Shown: positions 1 through 64,000 of the stretch, one piece after another
How the letters are laid out: every line of letters starts with the position of its first letter
Position numbering within the stretch: the first letter of the stretch is position 1
Assembly: GCF_054482525.1 (NCBI RefSeq)
Contig: NZ_CM137006.1
Length of the DNA: 64,000 nucleotides
Strand: one strand, 5' to 3'
The notes under the pieces: generated by a model
Told to the model about the DNA's origin: nothing
What the model saw: the letters and a program-made list of their open reading frames with translations, nothing else
Database searches by the model: none
Position numbers and translations under genes: made by a program

Positions 1-508
1 ATCATGCCAACACTTTTTTATTCAACATAAACTCTTTGCCTGGCTTAATTTAACGCCACAAGTGGCTACTTTATTATTAGACAGGGATAATTACGCGGGC
101 GAACTATTAAAATATCCGTTTATTGAACTGTTGATTAATGAGAATTACCCGCATCTCGATGAAGGAAAAGATAATCGCGATCTTTTGTCCTTATCGCAAA
201 TGTATCCCCTTGTGTTAGGTAATTTGGGCGCAGGCAATAGCACAATGAAAGCGGTTTTTGATGGTCTTTTCACCCGCGTCATGCTGGATAAAAGTTTTAT
301 TCAGCAACAAATCACGCATCGCTCCTTCGAACCGTTTATTCGTGCGATCCAGGCGCAAATTTCCCCATGTTGCAATTGCATCATCGCGGGGGGCATTGAT
401 ACGCCAGAAATAATGGCACAGATTACCCCCTTTGATTTCCATGCTCTCCAGGGATGCCTGTGGCCTGCCGTTCCCATAAATCAGATAACGACGTTGGTTC
501 AGCGATAA
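1..508 (+). CDS. ydiV: Anti-FlhDC EAL-like protein YdiV, 5'-truncated by window edge (C-terminal ~169 codons)
   Basis: Reading frame is open from position 2 to the stop at 508; lies immediately upstream of selO on the same strand as in K-12; sequence recognised as YdiV C-terminus. Confidence 0.7.
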   Translation, partial: SCQHFFIQHKLFAWLNLTPQVATLLLDRDNYAGELLKYPFIELLINENYPHLDEGKDNRDLLSLSQMYPLVLGNLGAGNSTMKAVFDGLFTRVMLDKSFIQQQITHRSFEPFIRAIQAQISPCCNCIIAGGIDTPEIMAQITPFDFHALQGCLWPAVPINQITTLVQR

Positions 509-531
509 CCCTCCTGTTTGCTGGTGTTTAA

Positions 532-2007
<1,476 letters not shown>

Positions 2008-2010
2008 AGG

Positions 2011-2202
2011 CTACTTGGTCAACAGCAGCTTGCCAGCCTGAGTTTTACGGAGCAGATATTCTTGCCCGTCATGATCGATAATCAGTTTGCCATCCGGACC
2101 TAACAGTGTCTGGCTGGAAATTCGCCGAATAGGCTGCGGGGAAGCGGTCTTGTGATTGGCATCCGTTTCAGGCGTGAGTTTTCTGCTATCCGTATAACGC
2201 AT
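2011..2202 (-). CDS. hemP: Hemin uptake protein HemP family (YdiE), 63 aa
   Basis: Internal ATG of the 72-aa ORF gives the 63-aa product [14 protein letters not shown]...; conserved position between selO and aroH. Confidence 0.8.
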
Positions 2203-2333
2203 AAAAATTAATAATAATTGATATAACAATGATTCTTATTATCAATATTCTGGCGGGCCAGAGCAAGCAGTAATTTGTTGAGAAGACAACAAGTTGCGCA
2301 GAAATGCCCATTCCGTCAGGAATGGGCACGCAT

Positions 2334-3380
2334 TCAGAAGCGGGTATCAACCGCAGAGGCGAGTTTTTCGACCAGGCGTTCGGTATCTTCCCAGCCCAGA
2401 CACGGGTCGGTAATCGATTGACCGTAAGTGAGCGGCTGACCGCCGACGATTTTTTGCGTTCCTTCGCGCAGGAAACTTTCCGCCATAATTCCAGCAATCG
2501 CCGTAGAGCCATTGCGGATTTGCTGACAAATATCCTCACAAACTTCTAACTGGCGACGGTGCTGCTTCTGGCAGTTACCGTGGCTGAAATCCACCACCAG
2601 ATGTTCAGGTAAATCAAACTCGTGCAGCGTATCGCAGGCTGCGGCGATATCATCGGCATGGTAATTCGGTTTTTTGCCGCCACGCATAATAATATGGCCA
2701 TACGGGTTGCCGCTGGTCTGATAGATGGTCATCTGACCATTTTTGTCTGGCGAGAGGAACATATGGCTGGCGCGGGCTGCGCGGATAGCATCCACAGCAA
2801 TCCGCGTGTTGCCATCGGTACCATTTTTAAAACCTACCGGACAGGAGAGTGCCGAAGCCATTTCACGGTGGATCTGACTTTCGGTAGTACGTGCGCCAAT
2901 CGCGCCCCAACTGATTAAATCAGCAATAAACTGACCGGTCACCATATCGAGGAACTCAGTCGCGGTGGGGACGCCCAGCTCATTTACCTGTAAAAGTAAT
3001 TTGCGCGCCAGCTCCAGACCGTGATTTACCCGATAGCTGCCGTTTAAATCCGGATCGGAGATTAGCCCTTTCCAGCCGACAACAGTTCGTGGTTTTTCAA
3101 AATAGGTGCGCATTACGATTTCCAGCCGTGACTGGTACTGGTTGCGCAGCGACTGCAGACGGGTGGCGTACTCCATTGCAGCGGTGAGATCGTGGATCGA
3201 GCAGGGGCCAATAATGACCAACAGTCGCTTATCTTCACCATTCAGTATTTTTTCAATTCTGCGGCGGGAGTCGGTGACATGGGTGGCGACGCCAGGCGTT
3301 ACGGGATACCGTAGCGCGAGTTCGGCGGGCGTTACCAGGCTCTCAATACGCGCAGTACGGAGTTCGTCAGTTCTGTTCAT
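2334..3380 (-). CDS. aroH: Trp-sensitive 3-deoxy-D-arabino-heptulosonate-7-phosphate synthase AroH, 348 aa
   Basis: 348-aa ORF MNRTDELRTARIESLVTPAEL...; DAHP synthase class I sequence; synteny with ppsR. Confidence 0.93.
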   Translation of the reverse strand: MNRTDELRTARIESLVTPAELALRYPVTPGVATHVTDSRRRIEKILNGEDKRLLVIIGPCSIHDLTAAMEYATRLQSLRNQYQSRLEIVMRTYFEKPRTVVGWKGLISDPDLNGSYRVNHGLELARKLLLQVNELGVPTATEFLDMVTGQFIADLISWGAIGARTTESQIHREMASALSCPVGFKNGTDGNTRIAVDAIRAARASHMFLSPDKNGQMTIYQTSGNPYGHIIMRGGKKPNYHADDIAAACDTLHEFDLPEHLVVDFSHGNCQKQHRRQLEVCEDICQQIRNGSTAIAGIMAESFLREGTQKIVGGQPLTYGQSITDPCLGWEDTERLVEKLASAVDTRF

Positions 3381-3536
3381 TACAAGTCTCAGAAATTTGT
3401 TGCTTCTACGGCAGGACTACCGGGAAGTGATGCGCATCACGATAAACCAATCGCAGCTGATTTCAAGTGCGAGGTGTGTCACACCTCGCCGGGTGGTTAG
3501 CATGATAACAAAAAAACAAGTTAATGCACTAGTTCT

Positions 3537-4370
3537 CTAGTACATTCGACGGCTAAGGCCCATGATATCGAGGATCTTGGTGGCAATCTCTTCTACCGAA
3601 TAATTGGTACTGTTAATCCACGGGATCTGATTTTTACGGTACAAGGCTTCTACTTCCGCGACTTCCATCCTGCACTGACGAAGCGAGGCATAGCGACTGT
3701 TCTCCCGACGTTCTTCGCGAATCGCCGCCAGACGTTCCGGGTCGATAGTCAGGCCGAACAATTTATGCTGAAGCGGTTTGAGCGACGCGGGTAGCACCAG
3801 ATTATCCATATCGTCGGCAATAAAGGGGTAGTTTGCCGCGCGGATACCAAATTGCATTGCCAGATACAGACTGGTGGGGGTTTTACCACAGCGAGAAACG
3901 CCGAGCAGGATCACCTGAGCCTGGTCCAGATTGCGTAACGAAATGCCATCATCGTGGGCGAGGGTGTAATCAATCGCAGCAATGCGCGCATCATATTTAT
4001 TGAGATTATTAGGGTTAAGGCCATGGGTACGATGAGCAATCGGCGTGGGATCCAGTTTCATCTCTTGTTGTAGCGGGGCAACCAGCGCCTGAACGATATC
4101 CTGGCAAAAGCCTTCACTTTGCAAGATGATGGCGCGAATCTCCGGCAACACGATGGAGTAGAAGACCAGCGGGCGCACACCTGTCTGGTGATAAATTGCG
4201 TCAATCTGATCCTTCACTGCCCGTGCACGGCTCTCATTTTCGACAAACGGCAGCGTAATGCTGCTGATAGTGACGGGAAATTGTGACATTACTGCGTGTC
4301 CTAATACCTCCGCAGTTATTGCCGTACCATCAGAAATATAAAAAACGTGGCGATCAACAGCATTATCCAT
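3537..4370 (-). CDS. ppsR: PEP synthase regulatory protein (bifunctional kinase/pyrophosphorylase) PpsR/YdiA, 277 aa
   Basis: 277-aa ORF; divergent from ppsA as in K-12. Confidence 0.92.
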
Positions 4371-4600
4371 TTTGTTCTTCCCGTGATGCAGACATAATTC
4401 TATGAAAGCATAAATTAAAAACGCACAGAAGCGTAGAATGTTATGTCTGGTTTATAAAATGAACCTTCAATTTTATTATTTATGAAAACAGCATTTCATT
4501 TTTATGGTTTCGTTTATACCGATGGTTTATGTGGAAATTGTCGAATAGAGCAGGTTTGCGCAACGCTGGGATCAGTCTTAAAAAGTAAAAAAATATATTT

Positions 4601-4616
4601 GCTTGAACGATTCACC
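4601..4616. promoter_or_regulatory. Candidate Cra (FruR) operator upstream of ppsA
   Basis: gcttgaacgattcacc resembles the Cra half-palindrome TGAA-CG-ATTCA, ~90 bp upstream of the ppsA start; ppsA is a known Cra-activated gene. Confidence 0.35.
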
Positions 4617-4702
4617 GTTTTTTTCATCCGGTTAAATATGCAAAGATAAATGCGCAGAAATGTGTTTCTCAAACCGTTCATTTATCACAAAAGGATTGTT
4701 CG

Positions 4703-7081
4703 ATGTCCAACAATGGCTCGTCACCGCTGGTGCTTTGGTATAACCAACTCGGCATGAATGATGTAGACAGGGTTGGGGGCAAAAATGCCTCCCTGGGTGA
4801 AATGATTACTAACCTTTCCGGAATGGGTGTTTCCGTTCCGAATGGTTTTGCCACAACCGCCGACGCGTTTAACCAGTTTCTGGACCAAAGCGGCGTAAAC
4901 CAGCGCATTTATGAACTGCTGGATAAAACGGATATTGACGATGTTACTCAGCTTGCGAAAGCGGGCGCGCAAATCCGCCAGTGGATTATCGACACTCCCT
5001 TCCAGCCTGAGCTGGAAAACGCCATCCGCGAAGCCTATGCACAGCTTTCCGCCGATGACGAAAACGCCTCGTTTGCGGTGCGTTCCTCCGCTACCGCAGA
5101 AGATATGCCGGACGCTTCTTTTGCCGGTCAGCAGGAAACTTTCCTCAACGTTCAGGGTTTTGACGCCGTTCTCGTGGCAGTGAAACATGTATTTGCTTCT
5201 CTGTTTAACGATCGCGCCATCTCTTATCGTGTGCACCAGGGTTACGATCACCGTGGCGTGGCGCTCTCCGCCGGTGTTCAGCGGATGGTGCGCTCCGACC
5301 TCGCATCTTCTGGCGTGATGTTCTCCATTGATACCGAATCCGGCTTTGACCAGGTGGTGTTTATCACTTCCGCATGGGGCCTTGGTGAAATGGTCGTGCA
5401 GGGTGCGGTTAACCCGGATGAGTTTTACGTGCACAAACCGACACTGGCGGCGAATCGCCCGGCTATCGTGCGCCGCACCATGGGGTCGAAAAAAATCCGC
5501 ATGGTTTACGCGCCGACCCAGGAGCACGGCAAGCAGGTTAAAATCGAAGACGTACCGCAGGAACAGCGTGACATCTTCTCGCTGACCAACGAAGAAGTGC
5601 AGGAACTGGCAAAACAGGCCGTACAAATTGAGAAACACTACGGTCGCCCAATGGATATTGAGTGGGCGAAAGATGGCCACACCGGCAAACTGTTCATTGT
5701 GCAGGCGCGTCCGGAAACCGTGCGCTCACGCGGTCAGGTCATGGAGCGTTATACGCTGCATTCACAGGGTAAGATTATCGCCGAAGGCCGTGCTATCGGT
5801 CATCGCATCGGCGCGGGTCCGGTGAAAGTCATCCATGACATCAGCGAAATGAACCGCATCGAACCTGGCGACGTGCTGGTTACTGACATGACCGACCCGG
5901 ACTGGGAACCGATCATGAAGAAGGCATCTGCCATCGTCACCAATCGTGGCGGTCGTACCTGTCACGCGGCGATCATCGCTCGTGAACTCGGCATTCCGGC
6001 GGTAGTGGGCTGTGGTGATGCAACAGAACGGATGAAAGACGGTGAGAACGTCACTGTTTCTTGTGCCGAAGGTGATACCGGTTATGTCTATGCGGAGTTG
6101 CTGGAATTTAGCGTGAAAAGCTCCAGCGTAGAAACGATGCCTGATCTGCCGTTGAAGGTGATGATGAACGTCGGTAACCCGGACCGTGCTTTCGACTTCG
6201 CCTGCCTGCCGAACGAAGGCGTCGGCCTTGCGCGTCTGGAATTTATCATCAACCGTATGATTGGCGTCCACCCACGCGCACTGCTTGAGTTTGACGATCA
6301 GGAACCGCAGTTGCAAAACGAAATCCGCGAGATGATGAAAGGTTTTGATTCTCCGCGTGAATTTTACGTTGGGCGTCTGACTGAAGGGATCGCGACGCTG
6401 GGTGCCGCGTTTTATCCGAAGCGCGTCATTGTCCGTCTCTCTGATTTTAAATCGAACGAATATGCCAACCTGGTCGGTGGTGAGCGTTACGAGCCAGATG
6501 AAGAGAACCCGATGCTCGGCTTCCGTGGCGCGGGCCGCTATGTTTCCGACAGCTTCCGCGACTGCTTCGCGCTGGAGTGTGAAGCAGTGAAACGTGTGCG
6601 CAACGACATGGGGCTGACCAACGTTGAGATCATGATCCCGTTCGTGCGTACCGTAGATCAGGCGAAAGCGGTGGTTGACGAACTGGCGCGTCAGGGGCTG
6701 AAACGTGGTGAGAACGGGCTGAAAATCATCATGATGTGTGAAATTCCGTCCAACGCCTTGCTGGCAGAGCAGTTCCTCGAATATTTCGACGGCTTCTCAA
6801 TTGGCTCAAACGACATGACACAGCTGGCGCTCGGTCTGGATCGTGACTCCGGCGTGGTGTCTGAACTGTTCGATGAGCGCAACGATGCGGTGAAAGCACT
6901 GCTGTCGATGGCGATTCGTGCCGCGAAGAAACAGGGCAAATATGTCGGGATTTGCGGTCAGGGTCCGTCCGACCACGAAGACTTTGCCGCATGGTTGATG
7001 GAAGAGGGGATCGATAGCCTGTCTCTGAACCCGGATACCGTGGTGCAAACCTGGTTAAGCCTGGCTGAACTGAAGAAATAA
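4703..7081 (+). CDS. ppsA: Phosphoenolpyruvate synthase PpsA, 792 aa
   Basis: 792-aa [37 protein letters not shown]; PEP-utilising enzyme family. Confidence 0.95.
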
Positions 7082-7116
7082 AATAAATCCCCGGCGGCGT
7101 TTTGTCGCCGGGTTTA
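7082..7116. terminator. Bidirectional Rho-independent terminator between convergent ppsA and fadK
   Basis: GC stem cccggcg...cgccggg with an A-run upstream and T-run downstream, directly after the ppsA stop. Confidence 0.6.
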
Positions 7117-7137
7117 TGTGATCCCCGAAGATGAAAC

Positions 7138-8838
7138 TTATTCAATCTCTTCACAGACATCCTGAGTTAATCGCCGCATAATATCTTTCCTTAACAAAAA
7201 CTTTTGTATTTTACCTGAGGCAGTGCGCGGTAGTTTTTCGATTACCACGATATGTTCAGGATATTTATATTTCGCGACCCGTTTACGGCTAAAAAAAGCC
7301 ACCACCTCTTCCAGCGATAATGAATGATGCGGTGCTTTCAGCACGACATAAGCGCATGAGCGTTCACCTAAACGTTCATCGGGCATCGCAACCACACAGG
7401 CATCGTGAATTTTAGGATGCTGCAATAAAATATCTTCTACTTCACGGCTGCTAATATTTTCGCCGCCGCGGACAATAATATCTTTCTTGCGCCCGGTTAT
7501 TTTTATATAGCCAGCCTCATCCATGCGGCAGAGATCGCCGCTGTAATACCAGCCTTCTTCATCCAGCGCACGGGCGGTTAATTCAGGTTCATCAAAATAC
7601 CCCATAAACACATTGGGGCCACGCGAGGCTTCTTCACCTTCGTAACCTGGCGGTAAGGTCTTGCGTGCGTCATCGACCACTTTAATCTCAACTCCTGCGG
7701 CAGCGTAACCATCGGTGTGCATAAAGCGCGATAAAGGATCGTCGAGATTCACCACTGCGTGCGGCGAACTTTCTGTGGAACCATAAACACTTAATAATTT
7801 AATGCCGTGCTGCTGGCATTCACGCGCCACTTTTTTGGGGATTGTGGTCCCGCCGCAAAGAAAGAAGCGCAGCGCTGAAAGGTCTGCGGGTTGTTTCTCC
7901 AGTAAATTCAAAAGATCATAGACAAACGGCGTTGCGCCGAGCATACAGGTGCAACGCTGCTGCTCAAGCAGCGCGAGACACGCATCAGGAGTGAAAATAT
8001 CTAACAACACGCTGCGAGCGCCAATTAAGAATGGTGCCGTTACGCCATGCAGAAAGCCCGTTGCATGACCAAGTGGCGCAGGCATCATAAAGACATCCTG
8101 CCAGGTCAGATTCAACCGCGCGCAATAAGCCCGCTCACTGGCGAGAATATTGTTATGCGTTAGCATCACGCCCTTTGGCAGACCCTCGGTTCCGGAGGTA
8201 AACAGCACCGCGGCTAATTCATCGCCGTGGACCGTTATCGCCGTGGTCAGAGGAGTATTGTCGGCGATAATCTGACTTAATGAGAGGGAAGAGGTGGCGG
8301 GAGCCAGTTTGTCCACGCCGACAATTTGTTGTAGTTGTGGAAGCTGATTTTGCAGCGGCAGGATTAAATCTACCGGACGCGTTTGTTTAAACAACGTCGG
8401 AGCAAAGAACATTTTTGCCTGACACTTATTGAGCACCCATACCAGTTCTGCTTCCCGCCAGGAAGGCAACAGCGGTACGGAAACCGCACCGATTTTCAGG
8501 CAGGCAAGATAGATAACGGTAAATTCACACCAGCCAGGCAGTTGAAATGCGATGCGATCGCCTGATTCAATACCCTTCGCTAACATCCAGTTTGCCAGAC
8601 AGCTCGCGGCGTGATCGAGCGCGCTATAGGTGTATGATGCACCATGATTATCGACCACGGCAATTTTGTCTGGCATCGCACGAGCGGTCTGCTGCCAGTA
8701 ATCGGCCAGCGAAGCATCGCCCCATAGCCCTTGCTGACGATACGCCGCACGACGTTGTTCGTTAAACGTTAATGTCACTTTCATTTTGGACTCTCGAGAC
8801 AGAACATCAGGCCCGAGATGCGGGCCTGTGGGATGCAT
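7138..8838 (-). CDS. fadK: Short/medium-chain acyl-CoA synthetase FadK (YdiD)
   Basis: 566-aa ORF with AMP-binding enzyme signature; an alternative internal start MKVTLTF at 8784 would give 548 aa. Confidence 0.88.
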   Translation of the reverse strand: MHPTGPHLGPDVLSRESKMKVTLTFNEQRRAAYRQQGLWGDASLADYWQQTARAMPDKIAVVDNHGASYTYSALDHAASCLANWMLAKGIESGDRIAFQLPGWCEFTVIYLACLKIGAVSVPLLPSWREAELVWVLNKCQAKMFFAPTLFKQTRPVDLILPLQNQLPQLQQIVGVDKLAPATSSLSLSQIIADNTPLTTAITVHGDELAAVLFTSGTEGLPKGVMLTHNNILASERAYCARLNLTWQDVFMMPAPLGHATGFLHGVTAPFLIGARSVLLDIFTPDACLALLEQQRCTCMLGATPFVYDLLNLLEKQPADLSALRFFLCGGTTIPKKVARECQQHGIKLLSVYGSTESSPHAVVNLDDPLSRFMHTDGYAAAGVEIKVVDDARKTLPPGYEGEEASRGPNVFMGYFDEPELTARALDEEGWYYSGDLCRMDEAGYIKITGRKKDIIVRGGENISSREVEDILLQHPKIHDACVVAMPDERLGERSCAYVVLKAPHHSLSLEEVVAFFSRKRVAKYKYPEHIVVIEKLPRTASGKIQKFLLRKDIMRRLTQDVCEEIE

Positions 8839-8840
8839 GA

Positions 8841-9134
8841 TTAGCCGTAGCGAAAATCAATACCGAAGGTGCCTGCGGGATATTGCCACTGTTCGAGAAT
8901 AGTGTTGCCGCACAGCACCCGACAGGTGCCGCACTCCAGACAACCGGCAGAATCAAAATGAATGTTGCCGGCGTCATCCTGCTTATAAAGTCCGGCAGGG
9001 CAGGCTTTCATTAATTTACGGAATTCATTGATATCGGGATTTGCCGCCAAAATGATATGCGGGTGGCCCTCATCAACATGGAATTTATTGACGCCTAATT
9101 TGATGTCGACGTTAACCGTAGCGTTCTGGCTCAT
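8841..9134 (-). CDS. ydiT: Ferredoxin-like protein YdiT (FixX-like), 97 aa
   Basis: 97-aa ORF with Cys cluster; follows ydiS with a 4-bp overlap. Confidence 0.88.
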   Translation of the reverse strand: MSQNATVNVDIKLGVNKFHVDEGHPHIILAANPDINEFRKLMKACPAGLYKQDDAGNIHFDSAGCLECGTCRVLCGNTILEQWQYPAGTFGIDFRYG

Positions 9135-10420
9135 AGCGCGGTTGCTCCCTTAATGCCATCTTTCAGCAAGTTGATCAGCCCAATTTTCTTCGCGTGTCCC
9201 ATGATCATTTTGCGTACCGGCTGGTTTGGTTTGCCGTCAATGGTGAACATATCGTTCATGATGTCGGCGACCATGCGCGGATACTGACTAAACAGGCGCG
9301 GGTTTTCCATCAGCGCCGGGACCTTGCGAAAATGCTGCATATCGCGCATAACACAACTTTGTTCCAGCTCACGTTTGTATTGCGCCAGACTGCTGGCGGA
9401 GAAATCCGCGCGTTCTTTGGCGGCAATCACTGTTGTGGCGGCAGCCTGAGCTGATGCAATGGCTAAATCCATGCCGCGAACTGTAAAACCCAAATTCAGG
9501 CAGAAGCCTGCGGCGTCACCAACGATCATCACGCCATCGTTAACCAGCTGCGGCACCATCGCCAGACCGCCTTCCGGTACCATATGCGCGGAGTATTCAA
9601 GCAGTTTGCCGCCGCTAATCAGCGGGCGAATGGCGGGGTGTTGTTTAAAATCTTCCAGCATTTGCGGCACACTTTTTTGCGCATGGGCGATATCACCCAA
9701 TCCACAAACCAGCCCCAACGATACGGAATCATTGTTGGTATAGAGAAATCCGCCGCCCATCAGGCCGTCAGAAGGGGAACCGGCAAACAGCCAGGCGGCA
9801 CCTTCCTCGCCCGTAATATTAAAGCGATCGTTGATCTGTTCTGGTGTGAGGCCAATAACCTCTTTAACACCAACAGCGTAATGATGCGGATCGGAAGCGG
9901 GAACCATTCCCAGCGAGCGGCCAAGCATCGAGTTAACGCCATCAGCCAGAATCACCACATTCGCTTCAAGAACATCATCCCCGGCCTGAACGCCAGTGAC
10001 CTTGTTTCCTTCACGAACCAGCGCATCGACACGAACGCCCGGGATAAACTGCGCGCCAGCCTGTTCGGCTTGTTCCATCAACCACGGGTCCAGACGATTA
10101 CGCAATACGGTATAAGAAGCGTGTTGCGGAACATCTGGTTGCTCGCGGTGAAAATCGAGGGTAACGGCGCTTTCTTCGGTTAAGAAGGAGATTTTCTCGC
10201 GTGTGACCTTGCGTTCTACCGGCGCTGATACTGCAAAGCCTGGAATGATTGCTTCAAGTGTGTGGGCATAAAGACGCCCGCCGGTCATGTTTTTACATCC
10301 GGCACTGTCGCCGCGTTCTATCACCAGGACATCCAGCCCGGCTCGCGCCATGACCAGTGCGGCAACGCTACCGGCAACGCCCGCACCGACCACAATGGCA
10401 TCAAATTTGTCATCCGACAT
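9131..10420 (-). CDS. ydiS: FixC-like flavoprotein (ETF-quinone oxidoreductase-like) YdiS, 429 aa
   Basis: 429-aa ORF with N-terminal FAD-binding GxGxxG (VVGAGVAGS). Confidence 0.88.
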   Translation of the reverse strand: MSDDKFDAIVVGAGVAGSVAALVMARAGLDVLVIERGDSAGCKNMTGGRLYAHTLEAIIPGFAVSAPVERKVTREKISFLTEESAVTLDFHREQPDVPQHASYTVLRNRLDPWLMEQAEQAGAQFIPGVRVDALVREGNKVTGVQAGDDVLEANVVILADGVNSMLGRSLGMVPASDPHHYAVGVKEVIGLTPEQINDRFNITGEEGAAWLFAGSPSDGLMGGGFLYTNNDSVSLGLVCGLGDIAHAQKSVPQMLEDFKQHPAIRPLISGGKLLEYSAHMVPEGGLAMVPQLVNDGVMIVGDAAGFCLNLGFTVRGMDLAIASAQAAATTVIAAKERADFSASSLAQYKRELEQSCVMRDMQHFRKVPALMENPRLFSQYPRMVADIMNDMFTIDGKPNQPVRKMIMGHAKKIGLINLLKDGIKGATAL

Positions 10421-10475
10421 GCGTTATGCTCCCTTCCCGCTGCGTTTACAGCGGGAGATGTGGTTGAAAGGGGAA

Positions 10476-11414
10476 TTAGCGGCTCAACTGGCTAATCAGG
10501 GCAGGGACGACTTTGTAGATATCGCCCACCAGACCGTAGTCGGCATAGTTGAAGATTGGCGCATTTTTATCTTTATTGATGGCGACAATCACTTTTGCGC
10601 CGTTGCCGCCAACCATATGCTGGATCTGCCCGGAGATCCCCAGCGTCAGGTAGAGATCGGATTTCAGCAACACGCCGGAGACACCGATATAACGTTCACG
10701 CTCCATCCAGTTCTCGCCTTCGGCAATTGGACGTGAACAGCCGACTTCAGCATTCAGAACCGCCGCCAGTTCGTGGACCATTTTCAGGTCATCCTGCGCA
10801 GCCAGACCACGACCGACGCCAACCACACGTTTTGCTTTGCTCAGGTCCACGCTGCTTGCCGCTTTCGCACGGCGTTCGCGACAGAGAATTTCATGACGCG
10901 GGGCAACATAAGGTACCGTTTCTGTCGGGCACTGATGAGCGGTATCACTGGTGCACGGTTCCTGAACACCGGGCGCAAGGGTAATGATCGCCAGCGGGCT
11001 GTTGATCTTTTCCTGTGCGAACGCTAACCCGCCATACATCCGGTGTTCGGCGCAAATGTGACCATCGACAATATCCACCGCAGTGGCATCGTTCACCAGC
11101 GCCGCATTCAGTTGCACACTTAACCGTGCTGCCAGAGCTTTACCACGTTTCGTCGCGGCCAGCAGCAACATAGAAGGGTGTTTATCTTTCAGCAGGGCAG
11201 CAATGCTTTCGGCGTAATTTTCAGTACGTTGCAGCGCATCATTTTGCTCAAGAACATAAATACATTTTGGACCATAAGGTATAACTGCCTGCGCCTGGTC
11301 GGTATTTTGTACAATGGCATACACCTGTTGGCCCCATTGCTGCGCGCCGCTAAACAGTTCAGCATAACGTTCAGGATTATCGCTAAAGACCCAGACGCTG
11401 TTTAATTGACTCAT
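10476..11414 (-). CDS. ydiR: Electron transfer flavoprotein alpha subunit-like YdiR, 312 aa
   Basis: 312-aa ORF; FixB/EtfA-like sequence; operon position. Confidence 0.88.
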   Translation of the reverse strand: MSQLNSVWVFSDNPERYAELFSGAQQWGQQVYAIVQNTDQAQAVIPYGPKCIYVLEQNDALQRTENYAESIAALLKDKHPSMLLLAATKRGKALAARLSVQLNAALVNDATAVDIVDGHICAEHRMYGGLAFAQEKINSPLAIITLAPGVQEPCTSDTAHQCPTETVPYVAPRHEILCRERRAKAASSVDLSKAKRVVGVGRGLAAQDDLKMVHELAAVLNAEVGCSRPIAEGENWMERERYIGVSGVLLKSDLYLTLGISGQIQHMVGGNGAKVIVAINKDKNAPIFNYADYGLVGDIYKVVPALISQLSR

Positions 11415-11433
11415 CGTTTCTTCTCCGTAGGCT

Positions 11434-12198
11434 TCAGTTCAGGGCTTTCTTCAGATGTTCCGCCAGCTCGGCAATGGCCTCCGGCGAATCGTTATCGAGA
11501 ATGATGTGCTTACGTTCTGTTTGCGGCGGTACGCGAATGCTGGTCAGTTCAGCAAGTGGCGCGCTCTGGCTCCAGCCAATGTCACTTGCCTGCCACTGAT
11601 TTATCGGTTTTTTACCCGCGCCGAGAATGGCTTTCATCGAAGGAATGCGTGGCATATTAATATCGGAGGTGACGCAGAGCACGGCTGGAACAGAGAGCTC
11701 AATAACTTCAACATCATCTTCAAGCGTGCGTTCAATCACCAGTGTATTGCCCTGACGCTGAATAGCACTCACTGCATTAATCACCGGAAGTTGTAGAATT
11801 TCTCCGACCAGCAAGCCAACCTGCTGGGCATAAAGGTCGCCGGAACCTTCACCAAAGATCAGTAAATCGAAGCCGATCTTTTCAACTGCTGCCGCCAGCG
11901 CCTTTGCGGTATCGAGAGGTAGTGCATGTTCAAGTTGCGCATCCTGCACCAAATACAGGCTATGTGGCCCGCGGGATAGCACGTCTTTGCGCACTTTCGA
12001 GTTCTGCAACAATGAGCCGCCAATGGTCAGCGCGGCTATCTCATCGTCATCTGTTGCAATCTGGCTTGCAGCTTCAATGGCATTGAGATCGAACTGGCTG
12101 ATTTTGGCGTCGGCATTGTCGAAATTCAGGGTATATTCTGGAGTGACAACAATGTCCTGTTCTTCAGGCACCAGCTTAAAGCAGGTTATTATTTTCAT
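11434..12198 (-). CDS. ydiQ: Electron transfer flavoprotein beta subunit-like YdiQ, 254 aa
   Basis: Internal ATG at 12198 (MKIITCFKLVPEEQD) preceded by an AGGAG Shine-Dalgarno; the longer ORF-track start is unlikely. Confidence 0.85.
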   Translation of the reverse strand: MKIITCFKLVPEEQDIVVTPEYTLNFDNADAKISQFDLNAIEAASQIATDDDEIAALTIGGSLLQNSKVRKDVLSRGPHSLYLVQDAQLEHALPLDTAKALAAAVEKIGFDLLIFGEGSGDLYAQQVGLLVGEILQLPVINAVSAIQRQGNTLVIERTLEDDVEVIELSVPAVLCVTSDINMPRIPSMKAILGAGKKPINQWQASDIGWSQSAPLAELTSIRVPPQTERKHIILDNDSPEAIAELAEHLKKALN

Positions 12199-12513
12199 GA
12201 TTTCTCCTGTGAGTCGCATACGGAACCATCTCCGATGGAAGGTAAAAATGGCCTGAAAATAGTGTGCGATAGCGGTGCGGGGTTTTCGACGGAGCAAGCT
12301 GTTTTCCTTGCCAACAATCTTGCAAAAAAAATGCGATCGCTAAAACAAAAGTGCAATTTGTGGCAATGTTGTTATTCCATGACCGTACAATCTTGCATTC
12401 AGTGTAAATAATCTTGTTTAGCTCTCGCTAAACGCGGTTGTATAACCGCAATACACGCCGTATTTTATCCGGCATATATTGTTTTTGCTTGCTCATGGAA
12501 TAGGGAGGTTGTC

Positions 12514-13425
12514 ATGTATCAACGCTGTTTTGATAACGCCAGCGAAACGCTGTTTGTCGCCGGTAAAACGCCACGGCTTTCACGTTTTGCATTTAGCGAT
12601 GATCCAAAATGGGAGTCCGGACATCACGTTCATGACAATGAAACCGAGTTGATTTACGTCAAGAAAGGGGTAGCAAGGTTTACCATCGATTCTTCGTTAT
12701 ATGTCGCGCATGCCGATGACATTGTGGTGATAGAACGTGGCAGGCTGCATGCGGTGGCCTCTGACGTTAACGATCCAGCAACGACGTGTACCTGTGCGCT
12801 GTACGGCTTTCAGTTTCAGGGGGCTGAGGAAAATCAGCTACTGCAACCGCATTCTTGCCCGGTAATTGCCGCAGGGCAGGGAAAAGAAGTCATTAAAACC
12901 TTATTTAATGAGCTAAGTGTGATTTTGCCGCAAAGTAAAAATAGCCAAACATCTTCGTTATGGGACGCATTTGCCTATACGTTAGCAATTCTTTACTATG
13001 AAAACTTTAAAAATGCTTATCGTTCGGAGCAGGGGTATATTAAAAAAGATGTTCTGATAAAAGATATTCTTTTCTATCTGAATAATAATTATCGCGAAAA
13101 AATCACTTTAGAGCAGTTATCGAAAAAATTTCGTGCCAGCGTCAGTTATATTTGCCATGAATTTACCAAAGAGTATCGTATTTCCCCTATTAACTATGTT
13201 ATTCAACGGCGTATGACGGAAGCGAAATGGTCACTCACTAATACTGAATTATCACAGGCAGAGATCTCCTGGCGTGTGGGTTATGAAAATGTCGATCACT
13301 TTGCCAAACTGTTTTTGCGCCATGTCGGCTGTTCGCCCAGCGATTACCGCAGGCAATTTAAAAACTGTTTTGCGGAACAAGAAATCCTATCTGAATTTCC
13401 TCAACCAGTAAGTCTTGCCGGATAA
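12514..13425 (+). CDS. ydiP: AraC-family transcriptional regulator YdiP, 303 aa
   Basis: 303-aa ORF with C-terminal AraC-type HTH; divergent from ydiQ. Confidence 0.85.
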   Translation: MYQRCFDNASETLFVAGKTPRLSRFAFSDDPKWESGHHVHDNETELIYVKKGVARFTIDSSLYVAHADDIVVIERGRLHAVASDVNDPATTCTCALYGFQFQGAEENQLLQPHSCPVIAAGQGKEVIKTLFNELSVILPQSKNSQTSSLWDAFAYTLAILYYENFKNAYRSEQGYIKKDVLIKDILFYLNNNYREKITLEQLSKKFRASVSYICHEFTKEYRISPINYVIQRRMTEAKWSLTNTELSQAEISWRVGYENVDHFAKLFLRHVGCSPSDYRRQFKNCFAEQEILSEFPQPVSLAG

Positions 13426-13467
13426 ATCTGGCGGCGCAGTTTGTTAAGAAGCTGCGCCGCCTGCAGA

Positions 13468-14619
13468 TTATTTGTTCTGATAATCTTTCAGGATCTGCCG
13501 ACCTGCTACGTAAATCATAATTTCGTCTGTACCGCCGCCGATACGTTCACAACGGACATCACGCCAGAAGCGGGAGACGCGCGCCTCATCGGTATAGCCC
13601 AGACCGCCCATGATTTGAATCGCATCATCAATGACTTCCATTGCGGTACGTGCGCAGTACAGTTTTGCCAGCGCCGCGCTGGTGCGCAGTGACTGATGCT
13701 GATCGGCTTGCCATGCCACTTTCAACACCATGTTGCGCATGTTGTCGATCTTAATCGCCATCAGCGCCAGTTTTTCCTGGATCATCTGGTTATGACCAAT
13801 TGGTTTACCAAAAGCGATACGTTGGTTGGCATAGCGGGCGGCATCTTCGAATGCGCATTCGGCAAAGCCGGTGCTGCGCGCGGCGTTGATCAGGCGCTCC
13901 ATCTCAAAGTTGTACATCACATTGAGGAAACCCATTCCTTCTTCGCCCACTATGTCGCTCTCTTCAACTTCCACGTTGTCGAGATAGACTTCGCAGGTGC
14001 TGAGCATATGCCAGCCGATTTTATGCAGCGGGTTAATCTTAATGCCGGGCTTACTGGAGTCGACCCACCACAGGGTGAAGGCTTTTTTGGGATCTTTCGG
14101 TTGCGGATCGCGCGCCAGCACCAGCATATACGGGTACTCTTTCGCACCGGTAATAAAGGTTTTCTGTCCATTGATGTAAACCTTGCCGTTTTTACGCGTG
14201 TAAGTGGTGGTAGCGCTGTTGTTATCTGAGCCAGCACCTGGTTCCGTCAACGCCAGGGCATAGGCGGGGTCGCCGGTTTCCAGGGTGCTTTCTGCCGTTT
14301 TACGTAGCTGCTCTGCAGAACCGAAACGGCGCATACTGTGAATACATTGACCGTTGGTGATCAAAAATGCCGGAGCACCGCATTTTGACACTTCCATCAG
14401 CGCCAGCATTTGGGTGACATAATCCGCAGGGATACCACCAAATTCTTCCGGCACGCCAAGCATGGAAATACCGTTATCCGCCAGTGCCCGCATAAACTCA
14501 CGCGGATATGTCCCGTTTTGATCGCAGGTGCGGAAATACTCTTCCGGAAAGTTAGTCGTAATCAGTTCGCGAATACTGGCCAGCAGCAGTTCTTGTTCTT
14601 CAGTTAAAGAAAAATCCAT
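13468..14619 (-). CDS. ydiO: Acyl-CoA dehydrogenase family protein YdiO, 383 aa
   Basis: Internal start MDFSLTEEQELL gives 383 aa; acyl-CoA dehydrogenase sequence. Confidence 0.88.
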   Translation of the reverse strand: MDFSLTEEQELLLASIRELITTNFPEEYFRTCDQNGTYPREFMRALADNGISMLGVPEEFGGIPADYVTQMLALMEVSKCGAPAFLITNGQCIHSMRRFGSAEQLRKTAESTLETGDPAYALALTEPGAGSDNNSATTTYTRKNGKVYINGQKTFITGAKEYPYMLVLARDPQPKDPKKAFTLWWVDSSKPGIKINPLHKIGWHMLSTCEVYLDNVEVEESDIVGEEGMGFLNVMYNFEMERLINAARSTGFAECAFEDAARYANQRIAFGKPIGHNQMIQEKLALMAIKIDNMRNMVLKVAWQADQHQSLRTSAALAKLYCARTAMEVIDDAIQIMGGLGYTDEARVSRFWRDVRCERIGGGTDEIMIYVAGRQILKDYQNK

Positions 14620-14632
14620 CATTATACTCCTG

Positions 14633-16228
14633 TTAATTAGCCGCTTCAGGCAGGACAAAACCCATCGCCGCATCGATAAATAATCTTTCGTCCATCAGTT
14701 TGAGTTCTGGCGAAATCACTGGGGTGAAATCCATTTTGTCGAGAATATCTTTTTGTAAATCGACGCCAGGAGCGATTTCGATTAAATGCAGGCCGTCTTC
14801 TTTTAGCGTGAATACGGCGCGCTCAGTGATATAACGAACATCCAGTCCTCGCTCGAGAGCGATTTTTCCGCTGAAAGTAATTTCTGGTAGTTCCCGAATA
14901 AATTTCTTCACCCGTCCTTCCTGGACGATATTTAATTTGCCGTCGGCAATTTCTGTTTTTAAACTGCCCGCAGTTAATGTGCCGCAGAAAACGATTTTCT
15001 TCGAAGTGGCACTGATATCAATAAATCCACCGGTGCCCATGATTTTACCATTGAATTTATGCACGCCGACGTTACCGTGCTGGTCGACTTCAGCAAAACT
15101 CAAATAACAAACATCCAGACCGCCACCGTGATAAAAATCAAACTGGGACGTCATATCCAGAATGGCACGGGTATTCACGTTCGCGCCAAAGGCGATCCCC
15201 TGTGAAGTAATACCGCCAATTGGGCCTGTTTCTACCGTCAGAATAAAGTCATCAGCACAACCTTCTTCCCGGGCGACCAGGCCAATGCCGTCAGCAATAC
15301 CGACGCCGACATTCCCCACTGCGCCTTTGCGCATTTCGAATAATGCACGCCGTGCAACTAATTTACGTTGGTTTAGGGGCAGGCTAAGTTTGGTGCTGTC
15401 ATCAAGGGTGAAGTCACCAGAAATAAAGCGGTTAACCGGTGCACCGCCATACAGTTGGGTTTGATCCGGATCGACTACCACAATATCCACCAGATAACCC
15501 GGAATACGGACAGATTTAGGATGCAGCGTGGCTTTCTTAACCATCTTCTGCACCTGCATCATCACAATACCGCCGTTATTGTGCACCGCCTGAGCAATAA
15601 CCAATGCGTCGAGATACATCACCTCATCTTCAAAAGTGGCGTAGCCTTCACTGTCGCAGGTGGTAGCGCGAATGAAGGCAATATCTGGCGCTATCGCTTT
15701 GTAATAGAGATATTCTTTGTTTTCAAACTCGACCAGTTTAATCAGGTCTTCTTTAGTGACTTCATTCAGTTTGCCGCCTTGCTGGCGTGGATCGACAAAT
15801 GTTCCGATACCAATATCACTAATAATACCAGGCTGGTGGGCTGCGGCGGCGCGTAAGGTTTGTGTAAGTACACCTTGTGGATAGTTATAAGCAATAATTT
15901 TATTTTGTTCTGCGAGATCAGAAATACGCGGCGATTGTCCCCAGTGCCCGCATAATGCCCATTTCACCAGACCTTCTTGCGCCAGCGGACTAATACCGCG
16001 GTCGGCGCGATCGCCAAGCCCTGTTGGACTAATAATCGATAAATTACGTGGCGTTTGAGTCTGTTTATATTTATCAGCAAGAGCAGTAATTAACGTGGTG
16101 GCTTCCAGAATACCGCCGCCAGCGCCTAACACACAAAGTGTTGCTTCGTCGGGAATATAATTCACCGCTTCCTGTGCCGACAGGACCGGCACTCGTCCAT
16201 TAATACGAGGTGGTTTTACAGGTTTCAT
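14633..16228 (-). CDS. ydiF: Acetate/short-chain acyl-CoA transferase YdiF, 531 aa
   Basis: 531-aa ORF; CoA-transferase family sequence. Confidence 0.9.
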   Translation of the reverse strand: MKPVKPPRINGRVPVLSAQEAVNYIPDEATLCVLGAGGGILEATTLITALADKYKQTQTPRNLSIISPTGLGDRADRGISPLAQEGLVKWALCGHWGQSPRISDLAEQNKIIAYNYPQGVLTQTLRAAAAHQPGIISDIGIGTFVDPRQQGGKLNEVTKEDLIKLVEFENKEYLYYKAIAPDIAFIRATTCDSEGYATFEDEVMYLDALVIAQAVHNNGGIVMMQVQKMVKKATLHPKSVRIPGYLVDIVVVDPDQTQLYGGAPVNRFISGDFTLDDSTKLSLPLNQRKLVARRALFEMRKGAVGNVGVGIADGIGLVAREEGCADDFILTVETGPIGGITSQGIAFGANVNTRAILDMTSQFDFYHGGGLDVCYLSFAEVDQHGNVGVHKFNGKIMGTGGFIDISATSKKIVFCGTLTAGSLKTEIADGKLNIVQEGRVKKFIRELPEITFSGKIALERGLDVRYITERAVFTLKEDGLHLIEIAPGVDLQKDILDKMDFTPVISPELKLMDERLFIDAAMGFVLPEAAN

Positions 16229-16370
16229 TGTTAATTCCTGATTCAGGTGTGATTTTCCCTACGCCTGATGGAGAATTAGCGCACAGAGACTCACGAAATA
16301 TTTTTATTAAATACGGTTGAATATATTTTTTAGTTCGGCGGGGAGGGTGTTCCCGCCGAAATATTATTGC

Positions 16371-17129
16371 TTATGCCTGGTGTAAAATAGTTAATACCGT
16401 GCGCAAATCATTTACCGAGATTTGCCCTGGCGCAGACGCTTTTTTTACCGCACCAAAAGTTGCCGCCGACCCAAATACTTCACCAGCCAGACGAGAAATT
16501 ACGCCAGTTTTTGCCATCGACATCGTGATAATTGGACGATCGGCATACTGCTCCTGCATCTCCAGGGTCGCGGCAAGCAACGTCAGCACATCGCTGGTAC
16601 TTTGCGGCATCAGCGCAATCTTAGGAATATCGGCGTCGAAGGACTGCATTTTGCGCAGACGGGCAATGATTTCTTCGGCTTCCGGCGTTTTATGGAAGTC
16701 ATGGTTGGACATGACAACTTTCACATCATGCGCGTGGGCGTAGGCGACGGTTTCTTTAACCTGATCATCACCGGTAAATAACTCCAGATCGATCATATCA
16801 ACCAGGCCGCTGTCGATGGCTGCACGATTGAGTGCAATATAAGCCTCGGTGGAAATCGCCTGCTCGCCGCCTTCTTTGGCACTGCGGAAGGTAAACAGCA
16901 GCGGTTTTTCTGGCATGGTCTCACGGAGAATTTTTGCCGCCGCCATGACAGACTCCACATTGGAGAGGTCGGCATAGTGGTCCACACGCCATTCCAGAAT
17001 ATCAAAGTCCGCTTCACGATAGGCGAGAGCTTCGGATTTCACGCTGGCGATATCTTTCGCCATCAGCGAGACGATGATTTTAGGTGCGCCCGTACCAATG
17101 ACGAGATCTTTTACAGTTACGGTTTTCAT
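16371..17129 (-). CDS. aroD: 3-dehydroquinate dehydratase type I AroD, 252 aa
   Basis: 252-aa [30 protein letters not shown]. Confidence 0.93.
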
Positions 17130-17159
17130 TTTTTACCCTTTCTGCACGCGGTCAGCCTG

Positions 17160-18026
17160 TCAGGCACCGAACCCCATGACCTGTTTAACATATTCCAGAG
17201 GGAAATCTTTGCCAGTCCATAACGTGAACTGTTCAGCCCCTTGCCACAACAACATGCCGTATCCATCAATTGTTTTGCAACCAGCTTGTTGCGCCTGCTG
17301 CAATAACTTCGTCATATGCGGGTTATACACGCATTCAGTGACCAGAAGTCCCGGATGTAACAGACTGATATCATTAACCAATGATTCATTCTCAAGGGGT
17401 TTCATACCCACTTTTGTGCCATTGGTTAAAATGTCGGCGGAAGCCAGGGCTTCAGCAAAGGCTTGCTGATCGGCGAGATCGGTAACCGTGACGACACAAT
17501 CGGTGTTTTCATTAACCCGCTGCGCGAAGGCGAGGGCTTTATCGAAGAACTCATCCCGACGGTTAAAGAGTTTAATTTCTTTTAAACCTTCAATTGCCCC
17601 CTGCGCGCCAATTGCCGTTGAGGCACCTCCGGCCCCTAACAGCACCATCGTTTTGCCTTTGATATCAAAACCGCTCTCTTTAATGGCGCGAATATGCCCC
17701 GTGCCGTCGGTGTTATAGCCACGCAGATAGCCATCATCATTAACGATGGTGTTGATGGCCCCCACCAGTTTGGCAGCTGGCGTTAATTCATCTACATATT
17801 CACACGCCAGTTGTTTGTTGGGCATCGATACACCAGTTCCGCGCATTTTGAGGGCTTTTAATCCTTCAATTGCTCCGGGAAAGCTATCGTTATCCACTTC
17901 GAAGGCCATATAGGTAAATGGCAATCCTGCTTTTTCTAAGGCTTTATTCTGCATTTCGGGCGATAAACTGTGGCGGATGGGATAGGCCATCAGCCCAATC
18001 AATTCGTATTTTGCGGTAACATCCAT
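17160..18026 (-). CDS. ydiB: Quinate/shikimate dehydrogenase YdiB, 288 aa
   Basis: 288-aa [30 protein letters not shown]; adjacent to aroD. Confidence 0.92.
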
Positions 18027-18037
18027 AATTAACTCCT

Positions 18038-19309
18038 TTAACCTCTATGCTTAATTGTGTTTAACCGGGTGCTAAATTTACGCTCGCCAAACCGCACATC
18101 ATTTTCAGGAATAATGAAAACGCGGTAATAGCGGATAAAGACAATAATTGCGGTAATCAGGGCCAGCAGCGCGAAAGTAAAATCGAGAACAATGATATAT
18201 TGCAGGCCGATGTTCGACAGATAACCGGTAATCAGCGGAATAACAAAGTTAGCCAGTCCACCCATCATCATATAAATACTGGTGACTTTGGCTTTGCTTT
18301 TTGGAAAAAACTCTGACATGACCGAAACGCCGAGCTGTAAAATGCCGCCAGCCGCTGAGAAACCGATAACAAAGGCTCCGGCATTGCACACCAGTGGAGA
18401 AGGGTACAGGTAGATAATGGCAGCTGTTATTGTTGCCAGTGCAGAGTTAAATACATTAGCCCAGATGGGCCGGATCATTTTTTTTAGTAGTGCGGCAAAA
18501 ATAAAGACACAGACTAATGAGCCCATACTGTAATAAGAGATGGTTTTTAATGCTTCAGCTTCTGACATACCAGCAAAAGCCATCGCATATTTGGGCATCC
18601 ACACCACAATCACATAAAAGGTCGAGAATGCGGCTACGCCGAACATTACCGATGAAACACCTTCCAGCCAGACTAATGGTTTGCTGTTCATTTGTGGTAA
18701 TTCATGAGCTACGCTGGCGTCCACCAACTGGCTGGGGAATTTGCTTTTCAACAGCATCAGCGTGATCAGTAAAAATAGGATGCCTGGAATAATCAGCCCA
18801 TAGCCGTACCAGATGTTATTGAGCAACATATAGCTCACCAGCATTGGGTAGAACATTTGTCCGAATGACACCATCGCTTTAACCAGTATGACCGCCGAAC
18901 CAGAGGCTTTCGGAAAGCATTCCATGAGCGCAGGGTAGCCACCCGTATCCAGCGCTGAGTTAGCGATACCTACGCACACTGCCAGACAGTAGGCGAGAGT
19001 TAAATTCGGGCAAGCGGGAATACCAAAGAAGAATAGCAGGTACATTATTACTGCCATTAATATCACCGCCCGACGACCAAACTTATCGGAGATCACACCG
19101 AAGAATAAAATACTGATCAATCGCCCCAAACCGATACCGGAAATTAAATAGGCAATGCCCGCGTTGTCAGTGGAAAACTTTTCTGCCAGAGATGACATAT
19201 TTTGGGCAAGCGTAATAACACTAATGCCGTGCAGGAAATAGCTGAAGTAAATACAAAGAACAGCCAGGATAAATGGCGTGCTGAAAGCCTTATTTTGAGA
19301 CATTTTCAC
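18038..19309 (-). CDS. ydiN: MFS transporter YdiN
   Basis: 423-aa hydrophobic multi-TM ORF; synteny. Confidence 0.85.
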
Positions 19310-19529
19310 AGCTCCTTGCTGAAAGATAATTTCGTTACCGTACGTATTGTTCTCCGACGGTTTACATAATTACTATACTGAAGATGATTTTCCCTGGGTA
19401 CATGGCATAAAGTTTATGTTTCCAGGAATATTGCATGTCATAGTTTGTTTTTGATCGCGATTTTCCTTAGTTAGCGCAGAAAGAGTTATTTATCCGTAAG
19501 ATCTTGCATGACCTGAAAAGAATATTGCA

Positions 19530-20744
19530 TTACCCACCCGGAGCGGCATTTTCCTTTAGCGAGTGATGCCACGTTTCTTTGCGGCTGCGTAAGCCGATAA
19601 ACAGTGCCAGTAAAAAGCCGATGGCAGCGATGGCGGTATCGAACCACATAATATCGGCAATACTTCTTTGGGACAGATGAGCCGTAATCAACGGAATAGT
19701 AAAGGTCGCAATACTGCCCGCACTGTAATAGATCCCTGTAGCTTTACCTTTAGCGTAGGGGAAACGTTCAGCCATTAATGTCAGGCCAATTTGCACAACA
19801 CCTCCAGCAGAGGTAAAACCAATGACAAAAGCAAATATTATCACCACATAAAATGTGGGATGCAGACAGACGGTAAACAGAGCAATAAATGAGATAAAGG
19901 TGTACAGCATCAGTAATGTTGTTGGGCGAACGGTATTACGAATGAGTGGAGCGGTGATAAATACACAAAGCAGCGAACCCACGGTGTAGATACTGAGTAG
20001 TTTGATCGACATAGTGTATGACATGCCTGCAACAAATTGTCCGTACTGTGCCAGCCACTGGCTAACCAGATAAAAGGTTGCCATTGAGATATAGCCATAT
20101 AAGGTATAACTGGCTAAATCGATTATTGAGCAGCGATGTTCCGTAGAGCTGGTGGTTTTCTCTATGACAGGTAAGCGACGACCCGGATGGGGTGGGAACG
20201 TACAACGGTATAAAAACAGAGCGTTAATAAACATAATGCCTGCGGCAATCATAAAGGACCAGCCGAACCACAGTTCAGCCCACACTAACAGGCTGATGAT
20301 TAGCGGTAATAAAAATTGCCCGCTGGAAACAAATGCTTTAATTAAAATATTGGCTGTACCCGGTGAGCGTGGAAAAGCTTCCATCAAACTGGGATAGGTG
20401 CCTGCATCGAGAAAACTGTTTGCCATTCCCGCCAGAAAGCCCAAACCATAAGCGATAATGATGTTATTGGTGTGCAGGATGCCAAAAAAGAAGGCCATAT
20501 AGCAGCACATCCCGAGCATGATAAAAGGGCGGCGACCAAAGCGATCGGATAATAATCCTGCAAAAAGCAAGACACTTAATCGACCAATACCCAGCGATGA
20601 GATAACTATTGAGACGCCTGCGGCATTAGTCTGCCAAAGCGTCTCCAGCGAGGCCATATTCAGGCTCATCAAAATGACGCCCATACCATGCACCAGGTAA
20701 TTAAAATACAACCCAAGTGCGGTAGGGAAATAGGGATTTTTCAT
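19530..20744 (-). CDS. ydiM: MFS transporter YdiM, 404 aa
   Basis: 404-aa hydrophobic multi-TM ORF; synteny. Confidence 0.85.
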   Translation of the reverse strand: MKNPYFPTALGLYFNYLVHGMGVILMSLNMASLETLWQTNAAGVSIVISSLGIGRLSVLLFAGLLSDRFGRRPFIMLGMCCYMAFFFGILHTNNIIIAYGLGFLAGMANSFLDAGTYPSLMEAFPRSPGTANILIKAFVSSGQFLLPLIISLLVWAELWFGWSFMIAAGIMFINALFLYRCTFPPHPGRRLPVIEKTTSSTEHRCSIIDLASYTLYGYISMATFYLVSQWLAQYGQFVAGMSYTMSIKLLSIYTVGSLLCVFITAPLIRNTVRPTTLLMLYTFISFIALFTVCLHPTFYVVIIFAFVIGFTSAGGVVQIGLTLMAERFPYAKGKATGIYYSAGSIATFTIPLITAHLSQRSIADIMWFDTAIAAIGFLLALFIGLRSRKETWHHSLKENAAPGG

Positions 20745-20843
20745 AGGTTCTACTTAGCAAAGGTGCTTTAAAAAGTGAAGCGATGTTGTATCAGCATCCG
20801 TTCATTATTGTTGTAACAACGACAATTCCTTTCTGTGGGAAAA

Positions 20844-21200
20844 TTAACAAAGGCGCTCCAGATCGTGTGCATATAATTCAGCGGCTACCGATTGATAGAT
20901 CTTCCAGTCAATAAAATTGCCATCAGGGTAGACACGTTGAAACGCGGTTAAGTCGGGGAAAAAACGCATGGTGTTGTTGCCGATGCGGTTATTTATTTTC
21001 TCTATGATGGCATGAAGATGTTTTTTTCGTTGCTGTCGCATAGCCAACAGTTGCTCGACCACACGATCAGGAATGGCGCATTTGCCATTTTCCCACTGAC
21101 GCCAGCTTTCATTGTCACCGGTCTGGGCAATCCAGGTCGCGCATTCATCAATAGTCATAGCAAAAATATGGCGAAGAGCCTGGAGTTCATAAGCGTTCAT
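20844..21200 (-). CDS. ydiL: Uncharacterised protein YdiL, 118 aa
   Basis: Internal start MNAYELQALRHIF gives 118 aa; this is the gene next to rprA in K-12. Confidence 0.8.
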   Translation of the reverse strand: MNAYELQALRHIFAMTIDECATWIAQTGDNESWRQWENGKCAIPDRVVEQLLAMRQQRKKHLHAIIEKINNRIGNNTMRFFPDLTAFQRVYPDGNFIDWKIYQSVAAELYAHDLERLC

Positions 21201-21337
21201 CGTGTAATGGCTGCATGAAATAAACAATAAAATATAAATAACATTATCAGCCTGCCGACGGCTTGAAGAGAGTCACAGTATCTTGTGCAACATTATTGGA
21301 AAGCGTGAGGGGCGAGGTAGCGAAGCGGAAAAATGTT

Positions 21338-21407
21338 AAAAAAAAGCCCATCGTGGGAGATGGGCAAAGACTACACACAGCAATTCGTTGTTTCACTCAG
21401 GGGATTT
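21338..21407. repeat. Left attachment-site direct repeat (duplicate of the rprA 3' end and terminator, 70 bp)
   Basis: Identical to 32979-33048: aaaaaaaagcccatcgtgggagatgggcaaagactacacacagcaattcgttgtttcactcaggggattt. Confidence 0.9.
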
Positions 21408-21424
21408 AAGTCATTGATTGATTT

Positions 21425-22054
21425 ATGGGTATGCGGTTTTTCGGCATAAACCAAATTAAGCAAGGCTTGAAAATGGACACACAAATTGCACACATATCGC
21501 ACACAAATAAAAAGGGGTATGTATGGCGCAAGCGTTATGAAAAACGCACGATTGAAATCATCCTACGCACCCGTGATAAATCAATTGCCATAAAAAGAGC
21601 GGCATCAATAACAATTCGCTATATGGAATTAAAATCACTTGACGTTCCATTTAAAGCAATGCTGGAAATGTTAAAAAAGTTTCGTGATGGTCTGATTACG
21701 TCACATGACATTGAGCGCTTAAGGTCGATTGCGATAGCTTCACAGGAAGCTCCACACGCCGCTGTAACCGCTTCGCCTATACAAAGTGTTGGCTATGATG
21801 TCAAAACCGCTCAGAAAGCCGCACAGGGGCATTCCCTTGGCGATGCTCAAAAAGTGTACTTTGGCGCCAACACCGAATGGAAAGAAAAAACCATCAAGGC
21901 TTATTCTGGTTGTATCGACCGCTTTATTTTATGGTGCGCTAATAAAAATATTCATACCGTGGAAGAAATAACGAAAGAGCATGTGATTTCATTTAAATCC
22001 AGCATGGATGAAGAAAAATTAGCCTCCATGACTAAATTTCGCATAATAATATGA
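21425..22054 (+). pseudogene. Tyrosine-integrase-like N-terminal fragment (core-binding/SAM-like region only, catalytic domain missing)
   Basis: 209-aa ORF; the segment KTIKAYSGCIDRFILWCANKNIHTVEEITKEHVISF resembles an integrase core-binding domain; no R..HxxR..Y catalytic region follows; sits next to the att repeat. Confidence 0.4.
21477..21509. repeat. Three tandem ~11-bp repeats (acacacaaatt / gcacacatatc / gcacacaaata), candidate integrase arm-type sites, left end
   Basis: Direct tandem repeats ~70 bp inside the left att repeat; a matching triplet lies ~70 bp inside the right repeat. Confidence 0.5.
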
Positions 22055-22362
22055 TTCGGGTTAGCATAACCAATACTTTTATTAAAGCCTATGTATGCAC
22101 CAATTTCTTTATACTTTAACTTAGTGAAATCTGAAATAATACTCAGTGGCTGCAATACGTTATGTCCATTGTGCGCCCCTTCATTAGCGCAAAATCCTGT
22201 ATTTGCAAACTGACCTTTATCACGCCAGATGAATCTATCAACGCCGCCACATACAGGACATGGTGTATGTTCATTTGGTTTAATATCAATTCCAAAATCA
22301 TTCATATGCACCAATGGATTCTTTTTAATATAATTATTCAAATCAGTAAAGAAATTAGCCAT
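21952..22362 (-). pseudogene. DNA primase zinc-ribbon domain fragment (Toprim and downstream domains absent)
   Basis: Motif HTPCPVCGGVDRFIWRD typical of primase Zn-ribbons; ORF stops soon after; its 3' end overlaps the convergent integrase fragment. Confidence 0.45.
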
Positions 22363-22681
22363 TATATTTGCTCCCGTATCGCCTTGCTGGATGCTTTGCA
22401 AAGAAATCAACGATATCTTGTTTGCGATACCAGATATAACCGTCTAATTCATGATGAATTTCTTGCGGAAATTCTTTAGGGTTAAAGCGTTTGGCGGCAT
22501 AAAACATTGGTTTAGTAACACCAGATAAAGCAATTGCATCATTGCCACACACAAGCCCTGTAAGTTGCACTTTCTGCGATTGTTCTTTTATCTGTGCCGC
22601 GATTAGCCTTTTATTCTCATTAACGTATTTTTCAATCTGTAGCTTACGCATTTTTTCGCGCATGTAATTTATATCGGTCAT
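22355..22681 (-). CDS. AlpA/Xis-like small DNA-binding protein, 108 aa
   Basis: C-terminal region FYAAKRFNPKEFPQE...YIWYRKQDIVDFF resembles the AlpA-family FPK...W..R..DI..W pattern. Confidence 0.45.
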   Translation of the reverse strand: MTDINYMREKMRKLQIEKYVNENKRLIAAQIKEQSQKVQLTGLVCGNDAIALSGVTKPMFYAAKRFNPKEFPQEIHHELDGYIWYRKQDIVDFFAKHPARRYGSKYNG

Positions 22682-22697
22682 TTTAGTATCCTATATA

Positions 22698-24200
22698 TTA
22701 AGTCATTATCTGTGCTGGTGGGGTAATGATATGAATTATCCCTCGATTATTCATAATGAATCTACATCGTTCAAGCCCTGTAATTGCTCGCTTTATATTA
22801 TTTGGCTGCATTTTATACTCAGTTTTTAATGCCTTCGTTAAATCGGATTCATGTACACAGCCATCAGCACTAAATTCCATTAACTGTATTATCATTTCTA
22901 AAACTCGTTCTTGTGCTGGTGCATTTTTCTTTTTTAACTCGCTCATATATGAGTCGTAAGCGAGAGTATTATTACGCGCAGCATTTTGAGTAAAATTAAC
23001 TCCTGCTTCATATGATTCTGCATTTACAGCGTTTTGCATTAATTGCTTATTTTGCTGTTGCGTTGTTAGTGGTTGCCGCTGTTGCGTGTGCATTTGCGCA
23101 TAATCATTTATCGGTGATTGCTGCATGATAAATGGTTCATCATTAGCTTGTTTGCGTTCTATTTTTCCTGCTGCAATTACTGGAGTTGGCCTATCAATAA
23201 ATACCAACGTCTTAGTATTGGCGTTTACCTGATAACCTTTTGCATTTTCTTCGGGATAATCGCATAATTCATTATTAATATCATGTAATTCACAGACGGT
23301 AATTCCGTTATCCGCTGTGCATAAATCAAATTGCATCACTGGTAATTTTGCAGCGCTACGGTTTTTTTCGATAGTGAGTGATACGGATAACCCAAAATCA
23401 TTACCCTGCATTTGCTCTAGTTTAATGACTGTATCAGAGTCATTTTTAAGGGTAATGGCTCCTTTCATACCTTTAGCCGCATCTTTGCCGCCGTGGTGAA
23501 CCATCAAGACAAAAGAATTTGTTTCTACTGCAATTCTTTTCAAAATCGAAATCAGCTTACGCATTGCAATAGCATCATTTTCATCAGGATTTTCCATATC
23601 CAAAATGGTTTTTCCATCAATGCTTTTTTTTGTGTAGTATGCCAAAAATGAAGAAAGCGTATCAAAACAAATGATGCCGCCTTTGTTATTGGTGATTTTA
23701 TTTACATCATTTATTATTCGATTCTGTATTTCTTTATCAAATAAGTTTATTTGTGGTGACAAGATGTGCATTCTGTCATTTTTAACGCCACTATTAAACT
23801 TATTAGACCACGCTGTATTTCGATCTTTGATTTCAACGCCTGTTTCACCATCAAAATAAAAAGCATGGCATTCTTTAGCAACTCGCAAACCAGCCCACGG
23901 TTTACCCTGTGCAACTCTGTTTAAAAGAGATAATGCCGCAAATGATTTGCCTGTGTTGGATTCACCATAAAGGAAGCCGACCTGTTTTCGGTTAAATAGA
24001 TTTTCAATTACAGGGCGTAACCGCTTTTCTGATTGCAATTGAATTTCAGCTAATTCAATTGCACACAATTCATCATTTATACCATCATATTCAGACCACT
24101 CACCGTAGTTGGCGGGTGCGTAATAATCAATCGCGAGAGTGTAATAATAATCAGGAATAGCAGACCAATCAATAAACATTCCTGTGCACATATCATTCAC
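22698..24200 (-). CDS. RecA-like (RepA/AAA_25-type) replication ATPase, 500 aa
   Basis: Walker A GESNTGKS near residue 80; hydrophobic strand plus HHGGKD Walker-B-like region; Q/N-rich linker and C-terminal domain; flanked by AlpA-like genes and iterons. Confidence 0.55.
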   Translation of the reverse strand: MNDMCTGMFIDWSAIPDYYYTLAIDYYAPANYGEWSEYDGINDELCAIELAEIQLQSEKRLRPVIENLFNRKQVGFLYGESNTGKSFAALSLLNRVAQGKPWAGLRVAKECHAFYFDGETGVEIKDRNTAWSNKFNSGVKNDRMHILSPQINLFDKEIQNRIINDVNKITNNKGGIICFDTLSSFLAYYTKKSIDGKTILDMENPDENDAIAMRKLISILKRIAVETNSFVLMVHHGGKDAAKGMKGAITLKNDSDTVIKLEQMQGNDFGLSVSLTIEKNRSAAKLPVMQFDLCTADNGITVCELHDINNELCDYPEENAKGYQVNANTKTLVFIDRPTPVIAAGKIERKQANDEPFIMQQSPINDYAQMHTQQRQPLTTQQQNKQLMQNAVNAESYEAGVNFTQNAARNNTLAYDSYMSELKKKNAPAQERVLEMIIQLMEFSADGCVHESDLTKALKTEYKMQPNNIKRAITGLERCRFIMNNRGIIHIITPPAQIMT

Positions 24201-24247
24201 CGTAATTTGGGTATTTAATTAAGAAAAATTCAATTACTTCTTCTTTT

Positions 24248-24400
24248 TTATATAGATGCTTTGTTTTTTTTGTTTTTATCGCAAGTAACTAAATGCTCTT
24301 TTGGAAATTCTTTAGGGTTAAAACGTTTAGCCATATAAAAAGCGGTTGAGCCAATTTTAGCCAAAAGTTGTGCTTCACGAGGTGTAATTAAGTCGCTCAT
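24248..24400 (-). pseudogene. Second AlpA-like fragment (50 codons), partial duplicate of the 22355-22681 gene
   Basis: Translation MSDLITPREAQLLAKIGSTAFYMAKRFNPKEFPKEH... shares the FY-AKRFNPKEFP motif with the downstream AlpA-like gene; weak RBS; not in the ORF track (<60 aa). Confidence 0.3.
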
Positions 24401-24750
24401 GTAGGGTATCTCTTAGATGTATTCTGAGTGCGGTCATGGTAGGCGAGGGGAGGAATAGCGGCAAGCATTACCGGATATAGTAAGCACTACCAGCTAAAGT
24501 CTAACTAACTGTCAACAGATTGAGGCTAAAACCACTGTATGTAAATTCAATTTTAAAAATTAAAAATCATTCTGGCTTAACTAATTATGCTCAATTTAAA
24601 TTGAATCTGATAATAAAAAGAATCAATAAAATGGATTTAGTGATTTTTAGTTGGACGAAATCGTTCATTTTATGTGCATTGCTCGCTGGTGATAATTCAA
24701 CCAATCCATTCAACCTATTCGAATGGGTGGTGAATTTTTGACCGAATTAA

Positions 24751-24920
24751 ATTCACCTGAATATTCACCGAATGATTCACCTGAATCATTCAGCCCTTCA
24801 TTCACCACGAAACCCAGGCGCGGCGGGGCTTACAGGCCGATTCATTCACCTGAATATTCACCTGAATATTCACCTGAATTATTCAACCAAAAATTCACCT
24901 TCATATTCACTCATTCACCT
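24751..24920. repeat. Iteron array: two clusters of three 12-bp tandem repeats (ATTCACCTGAAT) plus degenerate copies
   Basis: Units at 24751, 24763, 24775 and at 24844, 24856, 24868 with further TTCACC copies; lies upstream of the Rep ATPase operon. Confidence 0.6.
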
Positions 24921-24957
24921 CTCTATAAATAAGCATTGGAATGCTTTTTATAGAGGT
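24921..24957. other. Long near-perfect inverted repeat (ctctataaataagcatt gg aatgctttttatagag), hairpin or operator
   Basis: About 16-bp arms with a 2-nt loop, T-run on one side; lies between the iterons and the ner-like gene. Confidence 0.4.
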
Positions 24958-25236
24958 TGATGAATGAAGGTCGTTCAAGTGAATGAACTGTGAGTTGGGT
25001 AAACCCCTAGGGGTTGGGGGTGTTGTCGATTTGTGGTAAATTCCTTCTGCCAGCGTGAAAAAGGCGCTGGTGGGGATTTGCAGCCCCAAACAAACAAAAC
25101 CATTGGCAAGGAATTGCCGATGCGCGTGCGCACGTCAGTTATGGCGGTCACGGCGAGGGAGTCGAAAGGCTCGCCAGTTTTGTTTGTTTGCTGGTACTGC
25201 AAACCTCGTCGTGATCGTCACCACGGGGATGCATGT

Positions 25237-25488
25237 ATGCAGGAAACAGACTGGCACAAAGCGGATATTCTTGCCTCTTTAAAGAAAAAGAAAATCAGCA
25301 TGGCGGGATTATCCCGTGAACATGGTTTATCAAGTAGCACGTTGCTAAATGCACTTAGTAGAGAATGGCCTAGAGGCGAATTAATTATTGCTAATGCAAT
25401 TGGTGTGTCACCTCAAGAAATATGGCCTTCTAGGTATTTTGAAAAAGATGGCTCTCCAAAAAATCGTGTGATTCGTAAACCTGTTTAA
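25237..25488 (+). CDS. Ner/Nlp (SfsB)-family HTH DNA-binding regulator, ~83 aa
   Basis: MQETDWHKADILASLKKKKISMAGLSREHGLSSSTLLNALSREWPRGELIIANAIGVSPQEIWPSRY closely resembles Ner/Nlp; I prefer the internal ATG at 25237 over the 151-aa ORF start. Confidence 0.6.
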   Translation: MQETDWHKADILASLKKKKISMAGLSREHGLSSSTLLNALSREWPRGELIIANAIGVSPQEIWPSRYFEKDGSPKNRVIRKPV

Positions 25489-25705
25489 ATAAGTCAATGC
25501 GTCTCTGATTAAAAGGGGCGCATTTTTGTTTTTACTGACTTGTTGCAATGTGGGATATGTTGCGCACGTGTGTGCGATAGTTGTTAATTGTTTTTTGTAC
25601 TAGTTAACAAATACGAATTTTCTGAGGGTGCTATTTTGGGTTTTAGCTGCGGCTTCGCCTTGCTGCCCTTCGGGCTGGTGGTGCAAGAAGAATGTTTGAA
25701 AACTT

Positions 25706-25751
25706 CCTTTTCTTTGCTTCACCAGCCCCGTAGGGGCGTGAGCGTAGCGAA
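25706..25751. repeat. 46-bp direct repeat, copy 1 (ccttttctttgcttcaccagccccgtaggggcgtgagcgtagcgaa)
   Basis: Identical to 29912-29957; contains a gcccc-gta-ggggc hairpin; ~100 bp upstream of the 383-aa gene. Confidence 0.85.
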
Positions 25752-25849
25752 CCTAATCACTTTGATTTTGACACATATCGGTTCTATCATTTTCAGGAAA
25801 ATCATCATAGAATTATATAAAACATACGATTTTTAAGGTGAATTTTTAA

Positions 25850-27001
25850 ATGCACGAGAAAGCGCAAACAAAAATAAAAGATACTATTAGAGAAATACTA
25901 ATCACTCCAGCAATCGCTTTTACTGGTCGTGCAGGTCATTTTGATTTTTCATTATATGAAGTTTTAGCAAATGAGCTTAACAAAAGAAAGATAAAGTTTA
26001 AAATTGATAAATTATCATGTTGGATTATTTTTGATGGCGCAAAAAAACATTACTTTCAAGATAAATCAATTACTGACGCACAAGCGATAAATGATTTTGT
26101 GGATACGTTATGTAGTATTTACTGTGAAACACCTATGGATTACTCCATCGATTTTCACTTTAGAAATTTAAAAATCGATATCAACCCGATTGATTATGAG
26201 TTTGTTTCAATTAGAGCGGGTGAGGATATTGGTATTGGTTTGTTCGCTGAAAAAGAAAAGTATGCGATTGCGAGCATTAAAAAGAATGGCTATCTTTCAG
26301 GTGGTTATCCTAGCTCATTTATAAAATCGATTTTGCAAGATTTGAAAATCTTCATTTTTTTGATTAAAAGCATTAATTTGATTAAGACAGGAAAAACCAA
26401 TTTAGCATCCACGTTATTTCAATCGATGTCCGGTCATGCTGACACAATTAAGATTGATTGCGTTAATGTTAAATATCCTTGGATGAATAGCAGTGTCCAT
26501 ATTTCAGAGTCGGTAGGGAAATTTTTACACAACTTTATCTTCAATTATGAATTTGAAGAAGGCTACATTATAGAAAAAATAGATCATTCGCTTCAGCTAA
26601 TGAATGCAATAGTAAAAGATGAGTCAAAAGAAGCCTTGCGTATCAAGGCTGCAATTGATTGGTTGGTGCAATCTGAAATCACTGATGATGAAACCATGTC
26701 TTTTATTCAAATTTGCATGGGGCTTGAATCAATTTTTGGTGATGATGATTATGAGGGTGGCCTAACAAACATACTATCTGATAGATGCGCCTACTTAATA
26801 GGGAATAAAATTAAAGAGAGGAGATTTATAAAGGACACATTTAAAAAAATATATCAAGTTAGGTCAAAGATAGTGCATGGCGTAAGAAATCATTTATCAG
26901 ATGATGAATTATATTTTAGGCATTTAGCATATTCATATTTAGAGCGTTCTATTCTAAAAGAAATTCAAAATTTAGACCTGCAATCCCATCAGGCGACGTG
27001 A
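25850..27001 (+). CDS. Hypothetical protein with C-terminal HEPN-like R-x4-H-G motif, 383 aa
   Basis: AGGTGA RBS 8 nt upstream; C-terminal ...KKIYQVRSKIVHGVRNH matches the R-x4-6-H signature of HEPN RNases; strongly AT-rich. Confidence 0.4.
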   Translation: MHEKAQTKIKDTIREILITPAIAFTGRAGHFDFSLYEVLANELNKRKIKFKIDKLSCWIIFDGAKKHYFQDKSITDAQAINDFVDTLCSIYCETPMDYSIDFHFRNLKIDINPIDYEFVSIRAGEDIGIGLFAEKEKYAIASIKKNGYLSGGYPSSFIKSILQDLKIFIFLIKSINLIKTGKTNLASTLFQSMSGHADTIKIDCVNVKYPWMNSSVHISESVGKFLHNFIFNYEFEEGYIIEKIDHSLQLMNAIVKDESKEALRIKAAIDWLVQSEITDDETMSFIQICMGLESIFGDDDYEGGLTNILSDRCAYLIGNKIKERRFIKDTFKKIYQVRSKIVHGVRNHLSDDELYFRHLAYSYLERSILKEIQNLDLQSHQAT

Positions 27002-27236
27002 AGCTTGTGCGCTTCATTATGGGGCTAGCCGCCATCAGGCAAGGCGATTGCATGTCTTTGCGCTTCGTCGCCTCCTGATGCGTTCTGTGAAGATGTCGAT
27101 CATTTAGTGAGCGCGGCGGATGTTGCTGATGGATAGTGTGGATGCAACTGAACCATACCGCGAAAAGTGGCAGGATTGCGCCGGAATCGTACCGCTAGCA
27201 GGTGTTGAGTGTAAGAAGTAGTGATTGGGTGAAATG

Positions 27237-27275
27237 AAGATAGAAGGCCGCATAGAGGCATACAACTAGCCTTAT
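27237..27275 (-). terminator. Hairpin downstream of the lipoprotein gene (candidate terminator)
   Basis: ccgcata...tatgcgg stem followed, on the minus strand, by a T-rich tract. Confidence 0.35.
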
Positions 27276-27288
27276 GCGGTTGGCTGGT

Positions 27289-27732
27289 TCAGCACTGGTA
27301 AAAGTTGGCGAGGTGTGGAATATGGCTGGTGGTGGTTTCGAAAGCCTTGAGGCGTCCATTTTTATCTTTTTTCAAGTAGAGCATTTTTAGTGCTGGTGGA
27401 AATACTGAATCCATAATTCCATAAACTCCCACATTTTCGTTTTCTTCTTTAAGCATTCCCCAATATTGATAACCATTTAATGCGCTATCATCAATGCCCG
27501 TTCCAACGCGCTTAATGTGGGCAAGATATCGGCCTTTTATCGTAAAGCTAAATGATTCATCACGTTCATTTGTGCAAGTGTAAAATCCATCATCGCTTTC
27601 ATTTATAACTTCAGATGCTTCACGATTTAATGAGTACTTGTCTAAGTTGTTTATGATGTCACTTCGCTGTGCGCATCCAGTCAAATTTAGAATGGTAAAA
27701 ATTAGTACAGAAGATGCAAGATATTTGTTCAT
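27289..27732 (-). CDS. Predicted lipoprotein, ~147 aa
   Basis: N-terminus MNKYLASSVLIFTILNLTGC carries a signal peptide with lipobox LTGC; internal ATG at 27732 preferred. Confidence 0.55.
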   Translation of the reverse strand: MNKYLASSVLIFTILNLTGCAQRSDIINNLDKYSLNREASEVINESDDGFYTCTNERDESFSFTIKGRYLAHIKRVGTGIDDSALNGYQYWGMLKEENENVGVYGIMDSVFPPALKMLYLKKDKNGRLKAFETTTSHIPHLANFYQC

Positions 27733-27818
27733 TTTGATTATCCATATGAAAAGCAAGGTACTTAGATTAAATTACCCTGCTTAAGCAGTAATTAGCGGTT
27801 CCGTTAATAGAGGGTAGA

Positions 27819-28178
27819 TTATTTGTTAATTTGTTTTTTAGTGTGTGAGATAAAATTTCTAAGTAAATCTTTTTCAATTACAATTTCACATTTTAGGTTT
27901 TGGCTATCGACCGCATCAATTCTATCAAACCAAAACATTAATTCCTGGCTTGCATCGCATTTACGTTTGAATTTAATTGCCCTGCCGAATTTTTCACTTA
28001 AAGAATCATCATCACATAAAAAATAAATTTTATTATTAATGGTGATTTGAATTAAATATGTCTTCCTCGTTAGGTAATCTAACCTTTCGTTAGCTTTCAG
28101 TAAGTTAGCTTCAGCTTGTTTGATGCGTATAAGAGCATCCTCTTTGCTTAAAGGGGATGTATTGACAGACTTGATCAT
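27819..28178 (-). CDS. Hypothetical protein, 119 aa, upstream partner of the lipoprotein
   Basis: AAGGA RBS 8 nt upstream of the ATG; co-oriented with the lipoprotein gene, 86-bp gap. Confidence 0.5.
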   Translation of the reverse strand: MIKSVNTSPLSKEDALIRIKQAEANLLKANERLDYLTRKTYLIQITINNKIYFLCDDDSLSEKFGRAIKFKRKCDASQELMFWFDRIDAVDSQNLKCEIVIEKDLLRNFISHTKKQINK

Positions 28179-28287
28179 AATTTAATCCTTTGGTTAAGAT
28201 TCATCAAAAATATGCCATAAATAGCCTTGAAGGTTGTGTGGAATACATATTATGATAGCTTCATCTAATCAGCAAGGGGAATAATAG

Positions 28288-28443
28288 ATGCCTTCTAAAC
28301 GTGTTATATGCTCACTTGATGAGCAAGAGTTAGATATTCTCGAAAAATATAAATTACATTATAAAAATATGCATGGCGTAAAATTAAACAGAACGGCAAT
28401 TATCAAAATGTTGATTAGTCGTCTATCAAAAGAAATTCAATAA
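28288..28443 (+). CDS. Ribbon-helix-helix (Arc/CopG-like) small DNA-binding protein, 51 aa
   Basis: MPSKRVICSLDEQELDILEKYKLHYKNMHGVKLNRTAIIKMLISRLSKEIQ shows a beta-strand/helix/helix pattern; GGGGA RBS; divergent from the 27819-28178 operon; below ORF-track length cutoff. Confidence 0.45.
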   Translation: MPSKRVICSLDEQELDILEKYKLHYKNMHGVKLNRTAIIKMLISRLSKEIQ

Positions 28444-28495
28444 TAATTCTAATTACCAATTAATTTAAACTTCACATAATTAAAGAGGCAACTCT

Positions 28496-28810
28496 ATGCA
28501 CACTCTTTTTTCTAAATTTAAAAACAGGAAAATTAAAATGTATCAACCACGTTATAAAAGCAGAATGATTGACGATAATGAATATAATCAGGTGCTTCAA
28601 TCGAGAATGCAAAATCTTTTAAATCAATATAATAATGAGGTTTCAAACTTAACCCGCATTGGTGTTACAAATTTGGGTTTCGGCCGATGGGATAATGGAG
28701 AGAGCAAAATCAATAACCACGTTAATAAAGTAAGTGAGACTTTGGAAAAGATGCAATCTACGCAAGCCTTGATTGATGCTCTTGCAAATGAAATTACACA
28801 AACTAATTAA
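28496..28810 (+). CDS. Hypothetical protein, 104 aa
   Basis: AAGAGG RBS 8 nt upstream; no recognisable motif. Confidence 0.45.
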   Translation: MHTLFSKFKNRKIKMYQPRYKSRMIDDNEYNQVLQSRMQNLLNQYNNEVSNLTRIGVTNLGFGRWDNGESKINNHVNKVSETLEKMQSTQALIDALANEITQTN

Positions 28811-28894
28811 TCGAATGGGGGATGCTTTAAATGGTAATCGCAATCATGGTTGTAATGTTTTGGGCTTTCCTGATTCTTAAAGAGGAAATGAAAT

Positions 28895-29179
28895 ATGGTT
28901 AAATTTGGAGTGTTTTACCATCATGCATGGGGTGATGGTAAAAAGGAAATCCCGCCACCTGATTTAAATTACATCCGAACCGATCCACATAAAAATAATG
29001 AAATTGCTTTAGATGTTTTTGATTCAAGAATGGACGCACAAAAACGCGCTGATTTACTAAATTCACGCATGGCAAAAAATCAAACTGGTCAGCATTATGT
29101 TGCGCCAACAACGCAAGAAACCAAAACGGCTCAAAAGCGCTTTAAGTTTCCTTGTACTAGCATTTATGGGTGGAAATGA
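28895..29179 (+). CDS. Hypothetical protein, 94 aa (paralog family A)
   Basis: AGAGGA RBS; N-terminus MVKFGVFYHHAWGDG is similar to the next gene's N-terminus. Confidence 0.45.
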   Translation: MVKFGVFYHHAWGDGKKEIPPPDLNYIRTDPHKNNEIALDVFDSRMDAQKRADLLNSRMAKNQTGQHYVAPTTQETKTAQKRFKFPCTSIYGWK

Positions 29180-29181
29180 AA

Positions 29182-29556
29182 ATGAGTAAACAATTCGGTG
29201 TTTTCTTTTGGCGAAAAGGTGACGCTATTACCGATATCCCGTCAGATAAAAATGTTGCAAATCGCGGAGTAAAGCCTAAGCGCATTTTTTCAGATTATAT
29301 TGATGGAATGCGATATAAAGATAAAATGAATGCAACAATTCCAGCGGCGCAAAAAGGTAAATATGAATATGTATTAGCGGAAATTGTTGAACCAGACCCG
29401 AACAATACAAAGGTGTTGTTTAAATCTGGAAATTTAACAGAAGCATTAAGGGCGAAGCGACAAACAACCGAACAAATCAACCGAAATAAAATTGATGCAA
29501 TGATTAAAGAAGCCGCACACGATTACCTTTACACTATTACAGGAATGGAAAAATGA
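29182..29556 (+). CDS. Hypothetical protein, ~124 aa (paralog family A)
   Basis: N-terminus MSKQFGVFFWRKGDA parallels the upstream gene; GGTGGA RBS; start at 29182 preferred over 29170. Confidence 0.45.
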   Translation: MSKQFGVFFWRKGDAITDIPSDKNVANRGVKPKRIFSDYIDGMRYKDKMNATIPAAQKGKYEYVLAEIVEPDPNNTKVLFKSGNLTEALRAKRQTTEQINRNKIDAMIKEAAHDYLYTITGMEK

Positions 29557-29852
29557 TTATTGACGAGCGATTTATTAAATGGTCAATGGTGCTGGTGGAG
29601 GCCGGAAAGCCATCACCCAGCCTCGCGGGGCTTTATAAAGGAAACACTAAAGGATTAATCTTTTATAAAACACGTGAATTGGCATCAAATGCAGCCACTA
29701 AACGGAATGAGCAATTAGCAGGAACTAAATCAACCAGCCGATTTAAAATCATTAAATTGCATGACGCAGAAGCACAACAGAAACATGATTTTCAGTTAAA
29801 ACAGGAACGCCAGCGCCGCGATGCACGCCATATGCGCCGATTTGGTTTCTAA
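29553..29852 (+). CDS. Hypothetical basic protein, 99 aa
   Basis: 4-bp ATGA overlap with the upstream gene suggests translational coupling; Lys/Arg-rich C-terminus. Confidence 0.4.
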   Translation: MIIDERFIKWSMVLVEAGKPSPSLAGLYKGNTKGLIFYKTRELASNAATKRNEQLAGTKSTSRFKIIKLHDAEAQQKHDFQLKQERQRRDARHMRRFGF

Positions 29853-29911
29853 ATATAACTCAATAACTCAACCAATGGTGATGTTAAAGAATAAGGTGGC
29901 CTTAAATTTCA

Positions 29912-29957
29912 CCTTTTCTTTGCTTCACCAGCCCCGTAGGGGCGTGAGCGTAGCGAA
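29912..29957. repeat. 46-bp direct repeat, copy 2
   Basis: Identical to 25706-25751; 37 bp upstream of the tape-measure-like gene. Confidence 0.85.
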
Positions 29958-29993
29958 ATAAGTAACATTAATATCAAATCAGAGGTAAATAAA

Positions 29994-31982
29994 ATGGCAG
30001 GTGAAAATGCTCAATTGGGCTTTTCCGTCGATACATCGGAAGTGGAAACAGCATCAAAAAGGCTTAATGAATTAGCTAAATCAGCGCAAGGGGCGGCTGA
30101 TTCGGCTGGCAAATTATCAGATTCATTTGAGGAAAGTATGAAGGGTGTTAATTCATCAATTACTTCCAATCATCAGGCTATGCGCGAATTAACGGTAATG
30201 ATGCACGAAGCAATGTCTGGTAATTGGTCGCGCTTGCGTGGTTCTGCAATGATTATGGGCGGCGCATTGGGATTTGGTGGATTAACTAGCGGTGCGGTAG
30301 TTGGTGGAATTACGCTTGTTTCGGAAGGCATTGAATCGCTAATTGAAGGAATGCGAGAAGCTCAAAAAGCAGAAACTGAATTAAATAATTCTGCTGTAAT
30401 TACAGCAGATGTAAGCCTTTTAAATAGTGATTATGTTGATTCACTTACTATTGGTTATGAGAAATTAGGCTATTCAGCAACACAAGCAAAAGGCATGATT
30501 GCAGCGTTAAGTAATGCGGGTATGTTTGGTGATGAATTTAGTGTTGCAGGTAAACAAATTGCCGCACTATCTAAAGCGTTAGGCGGTAATTCAGACGAAC
30601 AAAAAAAATTAGCTGGTCAATTTGGTGGCTTGTATTCTGACCCGCTAGGACACGTTAACGAATTTTTCCAAGTAACAAACGGATGGATTACCAAAACCGA
30701 ACAAAACCGAATTAATGCGGCTGAACAATCGCATAATTCAGCACAAGCTGAAATGGCTATGCAAGAAGCGCTATTAGATGTTTATAAGCGTCAAACCGAT
30801 ATGCTACAGCTTAAAGCCTATTTGGAAACTAACGCCGCTACATATTCAGCCTTTCAGACGCGCGAACAATTCGGCAGCGCATGGGGTAAGGGCGAAAAAG
30901 AAAAGGCAGACGCATTTATCAAGCAATATGACGAGCGCCAGCAATCATTTAATCAGGGCGTTGAAAAGCTAAAAGGAAGCATTCACGAAACAGGACGCCA
31001 GATAAGGGAAAATGTAGAAGAATTTAATAAAGGAATGCATCCCCATAAAGTGCATACACACCACGGATTAACAGCAATTGAGAAAGCAGCTAAACAATTG
31101 GTGACCTACCAAACCCAAATTAAACAGGCTGGTTTGCAATTTGACCAGCAAATTAATTCAATTGGTGATTCAGTAAATAATGCGTGGAGTAATAAATTAT
31201 ACTCTTATTCAATGTCTTCTGACCAGAATGATTTTGCAAACCGAATTGAACAAATCAATGAACAATTCGACCGTATGCGCGAAAATGTAGACCGTTTGGC
31301 GCTGCAACATCATAAATCAATTGGTTCAAAAGAATATGTTGAAATGTTCCAAAAAATCGAATTAGGGCGCAAAAACGTATTGGCTGAAAACGTTGCTGGA
31401 TTTAATGAAATGGAGTCATTGCAGCATTCAGCGCTGGCGGGAATGGATGAGGGATGGATTAAATACCAGAAGCAGGTTAATGATGTTGCAAGCCAATCAG
31501 AGAAAGTTTTTGATACGGCTGTTGAGGGAATGACAAATTCATTAACTGATTTCTTTACAACTGGTGAGGCTGGTTGGACTAATTTTGTAAAATCAATCGC
31601 AACAATCACTGAAAAATACATGGTTCAAGATTGGATTGTTGAGCCGCTAGCAGGATTAGTAAAAGGGGGGATTAGCTCGCTATTTTCATCAAATCCATTG
31701 AGTTCAACGGCTAACACTTTTGCCGTTCCCGATATTCCAAAATTGGGCGCAACTCATTTAGGAGGCGGTCTAGGTTCGACCGCACCAGTTATCAATATCA
31801 CCATTAATGACAATGGCAACAAAGGCGGCGTTGATAGCAATGTTAGCGGCACAACAGGGCAAGTACAAAAAATGGGGGCGGCGCTAGATAAATTCCTGCA
31901 AAACTATATCAAAGAGCAAAACGTAAAATCCAACCGTCAGGGCGGGTTAAACAAAACAATGGGGAACTGGTCGACAAGATAA
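29994..31982 (+). CDS. Phage tail tape-measure protein homolog (lambda gpH-like), 662 aa, orphan
   Basis: Glycine-rich hydrophobic segment MIMGGALGFGGLTSGAVVGGITLV near the N-terminus, long helical middle, C-terminal FDTAVEGMTNSLTDFFTTGEAGWTNFVKSI and ...VINITINDNG matching, from memory, the lambda H C-terminal region; AGAGGT RBS. Confidence 0.6.
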   Translation: MAGENAQLGFSVDTSEVETASKRLNELAKSAQGAADSAGKLSDSFEESMKGVNSSITSNHQAMRELTVMMHEAMSGNWSRLRGSAMIMGGALGFGGLTSGAVVGGITLVSEGIESLIEGMREAQKAETELNNSAVITADVSLLNSDYVDSLTIGYEKLGYSATQAKGMIAALSNAGMFGDEFSVAGKQIAALSKALGGNSDEQKKLAGQFGGLYSDPLGHVNEFFQVTNGWITKTEQNRINAAEQSHNSAQAEMAMQEALLDVYKRQTDMLQLKAYLETNAATYSAFQTREQFGSAWGKGEKEKADAFIKQYDERQQSFNQGVEKLKGSIHETGRQIRENVEEFNKGMHPHKVHTHHGLTAIEKAAKQLVTYQTQIKQAGLQFDQQINSIGDSVNNAWSNKLYSYSMSSDQNDFANRIEQINEQFDRMRENVDRLALQHHKSIGSKEYVEMFQKIELGRKNVLAENVAGFNEMESLQHSALAGMDEGWIKYQKQVNDVASQSEKVFDTAVEGMTNSLTDFFTTGEAGWTNFVKSIATITEKYMVQDWIVEPLAGLVKGGISSLFSSNPLSSTANTFAVPDIPKLGATHLGGGLGSTAPVINITINDNGNKGGVDSNVSGTTGQVQKMGAALDKFLQNYIKEQNVKSNRQGGLNKTMGNWSTR

Positions 31983-32043
31983 TATTATGTTGCTTAGTAA
32001 GTCTAAACTTTACGCCCTAATTAGGGCGTTTTATTTAAAAAAG

Positions 32044-32661
32044 TTAATTTGCTGTATTTTCTCTCATCTTTCTAAGTTCTGGCAATACTTTCTTATAGAA
32101 TTTCGTAGTGGAATCAGCGCAGTAGTTTTGCAGATACTTATAGTTTTCTTCAAATTTAGGGAGATCTTTAGCTACCGTCAATTGCTTTGGTAAAGTTCCG
32201 GTAGCATCATCGGTTATATCAAATGTTATTGAATTATGTTTTCGATCTTCATTAACTTTTTTTAAAGTGGCAACAATAGGGCTTTTATCCATAGAACCAT
32301 CTATTAGTTGGCGAACTTGAAACTTCCTTGGGATTATAAAATTAATTACTGACGGAGGTTCACTATTTAATGTTATATTCCAAGTTATTGGCATAGCATC
32401 ACATAAACCTTCAGATATTATTTCACCATCAATTGAACCATCAGAATTGGCGATAAATTGTATTATAACAAGTGGTTGATCTTTATTTAAGCCAAGATCT
32501 CCACTATTTATTATATATTCAGCGTCTGTCGACCATTTGCCTGTTAGAAATTCTTTTTGATAAAGTGCTTCATTTATTTCACCTCTATATGGTAAATATA
32601 GACCTATAGCACCAATTGCAACACCTAATACAGTGCATATTGTTGTTATTCGTCCACTCAT
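32044..32661 (-). CDS. Membrane-anchored hypothetical protein, 205 aa
   Basis: N-terminal hydrophobic helix ITTICTVLGVAIGAIGLYLPY; AT-rich; at the island edge. Confidence 0.45.
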   Translation of the reverse strand: MSGRITTICTVLGVAIGAIGLYLPYRGEINEALYQKEFLTGKWSTDAEYIINSGDLGLNKDQPLVIIQFIANSDGSIDGEIISEGLCDAMPITWNITLNSEPPSVINFIIPRKFQVRQLIDGSMDKSPIVATLKKVNEDRKHNSITFDITDDATGTLPKQLTVAKDLPKFEENYKYLQNYCADSTTKFYKKVLPELRKMRENTAN

Positions 32662-32875
32662 ATCACACTCGTTATCTTATCCTTGTTGTAGTTAAGCATT
32701 TTATTTTATTTTTTTATTGTGAAAATGGCTAGTTTTAGTTGGGTCTTGCGCTGAATCTAACGAGTGCTTACCCCGTGAAGTGATTTATGATTAAAGTTCG
32801 TTTTGTTTTTGGTTAAAAAATGAACATGTGAGTGCTTTGGAAAATTTCTGTAACACTCACCTGATTTACGCTGGT

Positions 32876-32909
32876 AGCACACAAATGGTACACAAACGGC
32901 ACACAGGTA
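32876..32909. repeat. Three tandem ~11-bp repeats (agcacacaaatgg / tacacaaacgg / cacacaggtaa), candidate integrase arm-type sites, right end
   Basis: Mirrors the left-end triplet; same orientation; ~70 bp inside the right att repeat. Confidence 0.5.
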
Positions 32910-32978
32910 ATCGCATACCTTTAATGACCTAATTTCTTCAAGCCCCTGCATTGCTGCGTTTGTCGTGATTTTCGGCAT

Positions 32979-33048
32979 AAAAAAAAGCCCATCGTGGGAG
33001 ATGGGCAAAGACTACACACAGCAATTCGTTGTTTCACTCAGGGGATTT
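32979..33048. repeat. Right attachment-site direct repeat (3' 70 nt of intact rprA)
   Basis: Identical to 21338-21407. Confidence 0.9.
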
Positions 33049-33084
33049 CCATGCTTATAAATCAATATGTTGATTTATAACCGT
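32979..33084 (-). ncRNA. rprA: Small regulatory RNA RprA (activator of rpoS translation)
   Basis: Minus-strand sequence ACGGTTATAAATCAACATATTGATTTATAAGCATGGAAATCCCCTGAGTGAAACAACGAATTGCTGTGTGTAGTCTTTGCCCATCTCCCACGATGGGCTTTTTTTT matches RprA from memory, including the intrinsic terminator; lies between ydiK and ydiL. Confidence 0.85.
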
Positions 33085-33269
33085 GAGCTAATAGTAGGCA
33101 TACGGACTTTTTGCGTCGATCAGATTCGTCTCATTAGTTTAAAAACTGTAAAGAATTTGCGACAGGTACTACCAGCTGAATGGCGGTAAGCAGGAAAATA
33201 TGGGGAAGAGCAAGCAAATATCAATTAGCGGTGGTTAACAATCAGGCGGCAGAGCCGCCTGATGAGAAA

Positions 33270-34382
33270 TTACTTATTCGGTTTCTCTATTTCGCCAAGT
33301 TCTTCGAGAACTTCTTCCGGTTGGTCAGTCGGCGGTGGGACTTCTTCCACCCACGCGGCAAAAAGACGCCAGGAAACGGCTAACAGAACCGGACCAATAA
33401 ACAGGCCGATCATCCCGAAAGCAATCAAACCACCAATAACGCCAGAGAGGATCAGGATCAGCGGTAAATCGGCACCCATGCGAATTAACATTGGGCGGAT
33501 GACGTTATCCAGCGTGCCGACCACACCGCTCCACACTAACAGTACCGTTCCCCAGGTGGTATCACCGGTCCAGTAGAGCCAGATAATCGCCGGAATCAGT
33601 ACCGGCAATGGTCCAAGCTGGACAAGGCAGGAGAGGATCATTAACACCGTGAGCAAAGTTGCATAAGGTACGCCGGATACGGCGAGGCCGATACCGCCAA
33701 GCACTGCCTGTACTAACGCTGTCACCACAACACCCAGCGCCACCGCGCGGATAGCTTGTGCCGCTAGCAGCACGGCGGCATCTCCACGAACGCCTGCCAG
33801 ACGGGTTGCAAAATGGCGAATGCCTTGTGCCACCTGTTCACCGCGCCAGTACAGCAGGGCACTGAAGAGAAGCATCAGCGCACAATGCACCATAAAGCGC
33901 CCGATATGCGCCGCTTGCCCAACGAACCAGGTGGTGGTGGTGCCAATATAAGGACGGACTTTTGCCATGATCGCCGTCCCCCCCATATCCAGCAAGTTGT
34001 GCCAGCCTGCATACAGCTTCGCGCCAATCACCGGAATGGTATTAAGCCACGCCAGATCGGGTAACGTCATGTCACCGCTGGAAATGGCTTTAATTAGCGG
34101 GCCGCTGCCGTCGACGATACTGTTAACCAGCAAGGCAATAGGGATGATAAACACCATCACTAATAACAGCGTCATCACCAGAACGGCGAGAGAGCGGCGA
34201 CCAAACATGATCTTTTGCAAACGTAACAATACCGGCCAGGTGGCGATGACCACCGTACCAGCCCATGCAAAGCCGAGAATAAAGGGTTGTACAATCCACA
34301 GACATGCCACAATCATGATGGCTAAAAAGAGCACCGAAAGCAGAATTTGTGCGACATCCCTGGGCTGACGAACATTTACCAT
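33270..34382 (-). CDS. ydiK: AI-2E family (UPF0118) inner-membrane transporter YdiK, 370 aa
   Basis: 370-aa multi-TM ORF; upstream neighbour of rprA as in K-12. Confidence 0.88.
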   Translation of the reverse strand: MVNVRQPRDVAQILLSVLFLAIMIVACLWIVQPFILGFAWAGTVVIATWPVLLRLQKIMFGRRSLAVLVMTLLLVMVFIIPIALLVNSIVDGSGPLIKAISSGDMTLPDLAWLNTIPVIGAKLYAGWHNLLDMGGTAIMAKVRPYIGTTTTWFVGQAAHIGRFMVHCALMLLFSALLYWRGEQVAQGIRHFATRLAGVRGDAAVLLAAQAIRAVALGVVVTALVQAVLGGIGLAVSGVPYATLLTVLMILSCLVQLGPLPVLIPAIIWLYWTGDTTWGTVLLVWSGVVGTLDNVIRPMLIRMGADLPLILILSGVIGGLIAFGMIGLFIGPVLLAVSWRLFAAWVEEVPPPTDQPEEVLEELGEIEKPNK

Positions 34383-34770
34383 AACTACTTTTCACCTTTT
34401 TTGTGCGTCAAATCGTCGACGCGACGTGAACACGCGAAACTCACTTGCATAATGATGAGCAATTTCAGCGGTTTTTAACAGGCCGATTCTGCCCTTAATT
34501 CTGATGGGCGTGTTAGAAAAAAATGTGGTACAACAACTCAGGCAACACGCAAACGATTTACTCGTCGTATTTCAAGTTGCATGTGCTGCGGCTACGTTCA
34601 TTCACCCCAGTCACTTACTATTGTAAGCTCCTGGAGTTCACTCGCTTGCCGCCTTCCTGCAACACGAAATCCATAGAGTAAACAAACATCACCTTTCAGT
34701 GCGCTATTGCAGCAGCCTGAAAGAATAGTGTATCGACCTACATCACAGACCGCAGGAAAGGGTCAATATA

Positions 34771-37700
34771 ATGATTCCACAGATTTCCCAGGCACCCGGC
34801 GTCGTTCAACTGGTGCTTAATTTTTTGCAAGAGCTGGAGCAACAGGGGTTTACCGGCGATACGGCGACAAGTTATGCCGATCGTCTGACAATGTCGACCG
34901 ACAACAGTATTTACCAACTTCTCCCCGATGCGGTGGTATTTCCGCGTTCAACCGCAGATGTGGCGCTGATCGCCCGTCTTGCCGCGCAGGAACGCTATTC
35001 ATCGCTGATCTTTACCCCCCGCGGCGGCGGCACCGGCACTAACGGTCAGGCGCTCAACCAGGGGATTATTGTTGATATGTCCCGCCATATGAACCGCATC
35101 ATCGAAATTAACCCTGAAGAGGGCTGGGTGCGCGTTGAGGCCGGGGTGATAAAAGACCAACTCAATCAGTACCTGAAACCGTTCGGCTACTTTTTTGCGC
35201 CGGAGCTTTCGACCAGCAACCGGGCAACGCTCGGCGGGATGATCAATACCGATGCGTCCGGTCAGGGATCGCTGGTCTATGGCAAAACGTCAGATCACGT
35301 ACTTGGCCTACGTGCGGTATTGTTGGGGGGCGATATTCTCGATACGCAACCTTTACCCGTCGAGCTGGCGGAAACGCTGGGTAAATCCAATACCACAATC
35401 GGGCGAATTTATAACACGGTTTATCAACGTTGCCGTCAGCAACGCCAGTTAATCATCGACAACTTCCCCAAACTTAACCGCTTTCTTACCGGTTACGATC
35501 TGCGTCATGTCTTTAACGATGAGATGACCGAGTTCGACCTGACGCGCATTCTGACGGGTTCAGAAGGGACGCTGGCCTTTATTACCGAAGCGCGGCTGGA
35601 TATTACGCCCTTGCCTAAAGTGCGCCGTCTGGTGAACGTCAAATATGACTCTTTTGACTCCGCGCTGCGTAACGCGCCGTTTATGGTTGAGGCGCGGGCG
35701 CTTTCGGTAGAGACGGTGGACTCAAAAGTGCTGAATTTGGCGCGGGAAGATATTGTCTGGCATTCCGTCAGCGAGTTGATTACCGATGTGCCTGACAAAG
35801 AAATGCTCGGGCTGAACATTGTGGAATTTGCTGGTGATGATGAGACGCTGATTGATGAGCGGGTAAATGCACTCTGTGCGCGGTTGGATGAACTGATTGC
35901 CAGCCAACAGGCAGGTGTGATTGGCTGGCAGGTGTGCCGCGAACTGGCGGGTGTTGAACGTATCTATGCGATGCGCAAAAAAGCTGTTGGTCTGCTTGGC
36001 AATGCCAAAGGTGCCGCTAAGCCAATTCCGTTTGCTGAGGATACCTGCGTACCGCCGGAACATCTGGCAGATTATATTGCTGAATTTCGCGCGCTGCTCG
36101 ACAGCCACGGCTTAAGCTACGGTATGTTCGGTCACGTCGACGCAGGTGTCTTGCACGTCCGTCCGGCACTGGATATGTGCGATCCGCAACAAGAGATTTT
36201 GATGAAGCAAATCTCTGATGATGTAGTGGCGCTTACCGCGAAATACGGTGGTTTGTTGTGGGGCGAACACGGCAAAGGTTTTCGCGCCGAATACAGCCCG
36301 GCGTTTTTTGGTGAGGAACTTTTTGCAGAACTGCGTAAAGTGAAAGCGGCATTTGACCCGCATAACCGACTCAACCCTGGGAAGATTTGCCCGCCAGAAG
36401 GTCTCGATGCGCCGATGATGAAAGTGGACGCGGTGAAGCGCGGTACATTCGATCGACAGATCCCCATTGCGGTACGCCAGCAGTGGCGTGGTGCAATGGA
36501 GTGTAACGGCAACGGTTTATGCTTCAACTTTGATGCCCGCAGTCCGATGTGCCCGTCGATGAAGATTACCCAGAACCGGATTCATTCACCGAAAGGGCGC
36601 GCAACGCTGGTGCGTGAATGGCTGCGTTTGTTGGCAGATCGCGGCGTTGACCCACTCAAACTGGAACAAGAGCTGCCTGAATCAGGCGTCAGTTTGCGGA
36701 CGTTAATTGCCCGCACGCGCAATAGCTGGCATGCGAATAAAGGCGAATATGACTTCTCCCACGAAGTCAAAGAGGCGATGTCTGGTTGCCTGGCCTGTAA
36801 AGCGTGTTCGACACAGTGCCCAATCAAAATTGACGTGCCTGAGTTTCGTTCTCGCTTTCTGCAACTCTATCACACCCGTTATTTGCGCCCGCTGCGCGAC
36901 CACCTCGTCGCCACGGTCGAGAGCTACGCACCGCTGATGGCACGCGCGCCGAAAACCTTTAACTTCTTCATTAACCAGCCGCTGGTGCGCAAACTCTCGG
37001 AAAAACATATCGGCATGGTTGATTTGCCGCTGCTGTCGGTCCCCTCGCTACAACAACAAATGGTGGGGCATCGCTCGGCAAACATGACGCTGGAACAGCT
37101 TGAAGCTCTCAGTGCAGAGCAGAAAGCGCGCACGGTGCTGGTGGTGCAGGACCCCTTTACCAGCTATTACGATGCGCAAGTGGTGGCGGATTTTGTCCGT
37201 CTGGTCGAAAAATTAGGTTTCCAGCCGGTGTTACTGCCATTTTCGCCAAATGGCAAAGCCCAGCATATCAAAGGCTTTCTTAATCGTTTTGCGAAGACGG
37301 CGAAAAAGACGGCGGATTTCCTCAACCGTGTGGCGAAGCTGGGGATGCCAATGGTGGGCGTCGATCCGGCGCTGGTACTTTGTTATCGCGATGAATATAA
37401 ACTGGCGCTGGGCGAGGAACGTGGCGAGTTTAACGTCTTACTGGCGAATGAATGGCTGGCAAGCGCACTTGACTCACAGCCAGTGGCTACAGTCAGCGGT
37501 GAATCATGGTATTTCTTTGGTCACTGTACCGAAGTTACCGCTTTGCCGGGCGCGCCAGCACAATGGGCCGCGATATTTGCCCGTTTTGGCGCGAAACTGG
37601 AAAATGTCAGCGTGGGTTGCTGCGGCATGGCAGGGACTTACGGACATGAAGCGAAAAACCATAAAAATTCGCTCGGGATCTATGAGTTATCCTGGCATCA

Positions 37701-37827
37701 GGCGATGCAGCGACTGCCGCGTAATCGCTGTCTGGCGACCGGATATTCCTGCCGTAGCCAGGTAAAACGGGTCGAAGGCACGGGGGTACGCCATCCTGTG
37801 CAGGCTTTACTGGAGATTATTAAATGA
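34771..37827 (+). CDS. ydiJ: FAD-linked oxidoreductase with Fe-S/CCG domains YdiJ, 1018 aa
   Basis: 1018-aa ORF; FAD-binding (PCMH-type) N-terminus and Cys-rich C-terminus. Confidence 0.9.
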   Translation: MIPQISQAPGVVQLVLNFLQELEQQGFTGDTATSYADRLTMSTDNSIYQLLPDAVVFPRSTADVALIARLAAQERYSSLIFTPRGGGTGTNGQALNQGIIVDMSRHMNRIIEINPEEGWVRVEAGVIKDQLNQYLKPFGYFFAPELSTSNRATLGGMINTDASGQGSLVYGKTSDHVLGLRAVLLGGDILDTQPLPVELAETLGKSNTTIGRIYNTVYQRCRQQRQLIIDNFPKLNRFLTGYDLRHVFNDEMTEFDLTRILTGSEGTLAFITEARLDITPLPKVRRLVNVKYDSFDSALRNAPFMVEARALSVETVDSKVLNLAREDIVWHSVSELITDVPDKEMLGLNIVEFAGDDETLIDERVNALCARLDELIASQQAGVIGWQVCRELAGVERIYAMRKKAVGLLGNAKGAAKPIPFAEDTCVPPEHLADYIAEFRALLDSHGLSYGMFGHVDAGVLHVRPALDMCDPQQEILMKQISDDVVALTAKYGGLLWGEHGKGFRAEYSPAFFGEELFAELRKVKAAFDPHNRLNPGKICPPEGLDAPMMKVDAVKRGTFDRQIPIAVRQQWRGAMECNGNGLCFNFDARSPMCPSMKITQNRIHSPKGRATLVREWLRLLADRGVDPLKLEQELPESGVSLRTLIARTRNSWHANKGEYDFSHEVKEAMSGCLACKACSTQCPIKIDVPEFRSRFLQLYHTRYLRPLRDHLVATVESYAPLMARAPKTFNFFINQPLVRKLSEKHIGMVDLPLLSVPSLQQQMVGHRSANMTLEQLEALSAEQKARTVLVVQDPFTSYYDAQVVADFVRLVEKLGFQPVLLPFSPNGKAQHIKGFLNRFAKTAKKTADFLNRVAKLGMPMVGVDPALVLCYRDEYKLALGEERGEFNVLLANEWLASALDSQPVATVSGESWYFFGHCTEVTALPGAPAQWAAIFARFGAKLENVSVGCCGMAGTYGHEAKNHKNSLGIYELSWHQAMQRLPRNRCLATGYSCRSQVKRVEGTGVRHPVQALLEIIK

Positions 37828-38234
37828 TATGGAAACGAAAAATCACCCTGGAAGCACTGAATGCTATGGGTGAAGGAAACATGGTGGGGTTGCTGGATAT
37901 TCGCTTTGAACATATTGGTGATGACACCCTTGAAGCGACAATGCCAGTAGACTCGCGGACAAAGCAGCCTTTCGGGTTGCTGCATGGAGGAGCATCCGTG
38001 GTACTGGCCGAAAGTATCGGTTCCGTTGCCGGTTATTTATGTACCGAAGGTGAGCAAAAAGTGGTTGGTCTGGAAATCAATGCTAACCACGTCCGCTCGG
38101 CACGAGAAGGGCGGGTGCGCGGCGTATGCAAACCGTTGCATCTCGGTTCGCGTCACCAGGTCTGGCAGATTGAAATCTTCGATGAGAAAGGGCGTTTGTG
38201 CTGTTCGTCACGATTGACGACCGCGATTTTGTGA
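37824..38234 (+). CDS. menI: 1,4-dihydroxy-2-naphthoyl-CoA hydrolase (hotdog thioesterase) MenI/YdiI, 136 aa
   Basis: 136-aa ORF; 4-bp overlap with ydiJ. Confidence 0.9.
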   Translation: MIWKRKITLEALNAMGEGNMVGLLDIRFEHIGDDTLEATMPVDSRTKQPFGLLHGGASVVLAESIGSVAGYLCTEGEQKVVGLEINANHVRSAREGRVRGVCKPLHLGSRHQVWQIEIFDEKGRLCCSSRLTTAIL

Positions 38235-38333
38235 CGTTGTCACCAGAAAAGTGTGACGCATATTGCTTTTGGTCATTATCTGCACAGTAAACGGTGGTAT
38301 ACTGTGCAGGTCTTGTCTAAAAGCGAGGATGCT

Positions 38334-38522
38334 ATGTCTACTCAACTTGATCCCACCCAGCTGGCCATTGAATTTTTACGCCGTGACCAGAGCAATCTTT
38401 CACCTGCCCAATATCTCAAACGTCTGAAACAACTAGAACTTGAATTTGCTGACCTGCTTACTCTCTCTTCTGCTGAATTAAAAGAAGAAATCTACTTTGC
38501 CTGGCGTCTGGGCGTGCATTGA
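38334..38522 (+). CDS. ydiH: Uncharacterised small protein YdiH, 62 aa
   Basis: Internal ATG gives MSTQLDPTQLAIEFLRRDQSNLSPAQYLKRLKQLELEFADLL (62 aa). Confidence 0.7.
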   Translation: MSTQLDPTQLAIEFLRRDQSNLSPAQYLKRLKQLELEFADLLTLSSAELKEEIYFAWRLGVH

Positions 38523-38747
38523 TCCTGACTTAATGCCGCAATTTCGCCAAATCGACCTGGATTAACCTCCGTCCAGGTTCGATGACCTTCTTAATACTGC
38601 TTATCTACCCGCCTGATATTGTTCAAAAATAATACTAATCGCAGTTTGTGTTAAAACGGCGGGTTAGCTTTATGAGATTATTCTTATCGCCCCTTCAAGA
38701 GCTAAGCCACTGAGAGTGCCGGAGATAAGCGCCGGATGGGGTAGAAA

Positions 38748-38788
38748 CCCTTAAGCCTGTGTCGCACAGACTTAAGGGTTTTCTTATT
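38748..38788 (+). terminator. Rho-independent terminator-like hairpin in the ydiH-sufA intergenic region
   Basis: cccttaagcctgtg...cacagacttaaggg stem followed by ttttcttattt. Confidence 0.5.
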
Positions 38789-38874
38789 TCTGAACGCTGC
38801 ACTTTTTTACCTATCTCTTAAATAGTCATTTTCAATACAACTTTTTCTTTTTCATCACAGCCTTAATGCTCCTT

Positions 38875-38890
38875 AGATAATAATCATTAT
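38875..38890. promoter_or_regulatory. Fur-box-like sequence in the suf promoter region (distal)
   Basis: gataataatcattatc resembles the Fur consensus GATAATGATAATCATTATC. Confidence 0.5.
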
Positions 38891-39010
38891 CTAACAATGA
38901 GATACCTAATTCTTAGCGTGCCTGTTAACCCACACATCAGGGTCTATGCTTATTAAAAGCAGGAAAAAAGCATGTTTTACGGTAAAGCCCCTGCGTTTGC
39001 TGGGTTGAAC

Positions 39011-39025
39011 TGATAATCATTATCA
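39011..39025. promoter_or_regulatory. Fur box in the sufA promoter (proximal)
   Basis: tgataatcattatca is a near-perfect Fur palindrome ~50 bp upstream of sufA; the suf operon is known to be Fur-repressed. Confidence 0.6.
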
Positions 39026-39070
39026 CTAACATGCTGTTATACGCTGAAAGCGATGAAGTGAGGTAAATCG

Positions 39071-39439
39071 ATGGACATGCATTCAGGAACCTTTAATCCA
39101 CAGGATTTTGCCTGGCAGGGCTTAACGCTGACACCCGCAGCCGCTGTCCACATCCGCGAGCTGGTGGCAAAGCAGCCGGGTATGGTCGGCGTGCGCTTAG
39201 GCGTGAAGCAAACGGGCTGCGCGGGCTTTGGCTATGTGCTCGACAGTGTTAGCGAGCCGGACAAAGACGATCTGCTGTTTGAACACGACGGCGCGAAGCT
39301 GTTTGTCCCGCTGCAAGCGATGCCGTTTATTGATGGCACGGAAGTCGATTTCGTTCGTGAAGGACTTAATCAGATATTTAAATTTCACAACCCTAAAGCC
39401 CAGAATGAATGTGGCTGTGGCGAAAGCTTTGGGGTATAG
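39071..39439 (+). CDS. sufA: Fe-S cluster assembly A-type carrier SufA, 122 aa
   Basis: 122-aa ORF with C-terminal CGCGESF motif. Confidence 0.93.
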
Positions 39440-39447
39440 GCGGTACT

Positions 39448-40935
39448 ATGTCTCGTAATACTGAAGCAACTGACGATGTCAAAACCTGGACCGGCGGCCC
39501 GCTGAATTATAAAGAAGGATTCTTCACCCAGTTAGCCACCGATGAGCTGGCAAAGGGGATAAACGAAGAGGTGGTGCGCGCAATTTCGGCGAAGCGTAAT
39601 GAGCCGGAGTGGATGCTGGAGTTTCGTCTCAACGCCTATCGCGCATGGCTGGCGATGGAAGAGCCGCACTGGTTGAAAGCGCACTACGACAAGCTGAATT
39701 ATCAGGATTACAGCTACTACTCAGCACCATCGTGCGGTAATTGTGACGACAACTGCGCGTCTGAACCCGGCGCGGTGCAGCAAACTGGCGCGAACGCCTT
39801 TTTAAGTAAAGAGGTGGAGGCGGCGTTTGAGCAGTTGGGCGTTCCCGTGCGGGAAGGCAAAGAGGTGGCGGTGGATGCCATTTTCGACTCTGTTTCGGTT
39901 GCCACCACTTATCGCGAAAAACTGGCGGAGCAGGGAATTATTTTCTGTTCCTTTGGCGAGGCGATCCACGATCACCCGGAACTGGTGCGTAAATATCTCG
40001 GCACCGTGGTGCCGGGGAATGACAACTTCTTTGCCGCACTTAATGCGGCGGTAGCCTCTGACGGTACGTTTATTTATGTGCCTAAAGGCGTGCGCTGCCC
40101 GATGGAACTTTCCACCTATTTTCGTATTAACGCGGAAAAAACCGGGCAGTTTGAGCGCACCATTCTGGTGGCCGACGAAGACAGCTACGTTAGCTACATT
40201 GAAGGCTGTTCCGCTCCGGTGCGTGACAGCTATCAGTTACACGCGGCGGTGGTGGAAGTCATCATCCATAAAAACGCCGAGGTGAAATATTCCACGGTAC
40301 AAAACTGGTTCCCTGGCGATAACAACACCGGCGGTATTCTCAACTTCGTCACCAAGCGTGCTTTGTGCGAAGGCGAAAACAGCAAAATGTCATGGACGCA
40401 ATCAGAAACCGGGTCAGCGATTACGTGGAAATATCCCAGCTGTATTTTGCGCGGCGATAACTCCATTGGTGAGTTTTACTCAGTGGCGCTGACCAGCGGT
40501 CATCAGCAAGCGGATACCGGCACCAAGATGATCCACATCGGTAAAAACACCAAATCAACCATTATCTCGAAAGGGATCTCTGCCGGACATAGTCAGAACA
40601 GTTATCGCGGCTTAGTGAAAATCATGCCGACGGCAACCAATGCGCGCAATTTCACTCAGTGCGACTCAATGCTGATTGGCGCTAATTGTGGGGCGCATAC
40701 CTTCCCGTATGTCGAATGTCGCAATAACAGTGCACAACTGGAGCACGAGGCAACGACATCACGTATTGGTGAAGATCAACTGTTTTACTGCCTGCAACGC
40801 GGGATCAGCGAAGAAGACGCCATCTCGATGATTGTTAACGGTTTCTGCAAAGACGTGTTCTCAGAACTGCCGCTGGAATTTGCCGTTGAAGCACAAAAAC
40901 TCCTCGCCATCAGTCTTGAACACAGCGTCGGATAA
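39448..40935 (+). CDS. sufB: Fe-S cluster assembly scaffold SufB, 495 aa
   Basis: Internal [17 protein letters not shown] gives 495 aa. Confidence 0.93.
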
Positions 40936-40944
40936 GGAATAAAC

Positions 40945-41691
40945 ATGTTAAGTATTAAAGATTTACACGTCAGCGTGGAAGATAAAGCTATCCTGCGTCG
41001 ATTAAGCCTCGACGTTCGTCCCGGCGAAGTTCACGCCATTATGGGGCCAAACGGTTCGGGCAAAAGTACCTTATCGGCAACGCTTGCCGGGCGAGAAGAT
41101 TATGAGGTGACGGGCGGCACGGTTGAGTTCAAAGGCAAAGATTTGCTTGCGCTGTCGCCGGAAGATCGTGCAGGTGAAGGCATCTTTATGGCCTTCCAGT
41201 ATCCGGTGGAAATTCCCGGCGTCAGTAACCAGTTTTTCCTGCAAACGGCACTTAATGCGGTGCGCAGCTATCGCGGCCAGGAAACGCTCGACCGCTTTGA
41301 TTTTCAGGATTTGATGGAAGAGAAAATCGCTCTCCTGAAGATGCCGGAGGATTTATTAACCCGTTCGGTAAACGTTGGTTTTTCCGGCGGCGAGAAAAAG
41401 CGCAACGATATTTTGCAAATGGCGGTGCTGGAACCGGAGTTATGCATTCTTGATGAGTCGGACTCCGGGCTGGATATTGACGCATTAAAAGTGGTTGCCG
41501 ATGGCGTGAACTCGCTGCGTGACGGCAAGCGCTCATTCATCATTGTTACGCACTACCAACGCATTCTCGACTACATCAAGCCTGATTACGTCCATGTGCT
41601 GTATCAGGGACGAATTGTGAAATCCGGCGATTTCACGTTGGTCAAACAACTGGAGGAGCAGGGTTATGGCTGGCTTACCGAACAGCAGTAA
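40945..41691 (+). CDS. sufC: Fe-S cluster assembly ATPase SufC, 248 aa
   Basis: ABC ATPase with Walker A GPNGSGKST. Confidence 0.95.
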   Translation: MLSIKDLHVSVEDKAILRRLSLDVRPGEVHAIMGPNGSGKSTLSATLAGREDYEVTGGTVEFKGKDLLALSPEDRAGEGIFMAFQYPVEIPGVSNQFFLQTALNAVRSYRGQETLDRFDFQDLMEEKIALLKMPEDLLTRSVNVGFSGGEKKRNDILQMAVLEPELCILDESDSGLDIDALKVVADGVNSLRDGKRSFIIVTHYQRILDYIKPDYVHVLYQGRIVKSGDFTLVKQLEEQGYGWLTEQQ

Positions 41692-42937
41692 CGCGCTGCA
41701 ACAGTGGCATCACTTGTTTGAAGCTGAAGGGACAAAACGCTCACCGCAAGCACAGCAGCATTTACAACAATTGCTGCGTACCGGACTGCCGACACGTAAA
41801 CATGAAAACTGGAAATATACGCCGCTGGAAGGGCTGACCAATAGCCAGTTTGTCAGCATTGCGGGAGAGATATCCCCACAGCAGCGTGATGCCTTAGCGT
41901 TAACGTTAGACGCCGTGCGGCTGGTGTTTGTCGATGGACGTTACGTGTCAGCACTGAGCGATGCAACTGAAGGCAGCGGATATGAAGTGAGCATTAACGA
42001 CGACCGTCAGGGGTTACCCGACGCTATTCAGGCGGAAGTGTTTCTGCATTTGACGGAAAGCCTGGCACAAAGCGTGACGCATATCGCCGTGAAGCGCGGT
42101 CAACGACCGGCAAAGCCATTGCTGTTAATGCATATCACCCAGGGCGTGGCAGGTGAAGAGGTCAACACTGCCCATTACCGACATCATCTGGATCTGGCGG
42201 AAGGTGCCGAAGCAACGGTGATCGAACATTTTGTCAGCCTTAATGATGCTCGTCACTTCACCGGCGCACGGTTCACTATCAACGTCGCAGCGAACGCCCA
42301 CTTGCAGCATATCAAGCTGGCGTTTGAAAACCCGCTCAGTCACCACTTTGCCCATAACGATTTGTTGCTGGCTGACGATGCCACCGCATTTAGCCACAGT
42401 TTCCTGCTGGGTGGCGCAGTGTTACGACACAACACCAGTACGCAACTCAATGGCGAAAACAGCATGTTGCGGATCAATAGCCTGGCGATGCCGGTGAAAA
42501 ACGAGGTGTGTGATACCCGTACCTGGCTGGAACACAATAAAGGTTTTTGTAACAGCCGACAGTTGCACAAAACTATCGTCAGCGACAAAGGCCGCGCGGT
42601 ATTTAACGGTTTGATCAACGTCGCGCAGCACGCCATCAAAACGGATGGTCAGATGACCAACAATAATCTGCTGATGGGCAAACTGGCGGAAGTGGATACG
42701 AAACCGCAGCTGGAAATCTATGCAGATGATGTGAAATGCAGCCACGGCGCGACGGTGGGGCGTATTGATGATGAACAGATGTTCTATCTGCGCTCGCGCG
42801 GGATCAATCAGCAGGATGCCCAGCAGATGATCATTTACGCCTTTGCTGCCGAATTGACGGAAGCACTGCGTGATGAGGGGCTTAAACAGCAGGTGCTGGC
42901 CCGAATCGGTCAACGGCTGCTAGGAGGTGCAAGATGA
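41666..42937 (+). CDS. sufD: Fe-S cluster assembly protein SufD, 423 aa
   Basis: 423-aa ORF overlapping the sufC 3' end. Confidence 0.93.
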
Positions 42938-44154
42938 CTTTTTCCGTCGACAAAGTGCGGGCCGATTTTCCGGTGCTTTCTCGTGAGGTGAACGGTTTGC
43001 CGCTGGCTTATCTCGACAGCGCCGCCAGTGCGCAGAAACCAAGCCAGGTGATTGACGCCGAGGCTGAGTTTTATCGTCACGGCTACGCGGCGGTGCATCG
43101 CGGTATTCATACCTTAAGCGCCCAGGCGACCGAGAAAATGGAGAACGTGCGCAAGCGGGCATCGCTGTTTATTAATGCCCGTTCGGCGGAAGAGCTGGTG
43201 TTCGTCCGCGGCACGACGGAAGGGATCAATCTGGTCGCCAATAGTTGGGGCAACAGCAACGTGCGGGCGGGCGATAACATCATCATCAGTCAGATGGAGC
43301 ACCACGCTAACATTGTTCCCTGGCAGATGCTTTGCGCACGCGTTGGCGCAGAGCTGCGTGTGATCCCTCTCAACCCCGACGGTACGCTGCAACTGGAGAC
43401 GCTGCCTACGCTGTTTGATGAGAAAACTCGCCTGCTGGCAATTACCCATGTCTCCAACGTGCTTGGGACAGAAAATCCGCTGGTGGAGATGATCACGCTT
43501 GCGCATCAACATGGCGCAAAAGTACTGGTGGATGGCGCTCAGGCGGTGATGCATCATCCGGTGGATGTTCAGGCGCTGGATTGCGATTTTTACGTGTTCT
43601 CCGGGCATAAACTGTATGGCCCCACCGGGATTGGCATTCTTTATGTCAAAGAAGCCTTGCTACAGGAGATGCCGCCGTGGGAAGGGGGCGGTTCTATGAT
43701 CGCCACCGTCAGCCTGAGTGAAGGCACTACCTGGACCAAAGCACCGTGGCGGTTTGAAGCCGGCACACCCAATACCGGAGGCATCATTGGTCTTGGCGCG
43801 GCGCTGGAGTATGTGTCGGCGCTGGGGCTTAATAACATAGCCGAGTATGAACAGAATCTGATGCACTACGCGCTATCACAGCTGGAATCTGTACCGGATC
43901 TCACTCTCTATGGTCCCCAGAACAGACTTGGCGTTATTGCTTTTAATCTTGGTAAACACCACGCCTATGATGTTGGCAGTTTTCTCGATAATTACGGCAT
44001 TGCTGTGCGTACCGGACATCACTGCGCTATGCCATTAATGGCCTATTACAACGTTCCTGCCATGTGTCGGGCGTCGCTGGCTATGTATAACACCCATGAA
44101 GAAGTGGATCGTCTGGTGACCGGCCTGCAACGTATTCACCGTCTGCTGGGATAA
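42934..44154 (+). CDS. sufS: Cysteine desulfurase SufS, 406 aa
   Basis: Class V aminotransferase sequence; 4-bp overlap with sufD. Confidence 0.95.
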
Positions 44155-44166
44155 CAGGGAGGCACT

Positions 44167-44583
44167 ATGGCTTTATTGCCGGATAAAGAAAAATTGCTGC
44201 GTAATTTTTTACGCTGCGCCAACTGGGAAGAGAAATATCTCTACATTATTGAGCTGGGCCAGCGTCTGCCAGAATTACGCGACGAAGACCGAAGCCCACA
44301 AAATAGCATTCAGGGCTGCCAGAGTCAGGTGTGGATTGTCATGCGCCAGAATGCCCAGGGAATTATTGAATTGCAGGGCGACAGCGATGCGGCGATTGTG
44401 AAAGGGCTTATTGCGGTCGTCTTTATTCTCTATGATAAAATGACGCCGCAGGATATTGTCAATTTCGATGTGCGTCCGTGGTTTGAAAAAATGGCGCTGA
44501 CCCAACATCTCACCCCATCTCGTTCACAAGGTCTGGAAGCGATGATTCGCGCAATTCGCGCCAAAGCCGCTGCACTTAGCTAA
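44167..44583 (+). CDS. sufE: Sulfur acceptor SufE, 138 aa
   Basis: 138-aa ORF; last gene of the suf operon. Confidence 0.93.
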
Positions 44584-44731
44584 ACTAAAGGGACAGCTTT
44601 CATCCGGTTGGCTCACATTGCCGGATGGTCAATGTTTACACTGACCTGCACAGGAGTGTTTTGGTTTCAGGTGAACATAAGTACCATCCGACGTTTCAGC
44701 GTGAGTCTCCGGCAAATACAGGAGGTTTACA

Positions 44732-45736
44732 ATGAAACGCGCGTCTTTGCTTACACTCACGCTTATCGGCGCTTTCAGCGCCATCCAGGCTGCCTGGGCG
44801 GTTGATTATCCGCTACCTCCAACCGGAAGCCGACTGGTTGGGCAAAATCAAACGTATACGGTGCAAGAAGGGGATAAAAACCTTCAGGCCATCGCCCGAC
44901 GTTTTGATACTGCGGCAATGTTGATCCTTGAAGCCAATAACACTATCGCCCCGGTGCCAAAACCTGGTACGACGATAACTATTCCTTCGCAACTGTTATT
45001 ACCTGATGCGCCGCGTCAGGGGATTATCGTTAACCTGGCAGAGCTGCGCCTTTATTATTATCCGCCGGGAGAAAATATCGTGCAGGTCTATCCGATAGGT
45101 ATTGGTTTGCAGGGGCTGGAAACGCCAGTGATGGAAACGCGTGTGGGGCAGAAAATCCCTAACCCAACCTGGACGCCTACGGCGGGCATTCGTCAGCGTT
45201 CGCTGGAGCGTGGCATTAAATTACCGCCAGTCGTTCCTGCCGGGCCAAATAACCCACTAGGACGTTACGCACTGCGCCTCGCGCATGGTAATGGCGAATA
45301 CCTCATTCACGGCACCAGTGCGCCGGACAGCGTCGGTTTGCGCGTCAGTTCAGGGTGTATTCGCATGAATGCACCGGATATTAAAGCCTTATTCTCCAGC
45401 GTGCGGACGGGAACGCCGGTGAAAGTGATCAACGAACCTGTGAAATATTCCGTGGAGCCTAACGGGATGCGTTATGTTGAAGTACATCGACCACTATCGG
45501 CAGAAGAACAGCAGAACGTTCAGACAATGCCATACACACTGCCAGCAGGCTTTACGCAATTTAAAGACAATAAGGGTGTAGATCAGAAATTAGTCGATAA
45601 AGCGTTGTATCGTCGGGCAGGGTATCCGGTTGCGGTGAGCAGTGGAGCAACTCCCGCAGCCAGCAATGCGCCTTCAGTAGAGTCAGCGCAGAATGGTGAA
45701 CCAGAGCAAGGGAATATGTTACGCGCGACGCAGTAG
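44732..45736 (+). CDS. ldtE: L,D-transpeptidase LdtE (YnhG), 334 aa
   Basis: Signal peptide, LysM-like N-terminus and YkuD domain with the catalytic ...SSGCIRM... region. Confidence 0.9.
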
Positions 45737-45751
45737 CGGTAAATGGCAGGC

Positions 45752-45784
45752 AAAAAAAATGGCGCACAATGTGCGCCATTTTTC
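45752..45784. terminator. Bidirectional Rho-independent terminator between ldtE and lpp
   Basis: aaaaaaaa-tggcgcacaatgtgcgcca-ttttt: perfect hairpin with A-run and T-run flanks. Confidence 0.75.
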
Positions 45785-45799
45785 ACTTCACAGGTACTA

Positions 45800-46048
<249 letters not shown>

Positions 46049-46291
46049 CTAGATTGAGTTAATCTCCATGTAGCGTTACAAGTATTACACAAAGTTTTTT
46101 ATGTTGAGAATATTTTTTTGATGGGAAGGCACTTATTTTTGATCGTTCGCTCAAAGAAGCATCGAACGCTGGGTTTTAGATAAAAAAATTGAGAGAAAAC
46201 AGGATGCTTCCATCGGATTCATCTTAGATAAAGTGAGATTATATAGTGAAATCCGATTTGATTTTTTATTGCTTCTGGTTATCGATTAAAT

Positions 46292-46316
46292 AAAAAAAGC
46301 GCCCATCAGGGCGCTT
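46292..46316 (-). terminator. Rho-independent terminator downstream of pykF
   Basis: gcgccctgatgggcgc hairpin followed by a T-run on the minus strand. Confidence 0.6.
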
Positions 46317-46346
46317 CGATATACAAATTAATTCACAAAAGCAATA

Positions 46347-47759
46347 TTACAGGACGTGAACAGATGCGGTGTTAGTAGTGCCGCTCGGTACCAGTGCACC
46401 AGAAACCATAACTACAACGTCACCTTTGTGTGCCAGACCGCTCTGCAGAGCCAGTTCTTTACCCAGACGGTAGAAATCATCAGTAGAAGTGATCTCTTTA
46501 ACCAGCTGCGGCACAACGCCTTTGCTCAGTACCAACTGATGAGCCGTTTTTTCGTTGGTGGTCAGTGCCAGGATGGTGGCATCCGGGAAGTATTTACGTA
46601 CTGCGCGAGCAGATTTACCGCCCTGGGTAGCAACCACGATCAGCGGAGCATCCAGTTTTTCAGCAGTTTCAACGGCACCACGGCATACCGCTTCGGTAAT
46701 GCGCAGTTTACGGTTGTCATTGTTGAACTCGAGACGGCTGTTCATCACGCGGTCGGTACGTTCGCAGATGGTCGCCATGATAGAAACCGCTTCCAGCGGG
46801 TATTTACCTTTTGCGGATTCACCAGACAGCATCACTGCGTCAGTACCGTCGAGGATGGCGTTTGCAACGTCACCGGCTTCTGCGCGAGTCGGGCGTGGGT
46901 TTTTGATCATGGAATCCAACATCTGGGTCGCAGTGATAACGACTTTACGTGCACGGATACATTTTTCGATCATCATCTTCTGGGCGAAGATAACTTCTTC
47001 TACCGGGATTTCTACACCCAGGTCGCCACGCGCAACCATGATGCCGTCAGAGGCTTCGAGGATTTCGTCGAAGTTGTTGAGGCCTTCCTGGTTTTCGATT
47101 TTGGAGATGATGTGGATGTTTTCGCCGCCGTGCGCTTTCAGGTGCTCACGGATTTCGATAACGTCAGAACGCTTACGAATAAAGGAAGCAGCAACAAAGT
47201 CAACGCCTTGTTCGCAACCAAAGATCAGGTCCTGTTTGTCTTTTTCAGCCAGTGCTGGCAGGGCAATGGAAACGCCTGGCAGGTTCACACCTTTGTTTTC
47301 GCCCAGGTCGCCGTTGTTCAGCACTTTACAGATAACTTTGTTACCTTCAATGGCGGTAACTTCCATACCGATCAGACCATCGTCAACCAGTACGGTGTTG
47401 CCAACAGACAGGTCAGTAGTGAAACCTTCATACGTTACCGCAACCATTTCGCTGTTGCCGATAACAGATTTATCAGTGGTGAAAGTAAAGGTCTGACCCG
47501 CTTTCAGAGAAACGTCGTTACCGCCTTCCAGTTTCATGGTGCGGATTTCCGGACCTTTGGTATCAAGCAGGATAGCGGCGGTTTTACCAGTTTTGCTCAT
47601 CACGTTGCGCAGATTCTGAATGCGCTGACCGTGTTCTGCATAGTCACCATGAGAGAAGTTCAGACGCATAACGTTCATGCCAGCGTCCAGCATTTTAGCT
47701 AACATCTCTTCAGATTCGGTTTTCGGTCCGATGGTGCAAACAATTTTGGTCTTTTTCAT
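46347..47759 (-). CDS. pykF: Pyruvate kinase I PykF, 470 aa
   Basis: Internal [41 protein letters not shown] gives 470 aa; the longer ORF-track start is not credible. Confidence 0.95.
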
Positions 47760-48315
47760 GACAGTCTTAGTCTTTAAGTTGAGAAGGATGGGAGAAACTT
47801 GCTTTCTGGGCGCACTGCCGGAAAGCGAATCCGGTATTACGAAAGTGGTGGTGCCTCGCTCTAAGGATAGGTGACATCGAAAAAGCGTGCAGAGGAATGT
47901 GTGCTTGTGTCTCAGCCCAACGTGAGTGCCTGTTTTTGAGTCGTTGAGTTCTACAGTCCAAAGTGCTGAAACCATTCAAGAGTCAATTGGCGCGCATTAT
48001 ACGCTGAAATTAATCCAAAAGGAAAACAAAAACAGCGTTTCAAAAAATATACAACTTGTTAGACAATAAATTGTTATCAAAGATTTAACGTTCCAGGGAA
48101 AAGGTTACGCAAAAACTTCGCTGTTTGCGCAACGTCTGGTGCCGGGGTTGTCAGTGTGAGGATAAGTGAGAGTTCATCCGGTGTATAAATACATCATCGC
48201 TCAATTGCTACAGTGAAAATAATTTATCGCGTTATTTGTCTGATTTTGTTTGGTTTTTGTTTAATTGGTTAGATTGATATATGCTGATAGTTGGCATGAT
48301 AAATAGGTATAAAGA

Positions 48316-48525
48316 ATGGGAAACCGGACAAAAGAGGATGAACTGTACCGAGAAATGTGCAGAGTTGTCGGTAAAGTTGTGCTGGAAATGCGCGATCTGG
48401 GGCAGGAACCAAAGCATATTGTTATCGCAGGCGTATTACGTACAGCATTAGCCAATAAACGCATTCAGCGCAGTGAGCTGGAAAAGCAGGCGATGGAAAC
48501 CGTCATTAACGCACTGGTAAAATGA
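48316..48525 (+). CDS. ydhZ: Small protein YdhZ (FumD), 69 aa
   Basis: 69-aa ORF MGNRTKEDELYREMCRVVGKVV...; synteny next to pykF. Confidence 0.8.
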   Translation: MGNRTKEDELYREMCRVVGKVVLEMRDLGQEPKHIVIAGVLRTALANKRIQRSELEKQAMETVINALVK

Positions 48526-48765
48526 CCATTCAGGATGAGGCGGTAAGCTTCATCCTGATATTCTTGCTTCAGTTGCGCTCCAGTTAATCACTCTAAATAA
48601 CAACTGCTGAAATTATACGAATTTCGGTATGTATTTTAATTTATAGCGATAATGTTATTTTTATTTTCTGCAATGAACGTCACAAATAATTGTCGCTTAA
48701 GTTAAATTTATTTCAAATGATAATAAATATCAGTTCACTTATAATTTCTTGCTTTGTGATTTTAA

Positions 48766-48779
48766 TTGATAACGATCAA
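48766..48779. promoter_or_regulatory. FNR-box-like site (TTGAT-aacg-ATCAA) upstream of ydhY
   Basis: Perfect TTGAT-N4-ATCAA in the AT-rich region upstream of the ydhYVWXUT operon, which is known to be FNR-dependent. Confidence 0.55.
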
Positions 48780-48980
48780 TGTTAAGGGCTCAGAATAATC
48801 ACATTATTTTTTCTCCTAACCATAAAGGATTAGTTTATCGGCGTTAAATCTTTTCTCATACACTATCGGGTTAGGGAAAATATCTGGTGTTGGGGACAGA
48901 GTCAGCAGCGTATTAGTTGAATGCTTAATATCAGGCTGCTGAATTGTCAGCACTGTGTTTGCGAAGAGGATGCGAAATAA

Positions 48981-51730
<2,750 letters not shown>

Positions 51731-51733
51731 GGA

Positions 51734-52381
51734 ATGGGTGAGATGAACCATCAGGATGAATTGCCGTTAGCGGAAGTCAGCGAAGTTGATGAGGCGAAGC
51801 GGCAATGGTTGCAGGGGATGCGTCACCCCGTTGATAAGGTAACCGAACCAGAACCTGCTGAAATCCTGGCAGAGTTCATTCGCCAGCATTCTGCGGCTGG
51901 GCAGCTGGTGGCGCGCGCCGTGTTTCTCTCGCCACCCTATTCGGTTGCAGAAGAGGAACTGTCAGTTTTGCTGGAAAACATTAAGCAGAACGGAGACTAC
52001 GCGGATATCGCGTGTATGACGGGAAGCCAGGATGATTACTATTACTCAACGCAGGCCATGAGTGAAAACTACGCGGCGATGTCTTTGCAAGTTGTGGAGC
52101 AGGACATTTGTCGCGCCATTGCACATGCCGTTCGTTTTGAGTGCCAGACGTATCCTCGTCCTTACAAAGTCGCCATGCTGATGCAAGCGCCATATTACTT
52201 CCAGGAAGCGCAGATTGAAGCCGCGATCGCCGCGATGGATGTTGCACCTGAATATGCCGATATACGGCAGGTGGAGTCATCGACGGCGGTGTTGTACTTG
52301 TTTAGCGAGCGATTTATGACCTATGGCAAGGCGTATGGCTTATGCGAATGGTTCGAGGTAGAGCAGTTTCAGAACCCCTGA
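51734..52381 (+). CDS. ydhW: Uncharacterised protein YdhW, 215 aa
   Basis: 215-aa ORF; operon position. Confidence 0.85.
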   Translation: MGEMNHQDELPLAEVSEVDEAKRQWLQGMRHPVDKVTEPEPAEILAEFIRQHSAAGQLVARAVFLSPPYSVAEEELSVLLENIKQNGDYADIACMTGSQDDYYYSTQAMSENYAAMSLQVVEQDICRAIAHAVRFECQTYPRPYKVAMLMQAPYYFQEAQIEAAIAAMDVAPEYADIRQVESSTAVLYLFSERFMTYGKAYGLCEWFEVEQFQNP

Positions 52382-52444
52382 AATTTCAGGGAGATGTCAT
52401 GGATAGGGTGGACAGTTGCAGCCACTGCATTAGGGGATAATCAG

Positions 52445-53113
52445 ATGTCCTTCACTCGACGCAAATTTGTTCTGGGGATGGGAACAGTAATCTTTTTTAC
52501 TGGTTCTGCGTCTTCTCTGTTAGCGAACACGAGGCAAGAAAAGAAAGTTCGGTATGCCATGATTCATGACGAGTCACGGTGCAATGGCTGTAATATTTGC
52601 GCCCGCGCATGCCGTAAAACCAATCACGTCCCCGCTCAGGGAAGCCGTTTATCGATAGCACACATTCCAGTCACCGATAACGACAACGAAACGCAGTATC
52701 ACTTTTTTCGCCAGTCATGTCAGCACTGCGAAGATGCTCCGTGCATCGACGTTTGTCCGACAGCGGCATCGTGGCGTGATGAGCAGGGGATCGTACGGGT
52801 AGAAAAATCGCAGTGCATCGGCTGCAGTTATTGCATTGGCGCTTGTCCTTACCAGGTTCGCTACCTTAACCCTGTCACTAAAGTGGCAGATAAATGTGAT
52901 TTCTGCGCTGAGTCCCGACTGGCAAAAGGCTTTCCGCCCATTTGCGTCAGCGCCTGCCCGGAACACGCCTTGATCTTTGGTCGCGAAGATAGCCCAGAAA
53001 TTCAGGCGTGGTTGCAGGAAAATAAATACTATCAATATCAGCTACCTGGTGCCGGGAAACCGCACCTGTATCGCCGGTTCGGTCAACATTTGATTAAAAA
53101 GGAAAATGTATGA
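52445..53113 (+). CDS. ydhX: Tat-signal 4Fe-4S ferredoxin-like protein YdhX, 222 aa
   Basis: Internal ATG MSFTRRKFVLGMG carries a twin-arginine motif; Cys clusters. Confidence 0.88.
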   Translation: MSFTRRKFVLGMGTVIFFTGSASSLLANTRQEKKVRYAMIHDESRCNGCNICARACRKTNHVPAQGSRLSIAHIPVTDNDNETQYHFFRQSCQHCEDAPCIDVCPTAASWRDEQGIVRVEKSQCIGCSYCIGACPYQVRYLNPVTKVADKCDFCAESRLAKGFPPICVSACPEHALIFGREDSPEIQAWLQENKYYQYQLPGAGKPHLYRRFGQHLIKKENV

Positions 53114-53895
53114 ACCCGTCGCAACATGCTGAACAGTTTCAGAGCCAGTTGGCGAACTATGTGCCACAGTTCACTCCCCAATTTTGGCCGGTGTGGTTGA
53201 TCATTGCCGGACTATTGCTGGTAGGGATGTGGTTGGTGCTGGGGCTGCATGCCTTGCTTCGTGCTCGTGGCGTGAAGAAATCAGCCACCGATCATGGTGA
53301 GAAGATTTATCTTTACAGCAAAGCGGTCAGATTATGGCACTGGTCGAATGCGTTACTCTTTGTATTGTTGCTGGCAAGTGGGCTGATAAATCACTTTGCG
53401 CTGGTGGGCGCAACTGCGGTTAAAAGTCTGGTTGCGGTGCATGAAGTTTGCGGATTTTTGTTACTGGCATGCTGGCTTGGCTTTGTTCTGATCAATGCCG
53501 TTGGGGGTAATGGTCACCACTATCGCATTCGTCGTCAGGGGTGGCTGGAGCGAGCGGCAAAACAAACGCGATTCTATTTGTTTGGCATTATGCAGGGGGA
53601 AGAACATCCTTTCCCGGCAACAACCCAGTCTAAATTTAATCCCTTACAGCAGGTTGCCTATCTTGGTGTCATGTATGGATTGCTGCCGTTGTTACTATTG
53701 ACGGGGCTGCTGTGTCTCTATCCGCAAGCCGTGGGAGATGTGTTTCCTGGCGTAAGATACTGGTTATTGCAGGCGCATTTTGCTCTGGCATTTATAAGCC
53801 TCTTTTTTATCTTCGGTCATCTTTATCTTTGCACCACGGGGCGTACGCCACACGAAACCTTTAAAAGCATGGTCGATGGCTATCACCGGCACTAA
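53110..53895 (+). CDS. ydhU: Membrane cytochrome b-like protein YdhU (PhsC-like), 261 aa
   Basis: Multi-TM ORF; 4-bp overlap with ydhX. Confidence 0.88.
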   Translation: MNPSQHAEQFQSQLANYVPQFTPQFWPVWLIIAGLLLVGMWLVLGLHALLRARGVKKSATDHGEKIYLYSKAVRLWHWSNALLFVLLLASGLINHFALVGATAVKSLVAVHEVCGFLLLACWLGFVLINAVGGNGHHYRIRRQGWLERAAKQTRFYLFGIMQGEEHPFPATTQSKFNPLQQVAYLGVMYGLLPLLLLTGLLCLYPQAVGDVFPGVRYWLLQAHFALAFISLFFIFGHLYLCTTGRTPHETFKSMVDGYHRH

Positions 53896-53898
53896 CGA

Positions 53899-54711
53899 AT
53901 GATCATTACACGAGCAGACCTGCGAGAATGGCGTATCGGAGCGGTGATGTATCGCTGGTTTCTGCGCCATTTCCCACGCGGCGGTAGTTATGCCGATATT
54001 CATCATGCACTGATTGAGGAAGGATATACGGACTGGGCGGAGAGTCTAGTTGAGTATGCGTGGAAAAAATGGCTGGCGGATGAAAACTTCGCGCATCAGG
54101 AAGTTTCTTCTATGCAAAAACTGGCCACAGATCCCGGAGAGAGACCATTTTGCAGTCAGTTTGCCCGCAGCGACGATCATGCTCGCATCGGCTGTTGTGA
54201 GGATAATGCCAGAATCGCAACTGCTGGGTATGCCGCGCAAATTGCCAGTATGGGTTATAGCGTGCGGATTGGAAGTGTCGGCTTTAACAGTCACATTGGC
54301 AGCTCCGGTGAACGCGCACGGGTTGCTGTAACCGGTAATTCTTCGCGGATAAGCAGCGCTGGAGATAGTAGTCGGATTGCGAATACCGGAATGCGAGTAC
54401 GCGTTTGTACATTGGGTGAACGGTGTCATGTCGCCAGTAATGGTGACCTGGTGCAAATCGCCAGCTTTGGCGCAAACGCCAGAATTGCCAACAGCGGCGA
54501 CAATGTACACATCATTGCCAGCGGTGAAGATTCAACAATAGTGAGCACGGGCGTGGTCGACTCAATTATTCTCGGGCCAGGGGGAAGCGCCGCACTGGCA
54601 TATCATGACGGCGAAAGAGTTCGCTTCGCCGTCGCCATTGAAGGTGAAAACAATATTCGAGCCGGAGTCCGCTATCGCCTTAATGAACAGCATCAGTTTG
54701 TTGAGTGCTGA
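53899..54711 (+). CDS. ydhT: Uncharacterised protein YdhT, 270 aa
   Basis: 270-aa ORF; last gene of the ydhYVWXUT operon. Confidence 0.85.
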   Translation: MIITRADLREWRIGAVMYRWFLRHFPRGGSYADIHHALIEEGYTDWAESLVEYAWKKWLADENFAHQEVSSMQKLATDPGERPFCSQFARSDDHARIGCCEDNARIATAGYAAQIASMGYSVRIGSVGFNSHIGSSGERARVAVTGNSSRISSAGDSSRIANTGMRVRVCTLGERCHVASNGDLVQIASFGANARIANSGDNVHIIASGEDSTIVSTGVVDSIILGPGGSAALAYHDGERVRFAVAIEGENNIRAGVRYRLNEQHQFVEC

Positions 54712-54716
54712 TAGCT

Positions 54717-56327
54717 TTACATTTGATTAAACGAAAGACGCTGACGAGCACGGGATGCAGGCTTTACGACCGCCTGAGCCATCGCCTCACCAATTTCTGC
54801 ACATGCCGTAAGTCCCTGAACGAAAGGCTGGTCGTGCATTAACCAGGGCAACGCGCCGAACGCTACGCGCCCACGAATATCTTCGGGTTGCTGTAACGTA
54901 TAATCTTCGCCAACATCAGGGATTTCATCCCCTGTTTTCTGTAATTGTTCGCGTAGTCCAGGGAAAGGAATATCTTTCACTTTAAGCGGACGCTGCCCAC
55001 GGGCATCAATAAAAACGTCAAACGAGTAGCTGTTGTCTTCCGTTTTCAGGACGGTGCGCGACTCATTAATTTCCATTTCGTAGTCTTCACCGAGGGCGAG
55101 AATATGAATGATTCCCGCTTCACGTAAGGCCAGCAGCCGACGAATAGACTCTGAAGGGATTGCTGCATAATTATCTATGAAAACTCGGGCAAGGCCTTTA
55201 CTGAACCGTTTATGGTCGTGTTCATTCAGATGAGGAACAATTTCCTGTACGGCTTCATGCAGGCGCAGAATGACATAACGCCAGGGAACAGTATGTTTTT
55301 CTCGTTTATTGCGTTCGACTTCCTGGAGATTTTTTTCTGCCCAGTCAAATGGGTCGCGTTGTTTGCGCTCGGCAAACCAGGCTTGAGCAAAGGAATCAAC
55401 ATTCAGGCTCTCTAAGGCTATGCGTTGGCTCCAGTCTGGATCAGCAAACTTGATTTCCTCTACTATCAATCTAAATACCCGATCCAAAAGGCCCTCTTCG
55501 CCTTTTTGAATCTCAGCATTTAATGCCTGATCAGTGACGATGTGTAAGGGCTCGTAGGGAATAGGGCAATAGAAATCGGCTTCGGGTAAAATACCCGTGC
55601 GCGACATTAACGTAATATTTAGCTTTTCACTTGCGTTATCGCGGTGAAAAACGACGTGTTGTTTATCATCTTCAATGAACGAACCATGCTGAATAGCCAC
55701 TGCCATTGCCGCATCCAGTCCGCTCAAGGATGTTCCCATAATACCCACGTTACACGCATCGACCTTTGCTTCCATCAGGCCTGACCACGGGCTGGGAAAA
55801 TACGTTCTGGTTGCTTCTTCTTCATCAGGCCAGACGTGACCCGTCGCGATCACTGCTAAATCAAACGTCTCGCTGGGTAAATCCTGATTTGTAGCGAGCA
55901 TGACGCCAGCATTTATAATTTGCAGATCGGTAACCTGGCATGATTCATAAACAGCCACTGCAAATTTTTGCTGTCGTGCCTGGTCTACTAATCGTAAAAA
56001 TTGATCGCGGAAATATTCGCCCAGCAGAATTCGCGGTAAAAACTGACGATCGTGCAAGGTTTCTTTTTTAACGCCATAACGCTGGAGATGGCTGGCTTCT
56101 TGCTTTTGTAGCCATTCGAGATACGTACAATAAATCGGCGGTATTTCAATACTGGCAATATTTGCCAGCATCAGTTTTGAGTTTTCCTCATCACTGTATG
56201 GCATCCCGACACCGGCTTCATCAGCCTGCTCGAAGATAGAAATAGAAAGTGGAGTTTGTTGCTGTAGAAGCGAGAATAAGGTGTAGATCCCCGTAGGCCC
56301 GGCACCCACAATAGCAATTTTTTTCAT
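54717..56327 (-). CDS. ydhS: FAD/NAD(P)-binding domain protein YdhS
   Basis: N-terminal GAGPTG dinucleotide-binding motif; synteny. Confidence 0.88.
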   Translation of the reverse strand: MKKIAIVGAGPTGIYTLFSLLQQQTPLSISIFEQADEAGVGMPYSDEENSKLMLANIASIEIPPIYCTYLEWLQKQEASHLQRYGVKKETLHDRQFLPRILLGEYFRDQFLRLVDQARQQKFAVAVYESCQVTDLQIINAGVMLATNQDLPSETFDLAVIATGHVWPDEEEATRTYFPSPWSGLMEAKVDACNVGIMGTSLSGLDAAMAVAIQHGSFIEDDKQHVVFHRDNASEKLNITLMSRTGILPEADFYCPIPYEPLHIVTDQALNAEIQKGEEGLLDRVFRLIVEEIKFADPDWSQRIALESLNVDSFAQAWFAERKQRDPFDWAEKNLQEVERNKREKHTVPWRYVILRLHEAVQEIVPHLNEHDHKRFSKGLARVFIDNYAAIPSESIRRLLALREAGIIHILALGEDYEMEINESRTVLKTEDNSYSFDVFIDARGQRPLKVKDIPFPGLREQLQKTGDEIPDVGEDYTLQQPEDIRGRVAFGALPWLMHDQPFVQGLTACAEIGEAMAQAVVKPASRARQRLSFNQM

Positions 56328-56452
56328 TGTTACTTACCTGTACGCATTCTTTCGAATTTAGTGTTATCAGATAAGTTTGGTTGAGATTTTTAGAATTTGA
56401 GAAATTTCAGACAGGGATGAAAAGGGCGCTAACCGCCCTTGATTAAATTCTG

Positions 56453-56758
56453 TCAGGCGAGTTTTGCCTCATTGATTTGACTCAGTGGCTCATTGACATC
56501 GAAAACTTTGGCGACAACTTCCTCAACGCCGAGATTTTTCAGTCGGGCAGTATGTTTTTCCAGATAGGCAAGGGCGCTTTTTTCATCAGTGAAAAGGTAG
56601 ATCCCACCGGCTTCGTGGTTCTTTTCACTTTCTGTCCATACCTTCCACAGAAAACCAGGTTCCTGATTAATCGACTCAGCAAGTGGTTTAAGCTGCTCAG
56701 CCATTGCGTCGCCAAATGGGCCATTAAAAGCAAAATGAAGTTGTAACAAAGTTGCCAT
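56453..56758 (-). CDS. ydhR: Putative monooxygenase-like protein YdhR, 101 aa
   Basis: 101-aa ORF; synteny. Confidence 0.85.
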
Positions 56759-56866
56759 AGCGATTCTCCTTCTGATAACGCATACGAAGACAGTGTAAAT
56801 CTTTTAACGTATTGGATACAGAGAAGAAACAGAGGGAAAAAAGGAGAAGACCAGATTAAGAAAATC

Positions 56867-56943
56867 TGGTGCGTCCGAGTGGACTCGAACCACCGACCCC
56901 CACCATGTCAAGGTGGTGCTCTAACCAACTGAGCTACGGACGC
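56867..56943 (-). tRNA. valV: tRNA-Val (GAC)
   Basis: Reverse complement reads GCGTCCGTAGCTCAGTTGGTTAGAGCACCACCTTGACATGGTGGGGGTCGGTGGTTCGAGTCCACTCGGACGCACCA, a cloverleaf with anticodon GAC and encoded CCA. Confidence 0.95.
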
Positions 56944-56947
56944 AGGA

Positions 56948-57024
56948 TGGTGCGTTCAATTGGACTCGAACCAACGACCCCCACCATGTCAAGGTGGTGC
57001 TCTAACCAACTGAGCTATGAACGC
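56948..57024 (-). tRNA. valW: tRNA-Val (GAC), second tandem copy
   Basis: Reverse complement reads GCGTTCATAGCTCAGTTGGTTAGAGCACCACCTTGACATGGTGGGGGTCGTTGGTTCGAGTCCAATTGAACGCACCA. Confidence 0.95.
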
Positions 57025-57332
57025 AACGTTGTAGGTGACAACGGGGACGAATATTAGCGGCAGAGTGGGAAGGTGGCAAGAGGCAAAACGTAATTTTCTG
57101 CGGTATTTCGACCGTTTGCAGAGCTTTTAAGCAAATTGGCTATATTTTGTTGATTTGCAAGGGCGATTTTTATTCAGGATCGCATTTACATCTGACACAA
57201 CCCAATAATCTGTGTATCAGAGTTTAAACAGAGTTGTTTGCCACCATCTCAAAATCTGTCGTGGATAAATCCTCCGTAGCCTTTACACTTAAGTAGCAAT
57301 AAAGGCACACAGATGCAGCAAAGGAATAAATC

Positions 57333-58589
57333 ATGGGATCTGATGCGAAAAACTTGATGAGCGACGGGAACGTGCAAATTGTTAAGACCGGCGAGGTCAT
57401 TGGCGCGACGCAACTTACTGAAGGTGAGTTAATTGTTGAAGCTGGCGCAAGAGCCGAAAATACCGTGGTCATGGGGGCCGGTTGGTTGAAAGTGGCAACT
57501 GGTGGGATCGCCAAATGCACACAGTACGGTAACAATGGCACGCTATCGGTCAGTGACGGTGCCATTGCCACAGATATTGTTCAGTCAGAGGGAGGCGCAA
57601 TTAGTCTCTCTACGCTCGCTACGGTTAATGGCCGCCATCCCGAAGGTGAATTCAGCGTTGATCAGGGTTATGCCTGCGGTTTGTTGCTGGAAAATGGCGG
57701 TAACCTGCGTGTACTGGAAGGACATCGCGCGGAAAAAATCATTCTCGATCAAGAGGGCGGCCTGTTGGTTAATGGGACAACCTCAGCGGTCGTGGTAGAT
57801 GAAGGTGGTGAATTGTTGGTGTATCCAGGTGGGGACGCCAGCAATTGTGAGATTAATCAGGGCGGCGTTTTTATGCTGGCGGGGAAAGCCAGTGATACAT
57901 TGCTTGCTGGTGGCACCATGAATAATCTCGGTGGTGAAGACTCTGACACTATTGTTGAGAATGGATCCACTTATCGTCTGGGGACGGATGGTCTTCAGCT
58001 CTACAGTTCCGGTAAGACGCAAAACCTGTCCGTTAATGTGGGTGGTCGGGCTGAAGTGCATGCCGGTACGCTGGAAAATGCGGTAATACAAGGTGGGACA
58101 GTCATCCTGTTGTCACCCACCAGCGCGGACGAAAATTTTGTCGTAGAGGAAGATCGCGCACCGGTTGAACTGACCGGTAGTGTTGCATTACTGGACGGCG
58201 CTTCAATGATTATTGGCTATGGCGCAGATCTGCAACAATCAACGATTACTGTACAGCAGGGCGGTGTATTGATTCTCGACGGCAGTACGGTAAAAGGTGA
58301 CAGTGTCACTTTCAGTGTTGGTAGCATCAATCTAAATGGCGGAAAACTGTGGCTAATCACTGGTGCGGCAACGCATGTGCAACTGAAAGTGAAACGCCTG
58401 CGCGGAGAGGGAGCGATTTGCCTGCAAACCAGTGCGAAAGAAATTTCACCTGACTTCATCAATGTGAAAGGGGAAGTTACTGGTGATATACACGTTGAGA
58501 TAACAGATGCCAGTCGGCAAACTCTGTGTAACGCACTGAAACTACAGCCAGACGAAGACGGGATTGGCGCAACGCTCCAGCCTGCGTAA
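57333..58589 (+). CDS. ydhQ: Autotransporter-adhesin-related repeat protein YdhQ, 418 aa
   Basis: 418-aa Gly-rich repeat protein; synteny. Confidence 0.85.
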   Translation: MGSDAKNLMSDGNVQIVKTGEVIGATQLTEGELIVEAGARAENTVVMGAGWLKVATGGIAKCTQYGNNGTLSVSDGAIATDIVQSEGGAISLSTLATVNGRHPEGEFSVDQGYACGLLLENGGNLRVLEGHRAEKIILDQEGGLLVNGTTSAVVVDEGGELLVYPGGDASNCEINQGGVFMLAGKASDTLLAGGTMNNLGGEDSDTIVENGSTYRLGTDGLQLYSSGKTQNLSVNVGGRAEVHAGTLENAVIQGGTVILLSPTSADENFVVEEDRAPVELTGSVALLDGASMIIGYGADLQQSTITVQQGGVLILDGSTVKGDSVTFSVGSINLNGGKLWLITGAATHVQLKVKRLRGEGAICLQTSAKEISPDFINVKGEVTGDIHVEITDASRQTLCNALKLQPDEDGIGATLQPA

Positions 58590-58629
58590 AAACACAGGCG
58601 CGACCCGTGAAGGTTGCGCCTTGTCTTTA

Positions 58630-60024
<1,395 letters not shown>

Positions 60025-60217
60025 TTATATGAGAGACTAAAAAGCCGCCTGAATGGGCAGCAAAAAGAAGAAGCAGGGGAAATTCAGTCTATTGTAGCGA
60101 GGATTTATTAATTCTCCAGTGAAAAAATAGTCATTCTTACCCCTTCACTGGTAAGGGCGTTTTCCACCTGCTATTGTGCTGAACAGAATGTCTTAACTGA
60201 TTTCAGGAGTTGTAAGT

Positions 60218-60859
60218 ATGTTTACGGGGATTGTACAGGGCACCGCAAAACTGGTGTCAATTGACGAGAAACCAAATTTTCGCACGCATGTGGTGGAGTT
60301 ACCCGACCACATGCTGGACGGCCTGGAAACCGGTGCGTCCGTGGCGCATAACGGTTGCTGCCTGACCGTAACGGAAATTAACGGCAACCATGTCAGTTTT
60401 GACCTGATGAAAGAAACGTTACGCATTACCAATCTTGGCGATTTAAAAGTGGGGGATTGGGTAAACGTTGAGCGTGCGGCGAAATTCAGCGATGAAATTG
60501 GCGGACACTTAATGTCAGGTCATATTATGACCACCGCTGAAGTCGCGAAAATATTAACCTCGGAAAATAATCGCCAGATCTGGTTTAAAGTCCAGGATAG
60601 TCAGTTGATGAAATATATCTTGTACAAAGGATTTATTGGCATCGACGGTATTAGCCTGACCGTCGGCGAAGTCACGCCAACGCGTTTTTGCGTCCATTTA
60701 ATTCCGGAAACACTGGAACGCACGACTCTTGGGAAGAAAAAACTTGGCGCACGCGTCAACATTGAAATCGATCCACAAACTCAGGCAGTGGTAGATACGG
60801 TAGAACGAGTGCTGGCGGCACGAGAAAATGCCATGAATCAACCAGGTACAGAAGCCTGA
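60218..60859 (+). CDS. ribC: Riboflavin synthase (alpha subunit), 213 aa
   Basis: 213-aa [24 protein letters not shown] with internal duplication typical of riboflavin synthase. Confidence 0.93.
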
Positions 60860-60898
60860 TCTGAAATCGCCCCCGGAGAGGGGGCGATAGAATAGCCT

Positions 60899-62047
60899 TT
60901 AGCGAGCCACTCGAAGGCCGTTTTCAACACCGCGTGAGAACACGACCTGCCAGAGCTGAATATCACGGGCGCGGAAAGCACCTGCACAGGCATTCAGATA
61001 ATAGGTAAACATTCGTTTAAAGCGTTCACTGTAGTTATCCGCAATTTCTGGCCATGCGGCGAGGAATCGTTCATACCACGCCATCAACGTAGTATCGTAA
61101 TCAGCACCGAAGTTATGCCAGTCTTCCATCACAAAGTGGGGTTCGCTGGACTGAGCAATCTGGCGTACAGAGGGCAGGCAACCGTTCGGAAAAATATATT
61201 TATTAATCCAGGGATCAACATTCAGATCGGTTTTTTTCGAACCGATAGTATGGAGCAGGAATATGCCTTCCGGTTTCAAATTACGATCCACCACCGCAAA
61301 ATAGGTATCGTAATTTTTCGGTCCGACGTGCTCGAACATCCCCACAGAAACAATACGATCAAACTGGTCGTTCATGTCACGATAATCTTGCAGCAAAATG
61401 GTGACATCCAGGCCTTCACAGCGTTCCTGAGCCATTTTTTGCTGTTCGGCAGAAATGGTGACGCCAACCACGCTTACGTCATAATTAGATGCCATGTAGT
61501 GCGCCAGTCCGCCCCAGCCGCAGCCAATATCCAGTACGCGCATCCCTGGTTTTAACTGCAATTTTTCACAAATCATTTTGAGCTTCGCCTGCTGGGCAGA
61601 TTCCAGATTATCGGCATCTTTCCAGTAAGCGCAGGAATATTGCATGAAGGGATCAAGCATGCGGCTGAACAAGTCATTACCCAAATCGTAATGCTCTTTG
61701 CCGACTATCCAGGCACGTTTTTTACTCTGAAGATTGAAGAGACGAGCGCCGACAATACGCAGCGTGTCTTTGAAATGATGGGGGAGTTGGTTCTCGAGAC
61801 CTGCGCGTAAGACTTTGCTAAAAAACATATCCAGTCGGTCACATTCCCACCAGCCATCCATATAACTTTCGCCTAACCCCAAAGAGCCTTCCTGCAGAAC
61901 GCGTTTAAAAAAATCGGGGTTTTTCACACGAATATCCGCCGGGGCAGAACCGTTAATGGCTATACCGGCACGGCTAAGTAATTCGTTGGCGATACGGTAC
62001 CAGTTGTCATCCGGTACACTGACTTCTTCTATACACGATGAACTCAT
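60899..62047 (-). CDS. cfa: Cyclopropane-fatty-acyl-phospholipid synthase Cfa, 382 aa
   Basis: 382-aa ORF with SAM-dependent methyltransferase motif VLDIGCGWGG. Confidence 0.95.
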   Translation of the reverse strand: MSSSCIEEVSVPDDNWYRIANELLSRAGIAINGSAPADIRVKNPDFFKRVLQEGSLGLGESYMDGWWECDRLDMFFSKVLRAGLENQLPHHFKDTLRIVGARLFNLQSKKRAWIVGKEHYDLGNDLFSRMLDPFMQYSCAYWKDADNLESAQQAKLKMICEKLQLKPGMRVLDIGCGWGGLAHYMASNYDVSVVGVTISAEQQKMAQERCEGLDVTILLQDYRDMNDQFDRIVSVGMFEHVGPKNYDTYFAVVDRNLKPEGIFLLHTIGSKKTDLNVDPWINKYIFPNGCLPSVRQIAQSSEPHFVMEDWHNFGADYDTTLMAWYERFLAAWPEIADNYSERFKRMFTYYLNACAGAFRARDIQLWQVVFSRGVENGLRVAR

Positions 62048-62337
62048 AGTTTCTCCATCACTGGTCGGTGATCAGAACCTTAAAACAGCGTAGACGCTTT
62101 TTGGGCTTTGTGAGAAATCTCGCAGAAAAAACCGCGAGTCTATAATCCGACGTAGAACAGAGGGAAAGGAGGAACCCTTGCCGAAATGACCATCCATAGT
62201 GAGTCGGGAACGATCCTGTCCCCGTAAAAACATAATATTTATCGTAGCTTTAACAACTCGAAATTAGTATAGGCCGCTAATTTCAATCATACAACAAAAT
62301 TTTGTTAGCAGCCTAAGTATAAGTATATCGATATAGA

Positions 62338-63549
62338 TCAGTGTGATTCGCTATGAGCGACTTCGGCATTGCCATGATTCTGACAGTCTACTTCTTCACA
62401 ACGTTGCATCATGTAACCCAGAGCGACCAGCACTACTGTTGATAACATCACGCTGGTGGTGGTGAGCAATGGCGTGCTGATACTGATAAGCCAGGAAACT
62501 ACCAGACTTGCGAGGAAGCACAGACCCAGTTGTAGAGTGTTCTGCAACGCTGCGGCGCGACCAGTTGCATGTGGGAAGGGACGCAGCGCCTGGGCGACAA
62601 CAATCGGGTAGATCGCGCCATTGGCAATCGCCATCACACAGAATGGGATCAGGATTTCGACTAGCGACACATGGCTAATGAAGCCCGCAGCCCAGGTCGC
62701 AATGACGCTGACAGCAAACAGTACCAGCAACCACGGTAATAACTGCTTGCCTTGCCATTTCTGCAGTGCGGCGCGACAGCCATAACCACCAATCAGAAAC
62801 GCGATAGTTTGCGGGACATAACTTAAACCAATAACTGCCGGGCTGTAGCCCATTTCACTAAGGATGAACGGTGAGCCGGTCAGCCATGCAAAAAAACTGG
62901 CTGAACAGGCCGCATATATCAGCACGTTGCCGCGATAGGTTTTAGAACGTAGCAGGTCGGTAAAGGTCAGACCATCCTGACTATTGTTACGGGCCTTCGT
63001 CGTGGGTTTGAGCCAGAAAATAGGCAGAATCAGCACCACGGTAATGGCAAACAGGGTGGCGAAAATCGCCTGCCAGGAAAAATGGACCAGCAGCCAGCTT
63101 CCTAACAGAGGAGCCAGTGCTGGAGATAGACCCACCAGCGGCATGATGGTCGCAAAAATACGGTTAACTTTCTGTGAAGGATAATAATCCGTCACTAACG
63201 CTTGCCAGATAACCGCCGCGGCGCAGACACCCACAGCCTGTACAAAACGCAATACCAACAGCGTAGCGGCGTTTTCTACCCACAGCATCCCCAGACTACC
63301 TAACGCAAAAATTGTCAGGCCGATTAATAATACCGGTTTACGACCATAACGGTCGGAGAGCGGCCCCCACAGAAGCTGGGCTGCGGCAAAACCGGCAAGG
63401 AACAGACTAAGGCTGGCACTGACAGCAGACGCAGGCGTTTGCAGGTCGGCCTGTATGGCGGCGAAAGCAGGCAGATACATATCGGTTGCCAGAAAACCGA
63501 GTACGCTCAAACCCGCCAGCCAGACTAAAAATCTTTTCCCAGGTTGCAT
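62338..63549 (-). CDS. ydhC: MFS transporter YdhC (PunC), 403 aa
   Basis: 403-aa 12-TM ORF; synteny. Confidence 0.88.
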
Positions 63550-63661
63550 GTATATTCTCTAAATCTCTCAATTAAACACCGCCGCAAAGTGTAGGGAGTG
63601 AAATTAGTGTTGTGAAACGGTAATATTTGATGACTGGTTTCAAAAATTTTGCAGGCAGACT

Positions 63662-64000
63662 ATGTGGTCAGAATATTCACTCGAAGTTGTTGATGCGGTA
63701 GCGCGTAATGGTAGTTTTAGCGCTGCGGCACAGGAGTTGCATCGCGTTCCTTCTGCGGTCAGCTATACCGTGCGTCAGCTGGAAGAGTGGCTGGCGGTGC
63801 CGCTGTTTGAACGACGTCACCGTGATGTGGAACTGACCGCTGCCGGGGCGTGGTTTCTCAAAGAAGGGCGCTCTGTTGTCAAAAAAATGCAGATCACCCG
63901 GCAGCAATGTCAGCAGATAGCGAACGGCTGGCGCGGTCAGTTAGCTATCGCAGTGGATAATATTGTCAGGCCAGAACGTACACGGCAGATGATCGTTGAT
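63662..64000 (+). CDS. ydhB: LysR-family transcriptional regulator YdhB (PunR), 3'-truncated by window edge
   Basis: ATG at 63662; MWSEYSLEVVDAVARNGSFSAAAQELHRVPSAVSYTVRQLEEWL is a LysR-type HTH; divergent from ydhC; no stop in window. Confidence 0.8.
   Translation, partial: MWSEYSLEVVDAVARNGSFSAAAQELHRVPSAVSYTVRQLEEWLAVPLFERRHRDVELTAAGAWFLKEGRSVVKKMQITRQQCQQIANGWRGQLAIAVDNIVRPERTRQMIVD

Follow-up and report, generated by a model that had tools for sequence, protein, structure and literature searches.

A duplicated hairpin element in an rprA-borne island of Escherichia coli as a possible shared cis-regulatory module

The 46-mer CCTTTTCTTTGCTTCACCAGCCCCGTAGGGGCGTGAGCGTAGCGAA occurs twice, without a mismatch and both times on the plus strand, in the window, i.e., the 64,000-nt stretch of DNA analysed here, which belongs to the E. 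coli chromosome around ydiL-rprA-ydiK. Neither occurrence stands by itself: each is the 3' half of a palindromic element of 95-130 nt, in which a long imperfect hairpin is followed by a small GC hairpin and by the invariant tail GTGAGCGTAGCGAAC. The explanation that we tentatively prefer is a duplicated cis-regulatory module, consisting of an insulating or processing hairpin and an operator-like box, by which two payload units would be placed under common control and in which the identity of the copies would be kept by gene conversion.

The repeat is real and non-random. No further match with up to three mismatches was found in the 64-kb window, and the chance expectation was a mean of 0.00 in 100 shuffles. 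The initial annotation had described a perfect 46-bp direct repeat with 4,160 bp between its copies, lying close upstream of a HEPN-like and a tape-measure-like gene and having a gcccc-gta-ggggc hairpin in each copy, and all of this was borne out: the start-to-start spacing is 4206 bp, the first copy (copy B) ends 98 nt before the ATG of a 383-aa HEPN-annotated gene (25850), the second (copy C) ends 36 nt before the ATG of a 662-aa tape-measure-like gene (29994), and the hairpin is found in both. What had escaped it is that the exact repeat makes up just the 3' part of a longer element able to form a hairpin, that weak similarity between the copies runs ~15 nt past the 46-mers (61 nt at 89%), and that the 4.2-kb block it noted is part of an 11.6-kb island with 71-bp repeats at its ends. 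In the preferred explanation, the direct-repeat geometry would follow from two such units lying in the same orientation.

Island setting and anatomy of the element

The low-GC block at 21337-33048 is an integrative island of 11.6 kb, bracketed by a perfect 71-bp direct repeat that corresponds to the 3' end of the small RNA gene rprA (Table 1). The intact rprA (118.8 bits) is found at the right end, and a hybrid pseudo-copy (81.4 bits, 21336-21456) at the left end. The island contains a truncated integrase, a primase, a helicase, ATTCACC iterons, a C4/CI-type RNA, a Ner-like HTH gene, the HEPN-annotated gene, small genes and the tape-measure-like gene; Pfam and PADLOC searches with the HEPN-like protein and with the 99-aa and 119-aa proteins gave no informative match. 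Compared with the island of FREC5, only the first 209 aa of the integrase and a zinc-finger fragment of the primase are left (21425-22410); a single deletion took out the 3' end of int together with a further copy of the element (copy A), a GIY-YIG gene and the larger part of the primase. This island is probably immobile.

Table 1. Features of the island and of the two copies of the element (positions in the window)
Feature	Position	Strand	Remarks
Left island end, 71-bp repeat	21337-21407		3' end of rprA
Right island end, 71-bp repeat	32978-33048		inside intact rprA (32977-33084, minus)
C4/CI-type antisense RNA gene	25137-25225	+	just 5' of HTH gene; Rfam RF01695, 65.8 bits
Ner-like HTH gene (PF13693), 83 aa	25237-25488	+	PHROG 769 transcriptional repressor, E = 1.8e-30
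Intrinsic-terminator-like hairpin and T run	25496-25534	+	end of C4-HTH unit, 5' of copy B
Copy B, full element	25641-25755	+	covariance model R1 116.3 bits; RNA fold -49.6 kcal/mol, z = -3.3
Copy B, left flank	25645-25664	+	decayed inverted copy of the tail
Copy B, small hairpin	25665-25675	+	GCCCTTCGGGC
Copy B, 5' arm	25675-25692	+	CTGGTGGTGCAAGAAGAA; followed by loop, then 46-mer; Chi at 25674-25681
46-mer, copy 1	25706-25751	+	exact match; invariant half in 16-copy alignment
46-mer copy 1, pyrimidine-rich 3' arm	25706-25725	+	
46-mer copy 1, GC mini-hairpin	25725-25737	+	GCCCC-GTA-GGGGC
46-mer copy 1, tail	25738-25752	+	GTGAGC-GTA-GCGAA(C)
Sigma-70-like promoter, TTGATT-17-TATCAT	25762-25790	+	10 nt past copy B tail; consensus match only; presumed promoter of HEPN-like gene
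HEPN domain-containing payload gene after copy B	25850-27001	+	RefSeq annotation
Copy C element, 5' of tape-measure-like gene	29875-29958	+	RNA fold -32.2 kcal/mol, z = -3.9; R1 24.4 bits
Copy C, 5' arm	29875-29899	+	ATGGTGATGTTAAAGAATAAGGTGG
46-mer, copy 2	29912-29957	+	exact match
Tape-measure-like gene (Tape_meas_lam_C) after copy C	29994-31982	+	PHROG tape-measure families; PF09718 on orthologues

From 5' to 3', the element has a purine-rich 5' arm and, beyond a loop, a pyrimidine-rich 3' arm, followed by the GC hairpin GCCCC-GTA-GGGGC and the tail GTGAGC-GTA-GCGAAC. Copies B and C have 5' arms of unrelated sequence, each of which nevertheless pairs with the same 3' arm. The left side of copy B additionally bears a decayed inverted tail and a mini-hairpin, copy C is without a left tail, and the element of a metagenomic relative (L028) is an almost perfect palindrome of ~130 nt with inverted tails at both ends. 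In islands with an intact integrase, the third copy, copy A, directly follows the int stop codon. The covariance model R1 of the element found only two sites in the 64-kb window, and an Rfam search of the region 24400-30100 (E <= 1) returned only the C4 RNA and a chance snoRNA, so that the element could not be assigned to a known RNA family at that threshold.

All copies fold as long hairpins, with z values from -2.8 to -9.5, and in 13 of the 16 copies the fold of the plus strand is more stable than that of the minus strand. Approximately 28 G.U pairs have their G on the 5' arm; these pairs favour the plus-strand fold, which points to selection on the plus strand as a single strand. In RNAalifold, the topology of copy B is C4-like, with an outer stem around two hairpins.

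Several other features of the window were observed beside the element. The ATTCACC(TGAAT) iteron cluster at 24751-24911, between the replication genes and the C4-like RNA, is probably the origin of the island; the island of S10, which has a different helicase, carries other repeats, AAACCGCATGGCGTCGGG, in place of these iterons. The loop of the C4/CI-type RNA, GUUUUGUUUGUUUG, is complementary to 25087-25103, ~35 nt 5' of its gene, a site that resembles the upstream target repeat of the P4 and P1 immunity RNAs; no clear downstream target of the island RNA was found. The stretch 27002-27288, 3' of the HEPN-like gene, is GC-rich (~50%) and non-coding, is 95% identical in a Phytobacter island without that gene and is kept in the island L026; it has no Rfam match and may be a small RNA or a regulatory region. 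Six Chi octamers (GCTGGTGG) are present, all on the plus strand (22714, 25066, 25674, 27325, 27392 and 29591), against 0.09 expected in an 11.6-kb island of 37% GC (dinucleotide shuffles; maximum 2 in 2000). Chi ranks 4th among the 8-mers of the island and related islands are similarly rich in it, and this one-directional richness suggests selection for protection from RecBCD. Far from the island, two ordinary tandem tRNA-Val(GAC) genes are found on the minus strand at 56867-57024.

Distribution, conservation and exchange between copies

Among 5426 complete E. coli genomes, the element and the island were present in five, at one to three places in each and always inside the rprA island. Three of these five islands are identical to that of the window, that of FREC5 is 88% identical, and that of S10 is ~83% identical over 30% of the island. 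A sensitive BLAST search found the element in none of 50,697 phage records and none of 72,556 plasmid records. By pattern scans and protein-guided look-ups, islands were also found in Phytobacter, Salmonella, Citrobacter, Enterobacter and metagenomes, and their locus was rprA/ydiK wherever enough of the flanking chromosome was recovered. All copies are confined to three positions of the island, which are orthologous between islands, and none was found elsewhere. As far as these sequences indicate, the element is private to a family of P4/PICI-like islands of 8-15 kb in the 3' end of rprA. The possibility raised beforehand that the 46-mer could be a widespread REP-like repeat is excluded by this distribution, because REP/BIME-type repeats would be expected in hundreds of dispersed copies. 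Literature searches on the sequence of the tail, on attachment at rprA and on satellites that carry HEPN and tape-measure genes yielded nothing about the island or the element, and this phage-satellite-like family is apparently undescribed so far.

An 18-mer of the tail, GGGCGTGAGCGTAGCGAA, was found exactly in intergenic hairpin repeats of metagenome-assembled genomes of Phycisphaerae, Thermoguttaceae, Kiritimatiellae and Armatimonadetes (L004, L007-L010 and L012-L015), where it often forms the hairpin loop and lies beside small GCCC-GAA-GGGC hairpins; these look-alike repeats have no Rfam family. Such occurrences in unrelated phyla would suit a selfish, MITE-like miniature palindrome that had spread within the island and had no function for it, and the same may be said of the two to three copies per island, of the inversions of the centre and of the nearly perfect palindrome in L028, the inverted tails of which are terminal inverted repeats; in the B copies the left tail is decayed. 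A decaying element of this kind, however, would not be expected to show strong conservation and co-variation, and its copies would hardly be confined to the same orthologous positions in all islands and genera, with none outside the island in the 5426 E. coli genomes. Moreover, neither a transposase nor an evident target-site duplication (none around the L028 palindrome) was found, and we consider a selfish origin without function quite improbable.

In an alignment of 16 copies, the 3' half of the element is nearly invariant and the 5' half variable. Among 29 copies from five genera, 27 have the 20-nt tail region without any change, and the other two differ only at the middle base of a G-N-A. 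The 5' half appears to be held by pairing instead: in 11 orthologous B copies, 97% of the cells at paired positions were paired and three pairs were changed on both sides, a result as high as this being reached in none of 500 shuffles (RNAalifold and pair counts). The support from covariation is modest, as the counts are small and the sequences closely related. Cognate arms paired better than non-cognate ones, both for C copies (-20.0 vs. -16.9 kcal/mol) and for B copies (-22.4 vs. -18.0 kcal/mol), and the best pairing of the copy C 5' arm among the chimeras was with its cognate 3' arm.

Within one island, copies B and C share island-specific variants of the 3' arm. This holds for the window island (TTTGCTTCACCAG), for L024 (TTTACCCACCAG) and for Salmonella L035 (TTTGCCCTACCAG); in S10, Phytobacter and Citrobacter the variants of B and C are near-identical, with one or two differences (S10 and Phytobacter, TTCACCCACCAG). 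The differing 5' arms are adjusted to pair with the 3'-arm variant of each island. Judged from these alignments, the copies evolve in concert, with compensation in the 5' arms. Direct traces of exchange were seen as well. Copies A and B of FREC5 share 99% identity over a 94-nt stretch that includes the flank, which indicates conversion, and copy A of S10 has its centre in the opposite orientation to that of copy B, the two being 98% complementary over 51 nt.

Recombination between copies was one of the roles first proposed for the repeat, in the form of sites delimiting an exchangeable cassette. For the block as a whole this proposal is not supported: ~15 related islands have their genes in the same order from B to C, similarity does not break at copy C, and no deletion form joining the HTH gene, one element and the tape-measure-like gene was seen. 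Its sound part concerns the sequence exchange between copies described above and a variable slot directly after the copy B tail, where HEPN-like alleles of 38-42% identity or unrelated genes are found between flanking genes of 78-99% identity. In the HEPN-like protein the N-terminal ~250 aa (25850-26650) are hypervariable, and the C-terminal third is conserved, as are the neighbours; DNA similarity resumes near 26600-26650, inside the gene. A variable sensor joined to a conserved effector would be expected to look like this. Integron attC-like cassette borders were rejected, as only the first gene between B and C varies. Arm sites of the integrase were likewise rejected, since no tail-like motifs are present near the att arms. 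L026, with int, a hybrid element and the HEPN-like gene, was considered as an A x B deletion, but its integrase is only 48% identical and the arrangement may be native.

A version in which the copies would delimit or seed exchangeable cargo through homologous recombination or gene conversion, aided by Chi in the 5' arm and possibly by the neighbouring GIY-YIG nuclease, is in agreement with the start of the slot at or just after the copy B tail in Phytobacter, L030 and L026, with the conversion in FREC5 and the inverted centre in S10, and with the presence of Chi in almost every B copy, on the 5' arm, in an island that is dense in Chi. In the Hafnia island L039 (2019-2598), moreover, a GIY-YIG gene is located between the inverted arms of copy A (26 nt, 88% complementary, 528 nt apart), as if inside a hairpin loop. 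As the main role of the repeat this version is nevertheless unlikely in our view. The right edge of the slot is within the HEPN-like gene and has no repeat, a B x C deletion was never seen, and no dedicated recombinase was found, the only recombinase being the tyrosine integrase of the island, which is truncated in the window; recombination alone would also leave unaccounted for the co-variation of the arms, the invariant tail and the analogous repeat of unrelated sequence in Hafnia.

Possible functions of the hairpin and of the invariant box

As regards the module that we prefer, the 46-mer would be the sequence-constrained half of a cis-acting leader placed directly 5' of payload units on the plus strand. 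Every tail-bearing copy is followed by a plus-strand gene, which is the HEPN-like gene, the tape-measure-like gene or a different payload, for instance a 133-aa gene in Phytobacter or, in Citrobacter, an additional gene of 145 aa that follows copy A. Where only the convergent GIY-YIG gene follows, copy A is without a tail, and copy C is absent from Enterobacter hormaechei L036 (9300-10750), where a 454-aa minus-strand gene replaces the tape-measure-like gene. A promoter or operator present in duplicate and a signal for processing or termination had also been among the roles first proposed, and by position, conservation and the Hafnia repeat they fit better than the cassette. An intrinsic terminator was rejected, since the scan lists none at either copy and the tail is followed by CCTAATCA or ATAAGTAA and not by a U run. 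We infer from the sequences that the element would be transcribed, that its hairpin would have a role and that the HTH protein would bind the box.

The first part of the module, the long hairpin, would have been selected as a single-stranded structure of the plus strand, most plausibly RNA, and could shield the following unit from transcription arriving from upstream or mark a site of processing or stability. It may be asked whether such an RNA-level signal would suffice without any dedicated DNA-binding protein, either as an RNase III/RNase E processing or stability hairpin between cistrons, of the kind known from T7 early mRNA, or as a nut/put-like antitermination site read in the nascent transcript. 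The plus-strand bias of the G.U pairs and the co-varying arms agree with this, as does the position of copy C, which lies in a presumably transcribed 141-nt space between genes that cannot accommodate a promoter 5' of the Shine-Dalgarno sequence. The small GC hairpins with G-N-A or GNRA loops are reminiscent of boxB, and just 5' of copy C a 99-aa protein (29553-29852) is encoded whose arginine-rich end, QERQRRDARHMRRFGF, is of the kind found in RNA-binding antiterminators. On the other side, no boxA-like conserved sequence was found, the region 5' of the mini-hairpin and the arms varying between islands (a nut-type site was rejected for this reason), a match in Rfam is absent, and the E. coli-type and Hafnia tails have kept the sequence CGTGAGCG rather than a common hairpin. 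A predicted terminator also precedes copy B; located between this terminator and a predicted promoter, copy B may be little transcribed, which weakens an RNA-level role for this copy. The TTGACAC region is kept in orthologous B copies. A purely RNA-level signal is somewhat unlikely on balance.

The second part of the preferred module, the invariant box of ~20 nt, GGGGCGTGAGCGTAGCGAAC, would be read by its sequence. The Hafnia alvei island L039 is informative in this respect. It has the same architecture at a different integration site and an HTH protein of 71% identity, and it contains a 49-nt direct repeat (96% identity) with inverted partner arms, one copy of which follows the HTH gene and the other of which lies 26 nt ahead of the tape-measure-like ATG. 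The arms of this repeat are unrelated in sequence to those of the E. coli element and R1 misses it, yet its tail, GCGTGAGCGCAGAAC, shares the core CGTGAGCG, and the two tails are the only sites of this core in the L039 locus. By this comparison, the architecture is conserved beyond sequence homology, and the core box by its sequence and not by a common hairpin. In the same island, the outer stem of the C4-like RNA (6909-6989) has, on its 5' strand, an exact match to the 12-mer GTGAGCGTAGCG of the E. coli-type tail; together with the C4-like topology of copy B, this may reflect shared ancestry or a shared binding protein.

The most plausible reader of the box would be the Ner-like HTH protein, which is the most conserved protein of the island (90-99% identical across islands) and 59% identical to Ner of phage D108. 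The D108 genome has the sequence CCGTGAGCTAC-N8-GTAGCTCACGG just 5' of ner, and these ner-proximal inverted repeats are reportedly the Ner operator. The heptamer CGTGAGC is common to the tail and the D108 repeat, the full 11-mer CCGTGAGCTAC aligning only with a 1-nt gap; the shared heptamer is suggestive of the Ner-like HTH protein as a candidate reader. The D108-type geometry, with two inverted half-sites ~8 bp apart over a promoter, is not found in the island, where each copy has a single box; in the B copies the inverted partner of the tail is ~100 nt away and decayed. No tail-like site was found near the promoter of the HTH gene itself, and no repeated CGTGAGCG near the Ner homologues of Citrobacter freundii, Pectobacterium, Xenorhabdus and Photorhabdus. 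Moreover, the Ner proteins of Mu and D108 have different specificities, and therefore an identity of 59% has no predictive value for the site. The 18-mer in unrelated phyla, where a link to Ner is absent, may instead point to an intrinsic structural role of the motif. An RfaH ops-like element was considered for the tail as well and rejected, because the resemblance to GGCGGTAGCGTG requires that the two critical bases be swapped.

G-N-A triloop mini-hairpins are of a kind known as very stable in DNA, and the island encodes a primase and a helicase; the element could then be conceived as a single-stranded DNA signal for their use, either a priming site or a region like crr of P4, the more so as GTTCAC repeats beside copy A resemble the P4 iteron core. 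This is very improbable. Islands that differ in their initiator (AAA_25 vs. DUF3987) and in their origin repeats have the same element and the same tail, and both persist in Phytobacter, where the replication module is missing; crr or origin iterons were also rejected as an identity of the tail itself, which is the same in the window island and in S10 and differs from the repeats of both.

If the Ner-like HTH protein does read the box, the HEPN-like and tape-measure-like genes would come under one common control. Gene conversion between the copies would keep their perfect identity and occasionally give hybrid or rearranged copies, and as a by-product of this exchange the junction after copy B would become a favoured breakpoint for the exchange of payload alleles. 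One may go further and imagine an undescribed control circuit in these islands at rprA, and at another site in Hafnia, in which a single reader, Ner-like or other, acts on the box behind a co-evolving hairpin and co-switches a HEPN-annotated anti-phage effector with a tape-measure-like protein, the Chi-bearing hairpin junction serving as a hot spot for swaps of effector alleles. As a complete circuit this is a speculative extrapolation from sequence, and its being right in all parts would be improbable.

Relation to known elements and significance

The element is of a known kind, the intergenic palindromic cis element, and what is new is its being private to one island family. The enterobacterial ERIC/IRU and neisserial Correia/NEMIS repeats are likewise imperfect palindromes of ~100-130 nt with inverted ends, are intergenic and form long hairpins in transcripts, and they alter mRNA stability or supply parts of promoters. 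ERIC and Correia repeats are found in tens to hundreds of copies across the chromosome, whereas the island element has two to three copies per island at fixed orthologous positions and an invariant box on one side. The nutL/nutR sites of lambda and the putL/putR sites of HK022 are similarly two near-identical short elements, each 5' of a transcription unit and with small GC-rich hairpins; the island element, known from sequence alone, differs by the lack of a boxA or a known N-like factor, by loops of 3-4 nt instead of 5 and by one copy following a predicted terminator and not a promoter.

The inverted repeat next to ner in D108 has an identical core, CGTGAGC, and a Ner-family HTH gene adjoins in both systems, but in D108 two inverted 11-bp half-sites with an 8-bp spacer lie over the early promoters, and the island has a single box behind the hairpin, at two or three places apart from the promoter of the HTH gene. 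The seqA/seqC repeats of P4 and the a/b repeats of P1 are also direct repeats in a satellite or phage with a C4/CI-type RNA. The 46-mer differs from those targets in that it is not complementary to the C4-like loop, whose complement is at 25087-25103; as a target of this RNA the 46-mer was also rejected because the best duplexes were at 25071-25110 and 31131, with neither 46-mer among the top matches. The RNase III sites in the early region of T7 are repeated, partly sequence-conserved imperfect hairpins between the cistrons of a phage-type genome, a likeness drawn from sequence, and the island element has mini-hairpins and an invariant tail in addition.

The element offers a compact example of a cis element whose halves are under different rules, one bound to its sequence and the other to its pairing, and the invariant 20-nt box can serve as a specific marker for finding these islands in genomes of Enterobacterales. 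If the preferred reading is correct, the repeat would provide a handle on the co-regulation of the hypervariable HEPN-annotated gene and the tape-measure-like payload gene in an uncharacterised satellite-like island, and it would mark the place where new payload alleles enter the island.

Follow-up and report, generated by a model that had tools for sequence, protein, structure and literature searches.

We describe a 383-residue, two-domain HEPN protein encoded on a mobile island of E. coli which, by analogy with characterized systems, appears to represent a new family among the stand-alone sensor-HEPN abortive-infection effectors. The reading that we favour, and hold to be moderately probable, is that the protein is a stand-alone, infection-activated HEPN RNase, which mobile elements carry as a one-gene effector of abortive infection or defence. 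The HEPN call itself was already known from the NCBI and UniProt labels; what is new here is the definition of the family, which is large, uncharacterised and borne by mobile elements, together with the description of its novel N-terminal domain and of how its alleles are exchanged.

The gene lies in a window of 64,000 nucleotides (the whole stretch of DNA that was analysed, from contig NZ_CM137006.1 of assembly GCF_054482525.1), and the source of this window is E. coli. The gene product is identical to WP_000544521.1, named “HEPN domain-containing protein” by PGAP. Three complete E. coli genomes (PCN033, SCU-102 and 19KM1776) contain the 3-kb region around the gene at 100% DNA identity, and relatives are detectable at the DNA level in 5 of the 5,426 complete E. 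coli genomes. The gene and its putative expression signals are as follows.

25850..27001, plus strand: gene of the 383-aa two-domain HEPN protein (ORF list; ATG start)
25835..25840, plus strand: Shine-Dalgarno-like AAGGTG (read from the sequence)
25762..25790, plus strand: sigma-70 promoter-like TTGATT-17-TATCAT, 60 nt 5′ of the ATG (consensus match only)
25496..25534, plus strand: terminator-like hairpin with a T-run, 3′ of the ner-like gene

The first-pass annotation had described an AT-rich reading frame of 383 residues, with an R-x4-H-G motif near the C-terminus and a ribosome-binding site of its own, and these points hold. The reading frame and the quoted peptide end were confirmed, the GC content is 0.32 over positions 26001-27000 as compared to about 0.5 in the flanking chromosome, and the Shine-Dalgarno-like AAGGTG is located 9 nt before the ATG. 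Promoter-like sites are no more numerous in this region than in shuffled sequences, and the sigma-70-like site is therefore weak evidence. The terminator-like hairpin after the ner-like gene suggests that the HEPN gene is transcribed on its own.

The protein is divided into two domains, with the catalytic-type motif near its C-terminal end.

25850..26554, plus strand: N-terminal domain, residues 1-235, mixed alpha/beta (AF2 secondary structure and pLDDT)
26555..26998, plus strand: C-terminal HEPN domain, residues 236-383, with helices 237-256, 260-277, 281-296, 305-317, 321-342 and 351-374
26861..26881, plus strand: catalytic-type motif R338-S-K-I-V-H343-G344 (R-x4-H), invariant in 124 homologs

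A HEPN domain is predicted, at high confidence, for the C-terminal ~145 residues, and its fold is established as far as prediction allows. In the predicted structure, the domain has the all-helical four-helix core, and the conserved R-x4-6-H lies on the third core helix (321-342), with R338 and H343 at its end, the usual place of HEPN catalytic motifs. The structural matches of the domain (scores in parentheses) include AF0298 (9.6), three HepT toxins (9.2, 8.8 and 8.1), the HEPN domain of sacsin (7.8), AbiA (8.1), AbiV (7.4) and Las1. An R-x4-6-H sequence alone proves little, because about one occurrence is expected by chance in a protein of this size. The motif is meaningful here because it is present only once and because R338, H343 and G344 are invariant, both in 26 and in 124 diverged homologs. 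Glu293 in core helix 1, together with Gly147, Trp271, Arg324 and Tyr335, is also invariant, and Asp311-Arg312-Cys313 is nearly so. The HEPN-like C-terminus proposed from the motif has thereby become a predicted domain with an invariant R/H pair, and these catalytic-type residues point to a putative RNase activity of the protein.

What precedes the HEPN domain? The alpha/beta fold of the N-terminal domain is confidently predicted and is kept at full length in AFDB50 (TM up to 0.87), and a search for a known relative in Pfam and the PDB found none. The mean pairwise identity across the family is 20% in this domain versus 52% in the HEPN core, a pattern that fits a sensor-effector layout. The earlier description of an N-terminus lacking recognisable motifs, and possibly a sensor, stands in its first part against both databases, while the second part gains a consistent conservation pattern; we regard the domain as a candidate sensor or regulatory domain. 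When the whole model was compared with AFDB50 by Foldseek, 812 matches were obtained at E≤0.001, and the best 50 of the 812 aligned over most of their length with TM 0.5-0.87. The matches listed are mostly from Proteobacteria of the gamma, beta and alpha classes; Bacillota and Acidobacteriota each contribute at least one. Since these matches are near full length and span several phyla, the two-domain architecture is old and widespread. The same model had no significant Foldseek match in the PDB, and thus no solved structure has the full architecture.

At the sequence level, a phmmer search of 1.84 billion cluster representatives (50% identity) yielded 1,419 relatives at E≤1e-3, of which 499 also pass E≤1e-10; most have a length of 380-450 residues. 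This family is hardly connected to named ones. With the query, Pfam returned nothing even at E≤10, the NCBIfam search was empty, the PDB sequence and profile searches were likewise empty, and PHROGs gave a single weak match (phrog_28161, no known function, E 1e-3). When 26 and then 124 members were scanned singly against Pfam, no HEPN family (HEPN_Apea, RiboL-PSP, AbiU2, AbiV, Swt1, MAE_28990 and others) was matched at E≤0.1. This test is low in power, because genuine ApeA homologs also lack a precomputed Pfam match in the resource used. When 5.8 billion proteins were searched with a profile restricted to the C-terminal domain, only short fragments of the same family were retrieved, and no bridge to a named HEPN family. 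In UniProt, some of the structural neighbours are labelled “Apea-like HEPN domain-containing protein”, a label that the Pfam scans did not reproduce. In literature searches on the protein accessions, the rprA islands, Apea-like HEPN proteins and phage-plasmid HEPN genes, no description of the family was found.

Among defence-system models, the query had 0 matches to PADLOC v2 at E≤1, and the HEPN systems left unmatched are PD-T4-2, PD-T4-5, PD-T7-3, PD-T7-4, Gao_Hhe, PrrC, RloC, AbiD/F/J/U2/V and RnlAB. With 10 diverse members at E≤10, no ApeA match was found; two distant members matched the C-terminus of DzbB (Dazbog) marginally (E 2.5e-3 and 7.5e-3), and a match to AbiEi (E 0.016) was judged spurious. 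No HEPN annotation for DzbB was found in the literature. The family is also absent from 50,697 deposited phage genomes, and this absence, the lack of a PADLOC match for the query and the marginal nature of the DzbB matches are observations that count against a defence role.

How does the protein compare with the HEPN systems that have been characterized? ApeA, encoded by a single gene, is an anticodon nuclease of the HEPN type that deoxydinucleotides activate (bioRxiv 10.64898/2026.01.26.701840), and the first-pass annotation had named ApeA-like proteins among those that have the R-x4-6-H signature. Both proteins have a single-gene organisation, with an N-terminal region of unknown function followed by a C-terminal HEPN domain. 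The catalytic helix reads IYxxRSKIVHG here and IYRTRNLIVHTG in ApeA, and helix 1 contains GLESI here and AIESL in ApeA. We compared the 124-sequence family with an alignment of 27 homologs of Ec2ApeA (its sequence was taken from the supplement of bioRxiv 10.64898/2026.01.26.701840) by hhalign. Only 45 columns, around the catalytic helix, were aligned, with 4.4% probability, and R338/H343 were paired with R502/H507 of ApeA. The architectures also differ: ApeA has ~585 residues, three largely helical domains and a split HEPN domain with large insertions (335-583), whereas the present protein has 383 residues, a several-stranded alpha/beta N-terminal domain and a compact HEPN domain of 145 residues, without large insertions. 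The hhalign result, the 0 PADLOC matches and the differing architecture rule out membership in ApeA (Gao_Ape), and hhalign and PADLOC confine the proposed likeness to the catalytic-helix motif.

The nearest functional analogue, as judged from published descriptions, is Tha-1. Tha-1/Tha-2 form a tail-activated HEPN anti-phage system of S. aureus prophages, located beside int/xis, and the trigger is a tail protein (PMC11087260). Tha-1, too, combines in one protein an N-terminal region that lacks annotation and a HEPN domain at the C-terminus (R265NSIMH270, as compared to R338SKIVH343 here). It has HepT-like structural neighbours, and its gene lies at the integrase end of a temperate element, like those of the P. 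aeruginosa and K. aerogenes homologs of the present protein. In contrast, Tha has 301 residues, an N-terminal region predicted to be disordered (pLDDT below 50), Gram-positive hosts and an adjacent Xis-like inhibitor, Ith, while the N-terminal domain here is confidently folded and no equivalent conserved neighbour was found. The 72-residue reading frame downstream of the gene in P. aeruginosa was considered as an Ith-type Xis-like inhibitor and rejected, as it encodes a hydrophobic peptide with no family match.

HepS, the HEPN Solo defence element of the Gifsy-1 prophage, is inactive by default and causes abortive infection by tRNA cleavage (PMC13043305). By its description, it resembles the present protein as a single, partnerless HEPN protein on a mobile element, and it exemplifies how sensing and killing can be united in a HEPN protein acting alone. 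It differs in being a solo HEPN domain whose trigger, the tail-tip protein J, binds to the HEPN tetramer itself. DARNA, or PD-T7-3, is an ssDNA-activated HEPN tRNase (bioRxiv 10.64898/2026.02.22.705581) with the reversed domain order, in which the N-terminal HEPN domain (1-159) precedes an all-helical Pds5-like C-terminal domain, and no PADLOC match to PD-T7-3 was obtained here. The HepT toxins of the type VII HepT/MNT systems (PDB 7ae2, 5yep and 8xdj) are minimal HEPN proteins of ~130 residues, always accompanied by an adjacent MNT antitoxin gene, whereas the present protein has an extra domain of 235 residues and no MNT neighbour in the contexts examined. In Tha-1, HepS, ApeA and DARNA alike, abortive infection is brought about by a single HEPN protein, and as precedents they support the defence reading.

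In the window, the gene resides in an island inserted in the rprA sRNA gene, with the following elements.

21336..33084, no strand assigned: host element, a ~11.6-kb low-GC island that interrupts rprA (an sRNA gene) and is flanked by ydiL and ydiK (RprA copies, GC profile, comparison with intact islands)
21336-21456 and 32977-33084: RprA copies at the island ends
24751-24910: iteron-like 12-mers, preceded from the island start by the integrase, the primase and a 500-aa AAA/RepA-like helicase
25137-25225: C4-type antisense RNA, which scores 65.8 bits against a gathering score of 45 and ends 625 nt before the HEPN gene; it is followed by the Ner-like repressor, the HEPN gene, two convergent small genes and five small genes
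29994-31982: tape-measure-like gene (662-aa protein with a tape-measure C-terminal domain), followed by a 205-aa gene

Since the integrase is cut to 209 residues and the primase to 152 residues, relative to the intact island of E. coli FREC5, the island copy in the window is defective and probably immobile. A HEPN-family allele occupies the same position in the rprA islands of E. coli FREC5, E. coli S10 and K. aerogenes, and it is kept where the replication module differs (S10, DUF3987) or is missing (K. aerogenes). A heavily decayed E. coli remnant consists only of integrase fragments, an intact HEPN gene, an IS element and a PIN_12 gene. Because every related rprA island examined has a HEPN allele in the same slot, the gene is a fixed component of this island family, and not one among alternative cargoes. 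The earlier view of a cargo-block gene in a location typical of defence systems must be modified to this extent: the slot always holds the same family, though its alleles are exchanged.

The exchange is evident from the divergence of the HEPN gene as compared to its neighbours. Between the window and FREC5, the flanking proteins are 94-99% identical and the HEPN proteins 72%; in the comparisons with S10 and K. aerogenes, the neighbour proteins are ~85-92% identical and the HEPN proteins 36-41%. By the Nei-Gojobori method, the dS between the window and FREC5 is 1.37 for the HEPN gene and 0.01-0.29 for the adjacent genes, i.e. 5-100 times that of the neighbours. The dN/dS of the HEPN gene relative to the FREC5 allele is 0.13 (0.12-0.14 in both domains), and thus it is a functional coding gene. 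The low dN/dS in both domains, together with the 5-100-fold higher dS, rules out positive selection in place as the cause of the divergence and indicates allele replacement; relaxed selection in place is also unlike this signature. The signature is that of old functional alleles recombined into a conserved island backbone, and such exchange within the rprA islands fits selection for changing trigger specificity.

Upstream of the gene, a non-coding block is conserved far beyond the protein that follows it.

25643..25760, plus strand: conserved non-coding block of ~110 nt, 5′ of the HEPN gene, near-invariant in five islands (RNA fold z-score -3.9)
25672-25686 / 25714-25728: hairpin in the block
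25674-25681: Chi octamer GCTGGTGG in the 5′ arm of the hairpin
25706-25751: 46-nt core of the block
29912..29957, plus strand: second copy of the 46-nt core, 100% identical, 37 nt upstream of the tape-measure-like gene

In the five islands with the near-invariant block, the HEPN proteins are merely 36-72% identical. The two-copy arrangement of the core was found in four islands, and in FREC5 an additional, partial copy (the third) directly follows the integrase. In the islands without a replication module, the order is integrase, element and HEPN gene, and recombination between direct repeats of the element would explain such islands. The element was not found near the HEPN homologs outside the islands. 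As a known RNA family or a helper-phage signal it is unsupported, with nothing above noise in Rfam and no exact match in 2.9 million viral contigs. The element may act as a promoter or operator common to both genes, or it may anchor the recombination by which cassettes are exchanged.

These features bear on the first alternative to a defence role. Because the gene is fixed in the rprA islands and has a cis element in common with the tape-measure-like gene, which is the other hypervariable gene of the island backbone, it could serve the island's own life cycle. The protein would then act in the life cycle of the satellite or in interference with a helper, under regulation shared with the tape-measure-like protein, for example by cutting the late transcripts of helpers or competitors. 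The occupancy of the same slot in every rprA island examined, even when the replication module is different or missing, and the 46-nt element before both genes in four islands (100% identical within the window) favour this explanation, as does the shared hypervariability of the two genes. However, the homologs in P. aeruginosa, phage-plasmids, Serratia and Geobacteraceae have neither the element, nor the tape-measure-like gene, nor a satellite backbone. Moreover, decayed immobile islands, including that of the window, keep the gene intact under purifying selection, which argues for a host benefit independent of island transfer. We consider a life-cycle role unlikely on balance, and it overlaps with our main reading, as phage interference is also anti-phage activity.

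The shared 46-nt element also motivates a more specific proposal, to which we assign little likelihood. The HEPN protein and the tape-measure-like protein, whose genes would both be subject to the exchange of diverged alleles, would form one co-regulated module in a new minimal phage satellite, in which the HEPN protein senses tail assembly and kills the cell, or the competitors of the helper, when the wrong phage assembles tails. The HEPN protein might be triggered by the tail component of a rival phage, or restrained by the tape-measure mimic of the island. If true, a satellite would encode its own equivalent of the tail-sensing Tha and HepS, with a sensor domain unrelated to theirs.

Returning to the defence reading, we examined the gene in settings outside the islands. 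In the integrative elements of P. aeruginosa, the HEPN gene is directly downstream of the integrase, and two diverged alleles share this slot in different elements. In the ~110-kb SSU5-like phage-plasmids of Enterobacter and Klebsiella, it is a lone opposite-strand gene in a moron slot, between the tail-fibre and partition/replication modules, and the Cronobacter homologs are on plasmids of similar size. In Serratia, the gene adjoins a CD-NTase/patatin CBASS operon and a CbtA/CbeA pair, and in another Pseudomonas it is near PAAR, CTD9, MC5 and AAA_23 conflict genes. Altogether, the seven independent kinds of context comprise three mobile elements, two defence or conflict neighbourhoods and two that are neither, a sample too small for a statistic. 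Some homologs lie in ordinary chromosomal contexts, without mobile or defence genes nearby, and this observation counts against a defence role. No partner gene is conserved across the seven kinds of context, in agreement with the single-gene system proposed initially. Small downstream reading frames encode a hydrophobic peptide of 72 residues in Pseudomonas and a product of 61 residues in Geobacter, which are mutually unrelated and match no family.

Could the protein instead act as a toxin in an addiction module, and so keep the mobile element stable? Toxins are common among HEPN proteins (HepT/MNT, RnlA and AbiF), HepT is among the best structural matches, and the persistence of the gene in decayed islands is like that of addiction modules. 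Candidates for the unrecognised antitoxin would be a small protein, an RNA of the antisense or repeat type (known from AbiF and type III systems) or the C4-type RNA upstream of the gene in the window. Each of these candidates meets with contrary evidence. No neighbouring reading frame is conserved, and the two small downstream frames are unrelated. As neither an MNT nor any other nucleotidyltransferase gene is adjacent to the HEPN gene in the contexts examined, a HepT/MntA-type system was rejected. An AbiF-type RNA-antitoxin system was rejected as well: tandem repeats do not immediately flank the gene, and TRF and repeat searches found no array within ~900 nt of it, the only arrays being the iteron-like 12-mers ~1 kb upstream, beyond C4/ner. 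The C4 RNA was discarded as a regulator or antitoxin of the HEPN mRNA, since the energy of its duplex with the HEPN translation start is no better than that of shuffled sequences (matched by 13% of the shuffles). In addition, the gene occurs without C4 and ner in the K. aerogenes island, in the phage-plasmids and in the Pseudomonas elements. An addiction toxin is quite improbable on this evidence.

Finally, a non-defensive housekeeping or regulatory HEPN protein (for RNA processing or nucleotide binding), or a catalytically inert scaffold, is extremely unlikely, because none of the 124 sequences deviates at the Arg, the His or the helix-1 Glu, as is typical of active HEPN RNases, and because the gene is AT-rich, carried on mobile elements and patchy and strain-specific in its spread.

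A defence role is plausible from context and precedent, and we propose the following working model for the infection-activated RNase. In the uninfected cell, the enzyme would be kept inactive by its own N-terminal domain or by its oligomeric state. By analogy with ApeA, HepS, DARNA, Tha, Csm6 and HepT, two HEPN domains would dimerise to form a composite active site. Upon infection, a phage-derived cue would be recognised by the N-terminal domain, which would turn the enzyme on. The RNA then cut by the active enzyme would be that of the host, the phage or both; anticodon loops of tRNA, as in ApeA, HepS, DARNA and PrrC, or bulk RNA, as in Tha, are the most likely targets. This cleavage would stop translation, and the phage burst would be aborted.

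The single-protein HEPN effectors ApeA, HepS, Tha and DARNA have recently become models for how one polypeptide senses infection and shuts down translation. The present family occurs on clinically relevant elements, namely the SSU5-like phage-plasmids of Klebsiella and Enterobacter and the islands of P. aeruginosa. If it does protect against phages, it would add a new sensor domain to the HEPN repertoire, as well as a defence gene missed by the current annotation pipelines, and the series of alleles swapped on a constant island backbone would be a ready resource for mapping trigger specificity.

The HEPN gene, a candidate anti-phage effector, is carried by an island of about 11.6 kb whose insertion site is the rprA sRNA gene. 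The insertion duplicated rprA, leaving a hybrid copy at 21336-21456 and an intact copy at 32977-33084. The island encodes an integrase, a primase and a helicase. It has no capsid or packaging genes, and its one phage-structural product is a protein with a tape-measure C-terminal domain. In the window, a deletion of about 1.8 kb relative to the intact island of E. coli strain FREC5 has cut short both the integrase (21425-22054) and the primase (21952-22410). The island is not known to match the descriptions of P4, PICI, cfPICI or PICMI elements, and our literature search found no paper on it. The GC content also drops outside the island, to 0.37 at 48001-49000 and 0.44 at 4001-5000. The features of the island and of related elements are as follows.

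21336-33084: island integrated into rprA
24751-24910: 12-nt unit (ATTCACCTGAAT) repeated in arrays, about nine copies in two clusters, partly palindromic
25137-25225, +: match to the C4 antisense RNA family (Rfam RF01695), scoring 65.8 bits (gathering score, 45)
25674-25681: Chi octamer (GCTGGTGG), in the 5′ arm of a hairpin in the block upstream of the HEPN gene
25706-25751 and 29912-29957: identical copies of a 46-nt element (CCTTTTCTTTGCTTCACCAGCCCCGTAGGGGCGTGAGCGTAGCGAA); wider block, 25643-25760
27289-27732, -: gene of 147 aa, in convergent orientation to the HEPN gene
28895-29852, +: run of three small genes, for proteins of 94, 124 and 99 aa
29994-31982, +: tape-measure-like gene (662 aa), lambda-type tape-measure C-terminal domain
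32044-32661, -: 205-aa gene at the attR end
L003 15967-17112, L015 15138-16292 and L007 10661-11806 (related rprA islands): PIN_12-domain gene of about 381 aa at the attR end
L004 9274-9492 and L023 8305-8523 (P. aeruginosa): very hydrophobic 72-aa ORF

The 46-nt element lies upstream of each of the island's two hypervariable genes, namely the HEPN gene and the tape-measure-like gene, and it is kept in four related islands. FREC5 has a third, partial copy after the integrase. Islands without the replication module have the appearance of deletions between copies of the element. The element may act as a promoter or operator, as an RNA element, or as an anchor for recombination.

The 662-aa protein matches PHROG tape-measure families (E values of 1e-21 to 1e-12), while no other tail genes are present near its gene. 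Its phage matches are confined to short stretches of about 90 aa, with 31-34% identity to Klebsiella phage tape-measure genes. Between islands, the protein shows 88%, 36% and 36% identity; the neighboring small genes show 85-99%. The genes at 28895-29852 share 98-99% identity with their FREC5 counterparts, and have no family match in PHROGs or PADLOC. Two of their three products start with similar FGVF(Y/F) motifs and may be paralogues. The 147-aa protein begins with MNKYLASSVLIFTILNLTGC, a lipobox-containing lipoprotein signal peptide. Its conservation is 84-95% in most islands, but only 36% in strain S10.

The 205-aa gene is unrelated to the PIN_12-domain gene at the same end of the related islands, and it is the attR-end position that behaves like a variable cargo slot. 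In the P. aeruginosa elements, the 72-aa ORF, apparently with two transmembrane helices, lies directly 3′ of both diverged HEPN alleles; it has no family match and was not seen in the other HEPN-gene contexts examined.

The 12-nt arrays have the replication genes on one side and the C4/ner module on the other, and they resemble iterons that would belong to the island's origin of replication. Directly downstream of the C4 match is the Ner-like repressor gene (25237-25488), and upstream of the C4 match, 25087-25100 is perfectly complementary to 25177-25190 over 14 nt. The HEPN mRNA does not appear to be a target of the C4 RNA. RF01695 is the P1/P7 immunity type of antisense RNA, and P1 immI has the same layout. 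This arrangement suggests a small island with a P1-like antisense immunity switch.

Follow-up and report, generated by a model that had tools for sequence, protein, structure and literature searches.

What is the function of a compact divergent unit, nucleotides 27289–28443 of the 64,000-nucleotide window studied here (contig NZ_CM137006.1, assembly GCF_054482525.1)? On the plus strand, a 51 amino acid basic protein (28288–28443), a putative ribbon-helix-helix (RHH) type DNA-binding regulator, is encoded at the head of a rightward operon. On the minus strand lie a 119 amino acid basic cytoplasmic protein (27819–28178), the conserved signature core gene product of an element family, and a 147 amino acid lipoprotein of family A (27289–27732), which occupies an exchangeable cargo slot. 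A sequence-only reading had suggested a regulated exclusion or defence cassette. The explanation which we tentatively prefer, and regard as plausible, is that of a phage immunity-region-like switch belonging to a degraded satellite-like island and carrying an exchangeable periplasmic exclusion factor.

The three ORFs are true, intact genes under purifying selection and not chance ORFs, since their dN/dS values against the intact copies in E. coli FREC5 and S10 are well below 1 (lipoprotein, 0.18; 119-aa protein, 0.10–0.12; 51-aa protein, 0.19–0.31) and their order and orientation are kept in 14 loci from at least six genera. The node recurs in 14/14 family loci examined as a small basic ORF, a spacer of about 109 bp, the 119-aa gene and a lipobox gene; the ORF positions and the divergent layout read from the window were confirmed. 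Scans of genome contigs and of IMG/VR each contributed one further locus, and gene contexts were taken from exact-protein look-ups. Searches of Pfam, PHROGs, NCBIfam, PADLOC and the PDB, using single sequences and alignments of relatives, gave no family assignment for any of the three proteins, and no exclusion, defence or regulator family was matched, in agreement with the earlier remark that neither leftward gene product has a recognised motif. Nor did PADLOC-DB 2.0 match any of the three proteins, of the neighbouring gene products or of the alternative lipoproteins.

The unit lies inside an AT-rich insertion of approximately 11.7 kb at the rprA site of an E. coli chromosome; the proposal that it is carried by a prophage or satellite is supported. 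This island is a member of a satellite-like element family of Enterobacterales that apparently has no name so far; literature searches found no published description of it. The parts of the family include an integrase, a GIY-YIG nuclease, a primase, a helicase, a C4-type antisense RNA, a Ner-like HTH protein, variable HEPN and PIN slots and a tape-measure-like gene. Marker genes of known satellites are sid, psu, delta and alpA in P4, and capsid and packaging genes in the cfPICIs. When compared with the markers of P4-like elements, PICIs, cfPICIs and PLEs, the island was found to carry integrase, primase, helicase and C4 RNA, and Sid, Psu, Delta and capsid PHROGs gave 0 matches among the 14 island proteins scanned. 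Phage genomes searched with 2 kb of DNA gave no match. Both the integrase and the primase are truncated in the window, which identifies this copy as degraded; it is immobile, and its present function could therefore be nil or purely host-directed.

The C4-family RNA scores 65.8 bits, lies 3 kb away from the three-gene unit and identifies the element as one of phage or satellite type whose immunity is RNA-based. Its loop is complementary to an upstream site at 25087–25100, and a small HTH gene adjoins it. A bona fide C4-family RNA with such a neighbour recalls immI of phages P1 and P7 and the CI RNA immunity of P4; the island differs from these in the absence of sid, psu and delta from the proteins scanned and in that no complementarity of its C4 RNA to the unit was found. 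Action of this RNA on the unit or on the 61-nt repeats was rejected for lack of complementarity, the loop matching 25087–25100 only.

Within the node, the 119-aa protein is the conserved core and the lipoprotein position a fast-swapping cargo slot: between the window and S10 the former is 87% identical and the latter 38%. The occupant is a lipobox protein in 15/15 cases, from four families unrelated by BLASTP, with a tandem pair in one case. Asp is absent from +2 in all 14 occupants whose lipobox is canonical, and every occupant has two or four further Cys residues; that of locus L017 shows an atypical L-N-G-C lipobox followed by Ala. The +2 residues and the extra Cys would fit an outer-membrane periplasmic location. 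The non-coding flanks of the slot, a leader upstream and a block downstream, are kept across differing lipoprotein families. Loci L004 and L010 specify tape-measure-like proteins that are 94% identical and yet carry different lipoproteins, from which it follows that lipoproteins are exchanged independently of the remaining element; a tie between lipoprotein type and tape-measure-like type was rejected on this comparison.

In Salmonella and Enterobacter the slot is filled by family B, which matches phrog_2320 (E = 1e-20 to 1e-23). Its homologues are lipobox proteins inserted as morons in the tail clusters of siphophages ES18, KpF5 and Medea1. Those of ES18 (gp20) and KpF5 are found directly upstream of the tape-measure gene, and that of Medea1 sits behind an HTH/Arc/antirepressor module. 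ES18 gp20 and phrog_2320 are true homologues of family B, but are not homologous to the family A lipoprotein of the window. The proposal of exclusion or defence thus gains circumstantial support from a swapping slot that always holds a lipoprotein, from moron homologues in tail clusters and from an inhibitor-like fold (below), but none from a match to a known exclusion or defence family. HEPN and PIN genes fill the neighbouring island slots, and unknown genes in satellite hotspots are often antiviral (preprint 10.64898/2026.02.27.708500).

Two other roles have been considered for the slot. The lipoprotein could be a moron product that, like lambda Bor, Iss or TraT, serves host fitness or virulence, conferring serum or stress resistance or adhesion and having no phage role, with the 119-aa and 51-aa proteins as regulators of the element. 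We regard this as unlikely, as no library revealed a resemblance to Bor, Iss or TraT, the unit occurs very rarely (in 5/5426 complete E. coli genomes), and the only occupant with phage homologues has them in tail clusters beside tape-measure genes, the usual place of exclusion genes. Nor do we expect the two leftward gene products to have a role in the life cycle of the element, for instance in sensing a helper or interfering with it, in the timing of lysis or in releasing particles, with lipoproteins that vary as the helpers vary. Such a role would agree with a node that is invariant in the family and situated 1.5 kb upstream of the tape-measure-like gene, and the N-terminus of the Hafnia occupant weakly matches Rz-like spanin PHROGs (E = 1.5e-3 and 7.2e-3). 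However, these matches span the signal-peptide region only, there is neither an inner-membrane spanin partner nor a C-terminal TM segment, lipoprotein type does not track tape-measure-like type, as L004 and L010 demonstrate, and four unrelated folds rarely fill one core function.

The periplasmic exclusion factor of our preferred reading would, in the window, be the family A protein. From its ATG start, also chosen by PGAP, it is 147 residues in length (155 if an upstream TTG were used). Its N-terminus, MNKYLASSVLIFTILNLTG followed by the lipobox Cys, was read by rule and comprises a basic n-region, a 16-residue hydrophobic core and the L-T-G-C lipobox, with Ala at +2; the layout MNK-YLASSVLIFTILN-LTG-C20 conforms to the pattern [LVI][ASTVI][GAS]C, and the clear lipobox first noticed in the sequence is therefore upheld. 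All full-length sequences in the family alignment have the lipobox Cys, and the two other Cys residues of family A, Cys53 and Cys147, which are also invariant, would fit a periplasmic disulfide. Because of the lipobox and this Cys pair the protein is very probably exported and lipidated and, with Ala and not Asp at +2, it is predicted by the E. coli Lol rule to be sorted to the outer membrane. A profile of the lipoprotein run against 1.84 billion cluster representatives gave 13 matches only, all to the same orphan family, and tblastn against 50,697 phage genomes gave none for family A.

The predicted structure of the lipoprotein is an 8-stranded antiparallel beta-barrel resembling periplasmic inhibitor proteins, among them MliC/PliC. 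In a further reading the lipoprotein would act in the periplasm in the manner of MliC/PliC, inhibiting a muralytic enzyme or some other hydrolase, and would guard the cell wall against lysozyme-like activities such as host lysozyme, T6SS amidases or phage tail lysins. We think this quite improbable. The protein and 14 relatives gave no Pfam match at E ≤ 10, and the conserved lysozyme-contacting motifs of MliC/PliC are not visible in the lipoprotein alignment.

Precedents for an exclusion factor exist among lipoproteins; the characterised ones (Cor, Llp and Ltp) show no sequence or profile homology to that of the window. Cor of phages phi80, N15 and HK022 is a small outer-membrane lipoprotein, specified by a moron, which blocks FhuA. 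The window protein resembles Cor and Llp as a small predicted outer-membrane lipoprotein, and Llp also in its predicted disulfide, but is about twice their size and has no sequence match in PHROGs or phage genomes. Llp of T5 is a disulfide-bonded exclusion lipoprotein that blocks FhuA (PMC9586334). Ltp of Streptococcus phage TP-J34 is a superinfection-exclusion lipoprotein of the lysogeny module that targets the tape measure protein and blocks siphophage DNA entry (PMC3952083, PMC10883804). As with Ltp, which is expressed from the integrated element, the lipoprotein gene of the window lies beside the regulatory switch of its element; Ltp differs in being Gram-positive and surface-exposed, in its helical repeat fold, and in having no homology to the window lipoprotein. 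The cargo lipoprotein, a predicted disulfide-bonded barrel, would most likely bind and block a periplasmic or outer-membrane target, and keeping out incoming phage, either at the receptor or when DNA enters through the periplasm, would be its most probable job.

The 119-aa protein is a strongly conserved orphan without a fold relative, and its gene is element-specific and better conserved than any other of the element. It has no tblastn match in the 50,697 phage genomes, and its predicted structure contains no recognisable DNA-binding fold. It most likely regulates or helps to maintain the element and, as such an orphan, may represent a new regulator type. The idea that it forms a co-evolving pair with the lipoprotein was not borne out: lipoproteins of four unrelated families occur beside the one conserved 119-aa protein, which makes a specific interaction between the two unlikely.

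That the two leftward genes constitute an operon, as the sequence-only reading held, is conjectural; a conserved 86-nt leader with a hairpin of its own (27733–27818, minus strand) lies between them. The leader is kept even when a different lipoprotein family follows. Its hairpin (27751–27782, followed by UUUUCAU) has a consensus of four pairs with compensatory changes; as a single-sequence fold it is unexceptional (z = -1.2). It is a possible attenuator, and the two genes are presumably co-regulated. Just 3' of the lipoprotein stop there is a second hairpin (27248–27279, minus strand; dG -16.7 kcal/mol, z = -3.0), whose equivalents in relatives show compensatory changes on both sides. The hairpin terminator noted there is thus a real and kept hairpin but, as it lacks a U-tract, not a canonical intrinsic terminator.

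The 109-bp divergent control region (28179–28287) contains back-to-back promoter-like sites and candidate operator repeats. On the plus strand, a promoter-like TTGAAG-18-TATGAT is found at 28227–28256. An alignment of nine loci revealed conserved CTTG and ATATTATGAT blocks and an AAATAT block, the last corresponding to the minus-strand -10 (TATATT/CATATT; 28209–28214); the conserved spacer blocks are thus promoter-like hexamers, and in the window the promoter on the minus strand is a weak one. The candidate repeats are of the TCATCAA type, with TAGGTG present twice in a second spacer type. Over the 14 loci the two spacer types co-vary with two types of small protein, KRVICSL and NCKNKVAVYL, which differ in the would-be DNA-reading strand; simple linkage could account for this.

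The 51-aa protein has a pI of 9.5, and searches for its homologues revealed orphans of the same element only. RHH domains consist of a strand, a helix, a Gly turn and a second helix, with alternating residues in the strand and G-x-[ST]-x-x-[ST/R] opening helix B, and they bind as dimers to operators made of repeated half-sites. The pattern KRVICSL...HG-x-x-LNRTAIIKML resembles this strand-helix-G-helix order; the fit of KRVICSL and DEQELDILEKYKLHYKNMH-G-VKLNRTAIIKMLISRL was made by eye, and a weak hhalign alignment has the same register. The sequence pattern is what the RHH-like label is based on, profile methods having lent it no support: no RHH family in Pfam matched the protein or any of eight relatives, a PDB profile search gave no RHH chain at E ≤ 10, and comparison by hhalign with a 10-domain RHH seed alignment gave a probability of 0.7% (E = 0.08). 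The seed alignment was verified and retrieves Arc, Mnt, CopG, ParG, RelB, omega, ParD, DinJ, NikR and FitA. DNA binding by the putative RHH protein is probable. In type II toxin-antitoxin modules the two genes are neighbours on one strand, most often with an overlap, and the toxin has a known fold. A toxin-antitoxin or abortive-infection module with the protein as RHH antitoxin, a reading that its small size, basic character and RHH-like pattern and the HEPN and PIN genes near the node in the island family might invite, is highly improbable, since the gene is divergent from the 119-aa gene and not on the same strand, heads a long rightward operon in which the next ORF (90 aa, beginning 95 nt downstream) matches no toxin family, and at 51 residues leaves too little for a C-terminal neutralising tail, with PADLOC negative and the fold itself without profile support.

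The immunity-region-like switch which we favour has a close counterpart in phage P22. In immI of that phage, sieA-orf59a-mnt faces arc-ant, next to the tailspike gene. The window is similar in that a small putative regulator heads an operon facing a leftward gene, with an envelope gene alongside and tail genes near, but there is no sequence relationship, the 119-aa protein is not Mnt-like and no antirepressor was identified. Furthermore, the envelope protein of P22 is an inner-membrane protein and that of the window a predicted outer-membrane lipoprotein. The location of sieA beside mnt has been described (PMC10883804). On the preferred reading the unit would be a bidirectional control node, with the 51-aa protein at an Arc/Cro-like place, at the head of an operon running through four small proteins to the tape-measure-like gene. 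It would probably bind the spacer with its back-to-back promoters and so set the balance between the two directions of transcription, the leftward transcript providing the 119-aa protein and, presumably under joint control, the lipoprotein.

There is also a broader reading, which we consider doubtful. The element would belong to an undescribed enterobacterial satellite family with C4-type RNA immunity and a tape-measure-like gene of its own, and the 119-aa gene together with the slot would form a modular system of periplasmic exclusion. Unrelated outer-membrane lipoproteins would be swapped precisely between the conserved leader and 3' non-coding block, against the entry of different siphophages, the 119-aa protein being a new kind of regulator or a cytoplasmic partner and the 51-aa protein the switch. 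If the slot were an exclusion hotspot, it would amount to a compact natural library in which a single conserved promoter and leader precede four or more unrelated outer-membrane lipoproteins, each presumably blocking a different route of phage entry in Enterobacterales, and would help to map the receptors and periplasmic entry steps of phages and to foresee phage-therapy failures. If it were not, the unit would be another set of orphan mobile-element genes. In the host element family itself, RNA immunity is found together with a lone tape-measure-like gene and the HEPN and PIN slots.

In the rightward operon, the 51-aa gene is followed on the plus strand by four small ORFs called by PGAP (28538–29852; 90, 94, 124 and 99 aa), which gave no family matches and have dN/dS values of 0.07–0.5, and by the tape-measure-like gene (29994–31982, plus strand), which matches PHROG tape-measure families. 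At the opposite end, the cargo slot is flanked by a conserved non-coding block (27023–27247) that extends from the stop of the HEPN gene to the terminal hairpin of the lipoprotein gene. No Rfam match identified 27023–27290 as a known RNA, and an antisense ORF of 34 aa in this stretch showed no conservation. By blastn and alignment, 27023–27247 is conserved in loci with lipoproteins of family A or B, and it holds a long hairpin (approximately 27035–27085) that is kept in six loci.

The unit at 27289–28443 consists of three ORFs: the gene of a lipoprotein (27289–27732, minus strand; 147 aa, or 155 aa if an upstream TTG start were used), that of a 119-aa protein (27819–28178, minus strand) and, divergent from both, that of a 51-aa protein (28288–28443, plus strand). 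They are AT-rich (28–38% GC), long ORFs by chance being therefore unlikely, and against the copies in FREC5 and S10, intact E. coli relatives of the island that holds the unit, dN/dS was 0.18 for the lipoprotein, 0.10–0.12 for the 119-aa gene and 0.19–0.31 for the 51-aa gene; on these grounds all three are real genes. In E. coli SCU-102, which has an identical sequence here, NCBI's PGAP calls the same three, in agreement with the coordinates proposed in the sequence-only reading, which stands apart from its labelling of a terminator and of a ribbon-helix-helix (RHH) protein.

The 119-aa protein has 55 homolog clusters in Escherichia, Salmonella, Citrobacter, Enterobacter, Kluyvera and Hafnia, every one labelled 'hypothetical', and 30 columns of its alignment are invariant. 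For the lipoprotein, a word search returned only seven close relatives, and 13 came from searching 1.84 billion representatives with a profile. A comparison of 14 loci of the element family revealed a divergent 51–71-aa ORF of the same family facing the 119-aa gene in 14/14, across a spacer of 107–135 nt (mostly 109), and a lipobox protein directly after the 119-aa gene, again in all 14 (15/15 proteins, one tandem pair included). The occupants of this slot belong to four families unrelated by BLASTP, namely A (10, including that of the window), B (3), C (1) and D (1); those with a canonical lipobox have no Asp at +2 and carry 2 or 4 further Cys in the mature part. Both flanks of the lipoprotein ORF are kept across lipoprotein families, namely an 86-nt leader that separates it from the 119-aa gene and a ~260-nt non-coding block past its stop (27023–27290); replacement therefore occurs precisely at the ORF. 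Of the three proteins, the 119-aa one is 87% identical in amino-acid sequence between the window and S10, the small one 53% and the lipoprotein 38%. In two related loci, L004 and the metagenomic L010, the tape-measure-like proteins are 94% and the 119-aa proteins 84% identical, the slot holding family C in the former and families D and A in the latter; judged by this pair, what the slot holds is independent of the remainder of the element. Because the node is invariant, the identities differ and the slot is swapped independently of the element, the 119-aa gene counts as a core gene and the lipoprotein as exchangeable cargo, and the two are not a co-evolving interacting pair. A toxin–antitoxin module is a less well supported reading of the unit than the exclusion cassette proposed below. 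In L010 (3604–4531) the slot contains tandem lipoprotein genes, a 132-aa family D member and then one of family A, so that the cargo position can accumulate lipoproteins as well as replace them.

The N-terminus of the 147-aa protein, MNKYLASSVLIFTILNLTG|CAQ, comprises a basic n-region, a hydrophobic core and the clear L-T-G-C lipobox noticed previously, with Ala at +2. In E. coli, lipoproteins with Ala at this position are sorted to the outer membrane, and by this rule the protein is predicted to be an outer-membrane lipoprotein. In addition to that of the lipobox, two cysteines of family A, Cys53 and Cys147, show little or no variation, which suggests a periplasmic disulfide. An AlphaFold2 model of family A (14 sequences; pLDDT 81, pTM 0.76) consists of a signal helix followed by an all-beta domain. 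Its closest fold likeness was to Salmonella PliC (score 7.0; 77/85 residues), followed by the ZinT-like domain of AdcA (6.8), Brucella PliC (6.0), PhiA (5.9), a T6SS immunity protein (5.6), Neisseria ACP (5.2) and E. coli MliC/YdhA (5.1), as well as streptavidins, lipocalins and potempin; the scaffold, as modelled, is a generic one for binders or inhibitors. Since a Pfam search with the family A lipoprotein gave no match, and motifs of the MliC/PliC family were not seen in it, it was not assigned to that family. That it inhibits a muralytic enzyme is less well supported than phage exclusion. PADLOC returned no match for the unit.

The 51-aa protein is basic (pI 9.5), and its pattern, KRVICSL – helix – HG – VKLNRTAIIKMLISRL, is RHH-like by appearance. 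The RHH label given to it earlier found no support: Pfam and PDB profiles gave no RHH match, and hhalign against an RHH seed alignment, verified by its retrieval of Arc, Mnt, CopG, ParG, RelB, omega, ParD, DinJ, NikR and FitA, returned a probability of 0.7%. A wider homolog search found orphans of the same element only. Across loci, the conserved blocks of the 109-bp spacer coincide with promoter-like elements. Rightward, TTGAAG-18-TATGAT (28227–28256, plus strand) falls on the conserved CTTG(AAG) and ATATTATGAT; leftward, an invariant AAATAT, which is TATATT/CATATT on the minus strand, provides a promoter-like -10 lying 30 nt before the start of the 119-aa gene; the -35 of that strand is poor in the window copy. 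There are two types of small protein, KRVICSL and NCKNKVAVYL, differing in the putative DNA-reading strand, and two matching types of spacer, the first with TTCATCA-type repeats around the minus-strand -10 and the second with two TAGGTG copies 11 bp apart. This match fits operator specificity, and could also reflect plain linkage.

A hairpin preceding the lipoprotein gene (27751–27782, then UUUUCAU) shows compensatory changes in four pairs, its single-sequence fold being unexceptional (z = -1.2). It may attenuate read-through, and co-transcription of the two leftward genes is therefore put only as plausible. The hairpin reported after the lipoprotein gene is present at 27248–27279 (dG -16.7 kcal/mol, z = -3.0), and relatives have one in the equivalent position, with changes in both arms of its stem. 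Kept in this way, and yet without a U-run and not flagged by a terminator scan, it is a conserved structure but no textbook intrinsic terminator. The non-coding block at 27023–27290, between the HEPN-slot gene and the lipoprotein gene, is GC-richer, has a blastn match in the Salmonella locus L005, where no HEPN gene was called, and contains the motifs TTGCGCCGGAA and TGATTGG as well as a long conserved hairpin (~27035–27085), whose stem includes AGGAGG on the minus strand. Rfam gave no match to this block, which could be an uncharacterized RNA or a cis site.

The window comes from an E. coli chromosome; the 2-kb region is 100% identical to SCU-102, PCN033 and 19KM1776 and was present in only 5 of 5426 complete genomes. 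Its island of ~11.7 kb lies between ydiL and ydiK and is flanked by the two copies of a 71-nt exact direct repeat (21337–21407 and 32978–33048), an att core in which the 3' part of the sRNA gene rprA is duplicated. The FREC5 and S10 elements open with a tyrosine integrase, followed by a GIY-YIG nuclease, a Toprim primase, a small ORF and a DUF3987/AAA helicase; next come an iteron-bearing gap, a Ner-like HTH protein, a HEPN protein and the three-gene unit, and then 3–4 small ORFs, a 660–740-aa Tape_meas_lam_C protein and a variable end gene (e.g. PIN_12). Compared with these, the window island has (21473–22362) an integrase cut down to its N-terminal domain and a fragment of the primase, most of which is missing, and lacks the GIY-YIG gene; it is a decayed copy, probably immobile. 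Just upstream of its Ner-like HTH gene (25237–25488), Rfam identified a C4 antisense RNA (RF01695; 25137–25225, plus strand; 65.8 bits against a gathering score of 45, E = 3e-11), whose loop GUUUUGUUUGUUUG is exactly complementary to 25087–25100, 77 nt upstream, an arrangement shared with P1/P7 immI and P4 CI RNA immunity. Because of its gene content and this RNA-immunity arrangement the element looks like a phage satellite. As far as tested it matches no described satellite family, and literature searches found no description of the element family.

Family B, the occupant in Salmonella and Enterobacter copies, matches phrog_2320 (E = 1e-20 to 1e-23), a PHROG family of unknown function, and has lipobox-bearing homologs in three siphophages, always as tail-cluster insertions. 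ES18 gp20 (L014, 9001–9456), annotated as a 'possible moron', and its KpF5 counterpart (L019, 2983–3354) lie directly upstream of the tape-measure gene, the same position in two unrelated siphophages; in Medea1 (L020, 696–3393) the homolog lies between tail genes K and I, behind an HTH / Arc-family / Rha-antirepressor module. The association of lipoprotein, immunity module and tail genes is thus recurrent. Characterized exclusion genes such as llp, ltp and sieA sit in tail clusters and immunity regions: llp is the exclusion gene of T5 (PMC9586334), ltp of TP-J34 is in the lysogeny module (PMC3952083) and sieA of P22 adjoins mnt (PMC10883804). The target of Ltp is the tape measure protein (PMC3952083; Bebeacua 2013, cited in PMC10883804). 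The neighboring variable slots of the island hold either a PIN protein or a HEPN protein that carries R-x4-H, and satellite-hotspot genes of unknown function often prove antiviral (preprint 10.64898/2026.02.27.708500). All of these leads to function are indirect.

The most likely reading, at somewhat less than even odds, is an immunity-region-like bidirectional node. A small putative DNA-binding protein would head the rightward operon; on the left, the conserved, element-specific 119-aa protein would probably act in regulation or maintenance, and the exchangeable outer-membrane lipoprotein encoded after it would most likely serve to exclude incoming phage in the periplasm or at the outer membrane. 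Service of the lipoprotein to host fitness, or a life-cycle function, is less well supported. An exclusion cassette of this sort, or a mobile-element moron, beside a switch is of a known kind; here it consists of orphan proteins in an apparently undescribed satellite-like element family, and the slot architecture and host element are more notable than the window's own three genes.

The HEPN-annotated protein (25850–27001, plus strand; 383 aa, R-x4-H as YQVRSKIVHG; 16139–17284 in related locus L003 and 7317–8462 in L007) represents a second variable slot, being 72% identical in FREC5, 43% in S10, and reduced to a 98-aa remnant in Hafnia. The occupant of a third, at the right end of the island, is either a PIN_12 protein or one of 205 aa unrelated to it. 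PADLOC gave no match above E = 0.1 for the HEPN protein and, for the 205-aa protein and the S10 protein of the PIN slot, none above 0.01.

The 662-aa Tape_meas_lam_C protein (29994–31982, plus strand) matches PHROG tape-measure families and is the only structural-type gene product of the island, with 660–740 aa in all relatives. Its similarity to real phage tape measures (Klebsiella phages) covers only ~90 residues at ~32% identity, and it could serve as a decoy or alter tail length. To our knowledge, no described satellite family carries a tape-measure gene. A 61-nt direct repeat (25706–25766 and 29912–29972; 89% identical; hairpin GCCCC-GTA-GGGGC) lies 84 nt before the HEPN gene and 22 nt before the tape-measure-like gene; judging by ORF translations, it seems to be conserved before the latter in Salmonella and Phytobacter copies too. 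It shows no complementarity to the C4 RNA and could function at both places as a regulatory or antitermination-type site.

The gap that separates the helicase operon from the C4/HTH genes contains clustered ATTCACCTGAAT-type iterons (24750–24911), some direct and some inverted, which are probably the replication origin of the element. The 94-aa (28895–29179) and 124-aa (29182–29556) proteins of the rightward operon are weakly similar (26% over 69 aa, E = 0.01) and have the motif (K/Q)FGVF in common at the N-terminus; YGVF-like starts also occur in small ORFs of the relatives, and the two may belong to a paralogous family of small effectors.

Follow-up and report, generated by a model that had tools for sequence, protein, structure and literature searches.

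A shortened lambda-type tape-measure homologue as a core gene of a small satellite-like island in Enterobacteriaceae

The window analysed here (the whole stretch of 64,000 nt from contig NZ_CM137006.1 of RefSeq assembly GCF_054482525.1) contains an island with a GC content of 32-42%, integrated at the 3' end of rprA and bounded by two copies of a 71-nt direct repeat (Table 1). Across the family, such islands measure 11.6-13 kb. The island encodes replication and immunity functions of its own, but lacks genes for capsid, terminase and lysis, as well as any further tail genes. When all of its ORFs were scanned with PHROG and PADLOC, nothing besides a single tape-measure homologue matched tail, head or packaging functions, in agreement with the original prediction of a small island devoid of other tail genes. 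Conjugation or mobilisation genes were not found among the island ORFs either. In the literature, no description of these protein accessions or of this island type was found.

Table 1. Features of the island and its borders, with coordinates in the window
Feature	Position	Strand	Basis or remark
attL, 71-nt perfect direct repeat, 3' part of rprA	21337..21407		repeat search, spacing 11641 bp
hybrid rprA copy at attL	21336-21456	-	Rfam RprA, 81.4 bits
tyrosine integrase, truncated to its N-terminal SAM-like half	21473..22054	+	annotation and comparison with FREC5
primase fragment, N-terminal zinc-binding part	21952..22362	-	full 330-aa primase in FREC5
conserved 108-aa backbone protein	22355..22681	-	82-89% identity across islands
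AAA_25/D5-like replicative helicase	22698..24200	-	PHROG 2850 and 3228, E ~1e-33; Pfam AAA_25 in relatives
iterons, ATTCACCTGAAT units, putative replication origin	24751..24911		repeat search
target CAAACAAACAAAAC	25087..25100	+	perfect complement of C4 RNA loop; counterpart of seqA in P4
C4/CI-type antisense immunity RNA	25137..25225	+	Rfam RF01695, 65.8 bits (gathering score 45)
HTH_35 Ner/SfsB-like regulator	25237..25488	+	PHROG 769, E 7e-30; NF007670 SfsB, 96.8 bits
intrinsic terminator	25496-25524		3' of Ner/SfsB-like regulator
island-specific imperfect palindrome, ~100 nt, 5' of cargo slot	25650..25755		z -4.75; holds the invariant 32-nt core at 25720-25751
variable cargo gene, 383 aa	25850..27001	+	PGAP annotation HEPN
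variable predicted lipoprotein, lipobox LTGC	27289..27732	-	95%, 40% and 22% identity across islands
conserved 119-aa backbone protein	27819..28178	-	75-94% identity across islands
operon of five small proteins	28288..29852	+	5' of tape-measure gene
51-aa RHH-like protein	28288-28443	+	first in operon
90/104-aa protein	to 28810	+	second in operon
94-aa protein	28895-29179	+	third in operon
124-aa protein	29182-29556	+	fourth in operon
99-aa protein	29553-29852	+	fifth in operon, nearest tape measure
invariant 32-nt core element CACCAGCCCCGTAGGGGCGTGAGCGTAGCGAA with hairpin	29926..29957	+	ends 37 nt 5' of tape-measure ATG
tape-measure homologue, 662 aa	29994-31982	+	last core gene of island
terminator	32012-32029		follows tape-measure gene
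cargo gene 3' of tape measure, 205 aa	32044..32661	-	
attR, 71-nt repeat within intact rprA	32978..33048		rprA 32977-33084 (-), Rfam RprA, 118.8 bits

The replication and immunity regions point to phage P4. The antisense immunity RNA belongs to the Rfam family in which the CI RNA of P4 scores 74.9 bits, and its leader is about 100% identical in five islands. The full-length primase of the complete island in E. coli FREC5 (NZ_CP180702) matched P4 alpha in the primase domain (E 2.4e-18), while the helicase of the islands is a separate protein of the AAA_25 or DUF3987 type; the iterons of islands L005 and L007 differ, together with the helicase. No BLASTP match to Sid, Delta, Psu or Epsilon was obtained at E <= 0.01, and the small ORFs had no PHROG match. 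Markers of PICIs and cf-PICIs (AlpA, packaging-redirection, capsid, portal and small-terminase proteins) likewise had no PHROG or Pfam match among the island ORFs. As for packaging signals, the 19-nt cos of P2 type was not matched with five or fewer mismatches in five islands, and lambda cosN gave chance-level matches only, all of them outside the island. A GC-rich block between the iterons (~24808-24840) was considered as a cos site and dismissed, being neither conserved between islands nor matched by P4 cos. Among 50,697 phage records, the single match to the island DNA was that of the C4 RNA region, ~76% identical to antirepressor regions of Stx phages; standing alone, it offers no clue to the helper. 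Judging from these comparisons, the island appears to be a rare satellite-like element and a distant cousin of P4. The island element was detected in one of 100,044 species-representative genomes. Among 5426 complete E. coli genomes, five contain the backbone, and all five also carry the tape-measure gene.

Part of the island has been deleted in the window copy. Its truncated integrase is 81% identical to the N-terminal 192 residues of the FREC5 integrase, which has 401 aa, and the deletion junction between positions 22036 and 22037 maps to positions 5905 and 7780 of island L002, which corresponds to 1874 bp lost. Missing are the catalytic half of the integrase, the GIY-YIG gene and the greater part of the primase. 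The window copy is a deletion derivative unable to excise or replicate by itself, and its tape-measure gene can at most be seen as a satellite gene left stranded. Compared with the copy of another strain, it shows one mismatch in 12 kb.

The tape-measure ORF itself is intact, as originally described (662 codons and a stop codon), and has AGAGG 8 nt upstream of its ATG. Pfam PF09718 (Tape_meas_lam_C) matched residues 480-553 of the protein (E 9.6e-15), and the PHROG tape-measure families 339 and 24 matched it with E values of 3.5e-21 and 5.8e-20. BLASTP revealed two collinear regions of similarity both to the tape measure of phi80 (residues 42-257 to 221-445, E 3e-10; residues 354-578 to 697-916, E 3e-11) and to lambda gpH (residues 93-217 to 113-234, E 3e-4; residues 381-549 to 536-698, E 7e-9). 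Furthermore, a profile built from the island family matched three solved tape measures, lambda gpH (8iyk_H) among them. The NCBIfam model TIGR01541 gave 82.2 bits over residues 368-576, which is below its curated equivalog-domain cut-off of 104.75 bits; other members of the island family scored 58-83 bits, lambda gpH 449 and the phi80 protein 284 bits.

The Gly-rich hydrophobic segment seen originally is real: it occupies residues 85-110, is kept in all family members and aligns with its equivalent in phi80 and lambda. In the AF2 model, DSSP assigned near-continuous helix to residues 15-557; only secondary structure was taken from this model, because confidence in its fold was low (pLDDT 44). 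The three-part architecture of tape measures is present, with an N-terminal Gly-rich hydrophobic region, a long helical body and a C-terminal domain, collinear with phi80 and lambda. The proposed likeness of the C-terminus to gpH held for residues 381-549, but not for the far C-terminal motif VINITINDNGNKGG, which had no significant match in lambda gpH and a weak collinear one in phi80 (E 0.39). From the profile and pairwise matches we conclude that the 662-aa protein is a genuine tape-measure homologue of the lambda gpH type and, as predicted, a shortened one (gpH has 853 aa).

In every island copy examined, whether from E. coli, Salmonella, Citrobacter, Enterobacter or Phytobacter, the tape-measure gene is the last core gene (the islands were window/L001, L002, L003/4, L005/6, L007, L011/12, L013/14, L015 with a split gene, L016, L017 and the Phytobacter one). 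One Salmonella island with the gene sits at a different integration site. In one relative the gene is split into parts of 427 and 256 aa; a full-length protein is present in 20 of 24 protein clusters. Across islands of the same architecture, the identity of the tape-measure proteins goes down to 33%. With dN/dS values of 0.19 and 0.28, the gene is under purifying selection. The segment between E114 and H356 comprises 238-253 aa in all 20 members (sd 4.5), at identities down to 18-20%. Such a steady length of the central segment despite ~19% identity is expected of a length ruler, and suggests, if indirectly, that the island tape measure is constrained in length.

Between the window and FREC5 copies, dS amounts to 0.1-0.2 over residues 1-400 and rises to 0.7-1.6 thereafter. 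The gene is a mosaic, whose C-terminal third (with Tape_meas_lam_C) was swapped by recombination between these two copies, and the region-by-region identity matrix agrees with modular recombination of the tape measure. A swap of the C-terminal module would be expected if the ends of the protein must fit different helper parts. Among the 50,697 phage records, the closest matches showed ~25% identity across 35% of the protein, and the best matches in IMG/VR 27-29%. That no phage or prophage protein in these collections is closer than ~25-29% indicates that the tape-measure clade has long evolved inside the islands.

The operon of five small genes upstream varies together with the first two thirds of the tape-measure protein. 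None of its five proteins had a PHROG match, and in a collection of 1.84 billion proteins the 99-aa family forms just 6 clusters. Lying in the G/T position, the ORFs of 124 and 99 aa were considered as tail assembly chaperones of the G/GT type and rejected, since they had no PHROG match and no BLASTP similarity to G/T of lambda and phi80, and their pI is basic instead of acidic (in the operon 9.5-10.5 for four of five proteins and 5.7 for the 90-aa protein, versus 4.1-5.0 for lambda/phi80 G/T). Their -1 frame relation as a chaperone frameshift was discarded too, as an ATGA overlap accounts for it and no slippery site is conserved. For the 124-aa protein, a Foldseek search of its AF2 model of moderate confidence (pLDDT 66) against PDB and BFVD gave no chaperone. 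Neither PHROG nor BLASTP nor Foldseek thus revealed a satellite-encoded tail assembly chaperone.

The same invariant 32-nt element precedes the tape-measure gene and the cargo slots with their defence-like genes. It has no mismatches in the islands of E. coli, Citrobacter and Enterobacter, and one to two in those of Salmonella (L007). RNAalifold returned an invariant hairpin only, with no covariation, and no match to the element was found in Rfam. A general enterobacterial repeat was considered and dropped, because the element was found only in island-bearing genomes. Its occurrence in front of both the tape measure and the cargo slots suggests that the gene might be expressed like cargo, not like a late gene. 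As for the cargo, the 383-aa protein has counterparts of 72%, 83% and 31% identity in other islands and is absent in L007, while the 205-aa gene is missing from FREC5, occurs in Enterobacter islands and gives way to a PIN_12 gene in the complete island of E. coli S10 (CP010229). Neither the 383-aa nor the 205-aa protein had a Pfam or PADLOC match.

Several explanations can be offered for these observations. A functionless leftover of a degraded lambdoid prophage, one of the possibilities raised originally, would account for a tape-measure gene without any other tail gene, for the 1.9-kb deletion in the window island and for the split gene (427 + 256 aa) in one relative. However, an architecture of 11-13 kb that keeps the gene at one position recurs in five genera at tape-measure identities down to 33%, dN/dS is 0.19-0.28, the nearest phage or prophage protein is only ~25-29% identical, and the backbone has a replicon and an immunity system of the P4 type, not of a lambdoid one. 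This explanation is therefore rejected for the gene as highly improbable. There is also a small chance that the island is a non-phage integrative element, in which a tape-measure-like protein was co-opted for a role spanning the membrane or periplasm, for example as a channel for transfer of the element's DNA. The conserved hydrophobic Gly-rich segment would suit such a role, and the searches for a packaging signal, helper and chaperone gave none. Nevertheless, conjugation and mobilisation genes were not found on the island, the C-terminal domain is the one seated in lambda-type tails, and both regulation and primase are of the phage-satellite (P4) type.

It is conceivable, although unlikely, that the homologue acts as a decoy, which would poison the assembly of lambdoid tails or block DNA entry at the membrane and so protect the host without any transfer of the island. 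Interference of satellites with tail assembly is known (Tai systems, PMC11364771; Rta of PLE11). Moreover, the gene sits between cargo slots with defence-like genes (the PGAP HEPN gene, PIN_12 in S10 and the 205-aa gene), shares their invariant upstream element and is intact in an island copy without integrase and primase. This last point means little, because the deletion is too recent, as the single mismatch in 12 kb indicates. A decoy would require neither ruler-like segment lengths at ~19% identity nor the full collinear tape-measure architecture; in addition, the gene belongs to the invariant core, not to the variable cargo, and has no PADLOC match.

We consider it best supported, with a probability of about one half, that the gene encodes a functional, shortened tape measure of the siphovirus type on a P4-related satellite-like island, and that it is used, together with a helper phage, to make hybrid tails. 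A substitute tape measure of a satellite was among the original proposals, and it is favoured by the satellite architecture, the P4-type immunity and primase, the conserved and length-constrained core gene under selection, and the precedent of PLE (PMC12987554). The PLE TMP replaces that of ICP1 in virions, tails become ~10 nm shorter, and ~99.9% of transduction needs it (Nature 2026, PMC12987554); some cf-PICIs bear putative tmp genes as well (PMC12987554). Mycobacterial EPIPs have also been reported with a tape-measure gene.

By analogy, helper dependence, incorporation into tails and an effect on tail length may be expected of the island protein. During the development of a lambda/phi80-type siphovirus as helper, the island would be derepressed and replicate, and the tape measure would be made. 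It would then enter the tail assembly of the helper, replacing the helper's own tape measure or competing with it. The Tape_meas_lam_C region would dock in the tail-tip complex of the helper, the helical body would set the length of the tube, and the hybrid tails so formed would carry the satellite's genome. Assuming 1.5 A per residue, a tube of ~99 nm is predicted for the protein of 662 aa and one of ~106 nm for the forms of 702-713 aa, compared with ~128 nm for lambda gpH and ~157 nm for phi80. The pay-off, speculatively, might lie in i) tails or a DNA-entry channel matched to the satellite, ii) evasion of helper- or host-encoded blocks acting on the helper's tape measure, or iii) a lowered helper yield. 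Points that weigh against hybrid tails are that no helper phage, cos/pac site or chaperone was found, that the gene has its invariant upstream element in common with the cargo slots, that TIGR01541 scores below its cut-off, that the window copy is immobile and that the family is rare.

More tentatively, the islands could represent an undescribed family of enterobacterial P4-related satellites, in which a modular tape measure is the sole virion gene. The tail of a lambdoid helper would receive from the satellite no more than this internal ruler and DNA-entry protein, without a satellite chaperone. The end modules of the protein would be swapped by recombination to match helpers or to escape exclusion or defence directed at the tape measure, and the 32-nt element may couple its expression with that of the cargo. 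A new satellite backbone is defined here, which would probably escape current satellite finders, since these rely on psu/sid/delta, alpA or capsid genes. That a satellite manipulates the tail assembly of its helper was shown only recently, and solely in Vibrio cholerae, for PLE and its myovirus. If hybrid tails are indeed formed, siphoviruses would be added to this picture, with E. coli, Salmonella, Citrobacter and Enterobacter as hosts. In these hosts, the assembly of lambda-type tails and the tape-measure-dependent entry of DNA are understood best, and genetics is easy. It would also be the most minimal case known, with the tape measure alone and without chaperone, hub or capsid genes. One could then address how a foreign tape measure is selected into the helper tail, whether helper specificity stems from the tail-tip-proximal and head-proximal ends of the protein, and whether a private tape measure helps the satellite to enter cells protected by exclusion systems.

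Among known elements, P4 shares with the island its size (~11.6-13 kb in the islands), a tyrosine integrase, homology in the alpha primase domain, a C4/CI RNA with a complementary target upstream, and variable cargo slots. In contrast to P4, the island has a helicase separate from the primase, a Ner-like regulator instead of a Vis/AlpA-like one, and an integration site in rprA instead of a tRNA gene, and it carries a siphovirus-type tape measure, which P4 does not. The protein itself resembles lambda gpH and phi80 gp15 in Tape_meas_lam_C, in the collinear N-terminal hydrophobic region and in its all-helical body. It differs from them in length (662 aa versus 853 and 1045), in its identity of just 20-25% over the aligned parts and in its N-terminal 40 aa (LGFSVDTS motif), which are specific to the island family. 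Its gene lies outside a V-G-T-H-M-L-K-I-J tail module, with no G/GT chaperones before it and no tip genes after it.

The cf-PICIs and EPIPs are likewise satellites reported with a tape-measure gene, but they encode capsid, portal, connector and small terminase, while the island has no recognisable head or packaging gene. As for PLE, its helpers are myoviruses, whereas the island protein is of the lambda/siphovirus type. The PLE TMP is accompanied by a satellite chaperone and often by a baseplate hub, while no chaperone or tip gene is detectable in the island. The island hosts are Enterobacteriaceae, its backbone is unrelated to that of PLE, and it is known from sequence alone. On the other hand, in both cases the tape-measure gene is borne by a small integrative satellite or satellite-like element without most virion genes and is found in all element variants, and in both the protein is distant from phage tape measures (~20% identity of the PLE protein to that of its helper, ~25-29% of the island protein to the nearest phage one).

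The tape-measure gene was found to be an intact ORF of 662 codons with AGAGG 8 nt upstream of its ATG, in agreement with the intact ORF and good RBS of the original prediction. In Pfam, the protein matched PF09718 (aa 480-553, E 9.6e-15), and PHROG tape-measure families 339 and 24 were matched at E of about 1e-20 to 1e-21; the TIGR01541 score (82 bits) was below the curated cut-off of 104.75. A profile built from the island family matched solved tape measures, lambda gpH (8iyk_H) among them. Two distinct regions of the island protein align collinearly with genuine tape measures: aa 42-257, containing the Gly-rich hydrophobic segment, align with phi80 tape measure protein (TMP) 221-445 (E 3e-10) and aa 354-578 with TMP 697-916 (E 3e-11), while aa 93-217 and 381-549 align with lambda gpH 113-234 (E 3e-4) and 536-698 (E 7e-9). 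The proposed lambda-gpH-type assignment is thus robust, except that the extreme C-terminal motif, also likened to gpH, gave no significant gpH match. The AlphaFold fold was of low confidence, as would be anticipated when a tape measure is modelled as a monomer, with predicted helix almost unbroken over aa 15-557, a non-helical part (558-620) and a final helix. From the two-region collinearity and this helix layout, it can be concluded that the protein is a shortened tape measure with complete architecture.

The gene is surrounded by a low-GC stretch (32-42%, about 22-33 kb; the rest of the window is near 50%), and the island is located between ydiL and ydiK. Its flanks are formed by a perfect 71-nt direct repeat (spacing 11,641 bp) that corresponds to the 3' part of rprA, an sRNA gene; no description of rprA as an attachment site was found in the literature. 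The tape measure apart, no island ORF matched head, tail, packaging or lysis proteins, in line with the earlier claim that other tail genes are missing, and neither a P2/P4 cos site nor lambda cosN was found on the island. The predicted lipoprotein varies strongly among islands (95%, 40% and 22% identity) and may act at the surface or in exclusion. Two minus-strand ORFs (108 aa and 50 aa) contain the 44-nt repeat (84% identity) in their 5' parts, hinting at related N-termini.

Features of the island in the window and in fetched island loci
Feature	Position	Strand	Remarks
71-nt repeat, left	21337-21407		
Hybrid rprA, left end	21336-21456		81.4 bits; also named rprA by annotation pipelines
Truncated integrase			leftmost island gene
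Deletion scar	between 22036 and 22037		affected genes 21473-22362
Primase zinc-finger fragment		-	
108-aa protein		-	after primase fragment
AAA_25 helicase		-	after 108-aa protein
44-nt direct repeat	22461-22504, 24297-24340		
Iterons	24751-24911		two clusters of 12-nt units ATTCACCTGAAT
Complement of C4 loop	25087-25100		CAAACAAACAAAAC
C4/CI-type antisense RNA	25137-25225		RF01695 (Rfam), 65.8 bits
HTH_35 Ner/SfsB-like regulator			3' of C4 RNA in left-to-right order; own terminator
Palindrome	25650-25755		
Cargo gene, 383 aa	25850-27001	+	HEPN per PGAP
Predicted lipoprotein	27289-27732	-	lipobox LTGC
Conserved 119-aa protein		-	after lipoprotein
Five small ORFs			one operon, 5' of tape-measure gene
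32-nt element	29926-29957		
Tape-measure gene	29994-31982	+	terminator behind
Cargo gene, 205 aa	32044-32661	-	after tape-measure gene
71-nt repeat, right	32978-33048		
Intact rprA, right end	32977-33084		118.8 bits
32-nt element, locus L003	291-322, 5986-6017, 9934-9965		
32-nt element, Salmonella locus L007	1619-1650, 6776-6807, 9941-9972		
Cargo gene, locus L013	12993-14138		

Upstream of the tape measure, the 124-aa and 99-aa ORFs occupy the position of the lambda tail assembly chaperone genes G and T, and they vary in concert, as one module, with the tape measure's N-terminal two thirds. Their products are basic (pI 9.5 and 10.5, respectively, versus 4.1-5.0 for G and T) and showed no sequence similarity to chaperones, and a fold search with the model of the 124-aa protein (pLDDT 66; a beta-beta-alpha-beta core with a long helix) gave no chaperone match; a role as G/T-type chaperones was rejected as unsupported. 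The 99-aa family comprises six clusters in 1.84 billion proteins. A beta-beta-alpha-beta pattern (FGVF..., ...IF..., helix, strand) is seemingly common to the 94-, 124- and 99-aa proteins (28895-29852), which may be distant paralogs (weak BLASTP match, E 0.2).

Clustering at 90% identity divided the tape-measure family into 24 clusters. Its members come from E. coli, Salmonella (several subspecies), Citrobacter, Enterobacter and Phytobacter, with identities down to 33%. Members were full length (658-730 aa) in 20 of the 24 clusters and one copy was a split gene. Island architecture was identical in all loci fetched, with the tape measure as last core gene, sometimes followed on its 3' side by a cargo slot (205-aa or PIN_12 gene); one Salmonella copy occupied another chromosomal site. 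The island family is rare, being present in 5/5426 complete E. coli genomes (all five with the tape-measure gene) and 1/100,044 species-representative genomes. Identity among islands was 92-99% for the HTH_35 regulator and 75-94% for the 108-aa and 119-aa proteins, and that of the tape measure falls to 88, 53, 38 and 34%, the upstream small ORFs varying alongside.

The original prediction had also considered a leftover of a degraded prophage. This is contradicted by the conservation across islands and by selection, as dN/dS values of 0.19 and 0.28 indicate that the tape-measure gene is under purifying selection. Moreover, the closest of 50,697 phage records belonged to the phi80/mEp043 group (about 25% identity over one third of the protein), and the nearest real phage proteins in IMG/VR were 957-aa tape measures of ordinary lambda-like tail modules (27-29% identity). 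Since only such distant phage relatives were found, the clade is a long-term resident of islands and not debris of a recent prophage. One island member, L017 (IMGVR_UViG_2825488710_000004, 44478-56604; 708-aa tape measure), is placed terminally in a predicted viral region of 56.6 kb, at its extreme end, and carries other genes in place of part of the replication and immunity region; the 44 kb upstream might contain a neighbouring prophage and hence a helper candidate.

The gene is mosaic: the window and E. coli FREC5 tape measures are near-identical over aa 1-400 (dS 0.1-0.2) and much more divergent in the C-terminal third (dS 0.7-1.6), and four regions show incongruent similarity patterns family-wide. 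The strongest clue is that the spacing between invariant anchor residues is nearly fixed (E114-H356 covers 238-253 aa in 20/20 members), with identity in this central part down to 18-20%. The N-terminal stretch alone steps in length, from 63 aa (window clade) through about 99-103 (most members) to 118 (one). Such a pattern is what would be predicted for a length ruler whose ends are specific. This signature counts against a defence decoy, an explanation which is thereby weakened but keeps some probability; interference and a structural role might also go together. A non-virion role for the tape-measure-like protein remains a rival. The best-supported reading, to which we assign a probability of about one half, is that of a satellite-encoded substitute tape measure on the model of the PLE satellites, which would be incorporated into the tails of a helper siphovirus in place of the helper's own. 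Helical tape measures extend 1.5 A per residue, so that island tails of about 99-106 nm are predicted (lambda about 128, phi80 about 157).

The iteron clusters flank a GC-rich spacer, at a site between divergent replication and immunity operons. Where the helicase differs between islands, the iterons differ too, as expected for an origin matched to its initiator. The loop of the C4 RNA, GUUUUGUUUGUUUG, has a perfect complement 37 nt upstream of the RNA, and the leader (about 200 nt) has about 100% DNA identity in E. coli, Citrobacter and Salmonella islands. The P4 CI immunity RNA falls into the same Rfam family (74.9 bits), and the full-length island primase matches the P4 alpha primase domain (E 2.4e-18).

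A 32-nt element with a hairpin, CACCAGCCCCGTAGGGGCGTGAGCGTAGCGAA, is invariant across genera and confined to island-bearing genomes; an Rfam search matched no family. Its 3' end lies 29-38 nt upstream of each tape-measure start codon. An imperfect palindrome of about 100 nt (z about -5) is present at cargo slots and following the integrase, the element being its right arm; only this arm is kept upstream of the tape-measure gene. Through this element the tape-measure gene and the cargo slots are connected, by regulation or recombination; candidates for its role are a promoter or operator, an RNA element, an insulator or a recombination junction. The late module is flanked by two variable cargo slots. 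Neither Pfam nor PADLOC matched the 383-aa protein; the 205-aa protein also occurs in Enterobacter islands, and E. coli S10 has a PIN_12 protein instead.

The FREC5 island is complete and encodes a 401-aa integrase, a GIY-YIG nuclease and a 330-aa primase, plus one additional gene of 96 aa. Compared with it, the window copy has lost 1,874 bp, and with them the GIY-YIG gene, the catalytic half of the integrase and two thirds of the primase, and has gained about 0.86 kb with the 205-aa gene. Such a copy is not expected to excise or replicate. The same deletion is present in strain 19KM1776, whose island differs by a single mismatch over 12 kb, which makes the deletion a recent event. When the tape-measure and immunity regions were compared, PCN033 and SCU-102 were identical to the window.

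Literature and accession searches found no description of the island family, the gene combination or the invariant element; the family, its pairing of P4-type immunity with a lambda-type tape measure as sole virion gene, and the element thus appear undescribed. Being testable in E. coli, the family is of moderate to high interest. The class of mechanism itself is already known: in PLE, satellites of Vibrio cholerae, a satellite tape measure replaces that of ICP1, makes tails about 10 nm shorter and is required for about 99.9% of transduction (PMC12987554), and putative tmp genes have been reported in some cf-PICIs and mycobacterial EPIPs. Unlike P4, the island has no counterpart of Sid, Delta, Psu or Epsilon. 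The arrangement of its cargo slots is similar to that of defence hot spots in other satellites.

Follow-up and report, generated by a model that had tools for sequence, protein, structure and literature searches.

An open reading frame of 205 codons, situated on the minus strand next to the small RNA gene rprA in the 64,000-nucleotide stretch of DNA analysed here (the window), is a real gene under purifying selection, and it constitutes a self-contained cargo cassette in a slot which varies between islands. The protein encoded is most probably a type II inner-membrane protein whose soluble domain, predicted to fold as a calycin-type (lipocalin/avidin-like) barrel, would face the periplasm. The explanation which in our opinion best combines the data, and to which a probability of roughly 0.4 can be given, is that this tethered periplasmic barrel would be a mobile moron acting in entry exclusion.

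A conserved gene and its variable slot in the rprA island

The gene begins with an ATG start and is annotated in RefSeq as encoding the hypothetical protein WP_000016731.1; the coordinates given for it in the earlier note are reproduced exactly by the ORF list and by RefSeq. Around ydiL-rprA-ydiK, the chromosome of E. coli PCN033 matches the window with 100% identity. When 5.8 billion proteins were searched, about 30 homologous clusters (90% identity) were retrieved, which are 57-97% identical to the target, all from Enterobacterales and all consisting of unnamed proteins, and a profile re-search of the same 5.8 billion proteins added zero further family members. HMMER, run exhaustively over 1.84 billion representatives, gave only 31 family representatives at 50% identity, the distant members in this set being 23-49% identical to the target and 205-301 aa long, with the same layout. 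The pairwise dN/dS between the target and five homologues was 0.07-0.2, the synonymous sites of these pairs being saturated or nearly so, and the probability that 205 codons remain open by chance is 6e-7 at the local composition. Moreover, the DNA homology across unrelated contexts begins exactly at the ATG (window position 32661) and ends near the stop codon. As this homology is confined to the ORF, the ORF itself is the mobile unit.

A spurious or decaying ORF without function could be suspected from the annotation, which is hypothetical only, from the AT-rich composition, from a promoter scan not above chance and a weak ribosome binding site, and from the state of the island around the gene, which is degraded and has a truncated integrase. 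This reading is effectively refuted already by the conservation and selection data, and we consider its probability negligible: to the open-frame chance and the dN/dS values can be added that the full-length frame is kept in more than 30 clusters and in many hosts and that the fold prediction is confident. The conserved housekeeping paralog which the earlier note had considered is excluded as well, since the family occurs in 34 of the 5426 E. coli genomes (3 chromosomal copies and 31 on IncX1-type plasmids) and in 4 of 100,044 species representatives. With a profile made from the close alignment, two IMG/VR contigs were also found. The AT-richness described previously is confirmed, the gene having a GC content of 32.5%, while the remainder of the island has 37.7% and the flanking chromosome 51.7%. 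The family maintains 33-39% GC in every host, even within an Acidovorax locus of 64.5% GC.

The island which harbours the gene extends from about 21408 to 32977 (11.6 kb) and is bordered by a perfect repeat, attL and attR (Table 1); Rfam reports a second RprA-like match at attL. It contains fragments of an integrase and of a primase (the zinc ribbon), an AAA_25 ATPase, an HTH_35 gene with a C4-type antisense RNA upstream, a gene with a HEPN annotation, several small ORFs and a gene for a 662-aa protein with a lambda tape-measure C-terminal domain. Capsid, terminase, lysis and other tail genes are all absent from the island, which for this reason looks like a satellite-like integrative element. 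The earlier description of an edge-located membrane protein on a prophage holds consequently for the membrane and for the edge of a mobile element, and not for the prophage. Compared with an intact relative in strain FREC5, the island has lost 1.87 kb, in which the catalytic portion of the integrase, the primase N-terminus and a GIY-YIG gene were encoded. This type of island is present in 5 of the 5426 complete E. coli genomes, three of which carry the target. The repeats called arm-type in the earlier note do exist near both ends, those close to attL being CACACAAAT-type repeats at 21478-21510 which are similar to the ACACAAAYGGY repeats of the right end, and an arm-type role for them is plausible.

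As had been stated before, the gene is at the island edge next to rprA and is oriented inwards. Its start is 316 nt downstream of rprA, which was identified by Rfam and is on the same strand; both being on the minus strand, the gene reads inwards from the attR edge. The slot of the cassette is flanked by the tape-measure-like gene on one side and by the attR end of the island on the other. FREC5 is collinear with the window up to 31983 (15925 in L011) and resumes at 32840 (16001 in L011), with 75 unrelated bp in place of the cassette. In strain S10 the slot is taken by a gene in the same orientation encoding a 381-aa PIN_12-domain protein (Pfam 1.2e-35), and in Phytobacter massiliensis an island carries the cassette at the identical site.

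Concerning expression, the gene runs against the direction of the neighbouring operons, and the hairpin between the two convergent genes is terminator-like on the plus strand and only weakly so for the target (tail TAAAGTTT). Promoter-like hexamers (TTTTCA-16-TAAAAT and TAGCCA-17-TAAAAT) are present on the minus strand at 32698-32731, 40-70 nt upstream of the ATG, and the Shine-Dalgarno sequence is a weak GAG. The promoter region proposed previously (32662-32875) is thus only in part what it was taken for: up to 32839 it is the upstream DNA of the cassette, and from 32840 onward it belongs to the conserved island end. The hexamers are within it, yet the promoter scan gave 6 sites against 5.4 +/- 2.4 in shuffled sequence, with no excess. 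Read-through from the Rcs-dependent rprA promoter is conceivable, since rprA is co-directional with the gene and upstream of it.

Table 1. Positions in the window of the gene, its predicted protein segments, the cassette and the island ends
Feature	Position	Strand	Basis
attL, 71-bp perfect direct repeat of the attR core	21337-21407	.	perfect repeat
Accessory cassette, 856 bp, 32.4% GC (gene, upstream region and terminator hairpin)	31984..32839	.	BLAST against FREC5
GC-rich hairpin ACGCCCTAATTAGGGCGT between the convergent tape-measure-like gene and the target	32012..32029	.	terminator scan
CDS, 205 aa (TM anchor, predicted periplasmic lipocalin/avidin-like barrel, C-terminal helix)	32044..32661	-	ORF, homologues, AlphaFold
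Codons 170-204, predicted long C-terminal helix	32050..32154	-	AlphaFold models
Invariant C181, presumed disulfide partner of C87	32119-32121	-	alignment of 25 diverse members
Codons 40-169, predicted eight-stranded beta-barrel domain	32155..32544	-	AlphaFold models
Invariant C87	32401-32403	-	alignment of 25 diverse members
G41-x-W43, first barrel strand (predicted)	32533-32541	-	AlphaFold and alignment
Codons 24-39, predicted helical stalk from membrane to barrel	32545..32592	-	both AlphaFold models helical to about 39
Codons 5-23, single TM helix ITTICTVLGVAIGAIGLYL (predicted)	32593..32649	-	hydropathy peak, kept in the family
Cassette-specific upstream region, 178 bp	32662..32839	-	not conserved in other contexts; homology starts at the ATG
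Conserved right island end, common to FREC5 and S10, with tandem arm-type-like repeats inside	32840..32977	.	BLAST
Arm-type-like tandem repeats ACACAAATGGT/ACACAAACGGC, ACACAAAYGGY	32879-32900		sequence repeats
rprA sRNA gene	32977..33084	-	Rfam RF00034, 118.8 bits; RefSeq annotation
attR core, 3' part of rprA	32978..33048	.	71-bp perfect repeat; empty-site genomes align from 32978 on

Predicted fold and membrane topology

The single N-terminal transmembrane (TM) helix and soluble part of about 180 aa described earlier agree with what was found, namely a TM helix at residues 5-23 (hydropathy maximum 2.07, Kyte-Doolittle 19-residue mean) followed by 182 residues. One TM helix was counted in every member of the family but one. 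Structure prediction, which the earlier note had proposed, was performed with AlphaFold2 in two runs, one with an alignment of 29 close homologues and the other with an alignment of 25 diverse members. It gave a confident barrel model, with mean pLDDT values of 83.6 and 89.5 and pTM values of 0.74 and 0.78, respectively. The secondary structure agrees in both runs and consists of an N-terminal helix (residue 2-3 to 39), eight main beta-strands (between 41 and 165) and a C-terminal helix (170 to 204). When the model was compared with the PDB using Foldseek, Blc, siderocalin and retinol-binding protein were at the top, with weak E-values near 1e-2, and avidins were also among the fold matches.

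Only four columns are invariant among the 25 diverse members (G79, C87, P91 and C181), and G41, W43, S44, T93, S100, R112 and P158 are conserved in at least 90% of them. The first strand (E41-44) is opened by G41-K-W43. In lipocalins the G-x-W motif of SCR1 opens the first strand, strand A. In the models C87 is placed in a short helix following strand 3 and C181 in the C-terminal helix. A C87-C181 disulfide joining the barrel to this helix is probable, judging from the invariance of both residues, and the placement of the two cysteines resembles that in lipocalins, where a disulfide ties the C-terminal segment to the barrel.

The likeness to Blc and other lipocalins therefore comprises a predicted eight-stranded antiparallel up-and-down barrel with a C-terminal helix and the G-x-W in strand A. 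However, the target has no Pfam lipocalin match and the other lipocalin signature regions are unrecognisable in it. Moreover, Blc is an outer-membrane lipoprotein encoded by a chromosomal core gene, whereas the target would have an uncleaved TM anchor in the inner membrane and is mobile cargo. From avidin and streptavidin it differs by the absence of sequence similarity and by the addition of the TM anchor and of a 35-residue C-terminal helix.

Regarding topology, the tail that precedes the TM helix in the target is MSGR and the 15 residues after the helix are net negative. The distant members have N-terminal tails with 5-6 K/R and almost without acidic residues, and one of them presents a charged N-terminal extension of 87 residues ahead of the TM helix. 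According to the positive-inside rule, the K/R-rich tails point to an N-in/C-out signal-anchor, and an oxidising compartment would agree with the presence of two invariant cysteines in a domain that is otherwise poor in this residue. The topology check suggested earlier thus yields one TM helix by hydropathy and a probable N-in/C-out orientation from charge and cysteines, the positive-inside rule and the cysteine invariance being the whole basis of both the periplasmic orientation and the disulfide.

In the close homologues a cleavable signal peptide may exist, with cleavage at A18-I19-G20 / L21. The uncleaved anchor is favoured by the hydrophobic stretch of 19 residues, the continuous predicted helix and the long N-terminal extensions of relatives. 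A lipoprotein was also considered and rejected, as the lipobox [LVI][ASTVI][GAS]C does not occur at C9: the residue before the invariant C9 is I, L, F or A and merely 8 residues precede it. Within the TM helix of the close homologues C9 is invariant and G13 nearly invariant. A small-xxx-small motif formed by G13/G17, with a small residue conserved at position 17, is kept in this close set, and together with C9 it hints at self-association.

The scans of the target against Pfam, PHROGs, PADLOC and NCBIfam returned chance-level matches alone, namely DUF5769 (E=0.069), SppA (E=0.062) and phrog_25905 (E=0.1). The last, with its function unassigned in PHROGs, is the sole PHROGs match, and none was found at E<0.1. 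In PADLOC-DB, with the Cap15 models included, 0 families matched the target at E<=10, and to known abortive-infection families and superinfection-exclusion families such as T4 Imm/Sp, P22 SieA/SieB, HK97 gp15, phi80 Cor, T5 Llp and P1 Sim no sequence relation was detected in PHROGs and PADLOC. The Pfam scan of the 25 diverse members showed no recurring family and no match to lipocalin, Lipocalin_2, avidin, YceI or MliC (lipocalins at E<=1). Similarly, the family profile hit nothing among the PDB sequences at E<=10, Foldseek found nothing at E<=0.001 among the BFVD viral structures (the best being a TM-anchored 'CcmE' with a poor TM-score), and no homologue of the target was obtained by tblastn in 50,697 deposited phage genomes. 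In the literature nothing relevant was found on the accessions of the target and its homologue, on lipocalin superinfection exclusion or on lipocalin-like prophage defence. Both protein accessions and the strain and genome accession of PCN033 are absent from the supplements of Rousset et al. 2022 (PMC9122126). The family is thus without a Pfam entry, a characterised member or literature found and, as far as sequence comparison goes, the target is a member of no described exclusion, abortive-infection, lipocalin, avidin or Cap15 family.

Cap15, a CBASS effector (PDB 7n34), is a structural match, and an abortive effector of this kind was weighed, in which TM oligomers would permeabilise the inner membrane once a cytoplasmic barrel has sensed infection, so that the cell dies. 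This is very improbable. The match is weaker than the generic avidin matches, and Cap15 has two TM helices and a cytoplasmic barrel whereas the target has one TM helix and a barrel predicted to be periplasmic, as favoured by the positive-inside rule and the two invariant cysteines. Furthermore, the target lacks a CD-NTase partner and a PADLOC match, Cap15 models included, and no cyclase or signal generator is near the gene in about 8 contexts.

Contexts of the family

Homologues are carried by IncX1 plasmids of E. coli, Salmonella and Klebsiella in 36 PLSDB records, among the known carriers being the 24-kb IncX1 plasmid of ATCC 25922 (WP_000016733.1, 70% identical). In these plasmids the homologue is followed by a 169-aa TM protein and by a 633-aa ATPase which matches the Old, AriA and GajA models of PADLOC. 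A microcin-C-type cluster is situated a few kb from the homologue and is absent from all other contexts. On an IncFII plasmid of Pantoea the homologue is 2-5 kb from a PDC-S15 FRG protein, a restriction endonuclease and an Abi gene.

In an island of Limnobaculum allomyrinae the order of genes is AlpA, Rep, DUF927 primase, a 551-aa protein, GajA, GajB, the homologue, a 143-aa protein and the integrase, with the Gabija components GajA (2.9e-273) and GajB (2.7e-229) directly upstream of the homologue. Islands of Salmonella with integrase, AlpA and DUF927 primase have the homologue as the last gene, at the edge distal to the integrase and convergent on the island genes, and the cargo beside it differs from island to island. 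In a Buttiauxella prophage and a related IMG/VR contig the homologue is placed between a large serine recombinase and an endolysin. In a P2-like IMG/VR prophage it is found on the opposite strand between baseplate V and tail-completion S/R, which is the AT-rich 'orf30' interval of P2. Finally, two chromosomal homologues have no clear element around them, one being downstream of rpoD-mug and the other in Acidovorax. Defence genes are adjacent in about 3 of 8 contexts, a proportion that is anecdotal and not a statistic. The 169-aa and 633-aa neighbours of IncX1 and the tape-measure-like gene were tried as obligate partners and rejected, as their co-occurrence with the family is absent in the other contexts.

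The cargo of the old/tin/fun region of P2 and of the P4 hotspot (PMC9122126) offers a parallel, since it also consists of single genes or small cassettes, AT-rich and interchangeable, in slots that are fixed in place and variable in content, and the family has been found both in a slot of a P2-like prophage and beside Gabija near an integrase. It differs in that the family is outside the PADLOC systems and in that the S-V interval and the attR edge of the rprA island were not analysed in PMC9122126.

These neighbourhoods also bear on the idea that the protein serves the cycle of its own element, through lysis, helper exploitation, transfer, an envelope partnership with the tape measure or plasmid entry exclusion. 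The gene adjoins and converges with the tape-measure-like gene in the window and in Phytobacter, it has an endolysin neighbour in Buttiauxella, and on the IncX1 plasmids it is part of a conserved block resembling backbone. Nevertheless, the FREC5 and S10 islands possess the tape-measure-like gene without the target, and outside the window and Phytobacter the family occurs without that gene. It moreover appears always to be a transcription unit of its own, usually opposite to the late genes, and no element type is common to all contexts, the neighbours being different in each. A role of this kind is hence very improbable.

Possible entry exclusion or ligand binding, and known systems

The mechanism which we propose would be as follows. 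The lipocalin/avidin-like barrel of eight strands would be tethered in the periplasm through the one TM helix and the short stalk that follows it, with the C87-C181 disulfide joining barrel and C-terminal helix. The gene, which would be transcribed independently as a 'moron', travels in variable cargo slots of unrelated mobile elements, namely the satellite-like rprA island, prophages of the P2-like and siphovirus-like types, islands with integrase and primase genes, and plasmids of the IncX1 and IncFII groups. When expressed by the resident element, the tethered barrel could bind a component of the periplasm or inner membrane on which genome entry depends, either an ejected phage protein (tape measure or tail-tip lysin) or a host entry factor. 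Such binding would exclude incoming phages or other elements and in this way protect both the host and the carrier element.

An exclusion factor is the best fit because of the predicted envelope location, the single gene and a probable expression independent of late genes, and phage and satellite hotspots have been described as reservoirs of antiviral genes (PMC9122126). A function in superinfection exclusion can still be assigned only tentatively, the phenotype being deduced from topology and neighbourhood alone. Several observations go against exclusion, among them the lack of similarity to known exclusion and abortive-infection families, the lack of a homologue in deposited phage genomes, and the promoter motifs and Shine-Dalgarno sequence described above. 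The calycin fold classically binds small hydrophobic ligands and would as readily suit a role apart from phages. The identity of 63-97% across Enterobacterales genera is unlike the rapid diversification often seen in phage arms races, and the Acidovorax member is in no obvious mobile-element or defence context.

The main alternative is a ligand-binding periplasmic lipocalin, which would sequester a lipid or isoprenoid intermediate, an antimicrobial, a siderophore, a bacteriocin or a microcin. It would confer an envelope-homeostasis, resistance or immunity trait apart from phage entry, as fitness cargo of plasmids and islands. The fold matches are indeed ligand-binding barrels (Blc, siderocalin, RBP and avidins), and the GxW motif and the presumed disulfide of the C-terminal helix are lipocalin-like. 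Strong conservation and purifying selection are what is expected for a fixed ligand, and the gene is commonest on IncX1 plasmids, where a microcin-C-type cluster is nearby. On the other hand, this cluster is missing from every context other than IncX1, none of the 25 members matches the lipocalin, avidin, YceI or MliC families of Pfam, the invariant residues look structural with no pocket signature, and moron slots with Gabija or OLD-like neighbours are more typical of anti-phage cargo. We regard this alternative as unlikely.

Returning to entry exclusion, the closest known arrangement is that of gp15 of phage HK97, a small protein which is anchored in the membrane at its N-terminus, has its remainder outside the cytoplasm and acts at the DNA-entry step in the envelope. 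The target resembles it in the anchor, in the predicted extracytoplasmic remainder and in being a putatively independently transcribed moron of a mobile element. Sequence similarity, however, is absent (PHROGs, none at E<0.1), and the likeness covers layout and context. T4 Sp and HK97 gp15 would be functional analogues if the target excludes phages. As cited in PMC11364771, gp15 is a prophage moron and a superinfection-exclusion protein (Cumby et al. 2012). The tape-measure-like neighbour of the target also prompted a comparison with Tai. According to the paper on tail assembly interference, in which the word 'transmembrane' is never used, phage DNA still enters the cells expressing Tai, which means that Tai acts at tail assembly and not at entry.

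A membrane-anchored moron at the edge of a mobile element is a familiar arrangement, and the combination of an inner-membrane anchor with a predicted calycin barrel is a variant of it which has not been described. That the family is a new single-gene envelope defence, in which a periplasmic lipocalin tethered to the inner membrane blocks the entry of phage or plasmid genomes, is a rather doubtful proposal. The family is easy to test, as a 70%-identical homologue is available in the standard strain ATCC 25922. If the protein proves to bind a small molecule instead, it would be a bacterial lipocalin of an unusual kind, anchored in the membrane and disseminated by plasmids. If exclusion is true, it would represent a structurally new single-gene envelope defence and the first calycin barrel in superinfection exclusion, and it would add three cargo slots beyond those of earlier hotspot surveys, namely the attR edge of the rprA island, the P2-like S-V interval and the block of IncX1 plasmids with the OLD-like ATPase.

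Nature and mobility of the island at rprA

The earlier note had likened the island at rprA to prophages. This was not borne out, as genes for capsid, terminase and lysis are absent from window positions 21408-32977, and the island is a satellite-like integrative element rather than a prophage. No tail gene other than the one encoding the 662-aa tape-measure-like protein was found in the island, and this gene is kept in every island variant (E. coli FREC5, E. coli S10 and Phytobacter). The gene content also includes an AAA_25 ATPase, primase fragments, an HTH_35 gene and small ORFs. Islands of this type are present at rprA in only five of 5426 complete E. coli genomes.

Since the att core perfectly repeats the 3' end of rprA, integration takes place within the sRNA gene, which the island restores as it inserts. 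When the FREC5 island is taken as reference, 1.87 kb are deleted at window position 22036/22037, and the catalytic part of the integrase, the GIY-YIG nuclease gene and the N-terminus of the primase have been lost with them. Given this deletion, the island is probably immobile in the window strain.

Elsewhere in the window, the ydiF CoA-transferase gene is interrupted by IS1B (about 15244-15941, as annotated by RefSeq in PCN033, whose sequence is identical here).

Features of the rprA island and of related loci (window coordinates unless a locus is named)
Feature	Position	Strand	Evidence or remark
Satellite-like integrative element, 11.6 kb	21408-32977
Second RprA-like match at attL	21336-21456	-	Rfam, 81 bits
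att core, 71-bp perfect direct repeat of rprA 3' end	21337-21407 / 32978-33048
C4-type antisense RNA	25137-25225	+	Rfam RF01695, 65.8 bits
383-aa ORF, "HEPN domain-containing"	25850-27001	+	RefSeq annotation
662-aa protein with lambda tape-measure C-terminal domain	29994-31982	+	Pfam 8e-15; PHROG tape-measure 3.5e-21
Perfect 9-nt inverted repeat CACTCGTTA/TAACGAGTG	32666-32674 / 32758-32766		flanks promoter-like region on both sides
Imperfect inverted repeat	32825-32863		spans cassette junction (32839/32840)
381-aa PIN_12-domain protein, E. coli S10	L023 (S10 locus) 12568-13713		Pfam 1.2e-35
169-aa protein and 633-aa AAA_15 ATPase	L002 (IncX1 plasmid locus) 10704-13220		downstream of plasmid homologue

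Alternative cargo and defence candidates

In S10 the slot that holds the target gene in the window is filled by the PIN_12 gene, which is an alternative cargo of this slot; its product gave no PADLOC match. The "HEPN" ORF, also conserved in FREC5 and S10, had no match in Pfam, PHROG or PADLOC and could be a further defence candidate. The C4-type RNA, of the P1/P7 immunity type, lies immediately 5' of the annotated HTH_35 gene, which suggests that immunity in the island is switched by an antisense RNA.

On the IncX1 plasmids the two genes downstream of the target homologue form a block conserved in all four loci examined. The 169-aa protein has one hydrophobic helix. The ATPase matched the PADLOC models Old (4.7e-19), AriA (4.8e-19, over the full model length) and GajA, and its gene could be a defence gene of a fused PARIS/OLD-like type. 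Contig SFGN01000043.1, which bears the label "Lachnospiraceae bacterium MAG", shares 99% identity with the IncX1 plasmid locus across 8.9 kb and most likely comes from an enterobacterial plasmid that was mis-binned.

Cassette junction and expression of the target gene

The junction-spanning repeat and the 9-nt repeat could represent an operator or recombination scars. In addition, rprA (32977-33084) is placed upstream of the target gene (32044-32661) in the same direction; transcription from the rprA promoter, which is Rcs-regulated, could run through the terminator and in this way link expression of the target gene to envelope stress.
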